Under the pieces are notes generated by a model. The model was not told where the DNA came from. It was given only the letters and a program-made list of their open reading frames with translations, and searched no databases. A stretch of 36,609 nucleotides of DNA from a virus, in the IMG/VR virus record IMGVR_UViG_3300000117_000005, positions 1 to 36,609 of that record; one strand, given 5' to 3'. Below, one piece after another: positions 1-36,609 of the stretch. Position 1 is the first letter of the stretch, and every line of letters starts with the position of its first letter. A program made the translations under genes and the position numbers.

Positions 1-67
1 AAAGCGTTAAGTGCATGTACCAAAAAGAAATATCTCGTTTAGCTACAAAAGAAAAGTCATGGAAACG
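1..67. repeat. Terminal direct repeat, copy 1 (identical to 36543..36609); marks circular closure or terminal redundancy
   Basis: Base-by-base comparison: the 67 nt aaagcgttaagtgcatgtacc...gtcatggaaacg occur at both contig ends. Confidence 0.95.
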
Positions 68-203
68 GCTTGCATTTGATATGCTCTCCAATTTCCAGCA
101 TGGAATTAGAGAGACGAAACCCGTAACCGAGGAACGCGTAGAAGCGTGGAATGCGTGGTGGAAAGAGTTAACAAAAACCAATGTCGCCGACTTTAAATTA
201 TAA
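1..203 (+). CDS. 3' part of a ~115-aa hypothetical protein gene that wraps the contig junction (ATG at 36398)
   Basis: ORF 15..203 is in frame with the open frame starting at ATG 36398 once the 67-nt overlap is collapsed (36557 corresponds to 15). No stop occurs in between. Confidence 0.6.
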   Translation, partial: SVKCMYQKEISRLATKEKSWKRLAFDMLSNFQHGIRETKPVTEERVEAWNAWWKELTKTNVADFKL

Positions 204-217
204 CCCCCAGTTGAAAC

Positions 218-460
218 ATGAAGAATAAAATGTCTCAAACGCCTTGTTCTGAGCAGAACGGAGCGGGTCCCGAACGGGACGGCTCAACTGGGGGTTCACC
301 GCGCATAGGAGGGTGCCCAATGTGTGGATGCACTGATTACCATTGCATTGACTGGACGACATTAAACCAGTGTATGGATTGCGAATACGTATGGGTACCC
401 GCCGCCCACGAAGCGAGGAACGAGCGGAGTGGCGCGGTGAACGCCCAAGCTGACTCATGA
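218..460 (+). CDS. Small Cys-rich (zinc-ribbon-like) protein in a G+C-rich islet
   Basis: ATG at 218. Contains CPMCGC...HC...CMDC Cys pairs. Its stop overlaps the next start (ATGA at 457-460). Confidence 0.6.
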   Translation: MKNKMSQTPCSEQNGAGPERDGSTGGSPRIGGCPMCGCTDYHCIDWTTLNQCMDCEYVWVPAAHEARNERSGAVNAQADS

Positions 461-777
461 CCACCGAACCAATGACTCCCGATTCACCAGAAAACTCCGC
501 AGAGGTGGGCATTGATGTCCAGCGTCTTGTTGTGCCCCGTTCGCCCGTCTGCGGATGGCAATGGGTGAAATGCGACGACTGCGGGACAACGTGGAAAGAG
601 AGGAGCCGTGACATTCTCAGTCCGTCCCGAGTGGATTGCCCGAACCATTGCGATCACGGCGGCGATACTCACGTATGGAAAACCCAACGAGCAGACTTGC
701 CGAGAGATCGAAGCGGGAACCTGCTGAAATACGAGTCCGAGATTCTCACGCGAGGTCTTGGGCACAACAGTCGGTGA
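457..777 (+). CDS. Small Cys/His-rich (zinc-finger-like) protein in a G+C-rich islet
   Basis: ATGA overlap with the upstream ORF. Contains CGW...CDDCG...CPNHCDHG metal-ligand-like clusters. Confidence 0.6.
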   Translation: MTTEPMTPDSPENSAEVGIDVQRLVVPRSPVCGWQWVKCDDCGTTWKERSRDILSPSRVDCPNHCDHGGDTHVWKTQRADLPRDRSGNLLKYESEILTRGLGHNSR

Positions 778-802
778 AGTATCAGAGGCTACAGAGTTTC
801 TT

Positions 803-991
803 ATGATGGCCCAAAACTACCAGTCTCAGATAGACCTAATATCCGTTAAGATCACTAGACTGATGGGTGGAGTTAAAGATGACTTGATTCACGAGCTAGT
901 AGACCAAGCTGTTCTCAACAAAGAATCCATTGAGTGGATCGTTGAAGAGGTACAGAGCTGGGAAAGGTACACGCAAGAACTAAAGATTTGA
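803..991 (+). CDS. Hypothetical protein
   Basis: The track ORF 758..991 starts at TTG. The first ATG (MMAQNYQ...) is at 803. Confidence 0.5.
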   Translation: MMAQNYQSQIDLISVKITRLMGGVKDDLIHELVDQAVLNKESIEWIVEEVQSWERYTQELKI

Positions 992-1020
992 TTGATCTGA
1001 GCAAATAAATTAATTTGATT

Positions 1021-1371
1021 ATGAGGACTCATCCACTTTTGGCGTACAGACTAAAACATCCAGTCCCTATAATGGATAACATCGAAGAGGGGGATATGAT
1101 TGTCTTAAAAACTTGGGAAAATAACCCGTCTAAAAACCCAAGATACTGTAATCCAATGATCCGCAGAGCCAGGATGAACTTTCCGTACTGGCATCGAGAG
1201 GTTCAGATGCTCCAGAGAAAGCCTATAAGGGTGCTTGAAGTGACTGGAGAGGGTCTACATAGGGCTGCATACGTGGACATGGCTAAATACCTAGGTAGGA
1301 CTCTTGAGAAAAATGACCACGGCTGCCGATGGCTTCTTCTTTCGGATGTAAGAAAGGTTAATCAGAAATGA
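1021..1371 (+). CDS. Hypothetical protein
   Basis: The track ORF starts at TTG 1015 and the ATG is at 1021. The 3' end overlaps the next start (ATGA at 1368). Confidence 0.55.
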   Translation: MRTHPLLAYRLKHPVPIMDNIEEGDMIVLKTWENNPSKNPRYCNPMIRRARMNFPYWHREVQMLQRKPIRVLEVTGEGLHRAAYVDMAKYLGRTLEKNDHGCRWLLLSDVRKVNQK

Positions 1372-1682
1372 GCTATACAGAACTAATTTACCAAGAGCTT
1401 GAGATAAAGGAATGGCCCCTTTTAAAAGTAGGAGACGAAAAGTTCTTTGGCTACGTTCTTTCAATGGGAGTAATGCCTAATGATTTTTGCGAAGGTCTGG
1501 GATATATGAGACAATATGTTGACTTTGGATGTGGCGATCAATACGAGAGGTACATTTTGCCTAACGATGATCAACTTAAAGAAGATTTGATTGACATTTT
1601 GTGGGACAACATTGAGGGACAATGCTTTGGCAAGTTATGGATTTATAAATTAGAAGACGGGTATAAGGTAGATTTGCCGTAG
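1368..1682 (+). CDS. Hypothetical protein
   Basis: ATGA-coupled to the upstream ORF and lies in the same-strand early operon. Confidence 0.55.
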   Translation: MSYTELIYQELEIKEWPLLKVGDEKFFGYVLSMGVMPNDFCEGLGYMRQYVDFGCGDQYERYILPNDDQLKEDLIDILWDNIEGQCFGKLWIYKLEDGYKVDLP

Positions 1683-1691
1683 CAATCCAAC

Positions 1692-2120
1692 ATGAACAAA
1701 CTTAAGCAGTCCGAGATCAAATCATTCAGGGAGGAACTCCTAATCCAACAAGGAGGACGAGATCCTATTACAGGATTGCAGATCAAAGATGCGGTCTTAG
1801 ACCACGATCATGTCTCAGGACACGTCAGATGCGTTCTACAGCGTGAAGTCAATTCATTCGAGGGTAAGGTATGGAATGCGTACAAACGCTTTATACGGCC
1901 TCTTGGAGCCTCTTATGAGGATGTTCTCATTGCTATCATAGAATACTGGAGCAAAGATTACTCATCAAATCCTATCCATCCTAAGCACAGAACTGACACA
2001 GATAAGGTAGTCCGAGAGTACAGGCGTAGGATCAATAGAGCTAAAAGACCTCAGACAAAAGAGAAGTACAGAGTCCTAATAAGGGATTTGACAAAGAAGC
2101 CAGAATCACTACAGTCCTAA
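1692..2120 (+). CDS. His-Me finger nuclease, endonuclease VII-like
   Basis: Motif LDHDHVSGHVRCVLQREVNSFEGK matches the DH-H..G.vR..L...N..G core of T4 endonuclease VII-type nucleases. The N-terminal CxxC pair is missing. Confidence 0.55.
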   Translation: MNKLKQSEIKSFREELLIQQGGRDPITGLQIKDAVLDHDHVSGHVRCVLQREVNSFEGKVWNAYKRFIRPLGASYEDVLIAIIEYWSKDYSSNPIHPKHRTDTDKVVREYRRRINRAKRPQTKEKYRVLIRDLTKKPESLQS

Positions 2121-2122
2121 TC

Positions 2123-2314
2123 ATGTCAGAAGAACCTACCATTTCGTACCAAGACTTATCCCAAGCAGTCAACATTATAGACCTGGCTGCTAAACGTGGA
2201 GCATTCCACGGTAAAGAACTTTCCGTTGTTGGATCTCTTAGAGATAGAATAGAAGAGTTTCTATCATCTAAAGAAGAAGAAATTATCCCTCCCGATACAT
2301 CAGATCCAGAGTGA
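2123..2314 (+). CDS. Hypothetical protein (last gene of the plus-strand arm)
   Basis: ATG at 2123 lies 3 nt after the previous stop, and a terminator hairpin follows the gene. Confidence 0.55.
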   Translation: MSEEPTISYQDLSQAVNIIDLAAKRGAFHGKELSVVGSLRDRIEEFLSSKEEEIIPPDTSDPE

Positions 2315-2340
2315 TCTGCTCTCCGCACGCATGGCACCTC

Positions 2341-2377
2341 AAGGGCAGTGGGCTTAAAAACCTGCTGCCCTTTTTTT
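2341..2377 (+). terminator. Rho-independent terminator at the convergence point of the two arms
   Basis: AAGGGCAG (2341-2348) pairs with CTGCCCTT (2365-2372), followed by T7 (2371-2377). The T-run overlaps the stop of the convergent 788-aa gene. Confidence 0.75.
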
Positions 2378-4742
2378 AGTTACGGACAAGAGGGACTTGC
2401 TGAACTCCATCTTCCCTAGATTGAGAAGTAAGTATTCCAGGAATAGCTGCTCCAATCAAGCTTCCGTTCTTAATGTCAGAAGCAACCTTTTCAGCAATAT
2501 TTAAAGCCTTGCGGTAAACCGTATTAGCGGCATCTTGCCTTTTAAGAAAATTTGACTTAGAAGCTGCTGTTAAAACTTGTTTAGAATTAAGCAAATCTAA
2601 GTATTCTTTCCTGTATTTAGGGTTAAGGGTCATGTTATAAGCAGTCTCTAAAAACTTTTTATTAGAAGAATCTTTAATAGCTTTAGAGATTGCCATTCTT
2701 ATGTAAACAAAATGAGCTGCATCTGGAGCTAACTTGCCATCTACGTAATCTTGTCCAGCTTTTGCTAATGATTCCACTGCGTCTACTTTTGATCCAGATT
2801 TTAACAAAAAACCTATTTGTTGTACTCTTTTTTGAGCAGCCTTATTCGGGGCTAATCTATAAACTGAACTTTTTAAAATATCACCAGTGCGATCAGTTCC
2901 ATAAATAGCTTCCAATATTTGATTCATGTTGGCGTTAGCTGGCAACGACCTAATCTTAGCTGCAAAATAACTTCCGTATAAATCATTGGCTTCTGATGGA
3001 CTAACATTAGCAATCTCGTCCATAAATTTTTTTGCTTGATTGAAGTCATTAGTTCTCGGCTTCGCCATAAATATAGAATCAAGAAACTGATCGGCATTTA
3101 ATTCTCCCTTAGAGATAATTTCTCCGAGCCTAGTGTTCTTCTTGAAATCATTTAAAGCCTTAGCAGACCTTGAGTAAGCCTCGTCGACCTTTCTAAAATC
3201 ATCTCCAAGAGCAGTTCTTAGTTCTTTAATTAATTTTTTAGCGTTTGATTTTACTTGGCTTCCTACACTGCTGTTAAAGTTGGGGTCAGACTTAAGAATA
3301 TCTCCTAGTTCTCTAATTGCTAAATGAACTTGCTCTGCTGGCTTTGTGATTTCAACTCTATCTTCAAGTCCTATTTGCCTTCCAGCAGAATCAAAAAGAA
3401 CTACATCGCCCTCTTTTGGAGACTCCAGCAACTTTTTCCACCTCATCGCAGCTTTTTGAGCCTTGTCTCCAGGGTTGCTGTTTTTTATTATTTCATCAGC
3501 TAAGTTTACAGCACCTGCAACATTTATGTCTCCTAATCTTTTATAAACCTCAGGATATTCCCTGCCTATTAGTGCCATAGGCATTTGGAATTGAACCTTT
3601 TGTATATTAGATGCTAAATCTTGTGCTGATGAAAAAACATTAAGAAGTGTTTCCTCTGGATTTAAAAGGTCAATATCTTGCTTGGACAATCTTCCAAATG
3701 TTCTTGAAAGCATAGCAGAAAGATTATTAGAAGCTTCTGCGTATTCTTTAGCGTACTTAGCAGCTAGTCTTGGATTTTTTTCTAATGCCTTCTTAAACTG
3801 TGCAGCAGAAAACTCCTCTAAAGCAGCAGAAGGCTCTATAATTTCTTTAGAAGCCACTGCTTTTAATTCATCTATATCTACACCAAGATCAATTAAAGAA
3901 TTTATGCTTTTTACATCTCTAGCTTTTTTTCTAGCTGCTGGAGAAAGTTTTCGCCAGATAGCAGGAGCCAAATCCTCTAAAACTCCACCACCAGAAGTAG
4001 CTATAGCGTCAAAAACAACCTGACCACCGTCGAACTCTCCACCACCAGCTACTTGAATACCTTCTCTTATTCCAGATGTGGTAGCTCCAGAAGCAATGCC
4101 TCTAGCAACTTTTTTTGCTAGACCTTTCCCAGCAGAAGTGAATTTTCCTGCTGGCATAAATGTAGCTATTTCTCCAACTAAAGAGATAGCGTCTTGAAGA
4201 GACCATCCAGGAGAGTTTATAGCTAACTCTTCCCCATTTATAGTTATCGTTGGGTACGGGCCATCAATATTAACATCAAATCCTTCGTCAGCAAGAAGCA
4301 TAGCCCTTTCCTTAACATCTGGATATAGCAAAGCATTAACCATTCCACCAAAACCACCCCTGTACTCGTTAAGGTTCTTTAGTCTTATTTTCGCAGCTTC
4401 ATCAAGATCTTCAATACTAGGGGGCTTTTCAGATTCAAATTCCAGCCTTGATTGATATGACGGTATAACGCCTCTACGAACGCCTTCAAAATCCCTTCTC
4501 ATAGCCTCTAACTCCTTAGAAGCAAATTGCTTGGCAGATCGTTTTACTTTATCTAAAAGAGGTATTTCCTCAGGAGAATCTCTTAGCTCTCCCAAGGCAG
4601 GTTGATTTGGGGTTTGCCTTGGTTCTCCCGTGCCGTAACGAGCAACATACTCGTCTACTAGTATTTTTACGTCTTCAGTATTGCCAGCATTTTCAGCTTT
4701 TATAATAGCCTGCTTGAGCTGTTCTTGAGTTACATCAGCCAT
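2376..4742 (-). CDS. Large virion-associated protein (putative internal/ejection protein), 788 aa
   Basis: ATG start. Last and largest gene of the late operon. Helical, K/E/A-rich composition. The call rests on position only. Confidence 0.4.
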   Translation of the reverse strand: MADVTQEQLKQAIIKAENAGNTEDVKILVDEYVARYGTGEPRQTPNQPALGELRDSPEEIPLLDKVKRSAKQFASKELEAMRRDFEGVRRGVIPSYQSRLEFESEKPPSIEDLDEAAKIRLKNLNEYRGGFGGMVNALLYPDVKERAMLLADEGFDVNIDGPYPTITINGEELAINSPGWSLQDAISLVGEIATFMPAGKFTSAGKGLAKKVARGIASGATTSGIREGIQVAGGGEFDGGQVVFDAIATSGGGVLEDLAPAIWRKLSPAARKKARDVKSINSLIDLGVDIDELKAVASKEIIEPSAALEEFSAAQFKKALEKNPRLAAKYAKEYAEASNNLSAMLSRTFGRLSKQDIDLLNPEETLLNVFSSAQDLASNIQKVQFQMPMALIGREYPEVYKRLGDINVAGAVNLADEIIKNSNPGDKAQKAAMRWKKLLESPKEGDVVLFDSAGRQIGLEDRVEITKPAEQVHLAIRELGDILKSDPNFNSSVGSQVKSNAKKLIKELRTALGDDFRKVDEAYSRSAKALNDFKKNTRLGEIISKGELNADQFLDSIFMAKPRTNDFNQAKKFMDEIANVSPSEANDLYGSYFAAKIRSLPANANMNQILEAIYGTDRTGDILKSSVYRLAPNKAAQKRVQQIGFLLKSGSKVDAVESLAKAGQDYVDGKLAPDAAHFVYIRMAISKAIKDSSNKKFLETAYNMTLNPKYRKEYLDLLNSKQVLTAASKSNFLKRQDAANTVYRKALNIAEKVASDIKNGSLIGAAIPGILTSQSREDGVQQVPLVRN

Positions 4743-4771
4743 GAGTAATTAATTTATAAAAATAAACTTTG

Positions 4772-6037
4772 TTATTTATCAGTGTATCTATCAATAATAT
4801 TCTTGAGGACTTCATCATTCGATCCTTGCTTAGGAGTTACTGATTCTTCATCGCTTCCAGATTCTTTAAACTTAGAGTCAGCAATTTTTTTACCGTGGAC
4901 AACTTTAGTGTACTCATATTGAAGTCTTTTTAAGTTTTCAACTAACTGTTTTTGACTCATGGATTGATCTACGCTTCCGCGAACGGCTTGCAAAAACTCA
5001 ATTTCTCGTTCTGTAACATTACCTAGGGCACCCCCCGTAGGAGAAGCAGCTCTCATTGCATTAAGCTGATCAAAACCAATATTAGCTTTTATTGTATCTA
5101 AAAGAGATCTTAAATCGTTTGCTCTAGTTCCCCCAATATTTTTAAATACTTGACCAAAGACACCAGTTGTAAAGGATTCAGGATCTTCCGCTAATTCTAT
5201 AGATCTTTGAATCTCGTCAAGCACAAGAACTGATTTATCTAATTTTGATTCTTCTTTTTGCTTGGCAGCCTCAGTAGCAGCAGCAATTTCCTTTTTTCGC
5301 TTTATGTCTTCAGGAGATCCAGGAATTGGGTCCATTCTGAATGTACCATCTGCGAGTTTTACTAACTGCATTCCTGGAGCAATAGGGCCAAACTGTCCTT
5401 CGCCTCCTACGTTTATTGTAGTTCCAGATTTCTTTGAATTCTGAAATTCAATAAAAGAGATTGGTTTTTCTCCAGGAGGTAAAGTTCGTTTATAATATTC
5501 GTAATCTTCTATACTAACAGAAGGTTTTGGGTCAGCCTTAGGTTCGGCTTCCAACCTTTTAACATAAGCACCAAAAATCATGCCTGGATTTGCCTTTATT
5601 GCATCACTAATTCTTTTCTGCTGTTCAGGAGTAAGTTCTCTATCGCCAGTTAATTGACTCAATGCAAAAATATCGGCTTTGGTCATTTGCTCAAGCTGAG
5701 CAGCAGCTTTATCGGCAGCCCTATTAGCAAGACCCATTGCTTGGGCGTACTTTAAAGTTTCTTCAATAGGAACATATTTAGACAACTCTTCAGCGGTGAC
5801 ACCAGCAGGAACAAATTGATTATTTTTATCGCTTTCAATTATTTGATTTAAAAGTTTAATATTAAGTTCCTTTTTTTCCTTCTTCTCGATATTATCTTTA
5901 CGCTTCTCAAGACCTGACTGAATAGCATTAAATATTCCCTGATTAGCCTGAGCTTTAATGGCAGCTATCTGTGGAAGTGCTGAGTAATCTCTGCGAAGTG
6001 CGTTAAGATTTAATGGAGTTCTTGATTTAAGTGCCAT
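4772..6037 (-). CDS. Virion-associated protein (putative internal/ejection protein), 421 aa
   Basis: ATG start. K/E/A-rich. Lies in the late operon downstream of the tail fibre. The call rests on position only. Confidence 0.4.
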   Translation of the reverse strand: MALKSRTPLNLNALRRDYSALPQIAAIKAQANQGIFNAIQSGLEKRKDNIEKKEKKELNIKLLNQIIESDKNNQFVPAGVTAEELSKYVPIEETLKYAQAMGLANRAADKAAAQLEQMTKADIFALSQLTGDRELTPEQQKRISDAIKANPGMIFGAYVKRLEAEPKADPKPSVSIEDYEYYKRTLPPGEKPISFIEFQNSKKSGTTINVGGEGQFGPIAPGMQLVKLADGTFRMDPIPGSPEDIKRKKEIAAATEAAKQKEESKLDKSVLVLDEIQRSIELAEDPESFTTGVFGQVFKNIGGTRANDLRSLLDTIKANIGFDQLNAMRAASPTGGALGNVTEREIEFLQAVRGSVDQSMSQKQLVENLKRLQYEYTKVVHGKKIADSKFKESGSDEESVTPKQGSNDEVLKNIIDRYTDK

Positions 6038-6074
6038 AGTTATATTACTTTTAATTTTTAGTCTCCAGAGCTAG

Positions 6075-8081
6075 TTAGCTAATTCCAAGTTTTTTCTTGC
6101 CATACCCAATACCAAGATCTAAAAGACCTCCAACAACTGGGCCAGCAAATTCAGCAGCAAGTTGCTTGTCTCCTGAATCTCTAATTGCTTCAGATCTTTG
6201 AGTATTTTGTATTAAGCTTAATCTGTTACCTATATCTGTTCCAAAAACATTAAGCAAAACATTAGGATCTATTCCAATGTTAGGAGCTATTTGACTATAA
6301 ATACCACCCTCAATATCTGCCATTAGCCCAGCAGTAGCTCGTTGCTGACCAAGAAGATTACTTGCAAGCTGTAGGTTTACGTTCTTCTGTTCAGCTCGCT
6401 GCCTTCCAGCAAGCATTTTACTAATGTTTCCTAGACCTCGTCCTCCAGATACAGCTTGTCCGTAACCAGCTTGAGTTGCATCACGATCTTCAAGGAAAGA
6501 CAATGGCCCCATTAGTCTTTCAGCTTCTAGTCCCTGCATTTCAGACCTGCGAGCAAGTGATTGCATCAGTGGGCTTTGAGCATCACGTACTGCACCAGTA
6601 ATTTGGCCGTAAAGATCAGTAGCAAATCCTGCTTGCTGAGGAGCAATCTCTCTATCTAATGCTATTACCTCTTCGGCGAACTCTTTAGGTGCTCCAGATT
6701 TTATTTGGCTTACAGCTTCTGGGAAAATATCCTGCAACTGCCCTGGAGTAATCTCTCCTCTTTCAGCAAATGCAGCAATTAAACCAGTAATGCCAGATGT
6801 CTCAAGTATTTCGGTAATCTCACCTGAAGACAACCCATTGCCACCTCCAATATTTACTGAAACATTACCTCCAGCACCACCTTGACCTCCAGCAGAACTA
6901 ACATCTGTACTTACTGGGCCTGTTGTAACTGCACCACCAGTAAGGGTTGTTGCTCCAGTAGTAAGCGAAGTATCTCCAGTGGACACGTCACCTCCATAAA
7001 GGTCACCTCCAGTTAATGTACTGTCACCCCCAGTTAATGTTGTGGCTCCTGTACTAACAGTAGTATCTCCACCAGTAAGGGTTGTGTCTCCTATTTCAGA
7101 AGTAGATGAAGCGTCTGAGGTGCCACCTGTTGCGGTAGATGAACCCGTCTGGGTTGTGTCGCCAGAAGATACAAGCATCCCATTTTCGTATTGCTGCCCG
7201 TCAAATTCTCCTGTAAAATTAGGATCAAGTCCCTCATCTGTAAGTCCGTTTAATTCTGCGTCTGTCATATTTACTGGCCCCACTACGTCTTGTTGATTTC
7301 TAGACTCTAAACCTAGTGCATTTGCTAAATTTCTAATTCCAACTCCTTGATTAATTAATTCTTGGGCTTTTTCAGCCATTCCTTCTGGAATAAAAACACC
7401 AGAACCTGGGGGAAACTCCAGCCATCCACCACCACCAGTTGTTGTTTCTGGCAGGTCAATTCCTTCACCAGTTGCAGGATCTCCTGAACTAATTCCACTG
7501 CTTTCAGTACTACTATCAGTATTGGTATCGCTATTAACATCGGTAGTATTGGTAACAGTTTCATTGTTCACAGGAGCGCCTGATTCGTCCACAAATACTG
7601 GAACAAACCCTGGAGTTCTTGTGCCTATAATATCTTGTCCTGACTGCCTTCTTATTTGGTTAATCCTTATTAGTTCATCAAGGGTAACAACCCTTGAGTT
7701 TTCTCCATATCCAATTCTAACTCCTGGAACTATTCCTATTTGTTCACCCTCTTCATTACGTTTAACAATATTAACTGGCTCACCTGATAATTCCTCCCCC
7801 TGCATTTCTGGGCCTTCTGGCTCACCCAGTCCACCAGCAACATCATAAACCCAGTCAGGTAAACCATCGGGCAAGACTCCGTACCGAGCCATTATGTTAT
7901 TAATTGCTATTCTGGCTTGCATTATCCCCTCTGCACCCAATGGTGCACCACCAGACATACCTTGTAATCCACCAGGGCCAAATGGATCAGGCCCTGCTCC
8001 AGTATTTACTGACCAAGCAGATCCTTCTCCTGGGCTTTGAGGGTATATACCGTAGTTTATATCTGTCTGTGGAAAATACAT
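6075..8081 (-). CDS. Virion-associated protein with a central G/T/S-rich low-complexity repeat, 668 aa
   Basis: ATG shares one base with the fibre stop (TAATG at 8081). Central TLTGGD/TTLTGG-type repeats. Confidence 0.45.
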   Translation of the reverse strand: MYFPQTDINYGIYPQSPGEGSAWSVNTGAGPDPFGPGGLQGMSGGAPLGAEGIMQARIAINNIMARYGVLPDGLPDWVYDVAGGLGEPEGPEMQGEELSGEPVNIVKRNEEGEQIGIVPGVRIGYGENSRVVTLDELIRINQIRRQSGQDIIGTRTPGFVPVFVDESGAPVNNETVTNTTDVNSDTNTDSSTESSGISSGDPATGEGIDLPETTTGGGGWLEFPPGSGVFIPEGMAEKAQELINQGVGIRNLANALGLESRNQQDVVGPVNMTDAELNGLTDEGLDPNFTGEFDGQQYENGMLVSSGDTTQTGSSTATGGTSDASSTSEIGDTTLTGGDTTVSTGATTLTGGDSTLTGGDLYGGDVSTGDTSLTTGATTLTGGAVTTGPVSTDVSSAGGQGGAGGNVSVNIGGGNGLSSGEITEILETSGITGLIAAFAERGEITPGQLQDIFPEAVSQIKSGAPKEFAEEVIALDREIAPQQAGFATDLYGQITGAVRDAQSPLMQSLARRSEMQGLEAERLMGPLSFLEDRDATQAGYGQAVSGGRGLGNISKMLAGRQRAEQKNVNLQLASNLLGQQRATAGLMADIEGGIYSQIAPNIGIDPNVLLNVFGTDIGNRLSLIQNTQRSEAIRDSGDKQLAAEFAGPVVGGLLDLGIGYGKKKLGIS

Positions 8082-10504
8082 TATCCTTCTAGTGTTTGTA
8101 CTCTAGCTTCCAAAGCCTCGATCTTAGCTACAGCTTCTTGCAGTGCTGCGGTCAACAAAGGTACTAGTTTAGATTGGTCGATGCGTTGCAAAATCATATC
8201 ACCATTTTCATCGACTGCATCCTTATCTCCTTTTACGGCCTCTGGAACTTGAGACTGCACTTCATGCGCAAAGAACCCATCTAAAGTGGTGTCTGGATCA
8301 TGGTCAAAGTTGAAACGATAAACAGGTATTTGTTTGATTCTATCAATTCCATCAGATACAGGAATTACGTTTTCTTTAATTCTATAATCAGATGCACTAT
8401 TTATGCTAACAGTAGTAGAGCTATCAATGCTAATATCACCAGCTAAAGTAGATGCCGCAGTTCCTCCAGCACCTGTGTAGTAAAAAGCTACAACGGCATC
8501 CGTAGTATTTCTTGCAAAACGAGCAGCATGATTTCCCATACGACTAACACTTAATGTGGAGCCGTCGGCGTTCTGATCTTCTATCAGACACCCGTGAGTA
8601 TCGTTTTGAAGACCAGGGAAAGATCCAGTGCCAGTAAGATTCATGTACACTTGAGATGTATTTCCAGTTCCAGCACCAAAGGTTACGTTCCCAGTAGCAG
8701 TAAGTGTTGTTCCTGTAATTGCAGCAGCCGTAATGTTACCAGCATCAAAGTTTCCAGAAGCATCACGGTAAACTATTGTACTTCCTACGTTTGAATTAGT
8801 AGCATTAGACGTTACAGTAAACGTGCCACCTTCTGAGCTAACGCTACCACTAATACCATTGCCAGCAGTAGCGCCAGCAGCTACATATGGGCCAGTGGTA
8901 TCTGTAGCCAAAACAATTCCGTTTGTTGTATTGAATCCAGATATGGATATATTCCCTTTGGTTAGCTTTCGTTGATTGCCAACACTGTCTACTACAACAA
9001 AAAAGTCTCCATCGCCATCAGTGGTAGAAGTAGAAAGCTCATTTAAATTCAAAGAAATTGTAGGAGATCCACCTTCAGAAGAAGAACTTCCGTCCAGTCC
9101 ACTTCCAGTTGCGATGGTAGCAACGTAGTTTCCAGTAGTGTCTGTTCCTAGTGCTACAGAATTTGCAGAAACACTTGCAGCTTCAACATTCAAAGCATTA
9201 ACAAACGACTGAGTAACCCTCGCATCTATTGCTGAGTTTGCCCTAGCTGATGTGTAATACAGGTTTGCTGCTTCAGCTATGTCATCCGTGTCAAGAACCA
9301 CTGCACCAGTCTGCGTATTGACGCTCGTTACAGGAGAGCCTGAAGCGGTAAAGCTAATTACTCCAGTTGAGCTATTGTAGCTAATGTCTCCGCTTGCAGA
9401 TATAGAACTCCTTGCCCTAGCCGTAGTAAAGTATTGATTAGAACCCTCTGTAACATTATCAGTGCTTAACGATATGTTAGATGTTCCATCAAAACTAACG
9501 CCAGCAATGGTACGAGCAGTCTGAAGAGCTGTTGCTGTACTTGCATTACCAGTAACATTTCCGATAAGATTGCCAGTTACATTAGCAGTAATGCTTGAGG
9601 GCAGACCAATAGTTAGAGTGTTCCCCGAAACCGAAGTTGTTACTTCATTAGTGGTTCCAACAAAGTCAACTAGCTCTCCAGGTAAAATTGCATGATCGGT
9701 GCCAGTGTCTGCACCAAGGCTCCATCCTCCAGTTGCACTAACCTGAGAGTCAACATACGCAGTTGTAGCAACCTTAGTACTGTTGTCTCCTGATGATTGA
9801 GTAGTAGCGACTACACCATTAGCTAACACGGATGAAGCGTTTATCGTTCCCGTGATATTGCCTGTTACGTTACCAGTTAAATTGCCAGTTACATTAGCAG
9901 TAATAGAACTAGGCAAACCAATCGTAACAGTTTGTCCAGAAACAGTAGTTTCAATTTCATTGGCAGTCCCTGCTAATGTAAAAGTTTGAGTTGAAAGATC
10001 AACTGTACCAGTGCCAGTCCCTCCAGCTATTCCAAGAGTCCCTGATCCTGATTGGCTGTCAACATAAGCCTTGATGCTCTGCTGAGTAGCAAGGGATGTA
10101 GCAGAATTTGAGGACATATTATCCTCGTCCAAGATTGCTACTTCAGCAGGAGCAGCCGATCCACCTGAAACATTGCCAAGAACCTTGTAATTTGCTAGGT
10201 TTTCTATCTTAGCCTTAGTAACATTGCTGTCGGCAATAAGAGAGGTGGTGATGTTGGCAGCAGCAATTTTGGCACTGGTTACATTACCATCTGAAATTTT
10301 AGCAGTAGTAACTGCACCAGTAGCAATCTTGCCAGTAGCAATCCCTAGATCCTTAACAATGATTGCCCCAGAGCCTGATTTTTGAGTAGAGATTCCATCT
10401 ACTGCTCCTGCGGCAAACTCAGCATCATTAACTGCATTGTTTAAAGAACTTGCTGTTACCTGATCTCCGTTAGCAAATGTGTTTCCTGTTGTAAGTACTG
10501 CCAT
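8081..10504 (-). CDS. Tail fibre/spike with a C-terminal S74 intramolecular-chaperone (auto-cleaving) domain
   Basis: N-terminal I..G.VT.AKI repeats. ATSLATQQSIKAYVDS and STKVATTAYVDSQV fibre motifs. C-terminus SDYRIKENV...GFFAHEVQSQVPEAV...LEARVQTLEG is typical of peptidase S74 chaperone domains (8084..8392). Confidence 0.85.
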   Translation of the reverse strand: MAVLTTGNTFANGDQVTASSLNNAVNDAEFAAGAVDGISTQKSGSGAIIVKDLGIATGKIATGAVTTAKISDGNVTSAKIAAANITTSLIADSNVTKAKIENLANYKVLGNVSGGSAAPAEVAILDEDNMSSNSATSLATQQSIKAYVDSQSGSGTLGIAGGTGTGTVDLSTQTFTLAGTANEIETTVSGQTVTIGLPSSITANVTGNLTGNVTGNITGTINASSVLANGVVATTQSSGDNSTKVATTAYVDSQVSATGGWSLGADTGTDHAILPGELVDFVGTTNEVTTSVSGNTLTIGLPSSITANVTGNLIGNVTGNASTATALQTARTIAGVSFDGTSNISLSTDNVTEGSNQYFTTARARSSISASGDISYNSSTGVISFTASGSPVTSVNTQTGAVVLDTDDIAEAANLYYTSARANSAIDARVTQSFVNALNVEAASVSANSVALGTDTTGNYVATIATGSGLDGSSSSEGGSPTISLNLNELSTSTTDGDGDFFVVVDSVGNQRKLTKGNISISGFNTTNGIVLATDTTGPYVAAGATAGNGISGSVSSEGGTFTVTSNATNSNVGSTIVYRDASGNFDAGNITAAAITGTTLTATGNVTFGAGTGNTSQVYMNLTGTGSFPGLQNDTHGCLIEDQNADGSTLSVSRMGNHAARFARNTTDAVVAFYYTGAGGTAASTLAGDISIDSSTTVSINSASDYRIKENVIPVSDGIDRIKQIPVYRFNFDHDPDTTLDGFFAHEVQSQVPEAVKGDKDAVDENGDMILQRIDQSKLVPLLTAALQEAVAKIEALEARVQTLEG

Positions 10505-12675
10505 TATTCTGCCTTATCTAAACTTCTAAATGATGTAGCTCCAGCTACCTTTAATGCTCTTAATCTAGGTCTTCCCTTAGTTGTTGTCAATTTAAACTGT
10601 AATCCGTAAGCTCTTCTGTTTCCAAATCTGCCCCTTAATGAGACATCTTCATCAATAGCAAGAGGAGATCCGTTAAGATCACTAATGCTGCTCAGGTCTA
10701 TTATATCATCAATATTTTCTGTGATTGCTTCCAGGTCTGCATCTGAAGTATTATCTTCACTAGATTGAATATGCAAATCAAAATTGTTCCACTTTTTGCG
10801 GTCTAAAGAATTAAGATTAAACATCCTAGTAATAACTGAAGAGGAAACTTGAGAGTCAGAAACAGTACCACCTACTTGGGCTATGTACTGATCCCTGTCA
10901 TCAGATCTAGCCTCGTACTGATGAACTCCACCGTTACGATTTATTGCGTACACTGAACGCCTATTTCCCTCGCCAGCAACAGTTAATTCACTGTACTCCC
11001 AGTCAGGGTCATTAATACTGTCTATAGATTCCCATTGCTTATTCAGGAAGTTGTAAATAAGCAAAGCGTTATTAGTGGTGCTATTATCAAGGGGTACAGC
11101 CAAATAGTACCTGTTATCAAAGTAAACAGACTTAGCTTTACTTGCGTAAGCCTTATTAATTCTCTTAATAGTTCCCTCAATTGAAGCTGATAATGGAACA
11201 TCTTGTCCTCTAAGATTGTACAAATCAATAAAGTTTAATCCATAAACTCCATTGTCAGATAGGAATACTATACTGTTTCCTATCTGCTGTACACTATCCC
11301 TAGCTAAACAGCCAACTTCATTAGTAATTAATTGAGATGCTGAACTTTTTAAGTCTAGGCTGTTGGAAACAATATGTATGCTATTGCGGCTAAAGACCAC
11401 CAGTTTGTCATCCGAAAATGAATGAAAGCCTACAATGAAATCAGCCGCACCAGCATTAAACCTGAACTGTCCATAAATTCTGTCGTAAGTATCTGCATCA
11501 AGTATATCCGAAAACAGAGCCTCATCCACAATATTTCTGTCAGTAACAACAGCAGATCCAGTTGTTCCTGTTACATCGTACTGGTAAGGAACAATCAATC
11601 TACGCTGATGGTAAACTCCAAACTCAGGAGCAGGCATATGAGTAAACCCAAGACCTTGAGATGTTTTCTTACTGTAATGATTGTTGTGAGAAGATTGGTC
11701 GTCGTACTGAGCGTAAAAAGTAAACGTGTTAGCATCGGGAACACTGGCAATAGTGTAGGAATCCCCGACTACCAGCTGGTCGGAAGACTCAACTATAACA
11801 ACAACTTGCCCAACAGATAGTCCATGAGCAGTAGAGGTTACGGTAACTACTCCATCTGAAATAACAGTATTAGCTCCACCGTCTCCTAGTCTAACTGGTT
11901 GGGTGTAATCACCATTCCCTACAAGAGAAAATGCAGGAGAAGAAATATCTCCATCCCACTCCATCGCAATATCTCCTTTGCGGAATATGTACAACTTGTT
12001 AAACGCTTGAATTACTGTGCTTCCTTCAGGAACAGTTTCTCCAGCAGGATAACTAAGCGTTACGGTAGTAGATCCTGAATCAGCAGTCTTAACAAGAACA
12101 GTGCTGTTGGTAGCTACGCAAGCTACGTAAGACTCAGAATCATTATTAGGATCTGAGAACTCGCAAGAAGCTTCAATAAAGTTACCAGCAGTAGAATCTA
12201 TTTTCATGCCAGTAACAGTCATAGTTCCTGTAGGAGCGCTATCCAATCCAGTTACGGTGTAGGTAATGGTATCGGAATCAACTACTGTTGCAATAAAATT
12301 ACCATTAGGATTTATTAATCCAGTGTAGCTTAACCCACTAACATTTACTCCTGTACCATCAATAATTCCATGAGCAGATCCAAAATCTACAGTAACAATA
12401 TCTCCAGCTCGACTATAAGAGCTAACAGCAGGAATTGATTCGTACAGATAAAACGGTAAGGTAAAAACGCCAGCAACAAAGGGAGATGAAAATAATTCAA
12501 TACCTTTTCTTGGTTGCCACTCACCGTTCAAATCCATACGTCCATTATTAGATTCAGTCAAAATACCTGGACGCAACTGATCTGGCCTTAACTTATTGTT
12601 AAAACCCGTGAACCCTTGATCTAGGTCTTCTGCTATTCGGTTATCTAAATTACCGTATGAACTATATCTTGCCAT
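10504..12675 (-). CDS. Tail tubular protein B / nozzle-like protein, 723 aa
   Basis: Size and position fit. N-terminus GFTGFNNKLRPDQLRPG...N...G.WQPRKG resembles the T7 gp12 N-terminal pattern. Two VTVT..HGL..G module repeats. TAATG coupling at both ends. Confidence 0.5.
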   Translation of the reverse strand: MARYSSYGNLDNRIAEDLDQGFTGFNNKLRPDQLRPGILTESNNGRMDLNGEWQPRKGIELFSSPFVAGVFTLPFYLYESIPAVSSYSRAGDIVTVDFGSAHGIIDGTGVNVSGLSYTGLINPNGNFIATVVDSDTITYTVTGLDSAPTGTMTVTGMKIDSTAGNFIEASCEFSDPNNDSESYVACVATNSTVLVKTADSGSTTVTLSYPAGETVPEGSTVIQAFNKLYIFRKGDIAMEWDGDISSPAFSLVGNGDYTQPVRLGDGGANTVISDGVVTVTSTAHGLSVGQVVVIVESSDQLVVGDSYTIASVPDANTFTFYAQYDDQSSHNNHYSKKTSQGLGFTHMPAPEFGVYHQRRLIVPYQYDVTGTTGSAVVTDRNIVDEALFSDILDADTYDRIYGQFRFNAGAADFIVGFHSFSDDKLVVFSRNSIHIVSNSLDLKSSASQLITNEVGCLARDSVQQIGNSIVFLSDNGVYGLNFIDLYNLRGQDVPLSASIEGTIKRINKAYASKAKSVYFDNRYYLAVPLDNSTTNNALLIYNFLNKQWESIDSINDPDWEYSELTVAGEGNRRSVYAINRNGGVHQYEARSDDRDQYIAQVGGTVSDSQVSSSVITRMFNLNSLDRKKWNNFDLHIQSSEDNTSDADLEAITENIDDIIDLSSISDLNGSPLAIDEDVSLRGRFGNRRAYGLQFKLTTTKGRPRLRALKVAGATSFRSLDKAE

Positions 12676-12924
12676 TTAACAATTCCAAGCTCTTCTGCTC
12701 CAGTAGTTCGCAGACAGTTTATTACTCTTACCCTTAATCCCACCTGACCTAGCACAATAACTCTTCTTACGTGCAGGGTTACTTTTCTTAATGCTCATGT
12801 TAGCATCGCCAAAACGTACAATCTTCTCCTTGCCACCCTGACAGGCTTTCACAACGAACTTCTTCCCACCAGACACTTGTCTTTTAGGAACGTTACACTT
12901 CATGCTTTTCTTATTTATTGCCAC
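12676..12924 (-). CDS. Small, very basic conserved phage protein (DUF5872-like?)
   Basis: GTG start at 12924, with an alternative ATG at 12903. Contains KKFVVKA..GGKEKIVRFGD...SANYWSRRAWNC. The family name is a recollection, not a search result. Confidence 0.5.
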   Translation of the reverse strand: MAINKKSMKCNVPKRQVSGGKKFVVKACQGGKEKIVRFGDANMSIKKSNPARKKSYCARSGGIKGKSNKLSANYWSRRAWNC

Positions 12925-13023
12925 GCTTTACCGCCTTTACTCTTCTTGGTTTACCTGCTGGTTGTCCCTCTTTCCTTTGCCACCTTTACCGTAGCCCAAG
13001 CATGGCTACTAACTCTGATGTCA

Positions 13024-13179
13024 TTATTTTTTACCAATTTCCTTTATTATTTTAAAGATAGAAAGACCCATAAATATTACAGTGAACGCCGATGCTACAA
13101 CAGATAGCACTTGGTCTGTTCCTGCTAGGGCTAGACCTGCTCCCGAACCTAGCACACCTATTACTGATCTTTCTACCAT
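13024..13179 (-). CDS. Unlisted 51-aa hydrophobic (about 2-TM) protein
   Basis: Hand translation gives ATG 13179-13177 ... MVERSVIGVLGSGAGLALAGTDQVLSVVASAFTVIFMGLSIFKIIKEIGKK, stop TAA 13026-13024. It is below the 60-aa cutoff of the ORF track. Confidence 0.45.
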   Translation of the reverse strand: MVERSVIGVLGSGAGLALAGTDQVLSVVASAFTVIFMGLSIFKIIKEIGKK

Positions 13180-13224
13180 GTCTTTCACTTGTCTAAATTT
13201 AAGTCGTATTAGCGTGTCAGTAAA

Positions 13225-13253
13225 TCACCGTTCGGTGAATCACCGTTAGGTGA
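13225..13253. promoter_or_regulatory. Two tandem 14-nt palindromes TCACC-N4-GGTGA
   Basis: TCACCgttcGGTGA (13225-13238), a single a, then TCACCgttaGGTGA (13240-13253). They lie in the gap between the 154-aa and 51-aa membrane-protein genes. Confidence 0.5.
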
Positions 13254-13284
13254 AGACCTAAAGCTCGCTCCTGATGACGATTTT

Positions 13285-13749
13285 TCACTCACTGAAGATC
13301 CTCTTATTAAGCTCCCGCTGTCCGAAGTACCAACCGCCATAAGCAAATGCAATCGTAAAGATTTGCTGAAGGATGACACTCCTGTACTCATCCGGTGAAG
13401 TAAAGTATACGTAAGCAGCTATGATGTGTGCCGCTATTGCCAGAGTGGGGCGAACCCCGCTCTTGAATGCGTACAAGAGAATAAGCACCCACTTCTGTAG
13501 CGGTGATTCAGCAATCTTGCTCACCTCAATCAAGGCTCCTGACTCGGCTGTTGCGGCTTTCTGTGATGCCTGAAAGTCTTCCGAGTCCATCTCAACAGTC
13601 TTAGCATCAATCTGGAGCTTCGCCATAGCCATGTCGATCTCCGCTTTGGCTTTCATCCCCTTGATTTTCAGCCATCCAGATATGCCAGATCCAAGGAGTC
13701 CTATCAATCCTCCTGATCCTGCATTTGCTAGTGCTTCTAACCAACTCAT
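13285..13749 (-). CDS. Membrane protein, possible holin (3-TM GTA-holin-like)
   Basis: Gly-rich N-terminus, a central charged helix, and two C-terminal hydrophobic segments (WVLILLYAF...LAIAAHIIAAYVYF, IFTIAFAYGGWYF). ATGA-coupled to the upstream TM protein. Confidence 0.4.
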   Translation of the reverse strand: MSWLEALANAGSGGLIGLLGSGISGWLKIKGMKAKAEIDMAMAKLQIDAKTVEMDSEDFQASQKAATAESGALIEVSKIAESPLQKWVLILLYAFKSGVRPTLAIAAHIIAAYVYFTSPDEYRSVILQQIFTIAFAYGGWYFGQRELNKRIFSE

Positions 13750-13943
13750 GCTTCCTTACCCTTTTGATAAACCTTGCCACCGATACCAGCACCGAGAAAC
13801 ATAGCACAGATTCCTGTAAGTTCTATCAGGTTAGCACCTAAGTGCAGACCCGCTATACCTATATAACCACTTATTGCGATACATGCCCACATACCAATGC
13901 GGATGCTGCTGGGTTTTCCTGTTTTTTCGTTCAGTGAGTTCAT
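13746..13943 (-). CDS. Small 2-TM protein, holin-like
   Basis: 65 aa with two hydrophobic helices (IGMWACIAISGYIGIAGL, LTGICAMFLGAGIGG) and a charged C-terminus QKGKEA. Confidence 0.45.
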   Translation of the reverse strand: MNSLNEKTGKPSSIRIGMWACIAISGYIGIAGLHLGANLIELTGICAMFLGAGIGGKVYQKGKEA

Positions 13944-13947
13944 AATT

Positions 13948-15333
13948 CTACTGTAATAGCCCGATCCCAGAGGAGGCCGAGCGGGTTAGGGTGGCGGTGC
14001 CGACCGAAAACTCGTATGCGCCTATATCCCATGTCCCCGATCTCGATACTCCGTCAATGTCGGTGTTGTAGAGCGCTCCTATTGACGAGTCTCCAGAATC
14101 TATTGCTGGTGAGCCTGCTTGTAGTGATGGCGAGGGCAGAGCGTTGACTAATGGGTCTGCCTCGGTGGAGTTCGCTCCGTAGTTTCTGGCCGCGACCATA
14201 GCCGACAACGACGTGTAGGACGTGCCGCCAAAGTTGAATTTGTTGGTCGCCGATCCATCGTAGACATTGTAGTCCAACTCGTTATCCGCAATAGCTCCGT
14301 CGTCGTCGTCGAATATGAACACGCCGCCACCTGAGTTGGTCTGCTCGAAGATGTTGTTTTTAATATGCACCGATCCGGCTTTCTGTGAAGTCGCCGTTTG
14401 CACTCTTAGCATTACGCCGTCCGTCCGGCCAATGTAATTATTATAAACATAGACATCGTCAACCCCCTTGAGGACTATGTTGGCCCCGCCAAAAGTGTCC
14501 ATGTCCACGCCGTTGACCGTGCCGCTTTCAAAATAGCATACATTATTCCAGATATGGACCTCGTCAACTGGATCAGTATCGCCCCACCCCTCAAGGAATA
14601 TGTTCTGGGTGTGGTTGCGGATCACATTGCTATATACCCGAGCAAAGGAGACATTGGAATATCCGTCAACATCCGATCGAATGAACTGAATACCGTCTGG
14701 ATGGACCGCAATGTAGTTCGTATCCAGATTGTCGTATATATCATTACCATTAATAGTAAAATACTCGCCATGTATGTCTATCCCGTCCGCCGCATTGTCG
14801 TGTATGTCGTTGTTCGATATGATAATCCCGTTCGCGTAAGTTGAGTCCGATGAGTGACCAGCCGCTACATTAACCCCTTTTCGCGTTGCGTAGATTTCGT
14901 TATTGTCCACAAGCATCCGGTTTCCGTTCCGGATGTACACGCCGGACATTGATCCGCTCGAAACTGCTGGCGTGTGGATAGTGCAGTTCTGGACCGTTCC
15001 TTGGTCAACATTAGTGAAATCTATTGCGTGAAACCCCTCGGCCCATCCGGTGACGATCAATCCGTCTATGGTAATCCCGTCAGCATTCGCATCTATCCTG
15101 CCCGAAAGGGTTGGCGAGTCTCCAGCGTTGTTGATTATCGTTAGGTTTGCAACATCTATTGTCAGATCCTCCGAATAGGTTCCTGAGTGGACAATGATCG
15201 TGTCAGAGGCGGAAGCAGCTGTTTCAGCCGCTGAAATGGTGGAATAAGTTTGACCGCTACCGACATGCAAATCGGCAGCTATAAGTCTGCCTAAAAGCAG
15301 CAGCGCAATAAAAGTTAAATTAAAGATCCGCAT
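13948..15333 (-). CDS. Secreted right-handed parallel beta-helix (pectate-lyase-fold) protein
   Basis: Signal-peptide-like N-terminus MRIFNLTFIALLLLGRLIAADL. PbH1-type repeats (NNDIHDNAADGIDIHG, NGNDIYDN). WDIGAYEF near the C-terminus. An alternative upstream ATG exists at 15375. Confidence 0.7.
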   Translation of the reverse strand: MRIFNLTFIALLLLGRLIAADLHVGSGQTYSTISAAETAASASDTIIVHSGTYSEDLTIDVANLTIINNAGDSPTLSGRIDANADGITIDGLIVTGWAEGFHAIDFTNVDQGTVQNCTIHTPAVSSGSMSGVYIRNGNRMLVDNNEIYATRKGVNVAAGHSSDSTYANGIIISNNDIHDNAADGIDIHGEYFTINGNDIYDNLDTNYIAVHPDGIQFIRSDVDGYSNVSFARVYSNVIRNHTQNIFLEGWGDTDPVDEVHIWNNVCYFESGTVNGVDMDTFGGANIVLKGVDDVYVYNNYIGRTDGVMLRVQTATSQKAGSVHIKNNIFEQTNSGGGVFIFDDDDGAIADNELDYNVYDGSATNKFNFGGTSYTSLSAMVAARNYGANSTEADPLVNALPSPSLQAGSPAIDSGDSSIGALYNTDIDGVSRSGTWDIGAYEFSVGTATLTRSASSGIGLLQ

Positions 15334-16057
15334 AAGATCTCGTTGATCCAGTGTTGTATAGCCACGACACCTCATCTGTAGTCATAACTCTGTTATAACA
15401 GGCTAAAAAGTCGATTTGGGTGTCCTGAGCAGTTGAGTTCCCTCCGAGATACGTGGTATTGCTAAAATCAACGTAGGTTCCCGCCGTAGAGCCGTCAGAA
15501 GTCCCATCTACAAACACCTCTACCGTGTCTGTTGACGCAGTGAAATTGACTGTTATTGTATACCATGTTGATGTTGCAGGGACGATTGCCGTATCGTGAA
15601 CGACATCACCCATCTCAACTCTAATCCCCGCCGTTATCCAACGCACATAAACAGCGCCGCCGTGACTACTAAAAATATAGTCCCCATTGGTGATTGATCC
15701 AATCCCCTGAAAGCGAATTGTAAATGAAGCGTCCGAGTCAGTGGCCATCCATGAGTTGGACAGGCCCGTAACGCTCCAGTTCGCTGCTGGCGAGTCGTCT
15801 GACACCCCGTATCCACTAGCATATGTCGGAGTACCGCTTGCAGATAGGTCATGCGTTCCAGAGTTGTGCTGGTTTATGAGATCGGCGGATGTCCCACTCG
15901 TGCTCATGTCGTACCAAGCAATGAGGCTAGTCGTTCCCGGCGAGCCTCCCCCGCTGGCCTCGGTGACTGTCTTCCACTGGCTCACCCTCGTTAAACTCTG
16001 GCTGAACGCGAGCGCTGTTATATTGATCGCTAGTAATACGTAGATTAGTTTCTTCAT
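15320..16057 (-). CDS. Secreted LamG/concanavalin-A-like lectin-domain protein
   Basis: MKKLIYVLLAINITALAFSQS signal-peptide-like N-terminus. C-terminal ...FLACYNRVMTTDEVSWLYN is typical of LamG domains. Confidence 0.6.
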   Translation of the reverse strand: MKKLIYVLLAINITALAFSQSLTRVSQWKTVTEASGGGSPGTTSLIAWYDMSTSGTSADLINQHNSGTHDLSASGTPTYASGYGVSDDSPAANWSVTGLSNSWMATDSDASFTIRFQGIGSITNGDYIFSSHGGAVYVRWITAGIRVEMGDVVHDTAIVPATSTWYTITVNFTASTDTVEVFVDGTSDGSTAGTYVDFSNTTYLGGNSTAQDTQIDFLACYNRVMTTDEVSWLYNTGSTRSYADL

Positions 16058-16061
16058 TGCG

Positions 16062-17408
16062 TTATTGTAGTAGTCCTATTCCTGAACTTGCGCTGCGGGT
16101 TAGGGTGGCGGAGCCGGAGGGGGTTCCAGCTCCGTATTCGTAGGCTCCTCTGTCCCACGTGCCGTCTACTCCTCTGGTCTCGCCAAGCATATCCGTAGTG
16201 TACGGGGAACTTAATGTTGTCCCTGCCCAACTTGCTGGAAATGTTCCACTGAGGGTAAAGTCGCCGCCCGCATAGTCGGTAAAAACAGTTGAGGTTATCA
16301 GAACCTCATTAGAGCCACTGTTGGTTACGTCGTAAGCGTTGTAATTATCAGTCCAGTTGGTGCTACCGCTGATGTTGCTAGAGTACCAGATATTGTTTGA
16401 GACTAGGTTGTCAGAGCCACTGTCGATAAGAATGTTTCCAGAACCAGATTCATTGTCGTGGTCGATTATCGTGTTGTTGTAGAATCTGAGACCAGTGACA
16501 TCCCCTCCGGTGCTGTTGTGGTTGATTATGCCTGATACTGAGTTCTGCCCATAGTCGGTTGCCGCCCACTCCTCCCAAAACAAGTTCCCGTAAATTCTTA
16601 TATTGCTACAGGCTCCAGACATGAAGATTACTCCAGAACCGTTTATGTTCTTAAATGTATTGTACCTTATATCCCATTCAGTGGATGTGCTGAGTCCCAT
16701 GTATATCGCCTGCCCATGGGCCGTTGCAGTAGAGTGCGACTCTTTAAAGTAGTTGTACTCAAGCACATTGTTGTCGGAGTTTGTCCAGATAACGCAATCC
16801 CTCTTCCATGCGTGTATGTAGCAATACGCTAGCGTCTTGAAGTCCCCTCCAACGGATCGTATCCCAGATTGCGAGTCGCCAGTGGCAACGGAAGCCCCCT
16901 GTGTTGATGTAACCTCTATGTGCTTCAGCGATATGTAGTCTATCGGAGAAGACTGCATATTTATGCCGTGCTGCCCATCTGTTGTAGATGTCAACTCTAC
17001 CTTAAAGCCGTGCGCGGTTACACTGCCGTCCCCATCTCCAACGACTCCATCAATATCCCAGTAGCCCGTCAGTATATCCCATACCGTAACTGTGCTAGTA
17101 AATGTCGCCACGCCATCCCCGTAGGTGGAATTCCATCCGGTTTCCGTCCCGTGCGCTGATTCGGTTGCCTTTTTTATGTATATGTAAGTAGTCCCATCCT
17201 CTGCGTCGTTGAAATCGTAGTTGGTGTAAGTCCCATCCGCTATGTAGTAGGTATCGCCACGGGTTAGCGTGGATGGAAGATCGTCCCACGCATCCGTCCA
17301 GCTAGTTCCATCCAGAGCGCCAGTGGCTCCGTCCCTTATGTAGTGATCTGCCGACCACAGTGGGCTAATTACAAGACAGGTCAGACTAATGAAGAACAGC
17401 TTGTGCAT
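16062..17408 (-). CDS. Secreted right-handed beta-helix protein (second copy)
   Basis: MHKLFFISLTCLVISPLWSADHY signal-like N-terminus. Contains DGTSWTDAW, NNTIIDHDN and NLVSNNIWY repeats and WDRGAYEY. Shares its 15-aa C-terminal tail with the 13948 gene. Confidence 0.65.
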   Translation of the reverse strand: MHKLFFISLTCLVISPLWSADHYIRDGATGALDGTSWTDAWDDLPSTLTRGDTYYIADGTYTNYDFNDAEDGTTYIYIKKATESAHGTETGWNSTYGDGVATFTSTVTVWDILTGYWDIDGVVGDGDGSVTAHGFKVELTSTTDGQHGINMQSSPIDYISLKHIEVTSTQGASVATGDSQSGIRSVGGDFKTLAYCYIHAWKRDCVIWTNSDNNVLEYNYFKESHSTATAHGQAIYMGLSTSTEWDIRYNTFKNINGSGVIFMSGACSNIRIYGNLFWEEWAATDYGQNSVSGIINHNSTGGDVTGLRFYNNTIIDHDNESGSGNILIDSGSDNLVSNNIWYSSNISGSTNWTDNYNAYDVTNSGSNEVLITSTVFTDYAGGDFTLSGTFPASWAGTTLSSPYTTDMLGETRGVDGTWDRGAYEYGAGTPSGSATLTRSASSGIGLLQ

Positions 17409-18543
17409 ACTTTTTTCTAAACGATTGTAAAGTGCTGGCGTTGGTCCACTGAATAGTCACAGCAAGGGCGAGAGACCCAGTTGAGTCCTCCGTGGCCGAA
17501 TTTGCTATCGCTGCGAATATGCGCCCCTCGTCGGTGTTTGCGTCCCCTAGACCAGTGGTTGCAGATGGAGACGGAACCATAACTTCCCCACTCATCCACT
17601 GCGATGAGGTTGAACCCAAAGCGCTGACCCGCACCTTCATTGAAAATGGGTATCTTGTTGCGCTGTTGCTAACGGCTGATGACGTGTCCTCGTATAGCGT
17701 TGTAGCTCCTAGCTTCACCCTGAGAACAAAAGACTGCGATCCGTTGTTTTGAAGAATGTCGCCATAGATGGAAAGCTCTACTGTTTTATCAGTAGACAGA
17801 TCACCAGCCCCTATGGTGTAGCTGTAGAGAGTCGTTTCCGACGTAGTGTTCGTTATGTCGGTTTCGGATGTCGAACGCTCCTCAATTACTGGACCGCTTC
17901 CACCGCCACCTACACCAAGCTGGACATCCGTACCAGCATCGTTAGTAAACCAAAGCTCGTTTGGCGTAGCTGTTTTCACCCAAATCTGCCCGTAACCGTC
18001 AACGTCAGGCGCATTCGCTTCAGCTTGCTCTAGTAGTGAGAGCGTCCCGGTAAATGTAGGAGAATCTGAAACACTTACCACTGTGTTGGCGTTCGTGGTG
18101 TCCACGCCTGTAGCGACCAGCACCTGTCCAACGTCAACAGTAGTAGATGTATTAAGCCCTGCGCCAAGGTCGTCTCCCGATGCGGGGAACACCTGTAGAA
18201 TATTAGCCCCGTTATTGTACACCGTCTGCTTGGAGCCTTTGGTGAATCCCGCTAGAACTACAGCGTCATTAGCGTTAGCCACCGTTGTGATGTCGTTGAT
18301 CTGTGCAGTGAGTGCCAGCCCACCACCCTGTGTTTGCGTGGTACCAGCCGTAAGCTCTGTATCGAGGTCCGAAACCAAGGAGCCTGTCATTGCCACTGAA
18401 CCATCCTGAACGATAAAGTCCTGATCTGTAGTAGCTGTGTTAATCTTCGCAGCGGTATCCCACTCTGAATCAAGGGTAACGCTTTGGCTGTATACGGATG
18501 CCGCAACAGCAAGAGATGATAGTAATGCTATTAGTTTTTTCAT
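17386..18543 (-). CDS. Secreted fibre-like protein
   Basis: The internal ATG at 18543 gives MKKLIALLSSLAVAASVYSQS, 4 nt after the upstream stop. Motif DGYGQIWVKTATPNELWFTNDAGTDVQL resembles phage fibre motifs. Confidence 0.55.
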   Translation of the reverse strand: MKKLIALLSSLAVAASVYSQSVTLDSEWDTAAKINTATTDQDFIVQDGSVAMTGSLVSDLDTELTAGTTQTQGGGLALTAQINDITTVANANDAVVLAGFTKGSKQTVYNNGANILQVFPASGDDLGAGLNTSTTVDVGQVLVATGVDTTNANTVVSVSDSPTFTGTLSLLEQAEANAPDVDGYGQIWVKTATPNELWFTNDAGTDVQLGVGGGGSGPVIEERSTSETDITNTTSETTLYSYTIGAGDLSTDKTVELSIYGDILQNNGSQSFVLRVKLGATTLYEDTSSAVSNSATRYPFSMKVRVSALGSTSSQWMSGEVMVPSPSATTGLGDANTDEGRIFAAIANSATEDSTGSLALAVTIQWTNASTLQSFRKKYAQAVLH

Positions 18544-18547
18544 GTTA

Positions 18548-18859
18548 TTAAGGTGTGTATGCTGCTGCGTAAGTCGTGAGATCCGCAATGGACATCGTTT
18601 CATTGGTTAAAGCTGTGTCTAGGGCTGCTCCGTCTGCTAGGTTAAAGGCTGCTGCGTCGAAGAAGATATAGTCCACAAAGGCATTGAACTCGGTATCGTT
18701 GTCGTTGTGCCCGTTCGCATTTGCTGCGGTAATCAACTCAGCATTAAAATTGGCCCAAGTGAGATTCCCGCCAGCAGCAGTAGACCCCAGTAGAATCCTG
18801 TACCCTGCACGAGTAAGCATCAGCCCCTCGTTGATCATCTGGAGGCCGAGCGTCCTCAT
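18548..18859 (-). CDS. Hypothetical structural-module protein (103 aa)
   Basis: ATG start, TAATG-coupled to the upstream gene, in the late operon. Confidence 0.55.
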   Translation of the reverse strand: MRTLGLQMINEGLMLTRAGYRILLGSTAAGGNLTWANFNAELITAANANGHNDNDTEFNAFVDYIFFDAAAFNLADGAALDTALTNETMSIADLTTYAAAYTP

Positions 18860-19167
18860 TAGTCTACAAACTCAGTTGACTGGATTACCGCGGCGGAGCT
18901 TACCTGAATGAACTTGGCAGCAGCAGCAGCATTCTTGCTTAGAACAATCAGTCCCTGCTCTTTTACTAGCAAATGCCCATTGCTGGCTGATGGGGTACTA
19001 CCGTCAAACGTGACCCATACGTTGTTGTCCTGAATGTCTATAACAACGTAGTCAGTGTCCGTGTGGAAAGCCGCAAAGGAGACTGCTGATCCAGCTACTG
19101 CCAGATTCTCTGGAGTGCCGTTTGGATTCGGGTTCCCGATGTATAAATTTGAGGTTCTTGAGTTCAT
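18859..19167 (-). CDS. Hypothetical structural-module protein (102 aa)
   Basis: ATG start with TAATG coupling on both sides. Confidence 0.55.
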   Translation of the reverse strand: MNSRTSNLYIGNPNPNGTPENLAVAGSAVSFAAFHTDTDYVVIDIQDNNVWVTFDGSTPSASNGHLLVKEQGLIVLSKNAAAAAKFIQVSSAAVIQSTEFVD

Positions 19168-19796
19168 TATCTAGATTGGTTGGAGACGTATGTATTAAAT
19201 CGTTTTTTGACCGTGTTGTTGTTCATTACTTGGTCAGTCTTTTCTAGCTCATTAGCTAGGTACTTGTTAGCTACTTGCTCTTCTGCCAATGCTTTGTCGT
19301 GCTGACCATCCATTCTTAAGAAGTCAGCATAAACACTGTGAGCAACGTAGTAAAAAAATTCTAAAGGAATCTCCTGTGTGCTTTTATCACCATCAAGATC
19401 CCAGGTGCTAGGAATGTCAGTTAGCTCTTTCTTGTACGTAACAAACGCAGAATCAGCATCTGAGGTTGTTAGGTTAAGGATGTGAGCACCATCTGACTGT
19501 ACAAAAAATTCAAACTCTAGTGCAGAGTTTCTGACAAATGGTTGAGTTCTGTGAATGCGTATAAACTCAGCAATGTCGTTCTTGTCTGTTTCAGTAAAAG
19601 CAACCACAGAACTAGCTACTGTTCTACTTTCACCAACAACCAAGTATCTAGGCCACATTGGAGTAGCCTGATACGCTTCGTACATTCTGCGTTTAGCAAA
19701 ATTAAGAAGCTGAGTCTTTTCGTTGGTAGTAAACGAAGATACACCAGCTAACGCCGATATTAAATCGTATAAGTCTCTGTTGTACTTTACTTGCAT
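19167..19796 (-). CDS. Putative head-tail adaptor / tail tubular protein A-like protein (209 aa)
   Basis: Size and position (two genes after the capsid) resemble T7 gp11. Sequence resemblance is only loose. Confidence 0.35.
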   Translation of the reverse strand: MQVKYNRDLYDLISALAGVSSFTTNEKTQLLNFAKRRMYEAYQATPMWPRYLVVGESRTVASSVVAFTETDKNDIAEFIRIHRTQPFVRNSALEFEFFVQSDGAHILNLTTSDADSAFVTYKKELTDIPSTWDLDGDKSTQEIPLEFFYYVAHSVYADFLRMDGQHDKALAEEQVANKYLANELEKTDQVMNNNTVKKRFNTYVSNQSR

Positions 19797-20101
19797 TAAG
19801 CTTTATTAGGACTCAACTCAGGGAACTTTTTGTTAAAATATCGTAAGAACTCTCTACTGTTTACAGTATCGTGTCCGTACTTGTTTACTAATCTAAAATA
19901 ATCACGAGCAGGCATATTAGCTACGCACTTACCTAGAATAGGATGGGTCTTACCGACATTAGTCTTTGCTTCTTTAGCAGCTTGATTAATTCTATCTTGC
20001 TCCTTTGCTTTCTCCATCTTGAATCCAGTTTGGATTTCTTTCAAGAATGCAGCGTTCACTTCCCCATCCGAATATCTTGGTAGCTTAGTAATTATTTCCA
20101 T
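19796..20101 (-). CDS. Hypothetical protein (101 aa), first gene after the capsid terminator
   Basis: ATG start, TAATG-coupled to the downstream gene. Confidence 0.5.
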   Translation of the reverse strand: MEIITKLPRYSDGEVNAAFLKEIQTGFKMEKAKEQDRINQAAKEAKTNVGKTHPILGKCVANMPARDYFRLVNKYGHDTVNSREFLRYFNKKFPELSPNKA

Positions 20102-20106
20102 ATTTT

Positions 20107-20140
20107 AAAAAGGGGAGGCCAGGTTTGGCCCAACCTCCCC
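20107..20140 (-). terminator. Strong rho-independent terminator immediately after the major capsid gene
   Basis: Minus-sense GGGGAGG...CCTCCCC (plus 20134-20140 pairs with 20112-20118), extendable with G-U pairs, followed by TTTTT (plus A-run 20107-20111). Confidence 0.8.
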
Positions 20141-20164
20141 ACACATTACACAATAAAGCAAAGT

Positions 20165-21163
20165 TTACGCAACTTCTTCGATCTTGCCGTGAGCCTGTGG
20201 GTGGTAAACACCGAGGGTCAAAGCGCAATCAACGTAGCCACGCTCACCACCACCCTGATTCGGGAGGCGAGTCGATCCCATCGGGATAAGCTCGTGGATG
20301 CCGTAGTACTCAGGATTGAGCAAGTAAGCGTAGTCCTTGTTGGTCGTGTCAGGCATACAGTCAGGATTGCCATTAACAATCGAGATCATGCCGTGATCGG
20401 ACTGATAGAACTCAACACTAAGCTTGATCTGAGCTGAGTCACCGTTGTAATTAACGGTACGAACGCTGTCTGCATCAGTTCCGCTTACGCCAGCAGTGCG
20501 AGCGAAGTCAGAGATAATGCGACGAACAGCCGTGTCAGCAACCATCGTTAGGTTGTTGCTTGTTCCAGTTTCGCGGAAGATTGAGGTAATCAGGTTGTTT
20601 AGAACCGTTTCCGTAAAAGCACCTTCAGCGGCAGAATGAATGCTGTCAGCAGGAGTACGGAATCCAGCAGGAACATCAGAAGGTCCAGCGGAATCAATCC
20701 AGTCACCAAGACCACGCAAAGCGTAAGCAGTGCTAGATCCGTCTTCAGCAGCGCGATCTTGCGTACCACAAAGGGTAGCTTCGATGTCACGCTTTAGCTC
20801 ACGGATAGACTTAGCTTCAGCTTGAGCGACTTTAGCAGGCCCAACGCTGTCAACAGCTTCCTGAAGATCAGAAACTTGGTAGTCGCGGCGGAACTTTTGG
20901 ATGTAGTTTCCAAGACGAGCGCGGCCTGCAAACTGATCGGTGAACGTAGTAACGTCAGCACCTTCGCGGATGCCAGCAGTTGAAGGGGCAGACAATGCGT
21001 CTACAGTCCACTCAACGAATGTTGCGGATGCTTTCTGCTTGGAAGCAGAGGAAAGGACTGGAGTTTCTTCAGGAGCGAGGATGGTCAAGACGTCAGTCAA
21101 GTCTTCGCGATTGGAAACACCAGAACCAGGATTAGTTGTATCGTATGTATTTGAGAATGCCAT
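20165..21163 (-). CDS. Major capsid protein (HK97 fold, DUF5309/SU10-type)
   Basis: N-terminus NREDLTDVLTILAPEETPVLSS...ATFVEWTVDAL and SIRELKRDIEATL match the conserved pattern of this capsid family. It follows the scaffold gene, and a terminator lies downstream. Confidence 0.85.
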   Translation of the reverse strand: MAFSNTYDTTNPGSGVSNREDLTDVLTILAPEETPVLSSASKQKASATFVEWTVDALSAPSTAGIREGADVTTFTDQFAGRARLGNYIQKFRRDYQVSDLQEAVDSVGPAKVAQAEAKSIRELKRDIEATLCGTQDRAAEDGSSTAYALRGLGDWIDSAGPSDVPAGFRTPADSIHSAAEGAFTETVLNNLITSIFRETGTSNNLTMVADTAVRRIISDFARTAGVSGTDADSVRTVNYNGDSAQIKLSVEFYQSDHGMISIVNGNPDCMPDTTNKDYAYLLNPEYYGIHELIPMGSTRLPNQGGGERGYVDCALTLGVYHPQAHGKIEEVA

Positions 21164-21164
21164 T

Positions 21165-22235
21165 TTATTTTCTAGCTAATTGTTTGGTTCGTAATGAAAT
21201 GAAGTCATCTTTATTGCCACTTTGTTTAAAGCGTGAAGATAAATCCTGTAGTACTTTAGACGATTTTCGTTGACCCTGTTCTGGCATAGCAGAGGAGGGA
21301 ACGGAGCTTTTCGGGGGATTAATCTTGGGCTTACCTGCTTTCTTAGTAGGAGTACTGGGTACAGTCTTACGAGCGTACATACTGTCTACTGCGTGAGCAA
21401 GCATATATGGAAGTTCTGCTCCTAGCACTGGGTATTGTTTGTATACCTTCTGCAAGTCTTTGTTTGCAGCAATGCCAAGGAATGCCTTCCTGGTCTCATT
21501 ATCCTCTTCCTTCAACCATTGGAATTCCTGAAGAGCTTTAGTGCCAAGTTCCTTTTTCAAGGATTCAGCAGTTTCGTTCCTCTGAACTTTCTTTAGTTGA
21601 TCGGGAAGATAAAGATCCCTAGATTTACGAGCGTTCTTCAAAGCAGATCTTACCTCTGCTTTAGTCATCTTCTTACCATCTAGCTCAGTAACATCGTCAT
21701 GAGCGGAGTAATCGTCTGATTCAAATAAAACATCTTCAGCCCATTCGATAATATCACTTATCTCCTTAGCCTTTTCTTGTAATGACTTAATATCCTTAAC
21801 GTCATCAAACGGATTGTCTTGGACTTCTTCCGTTTCGCGTTTTAAAGGATCTTGTTGTAGTGATTGCTTTACTTTCTCAAGCTCTTCCTCTGCTGCTTTG
21901 CGTTTAGCCGTAAGTTCGCCAAAGCGAGCTACAGCTCTACTACCAAGCTTTTCAGCAAGATCTTTAAGCTCATCCTCAGATAAATCATCTAAGTTGTACT
22001 GTGAAAGAACATCTTCAGTCTCTTCTTCAGAAGATTCGTTTTCAGTTTCCTGAATAACTTCTTCTTCGGATTCAACCGCTTCTTCTAGGATTTCTTCCTC
22101 TTGAACTTCCTGAGTATCCTCAGCAGGTTCTCCCTGAGTCTGTCCTAAGCGTTGGATGGCAAAATCCTCCGCTGTTATATTTCCGACTGAATTTTGTTCG
22201 GTTTCAGCGTCAACCGTGATAACTTCGTTAGACAT
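21165..22235 (-). CDS. Scaffolding protein
   Basis: Highly acidic and helical (EEE/DD runs). Lies between portal and capsid. The track start at 22247 is GTG abutting the AAGGAG; ATG at 22235 lies 11 nt after AAGGAG (22253-22248). Confidence 0.65.
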   Translation of the reverse strand: MSNEVITVDAETEQNSVGNITAEDFAIQRLGQTQGEPAEDTQEVQEEEILEEAVESEEEVIQETENESSEEETEDVLSQYNLDDLSEDELKDLAEKLGSRAVARFGELTAKRKAAEEELEKVKQSLQQDPLKRETEEVQDNPFDDVKDIKSLQEKAKEISDIIEWAEDVLFESDDYSAHDDVTELDGKKMTKAEVRSALKNARKSRDLYLPDQLKKVQRNETAESLKKELGTKALQEFQWLKEEDNETRKAFLGIAANKDLQKVYKQYPVLGAELPYMLAHAVDSMYARKTVPSTPTKKAGKPKINPPKSSVPSSAMPEQGQRKSSKVLQDLSSRFKQSGNKDDFISLRTKQLARK

Positions 22236-22276
22236 GATTGTTTCCACTCCTTAACGCCGAGCGATGGCGAAGCCTG

Positions 22277-22285
22277 ATTATAGCA
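22277..22285 (-). promoter_or_regulatory. Candidate extended -10 element (TGcTATAAT) upstream of scaffold and capsid
   Basis: The reverse complement of 22277-22285 is TGCTATAAT. I found no convincing -35, and the host sigma specificity is unknown. Confidence 0.3.
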
Positions 22286-22298
22286 CATCTTTTTTATG

Positions 22299-22517
22299 CT
22301 ACAGGACAGATGAAAATTTCTTTTGTAGACCCTGCCAGTCAACCATTTGCAGAATCTGATCGTAAGTAATTATCCGTCCCGAAAGTTGTTGAAGCTTGTC
22401 TGTGTCAGCTTCGTGCATATCAGCTATACACTCTTCTCGAAGAGCGTTAATAAGCTGAATGAATCTTGCAAAATGTTCGTGGTGGGATAGGGTCTTTAGG
22501 TCTTCTTCTATGTTCAT
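22299..22517 (-). CDS. Hypothetical protein (72 aa)
   Basis: ATG start, ATGA-coupled to the portal stop. Confidence 0.55.
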   Translation of the reverse strand: MNIEEDLKTLSHHEHFARFIQLINALREECIADMHEADTDKLQQLSGRIITYDQILQMVDWQGLQKKFSSVL

Positions 22518-24607
22518 TGCTGTTGCATATTCTGAGTCTGTACCCCTCCCATTTGTGCTGGTTGTGTCCCAATCCTACCTATTTGCGCGTTCTGTGATTG
22601 CTGTATAGCGAACTGATATTGTCCAGCGTATTTCTGAAGACGAGCAGCAAAAGCCTCATCTTCTTGTAAACGCTTTTGGACATCAGGCTGCTGGCTGTAC
22701 TGCTGAACAACTTGTAAAGCCGCTTGAGCACCGCTTGGACGCGCTGGAACTTCGATACCTGCATAAATTTTAGATAAGTCATCTGTAATATCCTTAAGTA
22801 GTTTTTCCTGTGCAACCTCAACGGGTTCAAGAATCCCGTCAGCCAGTACTGGATCAACTGAACCTGCTATCAATGTTAGCAAGTTGTCTACATTTATCCT
22901 TCCGTTGCGATCTAACTGTAGAAGGGAAACCATTTGATTTAGTTTGTTTTCCTGTTTCTCTGGGTCTGTGTTCAGAACATCGTAACTAATTGTAACATCG
23001 AAGTTCTCATCAGCGTTCCCCTTGTTAAACGTCTGCGGATCAGGTACACCAGTAACCCTAAAAAATATCTGGTCAGGGCCGAATCTCTGGAAGCAACGGT
23101 AGCACTGCGATATAACCTCAGCGGAATGGCTAAGGAACTTATCTACTAAAAACTGCTTCCTAATCTGTGAGATTGGAGATACTTCATCTAAGCCAACAAG
23201 TCTATCTGCTTGCTGCTCCATTGTGTTCTCCATCTCAAGTGAACCCTGGTTGTACGGAGGCGTAGGCCCAAAGTCTATGTCGCCTTTACGACGATAAGGA
23301 ACGTACCTTCCTGGACCCCAGTCCGTAGGAGCCTGTCCTACTGGGTGTAAAATTGGAGGGACGGTGGCAAGGCTATTCCTGTCGATACGGCTATCACGTT
23401 CTATCTTGACTTGTTGCTGTATTCCTTTGAGTAGACTTGGGACAGTCATCGTGTCGTACAGTCGCTTGCTGTCTTCAGATAGCTTAGTAACTACTACTGG
23501 GTAATCTTCGTAGCCATTAAGCAACTCGAACTTTGCGAACCCAGGAATGTCACCATCACCACTGAACTCCTTGTGGAATACTGTGCAGTATATCCCTTCA
23601 GAGCCGTCCTCCTTATCAACTAAACGTTGAAATCCATAAACTATTTCTATTAGCTCTTCAGCTTCGTAAGCATTATCGGTAAGGCTTAATGATCGCCGAC
23701 CTTCCTGCTCACGCTCGATAGAATCTATATTAACCCCACGGTAACGATCAATAACGTGTTCTACAAAATCTTCGTCCCATCCATCAGTAGCTACTTTGTT
23801 TTCTAGTTCCTGTGCTGTGTAGTACGTTTTCCAGAAGCAGTAAGGTGCTCGCTGTGGATCGGTAACATACGGAGGGAAGATAAAGTCCCCATCTGGGGCC
23901 AACGTCTTTACCTCTGGTGCATTTACCTGACGGCGTACAATCGGCAACTCAGCAGACCCAACATCCGCTAGTTCAGCCAGTGCGTTCTTAGCTCGCTTTA
24001 CTGTAACGCCATCAAACGTACGTTGCAGCATAGATACCATCTGATCTTCGTTCTGCCCAGAAAGAATCATCTCAGCTAACTCAGGGCTTACTTGGGCTAT
24101 CTGGTTAAGGTCTAGCCTCTGAAGGAACTTCCTGTCCTCTGAGTGCCATCCTACGTAGCTGATAAGCAATCCACGCTCTAGCAAGTAATTAGCCCCTAGT
24201 TCCATCTCTCGATTAAAACGAGAAATGTACCCAGAGGAAATCATCCACTTAAGAAAGTTAGAGACTACTTTAGCTCTACCTACATCCTGAACCTCTACTG
24301 GGAAAGCCCTAATATTAGCCCTAGACAAAGAAGCCATAAACAGGGATACAAGCCTAGTAATTCGCTCGTCAATAACATGACTCTCCATGTCAGATGCACC
24401 CTCCCAGGGGAAAGCATCAGCACCGTGCTTACGAAGGTCTCTGCTCTTTCCAGGCCACCAATTACGACGCTCGTCATAACTCTCTCTGCACAAATCAAAG
24501 TACGCCTCAAGCTCAACCACCGATTGGTCGTAGGCGTACCGAAGGGACTTGATGTCTGGCTCAGCACTAACGTAGGTTAGTGACTCTGAAACTGAATCAC
24601 TCTGCAT
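22514..24607 (-). CDS. Portal protein
   Basis: 697 aa, located between TerL and the scaffold. Acidic/Gln-rich C-terminus. The call rests on size and synteny. Confidence 0.75.
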   Translation of the reverse strand: MQSDSVSESLTYVSAEPDIKSLRYAYDQSVVELEAYFDLCRESYDERRNWWPGKSRDLRKHGADAFPWEGASDMESHVIDERITRLVSLFMASLSRANIRAFPVEVQDVGRAKVVSNFLKWMISSGYISRFNREMELGANYLLERGLLISYVGWHSEDRKFLQRLDLNQIAQVSPELAEMILSGQNEDQMVSMLQRTFDGVTVKRAKNALAELADVGSAELPIVRRQVNAPEVKTLAPDGDFIFPPYVTDPQRAPYCFWKTYYTAQELENKVATDGWDEDFVEHVIDRYRGVNIDSIEREQEGRRSLSLTDNAYEAEELIEIVYGFQRLVDKEDGSEGIYCTVFHKEFSGDGDIPGFAKFELLNGYEDYPVVVTKLSEDSKRLYDTMTVPSLLKGIQQQVKIERDSRIDRNSLATVPPILHPVGQAPTDWGPGRYVPYRRKGDIDFGPTPPYNQGSLEMENTMEQQADRLVGLDEVSPISQIRKQFLVDKFLSHSAEVISQCYRCFQRFGPDQIFFRVTGVPDPQTFNKGNADENFDVTISYDVLNTDPEKQENKLNQMVSLLQLDRNGRINVDNLLTLIAGSVDPVLADGILEPVEVAQEKLLKDITDDLSKIYAGIEVPARPSGAQAALQVVQQYSQQPDVQKRLQEDEAFAARLQKYAGQYQFAIQQSQNAQIGRIGTQPAQMGGVQTQNMQQQ

Positions 24608-24824
24608 AAAATCTGCCTTTAATATCTTCTAGAAGGTGGTTTACGTACCACTTATGAACACCTATTCTATCACACAATTCTGATGGGGGTATATCTTGCT
24701 GATCTTCGCCCTTAACAGTCCTAACAAATATTTCCCAAGCAAGCAGTCTATCGACCTGCTCATCTATAAATGCCTTATCTACAACTAGGTTATGCAACGT
24801 ATCTGTAACTTCGTCCTCTAACAT
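24597..24824 (-). CDS. Hypothetical protein (75 aa)
   Basis: ATG start; overlaps the portal start by 11 nt. Confidence 0.5.
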   Translation of the reverse strand: MLEDEVTDTLHNLVVDKAFIDEQVDRLLAWEIFVRTVKGEDQQDIPPSELCDRIGVHKWYVNHLLEDIKGRFYAE

Positions 24825-25161
24825 CTTCTATCATTTCAATGGTTATTGTCTTTCCCTTCATCTTGCCCTTGTATCTCCTAGGGATAACCACAGGTACTTT
24901 CATCTTGATCTCATCTATGTAAGCGAACACATAGCTTGGATTAGGAGCATCTGCCAGTACCTTTCCTTTGAAATGCTTGGGAACAATCTCTTCAATGTAC
25001 ATACAGTCAACTAAAATCTTCTGACCTTCTTCGTTTACCCAAGTGTTTCTACCTTTGCCTGTAAGCATTTCAGCCGACAGCTTTCGTTTAGCTAGATTAA
25101 GAAACGAATCAAAGCTTGATTCGAACCTATCTGCAATTTTGGTTAGTTTTACTTTAGCCAT
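24790..25161 (-). CDS. Hypothetical protein (123 aa)
   Basis: ATG start 2 nt after the TerL stop; overlaps the next ORF by 35 nt. Confidence 0.5.
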   Translation of the reverse strand: MAKVKLTKIADRFESSFDSFLNLAKRKLSAEMLTGKGRNTWVNEEGQKILVDCMYIEEIVPKHFKGKVLADAPNPSYVFAYIDEIKMKVPVVIPRRYKGKMKGKTITIEMIEDVRGRSYRYVA

Positions 25162-25163
25162 AT

Positions 25164-26624
25164 CTAATATCCTGATCCTATGCGGGTTGTCATCATGCTT
25201 CTAGAAAGAACGTGGTCAGGGCCATCGCCTCCATTCGCCATTCGCAAATAGCGAATAATGTCGAAGAAGTCCTTTAATGGCTCATCAGCCTTGCCTGAAG
25301 CGTTGTAGTTAATTAAAGAGTCTATAAGGTTACCGCAGTCCTCATGTATGTAGCACCTTGGTCTGTTAGCGGAATCTATTGGTACGTTTGGATTGTAGCT
25401 AAACCACTCATCTATAGCACTAATGCCTATCTCTTCCATTCTGCCATCTGACGGAATAAAGGTCATGCCGCAATCATCGAACTCAGTGAACAAGTCATCG
25501 TTGTCGGAGTTCTCCTTAGCGAAGTACCTACTGTCACCTATACGCTCAAATACCTCTATCTCAATGTCATCCTCTATCTCCTCAAACAGATCAACGTACC
25601 CCTGCACGTTGTAACCTATCTTCTTTGATGCTGGCCCATAACGCCACTTAGGATCACCGAACACAGCCCACTCTCCGTAGTAGTCCCTGTCAGGCCACTC
25701 CTTCCGAATGTACACATCTCCCTTTTCGTTTACTCCTGCCCATATCGCTACATAATTCCTGGCTCCTGCTGGGTCAACTACCTGATAACAAGTGTACCTG
25801 TGCTGATCAGATATGTCAGGAAAGGACATACCGTACTTATTTGGCTCATCGCTTAATACGTTAACCTCAGTGTTAAACAAGGGCAACAAAGAAGTCATGC
25901 TCTTAACGGGTATACCGTAAGCACGTACTAGTATCTCTTCTTCTGGTCTGCCTCTAAGGTCTTTAGCTATACGCTCATAACCACCAAAGGGGTTCTCATC
26001 TGAGTGCAGGTACACCACTGAGGCATCCCTAGATGGGCTGTACTGCTTGATGGGGACTTCCTTATCTATAAGTACACCAGTACGAGTCTTAAGCGTTTCT
26101 ACGTCCTTTAAGTACTCTGCCACAAAGGGAGTATAACCATCAATGGGAGTAAAGCCTATACCCATCTTTGCGTCCCTAGTAGCCAGTCGGAACCTAAGGG
26201 TATTTACTAATGAGGCATCACCTAGGTACTCATCTAACCACGCACCTATATTCAAGCCCTTAGCATCAGGAAAACCGAACTCAAAGCCCTCTAAGATAGT
26301 CTGGTTGTTACTGTACTGGGTGTACGTCTTGAAGTCTACACGGGTACGGGTATCAGGGAAGATAAAGCTCTTAGCCGTAAACCCGTTCTGCATACTGTAA
26401 TTAATGTACCCTTCGATGCTCTTAGTCTTCTTCTTAAATTCTTTAGGCATCATCTCCCATATAGCTGCTTGCTGCACCTTAATGGAAGTATCTTCGTTCT
26501 GGGAGAAGCATACTAGGTGACCATCATTGCTTTCAGTCACTGCTTCCATTACGATCTTAGCGAACCCTGTAGTCTTACCTGATCTGTTACCACCAAGAAC
26601 CAAGCACTCGTTGTAATCCTGCAA
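25164..26624 (-). CDS. terL: Terminase large subunit
   Basis: Walker A LVLGGNRSGKT, then ATPase and nuclease-type regions. The listed start is TTG only 11 codons before Walker A. The frame stays open a further 66 codons upstream (to 26822) with no ATG, GTG or TTG. Confidence 0.85.
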   Translation of the reverse strand: MQDYNECLVLGGNRSGKTTGFAKIVMEAVTESNDGHLVCFSQNEDTSIKVQQAAIWEMMPKEFKKKTKSIEGYINYSMQNGFTAKSFIFPDTRTRVDFKTYTQYSNNQTILEGFEFGFPDAKGLNIGAWLDEYLGDASLVNTLRFRLATRDAKMGIGFTPIDGYTPFVAEYLKDVETLKTRTGVLIDKEVPIKQYSPSRDASVVYLHSDENPFGGYERIAKDLRGRPEEEILVRAYGIPVKSMTSLLPLFNTEVNVLSDEPNKYGMSFPDISDQHRYTCYQVVDPAGARNYVAIWAGVNEKGDVYIRKEWPDRDYYGEWAVFGDPKWRYGPASKKIGYNVQGYVDLFEEIEDDIEIEVFERIGDSRYFAKENSDNDDLFTEFDDCGMTFIPSDGRMEEIGISAIDEWFSYNPNVPIDSANRPRCYIHEDCGNLIDSLINYNASGKADEPLKDFFDIIRYLRMANGGDGPDHVLSRSMMTTRIGSGY

Positions 26625-26805
26625 CCCATCCTTTATTCGCTCCCATCCAGGTAGGTTGAACCCATGGCGAATAGGATCGTCCTCAGATGCCTTAATCCTG
26701 CTTTCATGAGCCTTGTGTAGCTCTTTAAGAAGATTAAGGTCGTTCTCGTACAGCCAGACAATTTCCTCTGCTGTAGGAGGAGTCAGAAAGGGATGTTCAG
26801 TAAAC

Positions 26806-27024
26806 TTAATTATTTTTCCAGTCTATTTTCTCTAGCTCTTGCATGGACTTCTTAGCAACTAAGGCCAATAAGACAGCTAGGTTTTCTTGGAAGTGCTCTT
26901 CATCCATTTTGTTGAAGACATCGTACTCGAAGCCATCCTCTGTAACCGTAGCAACTAAAACAGATTGCCACCCTGGAGTAATAGTGTCTAAGCACTTATG
27001 AACTAAATCAGGGTTATTGTTCAT
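26806..27024 (-). CDS. Hypothetical protein (72 aa); one base off-frame from the TerL upstream extension
   Basis: ATG start, TAATG-coupled upstream. Its stop (26808-26806) lies inside the open TerL-frame extension. Confidence 0.5.
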   Translation of the reverse strand: MNNNPDLVHKCLDTITPGWQSVLVATVTEDGFEYDVFNKMDEEHFQENLAVLLALVAKKSMQELEKIDWKNN

Positions 27025-27311
27025 TAAATAATTCTTGTTATGTCGTGCTTAATGGGATCGCTTCTAAATGGCTTCTTTTCAATGGTGGAGGAAGTGGGAT
27101 TCGCACCCACGTCTTCAGAAGTATCCTCCTGAATCGAATCTAAATTACCCCCAGAAAAAACACCTTCGTTGCTGTTTTTACCCCCTCTAAATCTACTTTC
27201 GTACTCCTTGATGTCCGTATAAAAAGGTTCCTGAGGACGGAATACCCTATTGTAACCTTCGTAAAACTTGTCCCAGTTAGACACCCTGTTTCTATCGCCT
27301 TTACCGTTCAT
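27024..27311 (-). CDS. Hypothetical protein (95 aa) with an N-terminal GKGDRNR...W.KF..GY..VF motif
   Basis: ATG start; overlaps the upstream gene by 11 nt. The motif recalls a widespread small phage protein of unknown function. Confidence 0.5.
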   Translation of the reverse strand: MNGKGDRNRVSNWDKFYEGYNRVFRPQEPFYTDIKEYESRFRGGKNSNEGVFSGGNLDSIQEDTSEDVGANPTSSTIEKKPFRSDPIKHDITRII

Positions 27312-27870
27312 CGTCTAAATCTATTACCTGTGCTTCCTTCATTTTGTTCTTAGCCTTTTCCATAAGCTCCCTGTAGTCCTCATCAGTGTAAACCTTCTCC
27401 TCACGGTTAATACTCGTAGCTTCACCCCTAGCCAATAAAGCCTCTCTAGCTGAGTTAGCCTTAGCTATACTTATATCCTTAATATCCTTAAAGGTAGGCT
27501 TAATCTCACCTGACTCCATGTCCTCACGTACCTTCTGAACCATATCTTCCTCTAAGGAACTAATATGCAGATAAGAATAAGATGCTAATTGACCACCTAA
27601 CTCCCTCCACTTACCTAAGTGATCAGCGTAAGTAGCCAGTACCCTAACAATAGTATTCCTCTTGAACCCGTACTTGCGTACTAACTGAGTCTGAGTCTTA
27701 CCACTAGCACTAAGAAACAATATCTTAGCTGCTTTTTCAGGATCGTACTTCTCTAATGCCTTAACACCATCAAGCTCAGAACCCTTAACGAACTCTTTAA
27801 TCTTTTCATCTATGTCAGATAAAAGTTTTTCCTTGATTAATTCTTGTTGCACATTACTCTTATTGCACAT
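27301..27870 (-). CDS. Terminase small subunit-like DNA-binding protein
   Basis: First gene of the late arm, three genes upstream of TerL. HTH-like KTQTQLVRKYGFKRNTIVRVL. The track start at 27921 is TTG; the first ATG (MCNKSNVQQ) is at 27870. Confidence 0.5.
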   Translation of the reverse strand: MCNKSNVQQELIKEKLLSDIDEKIKEFVKGSELDGVKALEKYDPEKAAKILFLSASGKTQTQLVRKYGFKRNTIVRVLATYADHLGKWRELGGQLASYSYLHISSLEEDMVQKVREDMESGEIKPTFKDIKDISIAKANSAREALLARGEATSINREEKVYTDEDYRELMEKAKNKMKEAQVIDLDDER

Positions 27871-28009
27871 TATTATAATTATGTCAATCAATACGTACCG
27901 TAAACCCCTTGAGTGCAACAATTTTTAAAGGGGTAGTTTATGATAAAAGTACCGACCGCCCTCAGCGTTTTTAACCCCCACCCCCCCTTGGTTTACACTT
28001 TATTTACAT

Positions 28010-28215
28010 TTTGATTAGTCAAAGTACTGACTTTGATTAGTCAAACTTTAGACTTTGATTGATCAAACTGAACACTTTGATTAGTCAAAGAAAACACTTT
28101 GATTGATCAAACAATGGATTTTGATTAGTCAAAATTAGTACTTTGATTAGTCAAAATGTAAAATTTGATTGCTCAAAATAACCTGGCTGATCACAATGAC
28201 ATTTTTTTTGATCAA
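28010..28215. repeat. Array of 8 phased 14-bp dyad boxes TTTGATTRRTCAAA (22-bp period) plus 2 degenerate TGATCA cores
   Basis: Boxes start at 28010, 28032, 28054, 28076, 28098, 28120, 28142 and 28164. Degenerate cores are at 28188-28193 and 28208-28215. Confidence 0.95.
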
Positions 28216-28223
28216 TGGTGATG

Positions 28224-28255
28224 CAATCCAATGCCTAAAACCAATCCAGTGCCTA
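28224..28255. repeat. 14-bp direct repeat CAATCCARTGCCTA x2
   Basis: Copies at 28224-28237 and 28242-28255 with one mismatch. Confidence 0.85.
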
Positions 28256-28256
28256 T

Positions 28257-28396
28257 CTCTAAGCCCTTTTAATGGTTACTTTTTAGATCCCTTTCATTGG
28301 CTCTAAGGCTCTAAGCTCTTAGGCTTTAAAGCTCTAATCGCTAGCCCTAAGCCCTTTGATAAGCTCTAAGAGCTTCCCTTTGATCTCTTAGGCTCT
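28257..28396. repeat. Cluster of CTCTAAG / CTCTTAG heptamers in both orientations
   Basis: CTCTAAG at 28257, 28301, 28309 and 28364. CTCTTAG at 28316 and 28385. Variants at 28331 and 28345. The 13-nt palindrome AGCTCTAAGAGCT is at 28362-28374. Confidence 0.85.
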
Positions 28397-28459
28397 CTTC
28401 AATCGCATTATACCATTAAGCTTTAAACGCGTCAAACGATTCTAAAGGTATTTGGACAC

Positions 28460-28489
28460 AAAAAAGCCCCAACCTGTTAAGGCAAGGGC
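28460..28489 (-). terminator. Rho-independent terminator downstream of the 295-aa ORF
   Basis: Minus-sense GCCCTTGCC-TTAACA-GGTTGGGGC (two G-U pairs and one mismatch), followed by TTTTTT (plus A-run 28460-28465). Confidence 0.65.
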
Positions 28490-28514
28490 TTTAAAGGGCT
28501 TTAAAAGGCTCTAA

Positions 28515-29402
28515 TTATAGTTCATTGTTAAGCCTTTCTATTTCAGCGAACTTTACGATATGGCAACCAGCTCGAACCGTACCAATAGTTGAAACTGCAT
28601 CAAGTTGGTAGTTGCCAAGCTCGAATCGCTCACCGTTCCGTTGCCAAGATTTGCCGCTTTTCATTACTGATTTCACAAATCGGATTGCTAGCCTTGCTTG
28701 CTCTGTAGGAAAATGAGCTCCCTTAGAGGTTTCAACGGTCTTCCCGTCATCAATCAATCTAAGCAAGGTTTCGGGATATGACACAATCCAAACCTTTTTC
28801 CCGTTTCGCCAAGCGATCACATTTTCTTCCATTTCGGCTTTTAACTTAGCTAGCTTTTCAGCTTTCCGCTTTGCTTCCCGAATTCGGATTGCTTTGATTT
28901 TCTCTTTTATGTCTTCCGCTTCGAAATCGAAATCAAAATCAAAGTCCTTTAAGAGATGCTTGCAATCAAAGGTTTCGCTGTAGTCGAACGCTTGCGCGCG
29001 AGTATCCTTTGCCCCTTTTAAATAAAAATCGAAGTAAGATCGAGCCTTCGAAGCCTTTTTAATGTAGAAAGCAAATTTTCTAGCGTAATGCCTTAAGTTC
29101 GTTCGATCACATCTTTCGTATCTTTCGCTACCTGTTGAGGGAACTTCGAAAGTTTTGATAGAATCAGGGATTGATCCCCTTACGATTGAAGCGTGTTTAC
29201 TCGTTGAAACCGAGTAGCGCTCTGAGTTAATCAAAACGACTTTATTTTCCTGAAACTTAGCAATAGTATAGTGTTCACCATAGCTATATATAGAAGAGCC
29301 ATAAAAGAACATATTGCTTGCCCTTCCATGGTCTTGATTTTGCTGCGCCCAAACATGGGCGACTTCATTGTGATTTCTTAATACAGTTCTCATATTCAAC
29401 AT
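28515..29402 (-). CDS. Orphan 295-aa protein of unknown function, bracketed by repeat arrays
   Basis: ATG start. N-terminal domain (VAHVWAQQ...FFYGSSIYSYGEHYTIA...SVSTSKH), an acidic FDFDFDFE tract followed by a K/E-rich helix, and a C-terminal domain (...VETSKGAHFP...VRAGCHIV). It has its own terminator. Confidence 0.7.
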   Translation of the reverse strand: MLNMRTVLRNHNEVAHVWAQQNQDHGRASNMFFYGSSIYSYGEHYTIAKFQENKVVLINSERYSVSTSKHASIVRGSIPDSIKTFEVPSTGSERYERCDRTNLRHYARKFAFYIKKASKARSYFDFYLKGAKDTRAQAFDYSETFDCKHLLKDFDFDFDFEAEDIKEKIKAIRIREAKRKAEKLAKLKAEMEENVIAWRNGKKVWIVSYPETLLRLIDDGKTVETSKGAHFPTEQARLAIRFVKSVMKSGKSWQRNGERFELGNYQLDAVSTIGTVRAGCHIVKFAEIERLNNEL

Positions 29403-29417
29403 TTTTTCAGTGTTTGC

Positions 29418-29491
29418 AAAAAAGGGAAGTGCCCCTTTTTTATAGTAAAGTAATTTGAAGCGGATTTTTTAGAAAAGGGAAGCCTTTTTTT
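29418..29491. promoter_or_regulatory. Two A-run/GC/T-run hairpins sharing AAAAGGGAAG, just upstream of the 295-aa ORF
   Basis: AAAAAAGGGaagtgCCCCTTTTTT (29418-29441) and AAAAGGgaagCCTTTTTTT (29473-29491). Both look terminator-like on either strand, but the GC stems are short. Confidence 0.5.
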
Positions 29492-29554
29492 CAGTTATTT
29501 TGAAAGGTCTTTGAAGTGAATCTTTAAGGTTTCAAATGTCACTATTTTTTCACC

Positions 29555-29724
29555 AGGGATTGTAAAAAAAATGTAAACGTAAAATATCTGTAAATGTAAA
29601 TTTATTGTAAATGTAAAATGTTTGTAAAAGTAAAAAAAGTGTAAATGTAAATAATTCGTAAACGTAAATAAAATGTAAATGTAAAATATTTGTTAATGTA
29701 AATAAACTGTAAATTGAGATTAGG
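29555..29724. repeat. Array of about 10 units of TGTAAAYGTAAA plus a 5-nt variable spacer (exact 17-bp period)
   Basis: Units start at 29555 (half unit), 29572, 29589, 29606, 29623, 29640, 29657, 29674, 29691 and 29708 (half unit). Confidence 0.95.
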
Positions 29725-29764
29725 TCTCATTATCATGTTTATTGAGAATGGGTCTTATTATCAT
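29714..29764. repeat. 23-bp direct repeat TTGAGAWTRGGTCTYATTATCAT x2
   Basis: Copies at 29714-29736 and 29742-29764, 20/23 identical, start to start 28 bp. Confidence 0.85.
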
Positions 29765-29786
29765 CAACCTGGTAGATGATTGATTT

Positions 29787-29833
29787 CATATACATACATA
29801 CATACATACATACATACATCTACATACATCTAC
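29787..29833. repeat. Tetranucleotide microsatellite (TACA)n ending in a duplicated TACATACATC
   Basis: The tract reads cata(tacata...)tc tacatacatc tac. Seven uninterrupted TACA units lie at 29791-29818. Confidence 0.95.
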
Positions 29834-29982
29834 TGTACGACAACGGATCTACTGGGATGCTCTTCCCTCTTATACATTGTACATTTTCGGCAAAGTTCAT
29901 TGTACTGAAAAATAATTCTTTACCTTTTCAGCTTCTTTCGTCAACTTTTGGAGCATGGATAAACAAGTAATCTTAACCATCA

Positions 29983-30125
29983 AGCGCAACAATGGCGCTA
30001 GCTGGGCGCGGCGTAGCCGTTGACCCCAACTGATTTGGCAACCGCGCTCACGACGAGTGGTGATGCTCTCAGCTTTGATTAAGTTCATGCCTTCGGGTTG
30101 CTGTGGTCGTATGCCTGCTAAAGCT
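29983..30125. other. G+C-rich, helix-rich island in the AT-rich hub (candidate small RNA or structured DNA; alternatively a 63-aa minus-strand ORF 29897..30088)
   Basis: Helices: AGCGC/GCGCT (29983-87/29995-99); GGGCGCGG/CCGCGCTC (30004-11/30042-49) enclosing GTTG-accc-CAAC; a CC-TTCG-GG loop (30090-97); AGCTTT/AAAGCT (30071-76/30120-25). Confidence 0.3.
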
Positions 30126-30139
30126 CGTCATATTTTACA

Positions 30140-30171
30140 TTGTCACAAATTGACCCTTCAATATGTGACAA
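30140..30171. promoter_or_regulatory. Perfect 8-bp inverted repeat TTGTCACA-N16-TGTGACAA at the head of the early operon (operator-like)
   Basis: Arms at 30140-30147 and 30164-30171. It encloses TTGACC (30150-55) and lies 20 nt upstream of the first early ATG (30191). Confidence 0.55.
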
Positions 30172-30190
30172 AAATAACAGAACAATACAC

Positions 30191-30478
30191 ATGAAAAACA
30201 AAACACACACACACAAGGCACTCGAAGGAGTGCTTACAGACATAGAGGAGATCCGAAAGGATGTAACGAGTGGCGAGAGAGTCTTTGCAGATATGCAACT
30301 CGATCACTTAACTAGAACAGTAAGGTCTATCCAACGGGAACAGCTCCCAATGGACATGGACGAAGCAAAGGCTGAGGGATTATCTTACGCCTACAATGAC
30401 GCTGCTGATGATCTCAACAGCTTATCCGCTAGGATTTACGACATCTGCTCGCCAGGAGAGTGCAATACCACGCCATGA
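30191..30478 (+). CDS. Hypothetical early protein (95 aa)
   Basis: The track ORF starts at TTG 30140 inside the operator. The first ATG (MKNKTHTHK) is at 30191. Confidence 0.55.
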   Translation: MKNKTHTHKALEGVLTDIEEIRKDVTSGERVFADMQLDHLTRTVRSIQREQLPMDMDEAKAEGLSYAYNDAADDLNSLSARIYDICSPGECNTTP

Positions 30479-30678
30479 AGTTTTATTACAGCAATTGGAA
30501 GTGTTATTACAGCCAGTGGAATCAGGGTAGCCTATCGAGAAATCTTTTGGTTGACGAGGAGTTCCCCGAAACAGATGATACGTTCTGGCCCGAGAAACCT
30601 GAAGGAATTTTGGCAGATCTTTTAGATAGAATAAACATGGAGTACCAAGAAATCATAAAACAAAATGAAACCAAATAA
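30475..30678 (+). CDS. Hypothetical early protein (67 aa)
   Basis: ATG at 30475 forms an ATGA overlap with the upstream stop. The track start at 30460 is GTG. Confidence 0.5.
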   Translation: MKFYYSNWKCYYSQWNQGSLSRNLLVDEEFPETDDTFWPEKPEGILADLLDRINMEYQEIIKQNETK

Positions 30679-30910
30679 TACAATAGAAGTAAAAGTAGAA
30701 GACGTGCGCTTTGACGTAAGCATGGATGGAGACTGCCCACAAGATATGTTCATTGATGGGGTTTGGCTCGTTGGCTCTGTTCAGGAGCTATCGTGCGTAC
30801 TAGACCCTACGGTCTACTGTGCAATCGAGGAGGCAGCGTGTCAAGAAATCATAGAGAGGCAGTACGAAGGTGCCATTGAGAGATACAAGGAGGAGTGCAT
30901 AGGATCATGA
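30665..30910 (+). CDS. Hypothetical early protein (81 aa)
   Basis: ATG start; 14-nt overlap with the upstream ORF. Confidence 0.5.
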   Translation: MKPNNTIEVKVEDVRFDVSMDGDCPQDMFIDGVWLVGSVQELSCVLDPTVYCAIEEAACQEIIERQYEGAIERYKEECIGS

Positions 30911-31341
30911 CTAAAGAACAGAAGAAACTAAAGAAGATAGAAGATCAGAGTATGTGCTACGCTGACGTTAGCAGTGCGTACTACTTAGGCAAAAAGTTCG
31001 CCTTAAAATACCGGAACTACGTACTGGGAACCAGTGCTACGCCGTTCGCAGCCAAGCAAGCTAGGAACCGATTCCGAAACCAGCTTGGGGTAAAGGCTGT
31101 TAAGATCGTTCCATTAGAGAAGGTGGTGCAGGATCATAGAGAACTGATGGAAGGCCCATGCGGTAAGAAGATCATGAGGGCAGTCGGTCAAGAAAAATAC
31201 GATGCTGAAGTCCAGAGGATCACCGATCTTCTGAACCCAGTCAACGATAGCGAAATGGAGGCCGTTAAGGAGGTAGCATTGGACAACCTGATGAAGAAGG
31301 CAGTAACAGAAGCCATACCCTGGGGAACACTAGTAATATAG
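30907..31341 (+). CDS. Hypothetical early protein (144 aa)
   Basis: ATG at 30907 (ATGA overlap), preceded by AAGGAGGAG (30887-30895). The track start at 30895 is GTG. Confidence 0.55.
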   Translation: MTKEQKKLKKIEDQSMCYADVSSAYYLGKKFALKYRNYVLGTSATPFAAKQARNRFRNQLGVKAVKIVPLEKVVQDHRELMEGPCGKKIMRAVGQEKYDAEVQRITDLLNPVNDSEMEAVKEVALDNLMKKAVTEAIPWGTLVI

Positions 31342-31343
31342 TT

Positions 31344-31592
31344 ATGAAGTACAACACAGAAAAAATACGTGCGCTAGGGATAGATCCTAGTGACCTGAGA
31401 ACCTCCCTGTACTGCCACTGGGAGATGGAGAAACTGGACTATCACCTAGACAGGATGGTTTCCTACTTGGTAGAGAATCGGTTACCACATACACTGTCAC
31501 GTATAGTGATTGATGAGATCGAGGAAGCCAAGGATGAGCTAAGGAAGATCTTCGATTACCTGTACGAGAAGGAGGGTCGGCTTGACAAATGA
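31344..31592 (+). CDS. Hypothetical early protein (82 aa)
   Basis: ATG 2 nt after the previous stop. A hairpin and T-run follow. Confidence 0.55.
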   Translation: MKYNTEKIRALGIDPSDLRTSLYCHWEMEKLDYHLDRMVSYLVENRLPHTLSRIVIDEIEEAKDELRKIFDYLYEKEGRLDK

Positions 31593-31616
31593 AGAAAGTT
31601 TGTCCAATTCTTTTTT
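31584..31616 (+). terminator. Candidate weak rho-independent terminator
   Basis: GACAAA (31584-89) pairs with TTTGTC (31599-604), followed by caattc and TTTTTT (31611-16). The stem is AT-rich. Confidence 0.45.
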
Positions 31617-31646
31617 CAGGTAGTAATACCATCAAAGATAGTTGCA

Positions 31647-31857
31647 CCCTTGGCCTTGAGATCAGGCGTACCTAGTGGTACAAGGGACATCGGTTGCCAG
31701 AAGTTGCCCATCTGGTTGTAAAAAGGATTGCGAAAGCAATGGCTAATGCCTGACCAAAGAGGATCATAGTGACGTACCGAGTCCTCTCAGGCACCAGCTC
31801 TACATTGACTCATTACAGGGATCAAGGATAGAATGGTTAGTCCCTTGTAGGGGCTAA
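31647..31857 (+). ncRNA. Candidate structured non-coding RNA (or structured origin DNA) upstream of the helicase
   Basis: A 365-nt gap with no credible ORF. It contains a three-way junction (31647-31686), a GAAA-tetraloop hairpin (31727-40), a 12-bp bulged helix (31747-93) and an 8-bp hairpin (31837-57). The strand is assumed from neighbouring genes. Confidence 0.3.
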
Positions 31858-31957
31858 TTGTACCCAGATACAACGATCTATTAAGGGATTAGAGGAGAGA
31901 AAATACTTACTTCTTAATAACTGAGTTTAGTAAGAAGTTTAAAAATAAAGGATTTAA

Positions 31958-33313
31958 ATGGGATTAACGATAGAACAACAGCACGTGATGGACTGTATGC
32001 TTACTGGCAGACAAGGCAGTAGACTGATATGCTTTGGATCAGCAGGTACAGGTAAATCATTCTTAATAAAAGAGATAGTAAAGACATTCGGTAGTACAAT
32101 CCTGGCTGCACCTACAGGTAGAGCAGCTACAATCATTGGAGGCAGTACAATACATAAGCTATTCGGGATACCTTCTACGCATCCAATCAATCCGAACTTC
32201 AAGGAGCAGCCAGTACACAGGCAGAGGTTCAACGATCCATCCTGCAGGTACTTTGGAGGACAACGCAAAGAAGTTCTGAAGCACTGCTCGTGGATTATCT
32301 TAGATGAGATAGGGATGGTAAGATGTGACCACTTGGATTTCATCGAAGCTGCCTTACGTAAAGCTCGTGGATCTTTCGAGCCATTCGGAGGAGCTAAGAT
32401 TCTGTGTGTTGGAGATGTCGGCCAGCTTCCACCCGTTGCCCAAGGCAGAGATGCTGGCACATTAAAACGGTACGGTTACAAAGCTCCGTTCGGATTATTC
32501 CAGAGCAATGTAATGAACACTGACTTCCATCAGGTCAGTCTTACGAAAGTAATACGTCAGGAAAATCCTATCGAGGCTAACATCTTGAACAGAATTAGAG
32601 TAGGTACTCAGACTAAAATAGATATTGACTATCTGAATACACGTGTGCAAGCACCTGATAGTAAAGCAGTTATACTGACTCCGCTCAGAAAGATACGTGA
32701 TGAGATCAATAAGAAAAAACTTAATGACTTACAAGGAAGGCTATTGTGTTTTTCTGCCACTCGAACTGGATCGTTCAAGAAGAAGAGAGACAAGGATCTT
32801 CCCATCGAAGAGAAGATATACTTGAAGGAGTACTGTCGTGTAGTTGTGAAAGCAAACATGACGTACAAGGTAATGGGAGTTACGCAAAGGATTGTGAACG
32901 GAGACACTGGTACGTTCTACGGAATTGATAAGCGTGGCCGTATGATAATCCACAGGGATTCTGACAACAGCATAATTTACCTGAAGCCAAAGAAGTACCA
33001 AGACAGTACGCCAAAGGTTACTATCGAGGATGGAGAGGAAAAGATTACTGATGAAAGTAAGGGAGAGTACGTACAGTTTCCTGTACAGCTTGGTTACAGC
33101 ATGACGATCCACTCCAGCCAAGGAAGCACACTGAATAAGGTACATCTACAGCTACCAAGGCAAGTGCCTATGGCTCCAGGTCTAACTTACACAGCCTTAT
33201 CTAGAATCAAATCGTTCTCTGACTTGACATTATCCAGAGATCTGCAAATGTACGATATATGGAGCGACGTTTCCGCTTCTTTTCACCACCAACAGTACGA
33301 GTTTAGTTACTAG
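31958..33313 (+). CDS. SF1B helicase, PIF1/RecD/Dda-like
   Basis: Walker A GSAGTGKS, Walker B ILDEIGMV, plus GDVGQLPPV, MTIHSSQGSTL and YTALSRIKS motifs. Confidence 0.85.
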   Translation: MGLTIEQQHVMDCMLTGRQGSRLICFGSAGTGKSFLIKEIVKTFGSTILAAPTGRAATIIGGSTIHKLFGIPSTHPINPNFKEQPVHRQRFNDPSCRYFGGQRKEVLKHCSWIILDEIGMVRCDHLDFIEAALRKARGSFEPFGGAKILCVGDVGQLPPVAQGRDAGTLKRYGYKAPFGLFQSNVMNTDFHQVSLTKVIRQENPIEANILNRIRVGTQTKIDIDYLNTRVQAPDSKAVILTPLRKIRDEINKKKLNDLQGRLLCFSATRTGSFKKKRDKDLPIEEKIYLKEYCRVVVKANMTYKVMGVTQRIVNGDTGTFYGIDKRGRMIIHRDSDNSIIYLKPKKYQDSTPKVTIEDGEEKITDESKGEYVQFPVQLGYSMTIHSSQGSTLNKVHLQLPRQVPMAPGLTYTALSRIKSFSDLTLSRDLQMYDIWSDVSASFHHQQYEFSY

Positions 33314-33339
33314 TACATAATAAGAAACCAATAAAAAAT

Positions 33340-34080
33340 ATGAGAGATACACGATACTGGAAAAAAGACAATACAAACGGGGGTTACTGGAGTAAATGCC
33401 GTGACCAAATAAGCAATGAGCAAGCCAATGACGGTAGAGTACTACACAAGTACACTAAGCCTTCACCTGGCGAGAGATGGCAGTACACTACAGATAAACT
33501 GTTCGGTAATATCGAGTCCGTTTACATCGACAACGGAATGTACGGTGAGGTTCTAAACATAGGACTTCAGCACGATCAAGGAGTAGATGTACTTAGCGTA
33601 CCTGTATGGAAAGACAAATCCAACGGGAAGCTATCTGTAGATTTCAAGGGTATTGCTAAGAAAATTCCCAATATCTCTGTTCATTCTCCCCTGAGTGCAG
33701 GTACTTGGATAAACCCTAAGGGAGCTTACACGTTCAAAGATCCACAGGGTAATGAGCGTACAATCGTACCGATCTACATTACGATGCAGCAAGGTGGAGC
33801 TAACGTTGCTTCAGCCTTCCCATATGAGGACGGCAAGTACGTTGGAGTTCCTGAAGCAGATTCTGCTAAGATCGGGGGCAGGACGTACTTCGACTTCTCT
33901 AAGCAGAACGACTTCTTCGTGGACACAGTTAATCGTTTCATCCAAGATAATCAATCTGTCTTTGAGGAACGTAAAGCTAATCGCTCCATGACTCCTGCTG
34001 AACAGGAAAGTCAAGAGCCTAAGAACATTCCTGTCACAGCTAATGCTGCTGACGATAGCGACGATGATCTACCGTGGTAA
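33340..34080 (+). CDS. Single-stranded DNA-binding protein-like protein (acidic C-terminal tip)
   Basis: The C-terminus ...AADDSDDDLPW mimics the SSB DDDIPF interaction tail. It lies directly after the helicase. Confidence 0.55.
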   Translation: MRDTRYWKKDNTNGGYWSKCRDQISNEQANDGRVLHKYTKPSPGERWQYTTDKLFGNIESVYIDNGMYGEVLNIGLQHDQGVDVLSVPVWKDKSNGKLSVDFKGIAKKIPNISVHSPLSAGTWINPKGAYTFKDPQGNERTIVPIYITMQQGGANVASAFPYEDGKYVGVPEADSAKIGGRTYFDFSKQNDFFVDTVNRFIQDNQSVFEERKANRSMTPAEQESQEPKNIPVTANAADDSDDDLPW

Positions 34081-34082
34081 GC

Positions 34083-34502
34083 ATGAGTGAAACTAAATGG
34101 ATTCAGGGGAAGCTTGTTAAGCAGGTGTACAAAGACTCCGCTAACAACTTCCAGCTTGAGCGTAAAGATGGTTCAACTTTCGGCCTCATATACAAAGGTT
34201 CTCCTCTCAGTAAATACGAGAGGGGGACTGAGGTGTATGCTACTGATGCCAGTCTGTACATAGACGGTAAGGTTAAGGTGTACAAAACGAATGAACCACC
34301 TAAGTTCAAGTTCAAGGAAGACACTACAACCTGCATTGACAGCCAGGGTGAAGTCCAGCCAACTCCAAAGGTACGTGAACTTACTACCGAAGAGCTTACG
34401 CTCGCTGGAATTGAGCTGTTGTTAGTCAGGTCGCTTGACATAGAGGTTCAACAAGTTAGGGTACTTATTCAGGAACTAGCGTTTAAGAAACTTTCTGTAT
34501 AG
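34083..34502 (+). CDS. Hypothetical protein (139 aa)
   Basis: ATG at 34083; the track start at 34074 is GTG. Confidence 0.5.
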   Translation: MSETKWIQGKLVKQVYKDSANNFQLERKDGSTFGLIYKGSPLSKYERGTEVYATDASLYIDGKVKVYKTNEPPKFKFKEDTTTCIDSQGEVQPTPKVRELTTEELTLAGIELLLVRSLDIEVQQVRVLIQELAFKKLSV

Positions 34503-34505
34503 CGT

Positions 34506-35153
34506 ATGTCAAAAGTGTTAGCCATCGGGGATTTGCATGAACCCTTTTGCCTCGATAAATATTTGAGGTTCTGCAAAAACGTGGATCGTAAGTACCGCTG
34601 TAATAAAGTTGTTTTTATCGGTGATGTTATTGACAACCATTACAGCTCTTACCACGAAACAGACCCCGATGGCTACTCTGCTGGCGAAGAACTAGACAGA
34701 GCTATACAGAGAATAGGCAAGTGGTACAGGGCATTCCCTGAAGCTTACGTCTGCGTAGGCAACCACGATAGGCTAGTCCATCGTAAGGCTTACACAGCAG
34801 GAATATCTAAACGCTGGGTCAGAGATTACAGTGAAGTTCTTGAAGCTCCTGGATGGGAGTTCGTTGAAAGCGTTACGATAGACAACGTAGTGTACTGTCA
34901 TGGCGATGGTAAGAAAGCTATCCAAAGAGCCAAGCAGGATATGCAATCAGTTGTGCAGGGACACTACCACTCTGAGTGCTACGTCCAGTGGCACACGGGA
35001 GCTAAGTGTAAAGTGTTCGGTATGCAGCTAGGATCTGGGATAGACAAGGACAGTTACGCTATGGCTTACGGTAAGTACGGCCCTCATCCAGCTATAGGAT
35101 GCGGAGTAGTACAGCACGGTAAGGTAGCTACTAATTATTTAATGGAATTATGA
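34506..35153 (+). CDS. Calcineurin-like metallophosphoesterase
   Basis: Motifs GDLHE, GDVIDN, GNHD, CHGD and GHYH in the canonical order. Confidence 0.8.
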   Translation: MSKVLAIGDLHEPFCLDKYLRFCKNVDRKYRCNKVVFIGDVIDNHYSSYHETDPDGYSAGEELDRAIQRIGKWYRAFPEAYVCVGNHDRLVHRKAYTAGISKRWVRDYSEVLEAPGWEFVESVTIDNVVYCHGDGKKAIQRAKQDMQSVVQGHYHSECYVQWHTGAKCKVFGMQLGSGIDKDSYAMAYGKYGPHPAIGCGVVQHGKVATNYLMEL

Positions 35154-35479
35154 CAAAAGAAAAGTTCGAAGAATTCACTAAGAGTTTATTCTCTAAAATG
35201 TCCAATGTTCTAAAGGACAAGAACAACGACTACACCGCAATGAGCACTTCTGCTTTCGCTAACTTTGAGCAAGCTAGGGAGTACGGAGTAGATCCTCTTA
35301 TCGGGCTGTGTGTTCGTATGGGAGATAAGATAAAGAGAGTGCAGACGTTCTGCAAAACTAAATCCCTAGCAGTGGAAGACGAACACGTTGAGGATGCCTT
35401 CGAGGATATTATCGGATACTGTACAATAGCTTTAGCAATGATTAAAGAAAAAAAAGAAAACCATATTGATTACCCATGA
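35150..35479 (+). CDS. DUF1599 (Nmad1) / MazG-like all-alpha protein
   Basis: Pattern K.NDY...NF...G......R.GDKIKR.......ED..ED.IGY..IAL is typical of this family. ATGA-coupled to the phosphoesterase. Confidence 0.5.
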   Translation: MTKEKFEEFTKSLFSKMSNVLKDKNNDYTAMSTSAFANFEQAREYGVDPLIGLCVRMGDKIKRVQTFCKTKSLAVEDEHVEDAFEDIIGYCTIALAMIKEKKENHIDYP

Positions 35480-35676
35480 AAGAAGAAACCTGCCATAATT
35501 GTAACCAAAGGTATATGCTTACCTTTAAAACCCCGTATAAAACCTGCACTATATCATCAGATGAAGTTGACATGATGCTCGATGAAGTGCTTGATGAGCT
35601 TGTTGTTCCTGCTGTGGAAGGAGTAGGATATGTAATAAAGCCAGGACACGTCGAGGTTTTTTACCTAGAAAAATGA
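35476..35676 (+). CDS. Hypothetical protein (66 aa)
   Basis: ATGA coupling on both sides. Confidence 0.5.
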   Translation: MKEETCHNCNQRYMLTFKTPYKTCTISSDEVDMMLDEVLDELVVPAVEGVGYVIKPGHVEVFYLEK

Positions 35677-36017
35677 TTCAAGAAGATTTTAAAGAATTAG
35701 CACTACAGGTGAAAGAAATGCTATCATCTGATTCAGGGTACGTTAAGGAAAGCGTAGCCCCTATGATAGGTGGTGGCTTTACTGGCGATCTAATGCCAGT
35801 GGGCTACCACGTTTTTCCAGCAAGGCAGGTATGCAGAACTGAGCTAGGGAAAACTCTAATGGATGAAGTCACTATGTTCCACCAAAAGGTAATAGACATA
35901 GACGATGATAACACTGTGATCGTGTATGCTGAGTCATCTCTTCTGCCTAATGAAACCATTCGGATTCTTGAGAGCTGGATGCAGAGATTCCTAGAGGAGA
36001 CAATGTACGAACTATGA
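35673..36017 (+). CDS. Hypothetical protein (114 aa)
   Basis: ATGA-coupled; a hairpin follows. Confidence 0.55.
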   Translation: MIQEDFKELALQVKEMLSSDSGYVKESVAPMIGGGFTGDLMPVGYHVFPARQVCRTELGKTLMDEVTMFHQKVIDIDDDNTVIVYAESSLLPNETIRILESWMQRFLEETMYEL

Positions 36018-36024
36018 AAAAACT

Positions 36025-36065
36025 AACGCCTAGCTCTAGGACGTAGTTCCTAGAAGCGTTTTGTT
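36025..36065 (+). terminator. Candidate terminator hairpin
   Basis: AACGC (36025-29) pairs with GCGTT (36056-60), enclosing CTAGGA-cgtagt-TCCTAG, followed by TTTTGTT. Confidence 0.5.
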
Positions 36066-36082
36066 ATAAAATATTGAATACT

Positions 36083-36349
36083 ATGAAATGTGAACACACA
36101 GGAAGAGAGATTATCAGTCCTTTGGATATTCCAACTGAAAATCCGGCACGTTATTTCGATGGTGGTCTTAAACCCAAGGATGGCGACTGGGTTCGATGGC
36201 GATCCAATGGGGAGCGATGGAAAGTAAATGCCCAAGATGATTTAGACAATCCGGGCACAGCACTTTCGAGAAAAGAGTGGCGGGATGATGTAATCTTCGA
36301 GAAGCGTCCAAAAACCAACCGCAACTGGAGCCGAAAAAATTTACAATGA
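36083..36349 (+). CDS. Hypothetical protein (88 aa)
   Basis: ATG at 36083 (MKCEHTG...); the track start at 36074 is TTG. Confidence 0.5.
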   Translation: MKCEHTGREIISPLDIPTENPARYFDGGLKPKDGDWVRWRSNGERWKVNAQDDLDNPGTALSRKEWRDDVIFEKRPKTNRNWSRKNLQ

Positions 36350-36397
36350 AATACATCTACAAAAAAGAACTGATGAGTTAAAACTAAAAGAGAAAAC

Positions 36398-36609
36398 ATG
36401 AGCAAAGACGAAATCTTAATAATCACACAAACTATCGCATTGCTGAATTCGATGGTGATATGCGGGGAAGACCATTCAAATCAGTCCAAGGAAGCGGTTC
36501 TTTCCGCGTACAAACTTCTGGATGACACAGAAGAAAAATTCCAAAGCGTTAAGTGCATGTACCAAAAAGAAATATCTCGTTTAGCTACAAAAGAAAAGTC
36601 ATGGAAACG
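36398..36609 (+). CDS. 5' part of the junction-spanning ~115-aa hypothetical gene (continues at 68..203)
   Basis: Hand translation: ATG 36398 MSKDEILIITQTIALLNSMVICGEDHSNQSKEAVLSAYKLLDDTEEKFQSVKCMYQKEISRLATKEKSWK..., open to the contig end. Confidence 0.6.
   Translation, partial: MSKDEILIITQTIALLNSMVICGEDHSNQSKEAVLSAYKLLDDTEEKFQSVKCMYQKEISRLATKEKSWK
36543..36609. repeat. Terminal direct repeat, copy 2
   Basis: Identical to 1..67. Confidence 0.95.

What the first reader, a model, noticed from the sequence alone, without database searches (positions are those of the whole stretch)
13948..13995. Identical 15-aa C-terminal tag ATLTRSASSGIGLLQ on both beta-helix proteins, with 9 of 15 codons differing synonymously (partner at 16062-16109)
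Seen by hand translation of both 3' ends. The 475-aa gene ends GCC ACC CTA ACC CGC TCG GCC TCC TCT GGG ATC GGG CTA TTA CAG TAG. The 448-aa gene ends GCC ACC CTA ACC CGC AGC GCA AGT TCA GGA ATA GGA CTA CTA CAA TAA. The peptides are identical. Nine of 15 codons differ and every difference is synonymous. Two Ser codons switch between the TCN and AGY families, and even the stop codon differs. Upstream of the tag the two proteins share little beyond G.WD.GAYE. Inference: there is very strong purifying selection on the peptide itself, so this is not recent gene conversion. The tail therefore has a specific function. Possibilities are a docking peptide for a shared partner (virion adaptor or chaperone), a processing or sorting signal, or a degron. 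It lacks the hydrophobic helix plus basic tail of sortase or PEP-CTERM-type signals. It is far shorter than a T9SS C-terminal domain. I do not recognise it.
Basis: seen in the sequence. Interest (0 to 1): 0.7.

Follow-up and report, generated by a model that had tools for sequence, protein, structure and literature searches.

The report
Shared C-terminal plug on swappable phage enzymes
Two unrelated sugar-cutting enzymes of one phage, and a third in a sister phage, end in the same 17-residue flexible tail written in different codons; it sits exactly where enzyme genes are swapped, so it is probably a constant connector for interchangeable enzymes, though its partner is unknown.

Summary
On the minus strand, the 475-aa gene (13948-15375) and the 448-aa gene (16062-17408) both end ATLTRSASSGIGLLQ*. 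Nine of 15 codons differ, all synonymously. The shared module is really 17 residues (G[T/S]ATLTRSASSGIGLLQ) and has two parts. Its first 7 codons are 20/21 nt identical. Its last 10 codons are as scrambled as random synonymous choice would make them.

A sister phage (L003/L005/L006) has the same flanking genes. It carries a third, unrelated 586-aa beta-helix protein with the same tail. Homology between the two phages resumes exactly at the tail's first codon.

In more distant relatives, the last enzyme of the same variable cassette ends in a looser version of the motif: R/K at -11, a small/polar stretch, a hydrophobic Phi-[AG]-Phi-Phi, then a polar end. This is far beyond chance.

AlphaFold models give confident polysaccharide-lyase-like beta-helices with the tail disordered. 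No RNA structure, promoter, terminator or recombinase explains the conservation.

Best reading: a lineage-specific C-terminal connector peptide kept when enzyme bodies are exchanged. It is analogous to the N-terminal "conserved docking peptides" of Klebsiella/K1-5 phage depolymerases. No partner was identified, and all cassette proteins carry signal peptides. A sorting or processing signal therefore remains a serious rival.

The parts
13948..14001 (-). Tail module copy 1: 17 codons (GTATLTRSASSGIGLLQ) plus the TAG stop, at the 3' end of the 475-aa gene.
   Evidence: It is nucleotide-identical over the 15-aa tag to the tail of the 586-aa gene in L003/L005/L006. Homology with L003 begins at 14001.
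16062..16115 (-). Tail module copy 2: 17 codons (GSATLTRSASSGIGLLQ) plus the TAA stop, at the 3' end of the 448-aa gene. The last 10 codons are synonymously recoded, and 8 of those 10 end in A.
13981..13997 (-). 17-nt core CCGCCACCCTAACCCGC, identical in all three tail copies (copy 1).
   Evidence: it occurs only twice in the window, against 0.02 expected; the 21-nt match to L003.
16095..16111 (-). The same 17-nt core (copy 2).
13948..15375 (-). C-type cassette enzyme of 475 aa (461 aa from the ATG at 15333). It has a signal peptide, a right-handed beta-helix that is polysaccharide-lyase-like, a choice-of-anchor-Q-like C-terminal segment, and then the tail.
   Evidence: Pfam Beta_helix. NCBIfam NF041518 at residues 417-456. 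AF2 mean pLDDT 92 with tail residues 446-461 below 50. Foldseek matches to Pel9A, PL6 lyases and fucoidan lyase.
16062..17408 (-). Extra C-type cassette enzyme of 448 aa. It has a signal peptide, a beta-helix from a different large family (~3000 representatives), and then the tail.
   Evidence: AF2 mean pLDDT 86 with residues 428-448 below 50.
15320..16057 (-). B-type cassette protein of 245 aa with a signal peptide; function unknown. It starts 4 nt after tail copy 2.
   Evidence: No family hits.
17386..18603 (-). A-type cassette protein (405-aa ORF; 385 aa from MKKLIAL). Its N-terminal ~180 residues are conserved with L003 and its C-terminal part is swapped. This marks the 5' mosaic junction, near 18065.
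13746..13943 (-). 65-aa small membrane protein with two hydrophobic segments, starting 4 nt after tail copy 1. It is 100% identical in L003 and is present only next to signal-peptide-bearing cassettes.
13285..13749 (-). 154-aa conserved membrane protein. This is the constant 3' flank used to find relatives.
18548..19167 (-). 103-aa and 102-aa genes forming the constant 5' flank of the cassette.

Best explanation
The tail is a portable, lineage-specific C-terminal connector peptide.

Setting. The window is a complete ~36.5-kb tailed-phage genome. Between its head genes and a block of small membrane-protein genes lies a hypervariable cassette. The cassette has an A protein that is fibre-like (conserved N-terminus, swapped C-terminus), a B protein of unknown function, and a C protein that is a polysaccharide-lyase-like beta-helix. 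In this phage clade, whichever enzyme body occupies the C position is fused in frame, 5-9 residues after its GA[YH]E[FY] motif, to the same 17 residues, G[T/S]ATLTRSASSGIGLLQ. The window carries two C-type enzymes, so the tail occurs twice.

Shown:
- The tail is kept at the peptide level while its synonymous sites are scrambled.
- It is the exact 3' recombination junction of the cassette.
- It is flexible in monomer models and not part of the beta-helix fold.
- A looser version (basic residue at -11, small/polar spacer, hydrophobic Phi-[AG]-Phi-Phi at -5 to -2, polar last residue) terminates C proteins with unrelated bodies across the wider phage lineage.

Inferred:
- The tail binds one constant partner encoded by the phage backbone, most simply by adding its terminal hydrophobic strand to a partner sheet, with the basic residue as a second contact. 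Interchangeable enzymes can then be plugged into the same machinery.
- The codons of the two copies differ because the copies have separate histories, or because identical direct repeats 2.1 kb apart would delete the intervening genes, or both.
- The nucleotide-identical first 21 nt mark where crossovers between tails have recently occurred.
For: 1. Three bodies that are unrelated outside their last 30-65 residues carry the identical tail.
2. Homology between the window and L003 stops inside the A gene and resumes at 14001, the first codon of the module. L005 and L006 repeat this arrangement.
3. The last 10 codons show 14 nucleotide differences and no amino-acid differences. Codon identity there is 1/10, against 2.5 expected. 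There is no RNA structure (z about 0) and no promoter or terminator at either tail.
4. Ten independent C-protein tail types from related phages have R/K at -11 in 7 of 10, against a 5% background, and hydrophobic residues at -4 to -2 in 8-9 of 10. None of 20,000 random draws matched this.
5. Cellular homologues of both enzymes (35-58% identity) have their own different short tails and never this one. The tail therefore belongs to the phage and not to the enzyme.
6. AF2 models have confident bodies (pLDDT 92 and 86) with the tail below 50 in both. The models are bare lyase-like beta-helices. No N-terminal particle-binding or C-terminal trimerisation domain was detected, which leaves the tail as the only phage-specific appendage.
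7. There is precedent. Short conserved docking peptides shared by different depolymerases of a phage group are documented and experimentally validated (PMC6872550 and PMC13352976).
Against: - No partner was identified, and only monomer models could be run.
- All four cassette proteins have Sec-type signal peptides. They should leave the cytoplasm where virions assemble, so a virion partner is hard to reconcile unless the partner is itself exported or membrane-bound.
- In the signal-peptide-less sister clade, backbones 94-100% identical in the 154-aa protein carry different tails that share only the loose motif. A partner there cannot demand an exact sequence. This makes the strict 15-17 residue identity in the window clade harder to explain by docking alone.
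- The tail is absent from the A and B proteins.
- The known docking peptides are N-terminal.
- The disorder call may partly reflect the lack of tail conservation in the alignments.
Confidence: 0.42

Rival explanations
1. The tail is a sorting, retention or processing signal for exported enzymes. After Sec export, it directs the enzyme to a location or machine, or it is cleaved off as a short propeptide. Possible destinations are the outer membrane or cell surface, a release pathway, or tethering to the adjacent small membrane protein until lysis. Possible cleavage would be after the conserved basic residue at -11.
For: - All cassette proteins in this clade have signal-peptide-like N-termini.
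- The segment just before the tail in the 475-aa protein matches NCBIfam 'choice-of-anchor Q' above its cut-off. By its NCBI definition (my knowledge), that domain class precedes diverse C-terminal sorting signals.
- An R/K lies exactly 10 residues from the C-terminus in 7 of 10 tail types.
- Signal-peptide-bearing cassettes are always followed by a 62-70-aa membrane protein with two hydrophobic segments.
- The tail is flexible.
Against: - The same tail motif, including the -11 basic residue, occurs on cassettes whose proteins have no signal peptide and are presumably cytoplasmic (L011, L013, L024, L025, L045).
- The tail has no hydrophobic helix plus basic end, no LPXTG/PEP/GlyGly motif, and is far too short for a T9SS domain (sequence).
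- Exported cellular homologues do not use this tail.
- The tail was not found in 185,579 reference genomes.
Confidence: 0.22
2. The tail is an intrinsic assembly element of the enzymes themselves. For example, it could be a short C-terminal hairpin or strand that locks an oligomer (trimer) together. On this reading no other protein is the partner.
For: - The pattern is strand-like Phi-x-Phi-x-R, then a Ser-rich turn, then strand-like Phi-G-Phi-Phi.
- The tail is disordered in the monomer models, as expected for an element that orders only in an oligomer.
- C-terminal parts of phage tailspikes commonly mediate trimerisation (PMC6872550).
Against: - The same tail serves three unrelated bodies.
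- Cellular homologues fold without it.
- The best structural matches are polysaccharide lyases rather than phage tailspikes.
- 17 residues is very short for an oligomerisation domain.
- An intrinsic element would be expected to travel with the body, yet in the window clade it stays with the backbone.
Confidence: 0.15
3. The tail is mainly a DNA-level recombination linker. A short conserved sequence at the 3' edge of the variable cassette provides the homology for swapping enzyme genes between phages, and the encoded peptide is incidental.
For: - The mosaic breakpoint lies exactly at the module's first codon.
- The 21-nt 5' part is identical in all three genes, including rare codons.
- The 17-mer core is unique to the two tails in the window.
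- L003's module is chimeric: its GGC TCC codons match copy 2 and the rest matches copy 1.
Against: - In the 3' 30 nt the two copies differ at 14 nt without a single amino-acid change. A purely DNA-level element would do the opposite.
- Conservation across the wider lineage is at the level of residue classes, with different nucleotides.
- No site-specific recombinase was detected in the genome.
- 21 nt is marginal for homologous recombination.

This explanation probably describes a real secondary role, not the primary one.
Confidence: 0.1
4. The tail is a degron or a protease-recognition tail that sets the lifetime of the enzymes.
For: The tail is a flexible C-terminal peptide with a hydrophobic patch near the end.
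Against: - The last residue is polar and variable (Q/S/N/E/R/P), not the nonpolar end typical of ssrA-like or Prc-type tails (my knowledge).
- There is no reason for a degron to sit at the cassette junction.
- A degron does not explain the conserved basic residue at -11.
Confidence: 0.04

Closest known systems
N-terminal 'conserved docking peptides' of secondary depolymerase receptor-binding proteins in Klebsiella podophages (KP32, K11, KP34) and the 7- and 11-residue peptides of K1-5/K1E/SP6 tailspikes (PMC6872550; PMC13352976)
   Same: - A very short peptide is conserved within a phage group.
- It is shared by different beta-helix depolymerase-like enzymes of the same phage.
- It is retained when the enzymatic body is exchanged.
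- It marks a module boundary.
- It lets a phage carry two enzymes at once.
   Different: - Here the peptide is at the C-terminus, not the N-terminus.
- Here the N-termini are signal peptides.
- No T4gp10-like branching or adaptor domain was detected in the neighbouring proteins.
- Attachment to a virion is not shown and is questionable.
- The partner is unknown.
Conserved particle-binding domains of P22-like and other tailspikes, with swapped receptor-binding parts (modular RBP exchange; summarised in PMC6872550)
   Same: A constant attachment module is joined to a variable beta-helix body. Sharp mosaic junctions separate them in otherwise syntenic, closely related genomes.
   Different: Those modules are folded N-terminal domains of ~100+ residues. 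Here the module is a 17-residue disordered C-terminal tail.
C-terminal protein-sorting signals that follow 'choice-of-anchor' domains (PEP-CTERM, LPXTG, GlyGly-CTERM, T9SS C-terminal domain; NCBIfam definitions, my knowledge)
   Same: - The tail lies immediately after a choice-of-anchor-Q-like segment.
- It sits on proteins with signal peptides.
- The same tail is shared by several unrelated exported proteins of one genome.
   Different: - It has no transmembrane helix plus basic cluster, no signature motif and no folded C-terminal domain.
- No cognate sorting enzyme is encoded nearby.
- The motif also occurs on proteins without signal peptides.
Short 'P.NLR[IV]..' tails of the cellular homologues of both enzyme families
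   Same: The position is the same, 5-25 residues after WD.GAYE. The build is the same: a Pro/Gly/Ser-rich linker followed by a short strand-like end.
   Different: The sequences differ. The cellular tails look like an isolated first strand of an FN3-type domain and vary from gene to gene. The phage tail is specific to the phage lineage and identical across different bodies.

Membership tests
Conserved docking peptide / branching-domain RBP systems (KP32, K1-5, SP6 type) | A short peptide conserved among different depolymerase-type proteins of the same phage group and retained on body exchange | tested here: met
   The same 17-residue module occurs on the 475-, 448- and 586-aa bodies. The breakpoint lies at the module's start.
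Conserved docking peptide / branching-domain RBP systems (KP32, K1-5, SP6 type) | The peptide is at the N-terminus of the secondary RBP | tested here: not met
   The module is at the extreme C-terminus. The N-termini are signal-peptide-like.
Conserved docking peptide / branching-domain RBP systems (KP32, K1-5, SP6 type) | A partner protein with a T4gp10-like branching or adaptor domain | tested here: inconclusive
   Pfam, PHROGs and NCBIfam give no such hit for the cassette proteins or the flank proteins scanned. No profile-profile or structural search of the A and B proteins was run.
Conserved docking peptide / branching-domain RBP systems (KP32, K1-5, SP6 type) | Physical, peptide-dependent incorporation into the virion | not testable with these tools
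   This needs virion proteomics or engineering.
Sortase/exosortase/rhombosortase-type C-terminal signals (LPXTG, PEP-CTERM, GlyGly-CTERM) | A signature motif followed by a hydrophobic transmembrane helix and a basic cluster at the C-terminus | tested here: not met
   The sequence ATLTRSASSGIGLLQ has only a 4-residue hydrophobic patch and ends in Gln. NCBIfam finds no signal model.
T9SS C-terminal sorting domain | A folded C-terminal domain of ~70-100 residues | tested here: not met
   The tail is 17 residues and is predicted disordered. Pfam and NCBIfam give no hit.
Intramolecular chaperone C-terminal domain of tailspikes and fibres (Peptidase_S74) | A self-cleaving C-terminal domain of ~100-150 residues | tested here: not met
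   There is no Pfam hit and only 17 residues follow the beta-helix cap.
Right-handed parallel beta-helix polysaccharide lyase/hydrolase fold (Pel9A/PL6-like) | Beta-helix fold of the body | tested here: met
   Pfam Beta_helix with E 1.5e-12. AF2 pLDDT 92 and 86. Foldseek matches 1ru4, 8bwk, 7xzd and others at probability 1.0.
Right-handed parallel beta-helix polysaccharide lyase/hydrolase fold (Pel9A/PL6-like) | Catalytic residues and substrate | not tested
   Identity to solved lyases is only 9-17%. No active-site mapping was done.
Shufflon / invertible tail-fibre segment systems (Rci, Gin/Cin) | A site-specific recombinase plus inverted crossover sites flanking alternative gene ends | tested here: not met
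   No recombinase was found in the ORFs scanned with Pfam and PHROGs across the genome. The two copies are direct repeats, not inverted.

The most novel reading that the evidence does not exclude
The tail is a previously undescribed C-terminal address tag of a phage-encoded, Sec-exported enzyme set. The phage would export a swappable kit of glycan-binding and glycan-cutting proteins into the host envelope. The tag would tether or hand them to a constant phage membrane component, such as the adjacent 65-aa protein with two hydrophobic segments or the 154-aa protein, or to the virion during exit. That would be an envelope-located, plug-and-play phage enzyme complex with no described counterpart. 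It would exist in two interconvertible versions in sister phages, exported and cytoplasmic.
Probability: 0.15. Interest if true: 0.8.

Novelty: new variant of a known kind. Interest (0 to 1): 0.55.

Why it matters
A confirmed 17-residue C-terminal connector would be a new handle for phage engineering. Any depolymerase could then be fitted to this phage scaffold by adding a short tail at the end opposite to the one used so far. It would also show that short docking peptides are a general, convergently evolved solution for carrying several host-range enzymes.

The two copies are synonymously recoded. This may be a natural case of a phage keeping a repeated peptide while avoiding a recombinogenic DNA repeat.

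The accompanying observation may be the more surprising lead. Whole cassettes switch between signal-peptide-bearing and signal-peptide-less forms, together with a change of the neighbouring small membrane protein. This raises the question of where these proteins act during infection.

Tried and rejected
- Protein search with three concatenated tails was uninformative. Even the exact self-match cannot reach E <= 10 in a 5.8-billion-sequence database.
- Back-translated pattern scans gave 0 hits in IMG/VR, 0 in 185,579 reference genomes and 1 in JGI metagenomes (L003). The metagenome collection is incomplete. It missed L006 and the window itself, so rarity cannot be claimed.
- A search for prophage relatives and a host in reference genomes with the 154-aa alignment found none. 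The host stays unknown.
- RNA-structure and regulatory explanations are rejected. Folding z-scores are 0.08 and 0.04, and no promoter or terminator lies at the tails.
- Shufflon or invertase-type switching is rejected. No recombinase was found, and the repeats are direct.
- I tested whether the window's tail is hidden by a frameshift in the closest 448-aa homologue, P0064, which ends ...ARSASGGAMSGGEMR. Nothing appears in the other frames.
- I tested whether co-resident exported proteins share a tail in the groundwater contig L029 that encodes P0064. They do not.
- I tested whether the tail covaries strictly with the backbone. It does not in the signal-peptide-less clade.
- PHROGs and NCBIfam gave no annotation for the A, B, 65-aa and 154-aa proteins.
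- The closest phage record in the phage collection (C75C1, MCP 65% identical; host not given) is essentially unannotated.
- Literature searches found no description of C-terminal conserved tails or of signal-peptide-bearing fibre/depolymerase cassettes.
Full report
**1. The observation**

On the minus strand, a 475-aa ORF (13948-15375; gene callers start it at 15333, giving 461 aa) and a 448-aa ORF (16062-17408) both end ATLTRSASSGIGLLQ followed by a stop. Six of the 15 codons are identical and nine differ. Every difference is synonymous. Two Ser codons switch between the TCN and AGY families, and the stop codons differ (TAG and TAA).

- BLASTP finds similarity between the two proteins only over the last ~65 residues, which are the D.DG..R…WD.GAYE segment plus the tail.
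- An ENA assembly (L001) spans both tails and a Logan assembly (L002) covers the 475-aa gene's tail. Both are 100% identical to the window.

**2. Refinement of the observation**

The shared module begins two codons earlier (GGC ACC / GGC TCC, i.e. G-T/S), so it is 17 residues long. It has two parts.

- Its first seven codons are 20/21 nt identical. They use CGC and CTA, which are rare in both gene bodies.
- In its last ten codons only one codon is shared.
- Simulating random synonymous choice from each gene's own codon usage gives 3.6 identical codons expected out of 15. It gives 2.5 out of 10 for the 3' part, against 1 observed, so those sites are saturated. It gives P about 5e-4 for five identical codons at the start.
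- At conserved residues just upstream of the tail, 7 of 19 codons are identical. The 3' part of the tail therefore looks as old as the rest of the two genes. The 5' part does not.
- The 17-mer CCGCCACCCTAACCCGC occurs only at the two tails in the window.
- In the 448-aa gene's copy, 8 of the last 10 codons end in A, although only 22% of that gene's codons do. I cannot explain this.

**3. Genomic setting**

The window has a 67-bp exact terminal repeat, so it is a complete ~36.5-kb genome. It is a tailed phage. It encodes a large terminase, a portal-sized protein, an SU10/LUZ24-type major head protein, tail-fibre proteins, a helicase and an endonuclease VII. The closest phage record in the phage collection is the unannotated 'Phage C75C1', whose head protein is 65% identical; its host is not given. 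No relatives were found in 185,579 reference genomes, so the host is unknown.

The two genes lie in a four-gene block (13948-18603) between head-associated genes and a run of small membrane-protein genes. This block, together with the two small genes upstream of it, has ~50% GC and G/C-rich third positions. The rest of the genome has ~40% GC and A/T-rich third positions.

**4. What the two proteins are**

- The 475-aa protein matches Pfam Beta_helix. AlphaFold2 gives a confident model (pLDDT 92, pTM 0.90). Its best structural matches are polysaccharide lyases: Pel9A, PL6 alginate lyases, fucoidan lyase and RbmB. Phage tailspikes appear further down the list.
- The 448-aa protein belongs to a different, very large family of ~3000 representatives. 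It also models as a beta-helix (pLDDT 86).
- In both models the tail, and only the tail, falls below pLDDT 50 (residues 446-461 and 428-448). It is not predicted to pack on the body.
- Residues 417-456 of the 475-aa protein match NCBIfam 'choice-of-anchor Q' above its curated cut-off.
- Homologues of both proteins at 35-58% identity are mostly proteins with signal peptides. At least one sits next to cellular polysaccharide-synthesis genes.
- These homologues almost always end 5-25 residues after WD.GAYE in a Pro/Gly/Ser-rich linker plus a short strand-like segment, most often P.NLR[IV]... None of them has the window's tail.
- A short C-terminal tail is therefore a family habit, but this particular tail belongs to the phage.

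**5. The key result: the same tail on a third body, at the mosaic junction**

A back-translated scan for TRSASSGIGLLQ found one further contig, L003. Exact-protein look-ups added L005 and L006 with the same arrangement.

- L003 is a sister phage. The 102/103-aa genes upstream and the 65-aa and 154-aa genes downstream are 88-95% identical at the DNA level to the window.
- Between these flanks L003 encodes a different cassette of 288-, 251- and 586-aa proteins.
- The 586-aa protein has Pfam Pel9A-like beta-helix hits on record. It shares nothing with the 475- or 448-aa proteins except the last ~30 residues. It ends GSATLTRSASSGIGLLQ*.
- Homology between the two genomes is lost inside the first cassette gene, near window 18065. 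It resumes at window 14001, which is the first codon (GGC) of the 17-residue module.
- L003's module is nucleotide-identical to the 475-aa gene's copy, except that its second codon (TCC) is that of the 448-aa gene's copy.
- The tail is therefore the constant 3' edge of a swappable cassette. Three unrelated enzyme bodies have been joined to it in frame, each 5-9 residues after a GA[YH]E[FY] motif.

**6. The wider lineage**

Through the 154-aa and 103-aa flank proteins I recovered about 30 related viral loci.

- The canonical cassette has three genes: A (227-421 aa, with a conserved N-terminus), B (216-366 aa) and C (448-868 aa). C lies directly upstream of the membrane-protein genes.
- The window is unusual in carrying an extra C-type gene, the 448-aa one, between A and B.
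- C proteins with unrelated bodies end in recognisably similar tails: …YILRSSSASIALLSQ, …YILRSSFSSLALLS, …PKRVSTSAGALLE, …IIKTNGQQLALLN, …RYRDKEILAVLQR, …SANRGQSVRAIVAQ and …PIRSEKALIETIV.
- Over ten independent tail types, position -11 is Arg or Lys in seven, against a 5.1% background. Positions -10 to -7 are small or polar. Positions -4 to -2 are hydrophobic in 8-9 of ten. The last residue is usually polar. None of 20,000 random internal segments from the same proteins reached these counts.
- In the signal-peptide-less sister clade, however, backbones 94-100% identical in the 154-aa protein carry different tails. There the tail travels with the gene body and only the motif is conserved. Exact identity across different bodies is a property of the window/L003 clade.

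**7. Explanations that were excluded**

- Neither tail region folds better than shuffled sequence (z = 0.08 and 0.04).
- No promoter-like or terminator-like site lies at either tail.
- No integrase, invertase or other site-specific recombinase was found in the ORFs scanned with Pfam and PHROGs across the genome. The repeats are direct.
- The tail has no transmembrane helix plus basic end and no LPXTG/PEP/GlyGly motif. It is far shorter than a T9SS or intramolecular-chaperone domain (sequence).
- The closest homologue of the 448-aa protein, P0064, ends …ARSASGGAMSGGEMR. It does not hide the tail in another frame, and its neighbours share no tail.

**8. Interpretation**

*Shown:*
- Selection acts on the peptide.
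- The tail is a constant module at a recombination junction.
- It is flexible and not part of the enzyme fold.
- It belongs to the phage lineage rather than to the enzyme families.
- The lineage-wide requirement is a basic residue ten positions from the end plus a short hydrophobic patch before a polar terminus.

*Inferred:* the tail connects interchangeable enzymes to one constant partner. The documented analogue is the short conserved docking peptide shared by different depolymerases in Klebsiella, K1-5 and SP6-type podophages. That peptide can be as short as seven residues and has been shown experimentally to be necessary for incorporating the second enzyme (PMC6872550 and PMC13352976). The differences are that the present peptide is C-terminal and that no branching or adaptor domain was detected.

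The two-part codon pattern is best read as follows. The 3' part records old or independent histories of the two copies under strict peptide constraint. It is possibly reinforced by selection against a 51-nt perfect direct repeat that would delete the 2.1 kb in between. The nucleotide-identical 5' 21 nt record recent crossover between tails. That would make the tail both a functional peptide and, secondarily, the homology that guides cassette exchange.

**9. Weaknesses and rivals**

- The largest difficulty for virion docking is the signal peptides. All four cassette proteins of the window, and all cassette proteins in L003, L009/10, L017, L026/27 and L038, have classic signal-peptide-like N-termini.
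- Their homologues in sister phages begin exactly at the mature N-terminus. For example, …SLFG|ATSITQYGTTVTF lines up with MATSVTRHGVTWTF.
- Signal-peptide-bearing cassettes are always followed by a 62-70-aa membrane protein with two hydrophobic segments. Signal-peptide-less cassettes are followed by a 26-aa ORF with one hydrophobic segment.
- Exported enzymes cannot join a virion assembled in the cytoplasm, so the partner may be a membrane or periplasmic component. Alternatively the tail may be a sorting, retention or processing signal. The choice-of-anchor-Q context and the fixed basic residue fit that reading.
- Against the sorting reading, the same motif occurs on the signal-peptide-less versions.
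- An intrinsic oligomerisation clamp, a purely DNA-level linker and a degron are less likely, for the reasons given under the rival explanations.
- I put the docking/connector reading at about 0.4 and the sorting/processing reading at about 0.2.

**10. Verdict**

- The feature is real, non-random and under selection. It is better described as a 17-residue C-terminal module at a cassette junction than as a 15-residue tag.
- It is a new variant of a known principle: short conserved connector peptides on swappable phage depolymerases. Here it sits at the opposite end of the protein and in an unusual context of exported proteins.
- Its partner and mechanism remain unproven.

Noticed in passing
window 13948-18603 (all four cassette genes); L003, L009/L010, L017, L026/L027, L038 versus L011, L013, L019-L025, L045: Entire cassettes come in two forms. 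In some phages every cassette protein has a Sec-type signal peptide. In sister phages the homologous proteins start exactly at the mature N-terminus. The signal-peptide form always co-occurs with a 62-70-aa membrane protein with two hydrophobic segments (window 13746-13943). The other form co-occurs with a 26-aa ORF with one hydrophobic segment (MTVILSLAAFLVLAYVIAETLERLRK). This suggests a concerted switch between exported and cytoplasmic versions, possibly linked to the lysis system.
   Followed up: partly
window 1-67 and 36543-36609: There is an exact 67-bp terminal direct repeat, so the window is a complete, circularly assembled or terminally redundant phage genome of ~36.5 kb.
   Followed up: partly
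window ~13900-19200: The cassette plus the 102/103-aa genes have ~50% GC and G/C-rich third codon positions. The rest of the genome has ~40% GC and A/T-rich third positions. This is consistent with foreign, possibly host-derived, origin of this block.
   Followed up: partly
Homologues P0002-P0046 and P0064-P0213 (C-termini): Cellular homologues of both beta-helix families very often end, just after WD.GAYE, in a short 'P.NLR[IV]..' tail. It looks like an isolated first strand of an FN3-type domain, and longer homologues continue into real FN3/Ig domains at that point. Members without signal peptides end in hydrophobic strands such as GVFRMVF or SSGVLVLFLG. The role of these tails is unknown.
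   Followed up: partly
window 16065-16094: In the 448-aa gene's tail copy, 8 of the last 10 codons and the stop codon end in A, although only 22% of that gene's codons do. The 475-aa gene's copy is G/C-ending in 7 of 10. This stretch lies immediately upstream of the next gene's start codon.
   Followed up: no
whole window; L050 2869-3381: No Pfam-recognisable endolysin or integrase was found among the window's larger ORFs. A close relative (L050) has a Phage_lysozyme2 gene between the portal and scaffold genes, and that gene is absent at the same place in the window (22247-22514).
   Followed up: no
window 13285-13749 (N-terminus of the 154-aa protein): The conserved membrane protein begins …NAGSGGLIGLLGSGISGW, which contains a GLIGLL stretch resembling the tail's SGIGLLQ. 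This is probably a coincidence between Gly/Leu-rich segments and was not tested.
   Followed up: no
L029 (groundwater contig, 1-6706): The closest homologue of the 448-aa protein sits in a run of six exported proteins (Sec, lipoprotein and Tat signals; one has weak polysaccharide-lyase-14 similarity), followed by small ORFs, the first with a hydrophobic N-terminal stretch. This may be another phage-borne cassette of exported glycan enzymes, without a shared tail.
   Followed up: partly
window 15320-15375: The 475-aa ORF's first ATG overlaps the end of the 245-aa gene by 56 nt. Gene callers use the ATG at 15333 (461 aa), which gives a typical signal peptide (MRIFNLTFIALLLLGRLIAA|DLHVG). The 405-aa ORF likewise most likely starts at MKKLIAL (385 aa).
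   Followed up: yes

Follow-up and report, generated by a model that had tools for sequence, protein, structure and literature searches.

A phased array of eight dyad boxes upstream of the late operon of an uncultured marine phage, a candidate operator-type site

Phages and plasmids build their switches, origins and centromeres from phased arrays of dyad sites. In the lambdoid operators, such as those of phage 434 and lambda OR1-OR3, dyads of 14-18 bp lie about two helical turns apart between divergent transcription units, and are bound cooperatively by Cro and CI dimers. At the lambda origin, the O protein binds four dyad iterons, which are 18-19 bp in size and occupied by O dimers; Rep_3 proteins bind 22-bp plasmid iterons, as in R6K and RK2. 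The stoperators of mycobacteriophage L5 are sites within transcription units, located downstream of promoters, that stop the polymerase. Repeats also stand next to the small-terminase gene in lambda cosB (R-sites), in SPP1 (pacL and pacR boxes) and in P1 (pac hexamers), and the F plasmid sopC, like other tandem centromeres, contains many in-phase units with short inverted repeats. Here we describe one array of phased dyad boxes, located at the early/late junction of an abundant uncultured marine phage group.

The window, by which we mean the whole stretch of DNA analysed (36,609 nucleotides, IMG/VR record IMGVR_UViG_3300000117_000005), was assembled as a complete circle of ∼36,542 bp, its ends overlapping by 67 bp. 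The early genes are on the plus strand (29776 -> 36609 -> 1 -> 2314); the early arm encodes, among others, a Dda/PIF1-like helicase, a metallophosphoesterase and an endonuclease VII. The late genes are on the minus strand (27870 -> 2376), with a small-terminase-like (TerS-like) gene, a weak HTH_23 match, in first position, followed by TerL and a putative portal gene. The counterpart of the TerS-like gene in L090 has a weak Terminase_2 match. Pfam, PHROGs and NCBIfam scans recognised no polymerase, primase, integrase or repressor, and no integrase or other lysogeny genes were found in the searches run; the genome looks like that of a lytic phage. Rfam and tRNA scans gave no match. No deposited phage has DNA-level similarity to the window; the nearest deposited genome is that of Phage C75C1, whose portal is 69% identical. 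Text searches of the literature for C75C1, for DUF8033 and for the sequences of the box gave no relevant result.

The early and late arms are separated by a gap of 1.9 kb, which holds one cassette gene, two repeat arrays, one promoter, one terminator and the leader elements (Table 1). In the direction of late transcription, the order is the 17-bp array, the DUF8033 gene, the terminator, the promoter, a stretch of ∼220 nt, the 22-bp array, the TGTAAA motifs, the G-run, the hairpin and the TerS-like gene. The TGTAAA element is an inverted copy of the 17-bp array unit, to which it is up to 95% complementary; it is present in all array-bearing relatives. The 17-bp array itself is also found in L081 and L084, and is absent from the other array-bearing relatives. 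The stretch between promoter and array is moderately structured as RNA (z = -2.49), and is 87-90% identical in array-bearing relatives. The G-run is kept widely in the TerS-related phage group, in array-less relatives and in Phage C75C1 too, and the hairpin is also present in L009, C75C1 and distant classes; C75C1 has both elements and lacks the array.

Table 1. Positions of the features around the early/late junction of the window
Feature	Position	Strand	Basis or remark
TerS-like gene, 189 aa, first of the late arm	27301..27870	-	HTH_23 E = 0.0098, below the family cut-off
Hairpin ACCCCTT ... AAGGGGT	27904..27934	-	within the conserved stretch 27871-27946 upstream of TerS
G-run GGGGGGGTGGGGG	27975..27987	-	on the late-transcript strand
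Two TGTAAA motifs 11 bp apart, ATGTAAATAAAGTGTAAAC	27992..28011	-	between the proximal box and the G-run
Box array, eight 14-bp boxes TTTGATTNNTCAAA, period 22 bp	28010..28177	none	pattern scan, repeat finding
Two degenerate units in the same 22-bp register, cores TGATCA (28188) and TTGATCAA (28208)	28186..28215	none	sequence
Promoter-to-array stretch, ∼220 nt, many CTAAGAGC/CTTAGAGC repeats	28180..28400	-	repeat search
Sigma-70-type promoter TTGACG-N17-TATAAT, upstream TG, 11/12 match	28407..28435	-	aimed at the array and TerS
Intrinsic-terminator-like hairpin followed by TTTTTT	28466..28483	-	just downstream of the DUF8033 gene
DUF8033-family gene, 295 aa, phrog_7247	28515..29402	-	PHROGs, BFVD comparison
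Second array, period 17 bp, nine units, two (T)GTAAA motifs in each	29561..29714	+	AT-rich, between the DUF8033 gene and the early genes

The anatomy of the array given by an earlier, sequence-only reading of this DNA was reproduced throughout. The eight boxes start at 28010, 28032, 28054, 28076, 28098, 28120, 28142 and 28164, and all intervals are 22 bp, as judged from the sequence and by pattern scan; five boxes have the sequence TTTGATTAGTCAAA, two have TTTGATTGATCAAA and one has TTTGATTGCTCAAA. Read along the late transcript, the box is TTTGAnnAATCAAA(G/A)T. The claim that five spacers end in AC holds for five of the seven internal spacers, the decay of the array into two degenerate cores was borne out, and so were the half-sites CCCTTTGAT at 28352 and 28376. 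The two degenerate units, at -329 and -351, show little conservation among relatives. The distance from the start of the first box to the ATG of the TerS-like gene (27870) is indeed 140 bp. Tandem Repeats Finder reported a period of 22 and 7.7 copies for the array, and a separate repeat search reported the spacing 22 six times. The boxes are confined to one locus of the ∼36.5-kb circular genome. Allowing at most one mismatch, TTTGATTNNTCAAA has 15 matches over both strands, every one within the array; shuffled genomes gave 0.60 +/- 0.86 matches, and none of 100 shuffles reached 15. Even when up to three mismatches were allowed for TTTGATTAATCAAA, just two matches, both with three mismatches, lie outside the array genome-wide.

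Relatives were collected by one TerS-based IMG/VR search, which returned 80 loci; pattern scans and look-ups added more. Eight units are present in the window, L012/L083, L016/L081/L084, L123 and L231, seven in L232-L234, six in L006/L008/L114, three in L126 and two in L107. Array lengths differ by whole units only, and the 22-bp phase is always kept. The sequence-only reading had raised the possibility of an assembly collapse or expansion; the array is not an assembly artefact, because orthologous arrays of the same unit structure occur in independent IMG/VR, JGI and ENA assemblies, and L016 and L123, which come from different assemblies, carry identical 8-unit arrays. The contigs of L235 and L236 end 263 bp past the start of the conserved promoter. 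They probably broke at the array, since in L231 the array begins at 279 bp.

Where the array is carried, its arms and spacers evolve differently. Among the aligned orthologous 8-unit arrays, one of the 96 arm columns is variable, compared to 14 of the 64 spacer columns (Fisher p = 1e-5) and 5 of the 16 columns of the central dinucleotide. The arms TTTGA and ATCAAA are invariant over 43 units, distal ones included. Position 16 of the unit is T in all 43 units, and position 21 is A in 34 of 43; because these two positions are conserved beside the arms, each site extends to a dyad of 18 bp, AnTTTGAnnAATCAAAnT, and neighbouring sites are 4 bp apart. In some relatives the palindrome is perfect, TTTGATTAATCAAA. 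The sequence of spacer 7 occurs in opposite orientations in different relatives (gtcagtac versus gtactgac). This pattern of substitution indicates that the array is real and that its arms are under purifying selection. The sequence-only reading had named absence from, or lack of conservation in, close relatives as grounds for refutation. The array is absent from many close relatives, but clearly conserved where it is carried; it is an accessory element, variable in copy number (2-8 units), and not a fixed feature of the phage group.

In most relatives, including many that have a TerS of 93-98% identity, similarity to the window ends abruptly at ∼27942-27946. In L027, L028 and L031, window positions 29908-29962 are joined to 27946 within about 330-590 bp; the stretch ∼27947-29907 is therefore replaceable. 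The cassette contains the DUF8033 gene, the terminator, the conserved sigma-70-type promoter and the array, and it travels as one self-contained unit. In a presence/absence matrix, the 295-residue DUF8033 gene alone among the window ORFs follows the array within the close clade. DUF8033 is a widespread family of phage early proteins with a confident predicted fold and no solved-structure match: the AlphaFold model of the window protein has a pLDDT of 94, comparison with the PDB gave no match by sequence or by fold, and the matches in BFVD are uncharacterised and DUF8033 proteins only. His16, His70, Cys280 and His281 are invariant.

Among the explanations offered for the array by the sequence-only reading, which were a packaging-recognition site, a replication origin and a very large late-operon operator, the last fits best, as a candidate based on sequence comparison. 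We tentatively favour, at somewhat less than even confidence, the reading that the array is an operator-type docking site for a putative sequence-specific, probably dimeric DNA-binding protein, which blocks or tunes transcription of the late operon. The suggestion that the phased dyads reflect cooperative binding of a dimeric protein is supported by selection on the arms, by the strict phase and by the 18-bp dyad. With 18-bp dyads every 22 bp, or about two helical turns, up to eight dimers could be placed on roughly one face of the DNA and assemble cooperatively over the ∼170 bp of the array. Once filled, the array, which lies in the path from the strong 28435-28407 promoter to the late operon, would block or occlude late-operon transcription, and might thereby act as gate or timer for the packaging and structural genes; the 8-copy form would be an expansion of a 2-3-box site. 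Protein binding, the dimeric state, the repressive direction and the promoter used are all points that we infer.

The position of the promoters is consistent with the operator reading. As judged by consensus matches, the promoter TTGACG-N17-TATAAT is shared by the window, L231-L236, L012, L006, L114 and L126, at 176-280 bp upstream of the distal box, and in the window no terminator is predicted on the way from it to TerS; because of this position, the array sits between the best promoter and the late operon in array-bearing genomes. In the array-less L009, one 12/12 promoter is located 6 nt upstream of the same G-run. The proximal box of the window holds, by eye, one -35-like TTGACT beside the G-run, where L009 has its promoter; the corresponding proximal candidate, TTGACT-N19-TGTAAA, has a weak -10 and was identified by eye only. 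In the lineage with TerS ∼49% identical, the proximal box ends 4 bp before one TTGACA that faces TerS. The dyads of the window (18 bp, period 22 bp), and those of its 2-3-box relatives, have the size and the two-turn spacing of operator sites. The 2-3-box forms, with 14-bp dyads and a centre spacing of 22 bp, have the classical tripartite layout of phage operators. Against the operator reading, the boxes do not cover the best promoter but stand 180-400 bp downstream of it; roadblock repression at this distance is plausible, although unusual. To our knowledge, eight sites also exceed the need of any known operator.

A further point against the operator reading is the search for its binding protein. 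Among the early and cassette ORFs, Pfam, PHROGs and NCBIfam gave no match to any HTH, RHH or repressor family; such a homology search reaches detectable families, and proteins below detection may be missed. No early or cassette protein of the window is common to the other box-bearing lineages at E < 0.01. The sole co-occurring gene, DUF8033, encodes no known DNA-binding fold, and is the only linked binder candidate, although a weak one. Boxes are absent from the neighbourhood of DUF8033 homologues of 55% identity (L087 type) and of more distant homologues, whereas box-bearing L135, of the TerS-49% lineage, has no DUF8033 gene in 6.7 kb upstream. It is conceivable, but clearly improbable, that the array and DUF8033 together form one portable cassette of repressor and operator array, in which DUF8033 would bind 2-8 dyads sequence-specifically and time the late genes by titration as genomes replicate. 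If this were true, it would provide the first function for DUF8033 and a copy-number-tunable timer of late genes in lytic phages.

Other binders were also considered. TerS was ruled out as array binder by alignment of its helix-turn-helix. In the array logo, the match to the IHF consensus WATCAANNNNTTR is limited to its WATCAA part; DnaA boxes show no enrichment, and the TGATCA hexamers resembling those of P1 pac are not conserved in relatives. The sites of CRP, Fis, KorB and CtsR, ARG boxes and C-boxes do not fit the box, in an informal comparison; Bacteroidetes-type promoters inside the boxes are, by eye, inconsistent. The FNR site (TTGAT-N4-ATCAA), in an equally informal comparison, has half-sites as in the box and a spacing 2 bp longer. 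A search of bacterial genomes with the box gave only unrelated 2-3-box matches and Rep_3 plasmid iterons, and we know of no described site that the box matches. The 2-box module, which recurs in unrelated marine phages, may be the landing pad of a host factor.

Several alternatives to the operator reading were weighed. For the array to be an iteron-type replication origin, an initiator would have to bind the phased repeats, then wrap and melt the adjoining DNA, with transcription from the upstream promoter activating the origin. Eight in-phase repeats, variable copy number and one single locus are typical of iterons; where such an origin calls for at least three tandem phased repeats, the window has eight, with a period of exactly 22 bp. 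The phage must recruit host machinery, because it has no DNA polymerase or primase. On plasmid-like contigs from bacterial genomes and metagenomes, tandem iterons of 22 bp, built from the core TTTGAYGAATCAAA and a further 8 bp and repeated in ∼5 copies, are found directly upstream of Rep_3 genes (Rep3_N by Pfam in L094, 6.7e-33; in L116, L146 and L148 the Rep_3 call is an N-terminal resemblance by eye), but this match was selected by the search pattern itself. The minimum of the cumulative GC skew lies at ∼28.5-29.5 kb; it is not independent evidence, because it coincides with the switch in transcription direction. At the corresponding position, more distant relatives carry GTATCCA repeats that resemble DnaA boxes, and these relatives also have genes with HTH_36 and DnaA_C domains. 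In the window, however, no initiator (Rep_3, phage O/HTH_36 or DnaA_C) was detectable by Pfam, PHROGs or NCBIfam, the adjacent gene being DUF8033, and DnaA boxes again show no enrichment. A clear AT-rich unwinding element is not seen next to the array, where the G-run follows after just 19 AT-rich bp (27992-28010); the very AT-rich 17-bp array is 1.4 kb from the box array. The array is also not conserved with the replication module. It is absent from relatives whose helicase is 96-99% identical and whose SSB-like protein (246 residues) is 96-98% identical, so it is not an essential origin of the module that they share. An origin is therefore weakened as an explanation by the array-less relatives with the same replication genes and by the missing initiator, and we consider it rather unlikely. 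Less probable still is a packaging accessory site of the pac, cosB or cosQ kind, on which terminase or a host bending protein would assemble, with the G-run and the hairpin as the real cut or recognition site. The array does stand next to the small-terminase gene, 140 bp upstream, beside a G-run and hairpin that co-segregate with TerS/TerL across the phage group; in unrelated T7-like marine contigs the 2-box module occupies the interval from TerL to the early genes, the usual place of terminal repeats, and several contigs stop close to the array. Assembly alone would, however, be expected to produce contig ends at repeats and at mosaic breakpoints, and the array does not co-vary with the DNA-binding domain of TerS. 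The TerS of array-less L009 differs by S5N, G30S and K41R only (3/189), its helix-turn-helix (residues ∼48-82) being identical, whereas L102, L103, L135, L137, L130 and L152, with TerS 48-49% identical and a different second HTH helix, have the same boxes (two boxes along with one degenerate box, spaced in the same 22-bp register immediately upstream of TerS). In the class with TerS 60-64% identical, the HTH is near-constant and the upstream repeats differ (GTATCC, GTATTC, GTCCTAG, CGCTTC). For a host bending protein, the partial match to the IHF consensus is also unfavourable. These comparisons weaken the packaging option of the sequence-only reading. The G-run and the hairpin are better candidates for a packaging or leader function, because it is they that co-segregate with TerS/TerL, array-less relatives and C75C1 included.

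Two further explanations were considered, and we give each of them the same low probability as the packaging site. The array might be transcribed as one long imperfect hairpin of ∼75 bp in the late leader, serving as RNase III site, as pause or attenuator, or as stability element. The conserved promoter is upstream, and no terminator was predicted between it and TerS in the window. The array RNA folds at -57 kcal/mol, compared to -26.6 +/- 3.2 for shuffled sequences (z = -9.6; as DNA, z = -7.3), and the outer spacers are partly complementary, e.g. ttttacat with atgtaaat. Such a strong fold follows automatically from phased palindromic boxes, however. Pairing of two copies of the commonest box leaves two C.A mismatches, at box positions 6 and 9, no compensatory base-pair changes were found across relatives, the arms are invariant and not co-varying, and the inversion of spacer 7 is not accompanied by a matching change in its partner. 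The 2-box forms would make a stem of 14 bp only, Rfam has no match to the array, and recurrence of the same exact sequence in unrelated phages fits protein recognition better. Alternatively, the array might be a largely neutral minisatellite, in which slippage or unequal exchange multiplied a functional site of 2-3 boxes, the additional copies having no separate function. Its copy number does vary from 2 to 8 among phages with near-identical neighbouring genes, and simple repeats nearby are also unstable, with 10-26 copies of (ATAC)n and a 17-bp array that some relatives lack. Against neutrality, the distal arms are as invariant as the others while the spacers diverge, identical 8-unit arrays recur in different assemblies, and every change in length preserves the phase.

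The array marks one recombination-prone accessory cassette, and its natural variants with 2, 3, 6, 7 and 8 copies provide an allelic series for relating site number to the strength or timing of a switch. Its binder could give DUF8033 a function, or reveal a host factor exploited by several marine phage lineages.

Each of the described systems shares some features with the locus. Like lambda ori and the Rep_3 plasmids, it has repeats in a phase of ∼22 bp, in variable copy number and at one locus per replicon, and the Rep_3 plasmid-like contigs found here have iterons with a TTTGAYnnRTCAAA core; different from them, the window has neither a detectable initiator gene nor a clear adjacent AT-rich unwinding region, and its array is dispensable in relatives sharing the replication genes. 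As in cosB and the pac sites, the repeats lie next to the small-terminase gene, and they decay into TGATCA as in P1 pac; different from those sites, there is no co-variation with the TerS domain, the TGATCA is not conserved in relatives, and the array is on the far side of the G-run from TerS. The many in-phase units with short inverted repeats resemble sopC, but PHROGs, Pfam and NCBIfam gave no ParA, ParB or ParR match in the scanned ORFs, so that no accompanying partition NTPase or centromere-binding gene was detected. For the L5 stoperators, the mechanism proposed here would be the same; their sites are asymmetric 13-mers, scattered singly and in one orientation, whereas those of the window are palindromic and at one locus. 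Compared to the lambdoid operators, the window has eight copies, no CI/Cro-like HTH gene and no second operator set, and its boxes are mostly downstream of the best promoter. The 2-3-box forms of L107, L126 and L135, however, share the lambdoid layout exactly, and on present evidence the mechanism of the array would, by analogy, be of a familiar class.

Besides the array of boxes with a 22-bp period, the region between the early and late genes contains a second tandem array, which is composed of nine 17-bp units. The 17-bp array is located within one stretch of about 20% GC, flanked by the DUF8033 gene on one side and by the early genes on the other side. Its minus strand reads as a run of TTTACA-N17 promoter-like matches. 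The 22-bp array and the G-run are separated by one single inverted copy of the 17-bp unit; the accessory cassette (DUF8033 gene, terminator, promoter and 22-bp array) is thus bracketed by TGTAAA units of opposite orientation. Two relatives, L081 and L084, also have the 17-bp array, whereas the other relatives with the 22-bp array lack it. Within the 22-bp array, the window and locus L012 have a spacer of 8 bp in common, which reads gtcagtac on the late strand; in L016, L006 and L123, unit 7 carries gtactgac, its exact reverse complement. This difference is a small inversion between the flanking inverted box arms.

Features of the window and of two compared contigs (L232 and L094)
Feature	Position	Strand	Remarks
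17-bp tandem array	29561-29714		two (T)GTAAA motifs per unit
Single inverted 17-bp unit	27992-28011
8-bp spacer of the 22-bp array	28024-28031
G-run	27975-27987		GGGGGG(N)GGGGG(T); with the hairpin, ~60-115 bp upstream of TerS
Hairpin	27904-27934		after the G-run, upstream of TerS
Upstream extension of TerL homology	26624-26810	minus
DUF8033 gene	28515-29402	minus
Two 28-bp direct repeats	29708-29763		each with dyad TGAGA-N5-TCTCA (TTGAGATTAGGTCTCATTATCA); just upstream of early genes
(ATAC)n microsatellite	29790-29829		early control region; 10.5 copies
Low-complexity ORF	29776-29970
GC-rich stretch	29964-30170		~200 bp
63-aa basic ORF	29897-30088	minus	in the GC-rich stretch
95-aa gene of L232	3283-3570
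Iterons of L094	3745-3870		Hymenobacter

Compared to the window, the copy number of the (ATAC)n microsatellite is higher in six relatives (~15-26 in L081, L083, L082, L008, L107 and L126); the low-complexity ORF is a spurious product of this microsatellite. In L107 and L126, one dyad similar to that of the 28-bp repeats directly adjoins the arrays of 2-3 boxes, and the dyad may be a second operator type. Both flanks of the GC-rich stretch match relatives at the DNA level, but the stretch itself has no such match in any relative examined; tRNA and Rfam searches of the stretch gave no match.

On the late side, the G-run and the hairpin are kept in much of the TerS-related group, including the array-less relatives, the class with 60-64% TerS identity and Phage C75C1, the nearest deposited genome. 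The pair co-segregates with the packaging module. In L009, one array-less close relative, a perfect sigma-70 promoter match places the predicted transcription start at the G-run. The G-run and hairpin could serve as a leader element, as a cos/pac core or as an R-loop-prone start. Further along the late arm, homology to the large terminase of L087 (550 aa, 79% identity) continues in one frame for 62 codons upstream of the first ATG, GTG or TTG in the window, reaching 26810. The position of the L087 GTG is occupied by ATT, which overlaps the stop codon of an upstream 72-aa ORF. Together, the upstream homology and this ATT suggest that TerL either starts at ATT, a non-canonical codon, or is translationally coupled.

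The AlphaFold model of the DUF8033 protein is very confident (pLDDT 94), with long helices joining two beta-rich domains; a Foldseek search against the PDB found no match. Due to the invariance of H16, H70, C280 and H281 among 33 homologues, a metal site is suggested. DUF8033 homologues are widespread among phages; phiCbK-like Caulobacter phages, for example, carry them in their terminal repeats. In L231-L236, whose DUF8033 proteins are 77-90% identical, an additional well-conserved 95-aa gene overlaps the DUF8033 stop codon; this gene is absent from the window, where tblastn detected no trace of it.

More distant relatives (L039-L057 and L063-L079) have lineage-specific short direct repeats where the window has its array, at -135 to -300 upstream of TerS. 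The repeats are of GTATCCA (DnaA-box-like), GTATTC, GTCCTAG and CGCTTCGCTCG types, and the genomes hold a module with HTH_36, DnaA_C and primase-helicase. The early/late junction seems to be a general site of lineage-specific repeat arrays.

In six AT-rich contigs of T7-like marine phages (L101, L129, L122, L136, L112 and L139), the interval that separates TerL from the early genes holds a two-box module, TTTGATTCGTCAAA-N8-TTTGATTCGTCAAA. Their spacers (ctctttac) resemble those of the L135 lineage (gtctgtac), box carriers whose TerS is only 48-49% identical; the module may have spread horizontally or may reflect a common host factor. In four plasmid-like contigs, L094 and the metagenomic L116, L146 and L148, the Rep_3 initiator genes (confirmed by Pfam for L094 and judged by eye for the metagenomic contigs) are directly preceded by about five 22-bp iterons, the core of which is TTTGAYGAATCAAA. 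These contigs document a family of 22-bp Rep_3 iterons sharing its core with the phage box.

Follow-up and report, generated by a model that had tools for sequence, protein, structure and literature searches.

A closed genome of an uncultured marine phage (36.5 kb, with a 67-bp terminal overlap; the window, i.e., the whole stretch of DNA analyzed, spans 36,609 nucleotides) carries nine contiguous 17-bp units, YGTAAA-N5-TGTAAA, on the plus strand at 29561-29713. This box is a real and selected element, and its tandem array is probably bound by a sequence-specific protein. We propose that the array is a cis-acting docking platform on double-stranded DNA for a factor supplied in trans, which would regulate the gene that the boxes bracket; we assign this model as a whole a probability of about 0.5.

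Tandem Repeats Finder (TRF) reported 9.1 copies of a 17-bp period at 29561-29714 (score 140), together with a higher-scoring period of 34 (score 196). The 153 bp of the array comprise 18 hexamers, of which 17 have a GTAAA core and the other reads TGTTAA; eight of the nine units have the form GTAAA-N6-GTAAA and the ninth is TGTAAA-N5-TGTTAA. Within each unit the half-sites repeat directly at a distance of 11 bp, and the spacers are A/T-rich and differ in all nine units. The top strand is nearly free of C and so has no pairing potential; the array region holds no credible ORF, and an Rfam scan of it returned no match.

All units listed in the original prediction (29572, 29589 and so on to 29691, 17 bp apart) are present. 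Its register, however, included half units that disappear when reading starts at 29561, which gives nine complete units ending at 29713; the half unit placed at 29555 starts with AGGGAT, which is no box hexamer, its true hexamer being 29561-29566. The claim that only the cores are constant is true inside the array and from one phage group to another but fails among close relatives, in which the spacers are invariant as well. This spacer invariance exceeds what core-only recognition predicts. The accompanying helical argument applies to successive units, which rotate by ~223 degrees, but not to the two half-sites of one unit, which share a face at a distance of 11 bp. A helical stack of putative dimers along the array is plausible.

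One further unit, the solitary TTTACACTTTATTTACA (reverse complement TGTAAATAAAGTGTAAA), lies inverted on the minus strand at 27992-28008, where it abuts an array of 22-bp period at the opposite edge of the cassette described below. Inverted TTTACA hexamers had been noted at 27992 and 28003; both are there and, being 11 bp apart, make up one complete inverted unit. Apart from the array, no other GTAAA-N6-GTAAA pair exists anywhere in the window (shuffled sequences predict 0.16), and the inverted unit is identical to the terminal array unit (29697-29713, plus strand) at 16 of 17 positions. Four relatives (L029, L046, L049, and L052) keep this unit at 16–17 of 17 positions despite variable flanks. 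Stand-alone boxes always consist of such an 11-bp pair, i.e., the unit at 27992-28008, the collapsed alleles CGTAAAAAAAATGTAAA of L029 and L046-L048, and L007:2261-2277. The TTTACA at 30134, put forward as a further control box, exists as a single hexamer without statistical support: with 115 copies of GTAAA outside the array, and 93 ± 9 expected for the entire window, one such hexamer carries no weight.

The boxes belong to an accessory control cassette (27947-30167) between the late operon on the minus strand and the early operon on the plus strand. The solitary box and the array, 1.55 kb apart, bracket the 22-bp array and an orphan gene (28515-29402, minus strand; PHROG 7247) for a 295-aa protein with a DUF8033-type fold; the array lies 159–311 bp upstream of its start codon. 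The AlphaFold2 model of this protein (pLDDT 93.6) matched no fold in the PDB, Pfam and NCBIfam searches with the protein gave no match, and its matches are confined to uncharacterized and DUF8033 viral proteins. The 22-bp array (28010-28179) has palindromic TTTGATTAGTCAAA cores, is lineage-specific, and co-occurs with the boxes in every case within this phage group. On its other side, the nine-unit array is directly abutted by two plus-strand copies (29714-29736 and 29742-29764) of the palindromic element TTGAGAnnnGGTCTCAyTATCAT, which also follows the array in group ii phages (see below). An (ATAC)n microsatellite at 29790-29829 keeps its position among relatives and varies in length. Between the orphan gene and the 22-bp array, the minus strand carries a promoter-like TTGACG-17-TATAAT with TG (28435-28407) and a terminator-like hairpin (28483-28466), each a consensus match only. 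No Bacteroidota-type promoter motif (TAnnTTTG) is usefully placed in the control region, a 116-bp stretch common to L043 folds no better than shuffled sequence, and ARAGORN detected no tRNA or tmRNA gene.

Close relatives show three states of the array, i.e., nine intact units, one unit, or no cassette. In nine loci the array is identical at all 153 positions while its flanks have diverged by 11–33% on the right side and still further on the left, a sequence pattern that indicates selection or a recent sweep. Four independent assemblies (L029, L046-L048) have the array collapsed to a single unit. There are no boxes in L025, L028, L030, L033, and L034, whose helicase (96–97%) and SSB-like protein (95–96%) are nonetheless closely identical to those of the present phage; in relatives without boxes, TerL is 98% and the 206-aa TerS-like protein 85–96% identical. 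Homology with L028, L030, and L033 ends at ~27942-27946 and resumes at 30168 or later; close relatives without the cassette have unrelated sequence in its place, which in L028 consists of ordinary early-strand genes without arrays. Since relatives without boxes or cassette keep terminase and replication genes at 85–98% identity, the array is, as judged from these genomes, accessory and dispensable, and not a core origin or pac site.

The tiled box is present in three phage groups with almost no genes in common. From representative arrays of these groups and two unassigned loci we extracted 87 units, which comprise 41 distinct sequences; a T or C stands at position 1 in 40 of the 41 and at position 12 in all, and the spacers across groups are A-rich and variable. 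Unit number is 1 or 9 in group i, that of the present phage, and 5.5–12 elsewhere. The array is flipped between groups relative to both the downstream gene and the common GAGA..TCTC palindrome, which excludes a strand-specific RNA role, and the box is kept in either orientation. In both groups with two sites, these are inverted with an orphan gene between them, pointing outward in group i and inward in group ii; inverted arrays also occur in L007 and L098. The box adjoins genes for two unrelated orphan proteins, the DUF8033-type protein and GP88 (the latter in groups ii and iii), and in each of the three groups a TerS-like gene or the terminase operon is at most ~1.7 kb away from the array. 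Phages of groups i and ii show signs of recent exchange with each other. Conserved cores, free spacers, flipped orientation, and the lack of an ORF or Rfam match in the array region agree with the original prediction of a DNA-level binding array instead of a coding or RNA repeat, and the orphan gene flanked by phased arrays to which it drew attention is an arrangement that recurs in other phages. The Rfam matches of group ii are limited to a 69-nt 3' fragment of tmRNA.

Representative genomes of bacteria and archaea (185,579) gave neither a prophage nor a host copy when queried with 2.5 array units; scans of them yielded only three perfect tandem repeats, which are unrelated. The 74 metagenome matches are mostly (GTAAAN)n satellites from termite-gut and similar samples; unlike the phage array, to which they are unrelated, these have perfect-copy units or a 6-bp period. 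A nucleotide search of the region against GenBank phages and plasmids, in which the low-complexity filter may hide arrays, found nothing. C75C1, the deposited phage closest to the present one (TerL 75% identical), lacks boxes and has no host on record; an array is likewise absent from P12024L and 11b, both cultured phages of flavobacteria. Nothing useful was found in the literature on C75C1, and nothing relevant in that on TGTAAA repeats in phages and Bacteroidota, on iterons of flavobacterial phages, or on PF17338. Contig ends near arrays were considered as physical genome termini and rejected, since five of six break inside a neighboring perfect array, which points to assembly breaks.

The box has the geometry published for OmpR/PhoB-type sites, i.e., paired direct-repeat half-sites 10–11 bp apart from center to center with an A/T-rich spacer. 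CpxR recognizes GTAAA-N5-6-GTAAA, with GTAAACCTAATGTAAA as a validated site (PMC9600279, PMC5063474), and its sites are reported to work in either orientation (PMC5063474); eight of the nine array units share the GTAAA-N6-GTAAA form with the validated Pseudomonas aeruginosa mexA site. The WalR/VicR box is TGTWAH-N5-TGTWAH (PMC4168254), to which five of the nine units conform exactly. Such boxes differ from the array in number and phasing: in cells they stand singly or in groups of two to four at promoters, with 11- or 22-bp phasing, whereas the phage has nine without gaps at 17 bp. The hexamers of neighboring units are just 6 bp apart, so that simultaneous binding of OmpR-type dimers to all units may be sterically hindered.

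Shine-Dalgarno sequences are nearly absent from the phage genome, and the phage metallophosphoesterase is 55–62% identical to proteins of Cellulophaga, Flavobacterium, Tenacibaculum, and Nonlabens phages and at most 37% to others; on these grounds, the host probably belongs to the Flavobacteriia. To our knowledge, Flavobacteriia have neither CpxR nor WalR, and the match to the boxes of these regulators may for this reason reflect a mere common fold or coincidence. Other OmpR-family regulators are expected in Flavobacteriia. Across the phage groups no gene co-occurs with the array, and relatives without the cassette keep all other genes; both observations favor a factor supplied in trans, with the host as its probable source. 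A winged-helix dimer is our tentative candidate for the binder, and that the host encodes the binder we regard as possible but doubtful. A scan of the phage proteins found no Trans_reg_C domain. Three phage proteins were considered as binders and rejected: the confident model of the orphan protein has no known DNA-binding fold, only 6 of 80 GP88 loci contain any box (3 of 80 an array), and most relatives encoding the 246-aa protein of groups i and ii, which has an SSB-like acidic C-terminal tip, have no array.

Several other functions were weighed against a regulatory one. The original prediction spoke of iterons, and the repeats could belong to a replication origin or copy-control region in which an initiator, possibly the orphan protein, binds both sides of the gene and the (ATAC)n tract is the unwinding element. 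A gene is flanked by direct repeats that are inverted to each other, the array marks a switch in gene orientation as well as in cumulative GC skew, an (ATAC)10 tract follows 77 bp downstream, and the phage encodes a helicase and an SSB-like protein without a polymerase or recognized initiator; moreover, 45 of 80 GP88 loci have a lineage-specific tandem array within 2.5 kb, often after the GP88 gene. Yet the array is missing with its cassette, or reduced to one unit, in relatives whose helicase and SSB-like protein are near-identical, so the term iteron is not supported in the replication sense. The same box adjoins unrelated orphans, the model of the orphan protein lacks a winged-helix Rep-like fold, the 17-bp period leaves sites off one face whereas iterons typically have 22 bp, and the skew switch is confounded by the change in transcribed strand. 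An origin is distinctly unlikely on this balance. It is also improbable that the inverted boxes delimit an invertible or non-autonomous mobile cassette, or that they are conserved boundary motifs at which homologous recombination exchanges orphan genes between phages in the manner of the PeSL elements of T4-type phages. Mobility would fit a bracket of inverted units with 16 of 17 identical positions and asymmetric ends (one site versus nine, as in Tn7-type ends), different cargo genes within the same bracket across phage groups, a cassette that comes and goes among close relatives, and the indicated exchange between groups i and ii. It is opposed by a protein scan of the closed genome that found no transposase, integrase, invertase, or other recombinase gene, and by the edges of the replaced region (~27946 and at least 30168), which vary from relative to relative and miss the boxes at 27992 and 29713. 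There is no visible target duplication, no variant with inverted orientation was seen in more than ten related loci, and the direction of the boxes is not fixed between groups.

Proximity to the terminase genes suggests packaging, with the repeats as small-subunit sites (pac or cosB-like): the solitary box is 70 bp upstream of the first gene of the terminase operon, which encodes the 206-aa protein, the other groups also have their arrays within ~1.7 kb of such genes, and nine units recall nonameric TerS rings. We regard this as very improbable, given relatives that retain TerS-like (85–96% identical) and TerL (98% identical) proteins without boxes, others with one unit instead of nine, and unit numbers that differ between arrays and groups. 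There is likewise only a slim chance that minus-strand TTTACA hexamers, one mismatch from TTGACA and repeated at the optimal 17-bp spacer length, form a cluster of −35-like elements, i.e., overlapping weak promoters or an RNA-polymerase sink toward the orphan gene. Four promoter-like matches (9/12) do lie on that strand of the array, but promoter-like matches in the region occur near the shuffle rate (10 versus 7.0 ± 2.5), the −10 position would be the variable spacer, the spacers of groups ii and iii (AAAGT, AAAAA, and others) give no TAnnnT, and the group ii array is reversed relative to its downstream gene. Variation in unit number and the stronger 34-bp period, which points to growth by block duplication, are what a functionless, slippage-prone minisatellite would produce. 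Such a minisatellite, or an RNA-level repeat, is nevertheless highly unlikely: the cores but not the spacers are kept across unrelated phages, the array is invariant between diverged flanks, solitary boxes are kept at fixed positions, and true, unrelated (GTAAAN)n satellites look different, while an RNA repeat is at odds with the flips in orientation relative to genes, the absence of an Rfam match, and the almost C-free top strand. Overall, we see about an even chance that the role of the array is accessory and regulatory as opposed to origin, packaging, or mobility.

The regulatory docking platform that we favor would work as follows. Each of the nine head-to-tail 17-bp boxes presents two half-sites on one face, which would suit a head-to-tail dimer of an OmpR/PhoB-type winged-helix domain, and with a rotation of ~223 degrees per box the dimers on a fully occupied array would spiral round the DNA. 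Array and single inverted box together bracket an orphan, early-type gene within a dispensable, horizontally exchanged control cassette, and the binder would most likely arrive in trans, probably from the host. One box would be the basic functional element and the nine-box allele an amplified, high-avidity form that recruits or titrates the factor; recruitment or titration may set expression of the bracketed gene and perhaps also affect the adjacent early promoter region.

Known systems share parts of this design. Phage phi29 reportedly carries Spo0A boxes through which the state of the host governs early transcription and replication. The likeness lies in control regions of a lytic phage that contain sites to which a response regulator of the host binds, the binder of the present array being a candidate host regulator. 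The phi29 boxes, however, are dispersed single 7-mers that are fixed and whose regulator is identified, whereas the array is tiled, belongs to a dispensable cassette, and has a predicted binder. Ribbon-helix-helix proteins bind repeat arrays in the omega heptads of pSM19035, ParR-parC of R1 and pSK41, and the ParB hexamers of pB171. As in the phage, these are contiguous short direct repeats with a non-integral helical period, on which bound dimers spiral (putatively so for the phage array), the sites are independent of orientation, and repeat clusters flank an operon. Their unit, in contrast, is a single 6–11-bp repeat and not a 17-bp pair of half-sites, and the phage differs from partition systems in having no partition ATPase or adaptor gene, a scan of its proteins having found no ParA, ParM, TubZ, or ribbon-helix-helix adaptor.

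In P1 (incC-repA-incA) and F (incB-repE-incC), iterons flank the rep gene. These iterons and the lambda origin resemble the phage region in having oppositely oriented clusters beside a gene and repeats of 17–22 bp. The phage region differs in that it has no recognizable initiator (the protein scan of the closed genome found no Rep, Par, integrase, or polymerase gene), and its array is dispensable, has a period of 17 instead of 22 bp, and stands beside unrelated genes. PeSL elements are said to be 'mobile regulatory cassettes' of T4-type phages. There too, the orphan ORFs of a hyperplastic region are flanked by a short regulatory motif that is conserved and could aid their shuffling between phages; but PeSL elements are single copies of a promoter plus stem-loop, whereas the present motif is a direct-repeat box, up to 12-fold, without a stem-loop.

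A bolder reading, which we consider unlikely, makes the boxes a decoy or sensor for a host two-component response regulator, within a cassette that hops between phages and in which they double as recombination handles. The cassette would then move between unrelated marine, probably flavobacterial, phages; the nine boxes would titrate or recruit the regulator, and in this way blunt an envelope or stress response of the host or couple the orphan early gene to the host's state, and the boxes would in addition help to shuffle orphan genes among phages. If the boxes do bind a host regulator, the virus would read or drain host signaling by an amplified array of transcription-factor sites, for which the main precedent known to us is phi29 with Spo0A, at single sites. 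A function as recombination handles would reveal how orphan genes travel between unrelated phages. The nine-unit, one-unit, and cassette-free alleles in near-identical genomes constitute a ready-made natural experiment, and the invariant 153-bp array is an easy marker for tracking the cassette in marine viromes.

Tandem Repeats Finder (TRF) reported a period-17 repeat of 9.1 copies at 29561-29714, and the bases read resolve 29561-29713 into exactly nine contiguous 17-bp hexamer-N5-hexamer units with no remainder. These are TGTAAA-AAAAA-TGTAAA (unit 1, from 29561), CGTAAA-ATATC-TGTAAA (29578), TGTAAA-TTTAT-TGTAAA (29595), TGTAAA-ATGTT-TGTAAA (29612), AGTAAA-AAAAG-TGTAAA (29629), TGTAAA-TAATT-CGTAAA (29646), CGTAAA-TAAAA-TGTAAA (29663), TGTAAA-ATATT-TGTTAA (29680), and TGTAAA-TAAAC-TGTAAA (unit 9, from 29697). 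The repeat lies where the original prediction placed it, and the unit starts listed there match the bases; the half unit proposed at 29555 begins AGGGAT and is an artefact of the register used. The register is better placed six bases earlier, at 29561, because stand-alone copies always take the 11-bp-pair form. Such copies occur at 27992-28008 of the window, in relatives with a collapsed array (CGTAAAAAAAATGTAAA), and between the palindromes of the contig L007 (TTTACATTTTTTTTACA); most arrays of other phages start or finish with a complete pair, often TGTAAA-AAAAA-TGTAAA. Period 34 outscored period 17 in TRF and the spacers are A-rich in odd units and AT-alternating in even units, which suggests that the array grew through duplication of a two-unit block.

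Eight GTAAA-N6-GTAAA pairs lie in the array, and the rest of the 36.6-kb window has a single further one (27992, minus strand), compared to 0.16 expected outside the array from shuffles. This solitary unit (27992-28008, minus strand; TGTAAATAAAGTGTAAA) matches the last array unit at 16 of 17 positions and, as had been noted from the sequence, adjoins the 22-bp array, a separate palindromic-core array at 28010-28179. With one unit pointing leftward (27992-28008) and nine rightward (29561-29713), the boxes enclose the 22-bp array, a promoter-like site, a terminator-like site, and an orphan gene (28515-29402, minus strand; 295 aa). The TTTACA at 30134, previously grouped with the feature, is a lone hexamer and was left out, given that single GTAAA is common in the background (115 occurrences outside the array); a degenerate box pattern outside the array was found at chance level (3 observed versus 2.6 expected). 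The stretch separating the orphan gene from the 22-bp array holds further short repeats, at 28299-28380 and 28484-28514 (GGCTCTAAG-type units and three copies of AAGGGCTTTA), and similar AGCTCTA-type repeats come after a GTAAA array in another contig, L084.

We searched for further arrays with a three-unit pattern. Ten IMG/VR contigs had the same tiled array, as did about 25 of 74 metagenome matches, the remainder of the latter being unrelated perfect repeats or (GTAAAN)n satellites; a pattern search of 185,579 representative genomes of bacteria and archaea found no array. Group i (the window, L041, L016, L049, L052, and others) shares a common architecture and orphan gene. Group ii (L003, L005, L006, L007, L010, and L098) has a helicase, an SSB-like protein, and a phosphoesterase in common with the window, and also has a lineage-specific 15-bp array; its orphan is of the GP88 family (Pfam PF17338) and is flanked by two GTAAA arrays inverted relative to each other. 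Group iii (L002, L009, L011, L104, and L117) has no detectable protein in common with the window; it encodes a primase-helicase and a GP88 orphan sharing 54% identity with the group ii protein, and its single GTAAA array is flanked by two other 17-bp-period arrays. Representative arrays of the three groups and two unassigned loci yielded 87 units, 41 of them distinct. Among the distinct units, the base preceding each core is T or C with one exception, the first spacer base is never G, and the remaining spacer bases vary, with A predominating. One 11.7-kb metagenome contig (L103, GC 50%) holds over 15 distinct tandem arrays at 2000-7500, with periods of 14-90 bp and low coding capacity in between; one of them is of GTAAA type (AGTAAAGAAAGCGTAAA).

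Close relatives of the window differ in the array. The exact 153-bp array string is found in nine loci representing at least four flank haplotypes; these arrays show no differences from the window, against 11-33% divergence in the right flanks and more in the left, and their orphan proteins are 75-90% identical to that of the window. This conservation indicates that the nine-box allele is either under strong constraint or recently spread. Four independent assemblies (L029, L046, L047, and L048) have one unit, CGTAAAAAAAATGTAAA, at the array position and keep the same flanks, 22-bp array, orphan gene, and solitary left box; the junction to downstream sequence is the one expected if the eight internal units were lost or absent. 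To judge from these assemblies, a single box is a viable state. An (ATAC)10 microsatellite at 29790-29829 keeps its position and varies in length between the window, L016, L029, and L041. Other relatives lack the whole cassette, the segment 27947-30167 between the late and early operons, despite high identity in TerL (98%), a TerS-like protein (85-96%), the helicase (96-97%), and the SSB-like protein (95-96%), and have no boxes anywhere in up to 20 kb; in L028, ordinary early-strand genes replace the cassette. The existence of such near-identical relatives indicates that the cassette is accessory, and this comparison excludes the array as the origin or packaging site essential to the lineage.

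The array is flipped relative to its neighbors in different groups. The orphan-coding strand of the window reads TTTACA through the array and the GP88-coding strand of L007 reads TGTAAA; a palindromic element 3' of the array, common to groups i and ii, keeps the same orientation in both. This element, probably the operator of a different dimeric protein, directly adjoins the array in the window (two copies of TTGAGAnnnGGTCTCAyTATCAT, 29714-29764) and is present in three copies in L007 (2208-2300; GAGATTGAGTCTCAATATCA). Since the array is flipped relative to both gene and palindromic element, a strand-specific role as a 5' leader, sponge RNA, or start-stop mini-ORFs is unlikely, and action on duplex DNA is the natural reading. 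The array region has no Rfam match, and its nearly C-free top strand does not allow hairpins.

Groups i and ii look to have exchanged DNA recently, as near-identical pieces occur in otherwise unrelated DNA. The region 5' of the first early gene (30025-30178), which includes the inverted repeat TTGTCACA...TGTGACAA, is 96-97% identical to 12305-12418 and 12772-12810 of L043, a group ii contig otherwise unrelated to the window at DNA level, and a 106-aa gene (457-777) matches its counterpart there (11746-12066; E = 2.6e-73). The shared stretch folds no better than shuffled sequence. Group ii contigs also contain a 69-nt match to the tmRNA 3' end (Rfam RF00023, 45-48 bits; L007:2744-2812, L005:2299-2367, L003:665-733), with the terminase operon on one side and the palindromes and array on the other. 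This fragment resembles an attP core; ARAGORN called no gene there, and no integrase was found in the 17.5 kb of group ii sequence examined.

The window ends (1-67 and 36543-36609) are identical over 67 bp, so the record is a closed assembly, circular or terminally redundant, of about 36,542 bp (~36.5 kb) with a complete gene inventory. Late genes, for the large terminase, major head protein, and tail fibre, are read on the minus strand, starting at 27921 and ending at 2376. Early genes are read on the plus strand from 30191, among them those for a PIF1/Dda-type helicase, the SSB-like protein, a metallophosphoesterase, and an endonuclease VII. The 246-aa SSB-like protein (33340-34080), encoded 3' of the helicase gene, has no family match; it ends in an acidic tail, DDSDDDLPW, similar to the C-terminal tips of single-strand-binding proteins from bacteria and T7-type phages. 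In the closed genome we found no gene for a polymerase, initiator, partition protein, integrase, or recognisable helix-turn-helix regulator, and among deposited phages no DNA-level relative. Shine-Dalgarno sequences are nearly missing and the metallophosphoesterase shares 55-62% identity with its counterparts in phages of Cellulophaga, Flavobacterium, Tenacibaculum, and Nonlabens (all others ≤37%), which together hint at, without assigning, a host among the Flavobacteriia.

No phage gene tracks the box. A phage-encoded binder is disfavoured because cassette-less relatives retain every other gene, because the bracket encloses only one gene, of DUF8033 type in group i and of the unrelated GP88 family in the other two groups, and because GP88 genes, common in viral contigs, have any box nearby in only 6 of 80 cases. 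The AlphaFold2 model of the orphan (pLDDT 93.6) matched nothing in the PDB and shows no DNA-binding fold that can be recognised. Elimination leaves a host protein as the probable binder, or else a conserved phage protein with optional sites. GP88 itself may work with its own co-evolving repeats, as suggested by tandem arrays within 2.5 kb at 45 of 80 GP88 loci (L129-L208, viral contigs); many lie shortly 3' of the stop codon, with lineage-specific units and periods of 9, 13, 14, 15, 17, or 18 bp. The 22-bp array of the window may be the counterpart for the DUF8033-type orphan. Homologues of this protein (PHROG 7247), whose confident model lacks a solved structural relative, are encoded within the terminal repeats of phiCbK-like Caulobacter phages; in several other phages (RHEph01, Brevundimonas phage Delta, PA-SR01, and S-ESS1) they sit close to the ends of the record.

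OmpR/PhoB-family winged-helix regulators dock as head-to-tail dimers, and the unit is like the boxes of this family in having two direct hexamers set 11 bp apart, centre to centre, across an A/T-rich spacer of five bases. CpxR is a proteobacterial and WalR a Firmicutes regulator, whereas the likely host here belongs to neither phylum. The unit coincides in sequence with the CpxR box GTAAA-N5-6-GTAAA, of which GTAAACCTAATGTAAA is a validated site (PMC9600279, PMC5063474), and with the WalR/VicR box TGTWAH-N5-TGTWAH (PMC4168254). We take this likeness as a lead to the class of the reader of the boxes, not its identity.

The array function is most likely regulatory. One dimer would dock per 17-bp unit on one helix face; as 17 bp is 1.62 turns, successive dimers would be turned by about 223 degrees and an occupied array would form a helical stack. 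This comes close to the wrapping or filament originally predicted, although full occupancy is uncertain because half-sites of neighbouring units are only 6 bp apart. The solitary inverted box, 1.55 kb away, could serve looping or might do no more than delimit the regulated unit on its other side. A trans factor acting through the boxes would control the bracketed orphan gene and perhaps also the neighbouring palindromic operators and early promoter region, with amplification to nine boxes raising avidity or titrating that factor. Phage phi29, with its Spo0A boxes, is a precedent for a lytic phage reading a host response regulator.

Five other explanations are less likely. Repeats on both sides of a gene, and the lineage-specific arrays frequent next to GP88 genes, recall origin or copy-control iterons; a replication role conflicts with the dispensability of the array, the unrelated neighbouring genes in different groups, and the missing initiator fold. 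A packaging site is contradicted by box-free relatives with near-identical terminase. Mobility or recombination handles fit in part, as the bracket is inverted, the cargo genes differ, and there are signs of recent exchange between phage groups, but no recombinase was found, indel edges do not line up with the boxes, and the more than ten related loci compared include no inverted variant. A promoter cluster fails because the -10 position would fall on the non-conserved spacer and orientation flips, and a neutral minisatellite does not explain cores conserved across groups or the invariant 153-bp allele.

Arrays of protein-binding sites are a known kind of feature in phage control regions. Our literature search found no description of this box or its gapless 17-bp tiling, of the inverted bracket around orphan genes, of occurrence in three otherwise unrelated uncultured marine phage groups, or of the allelic series. 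Because the natural alleles run from nine units through one unit to no cassette, the function of the array is directly testable.
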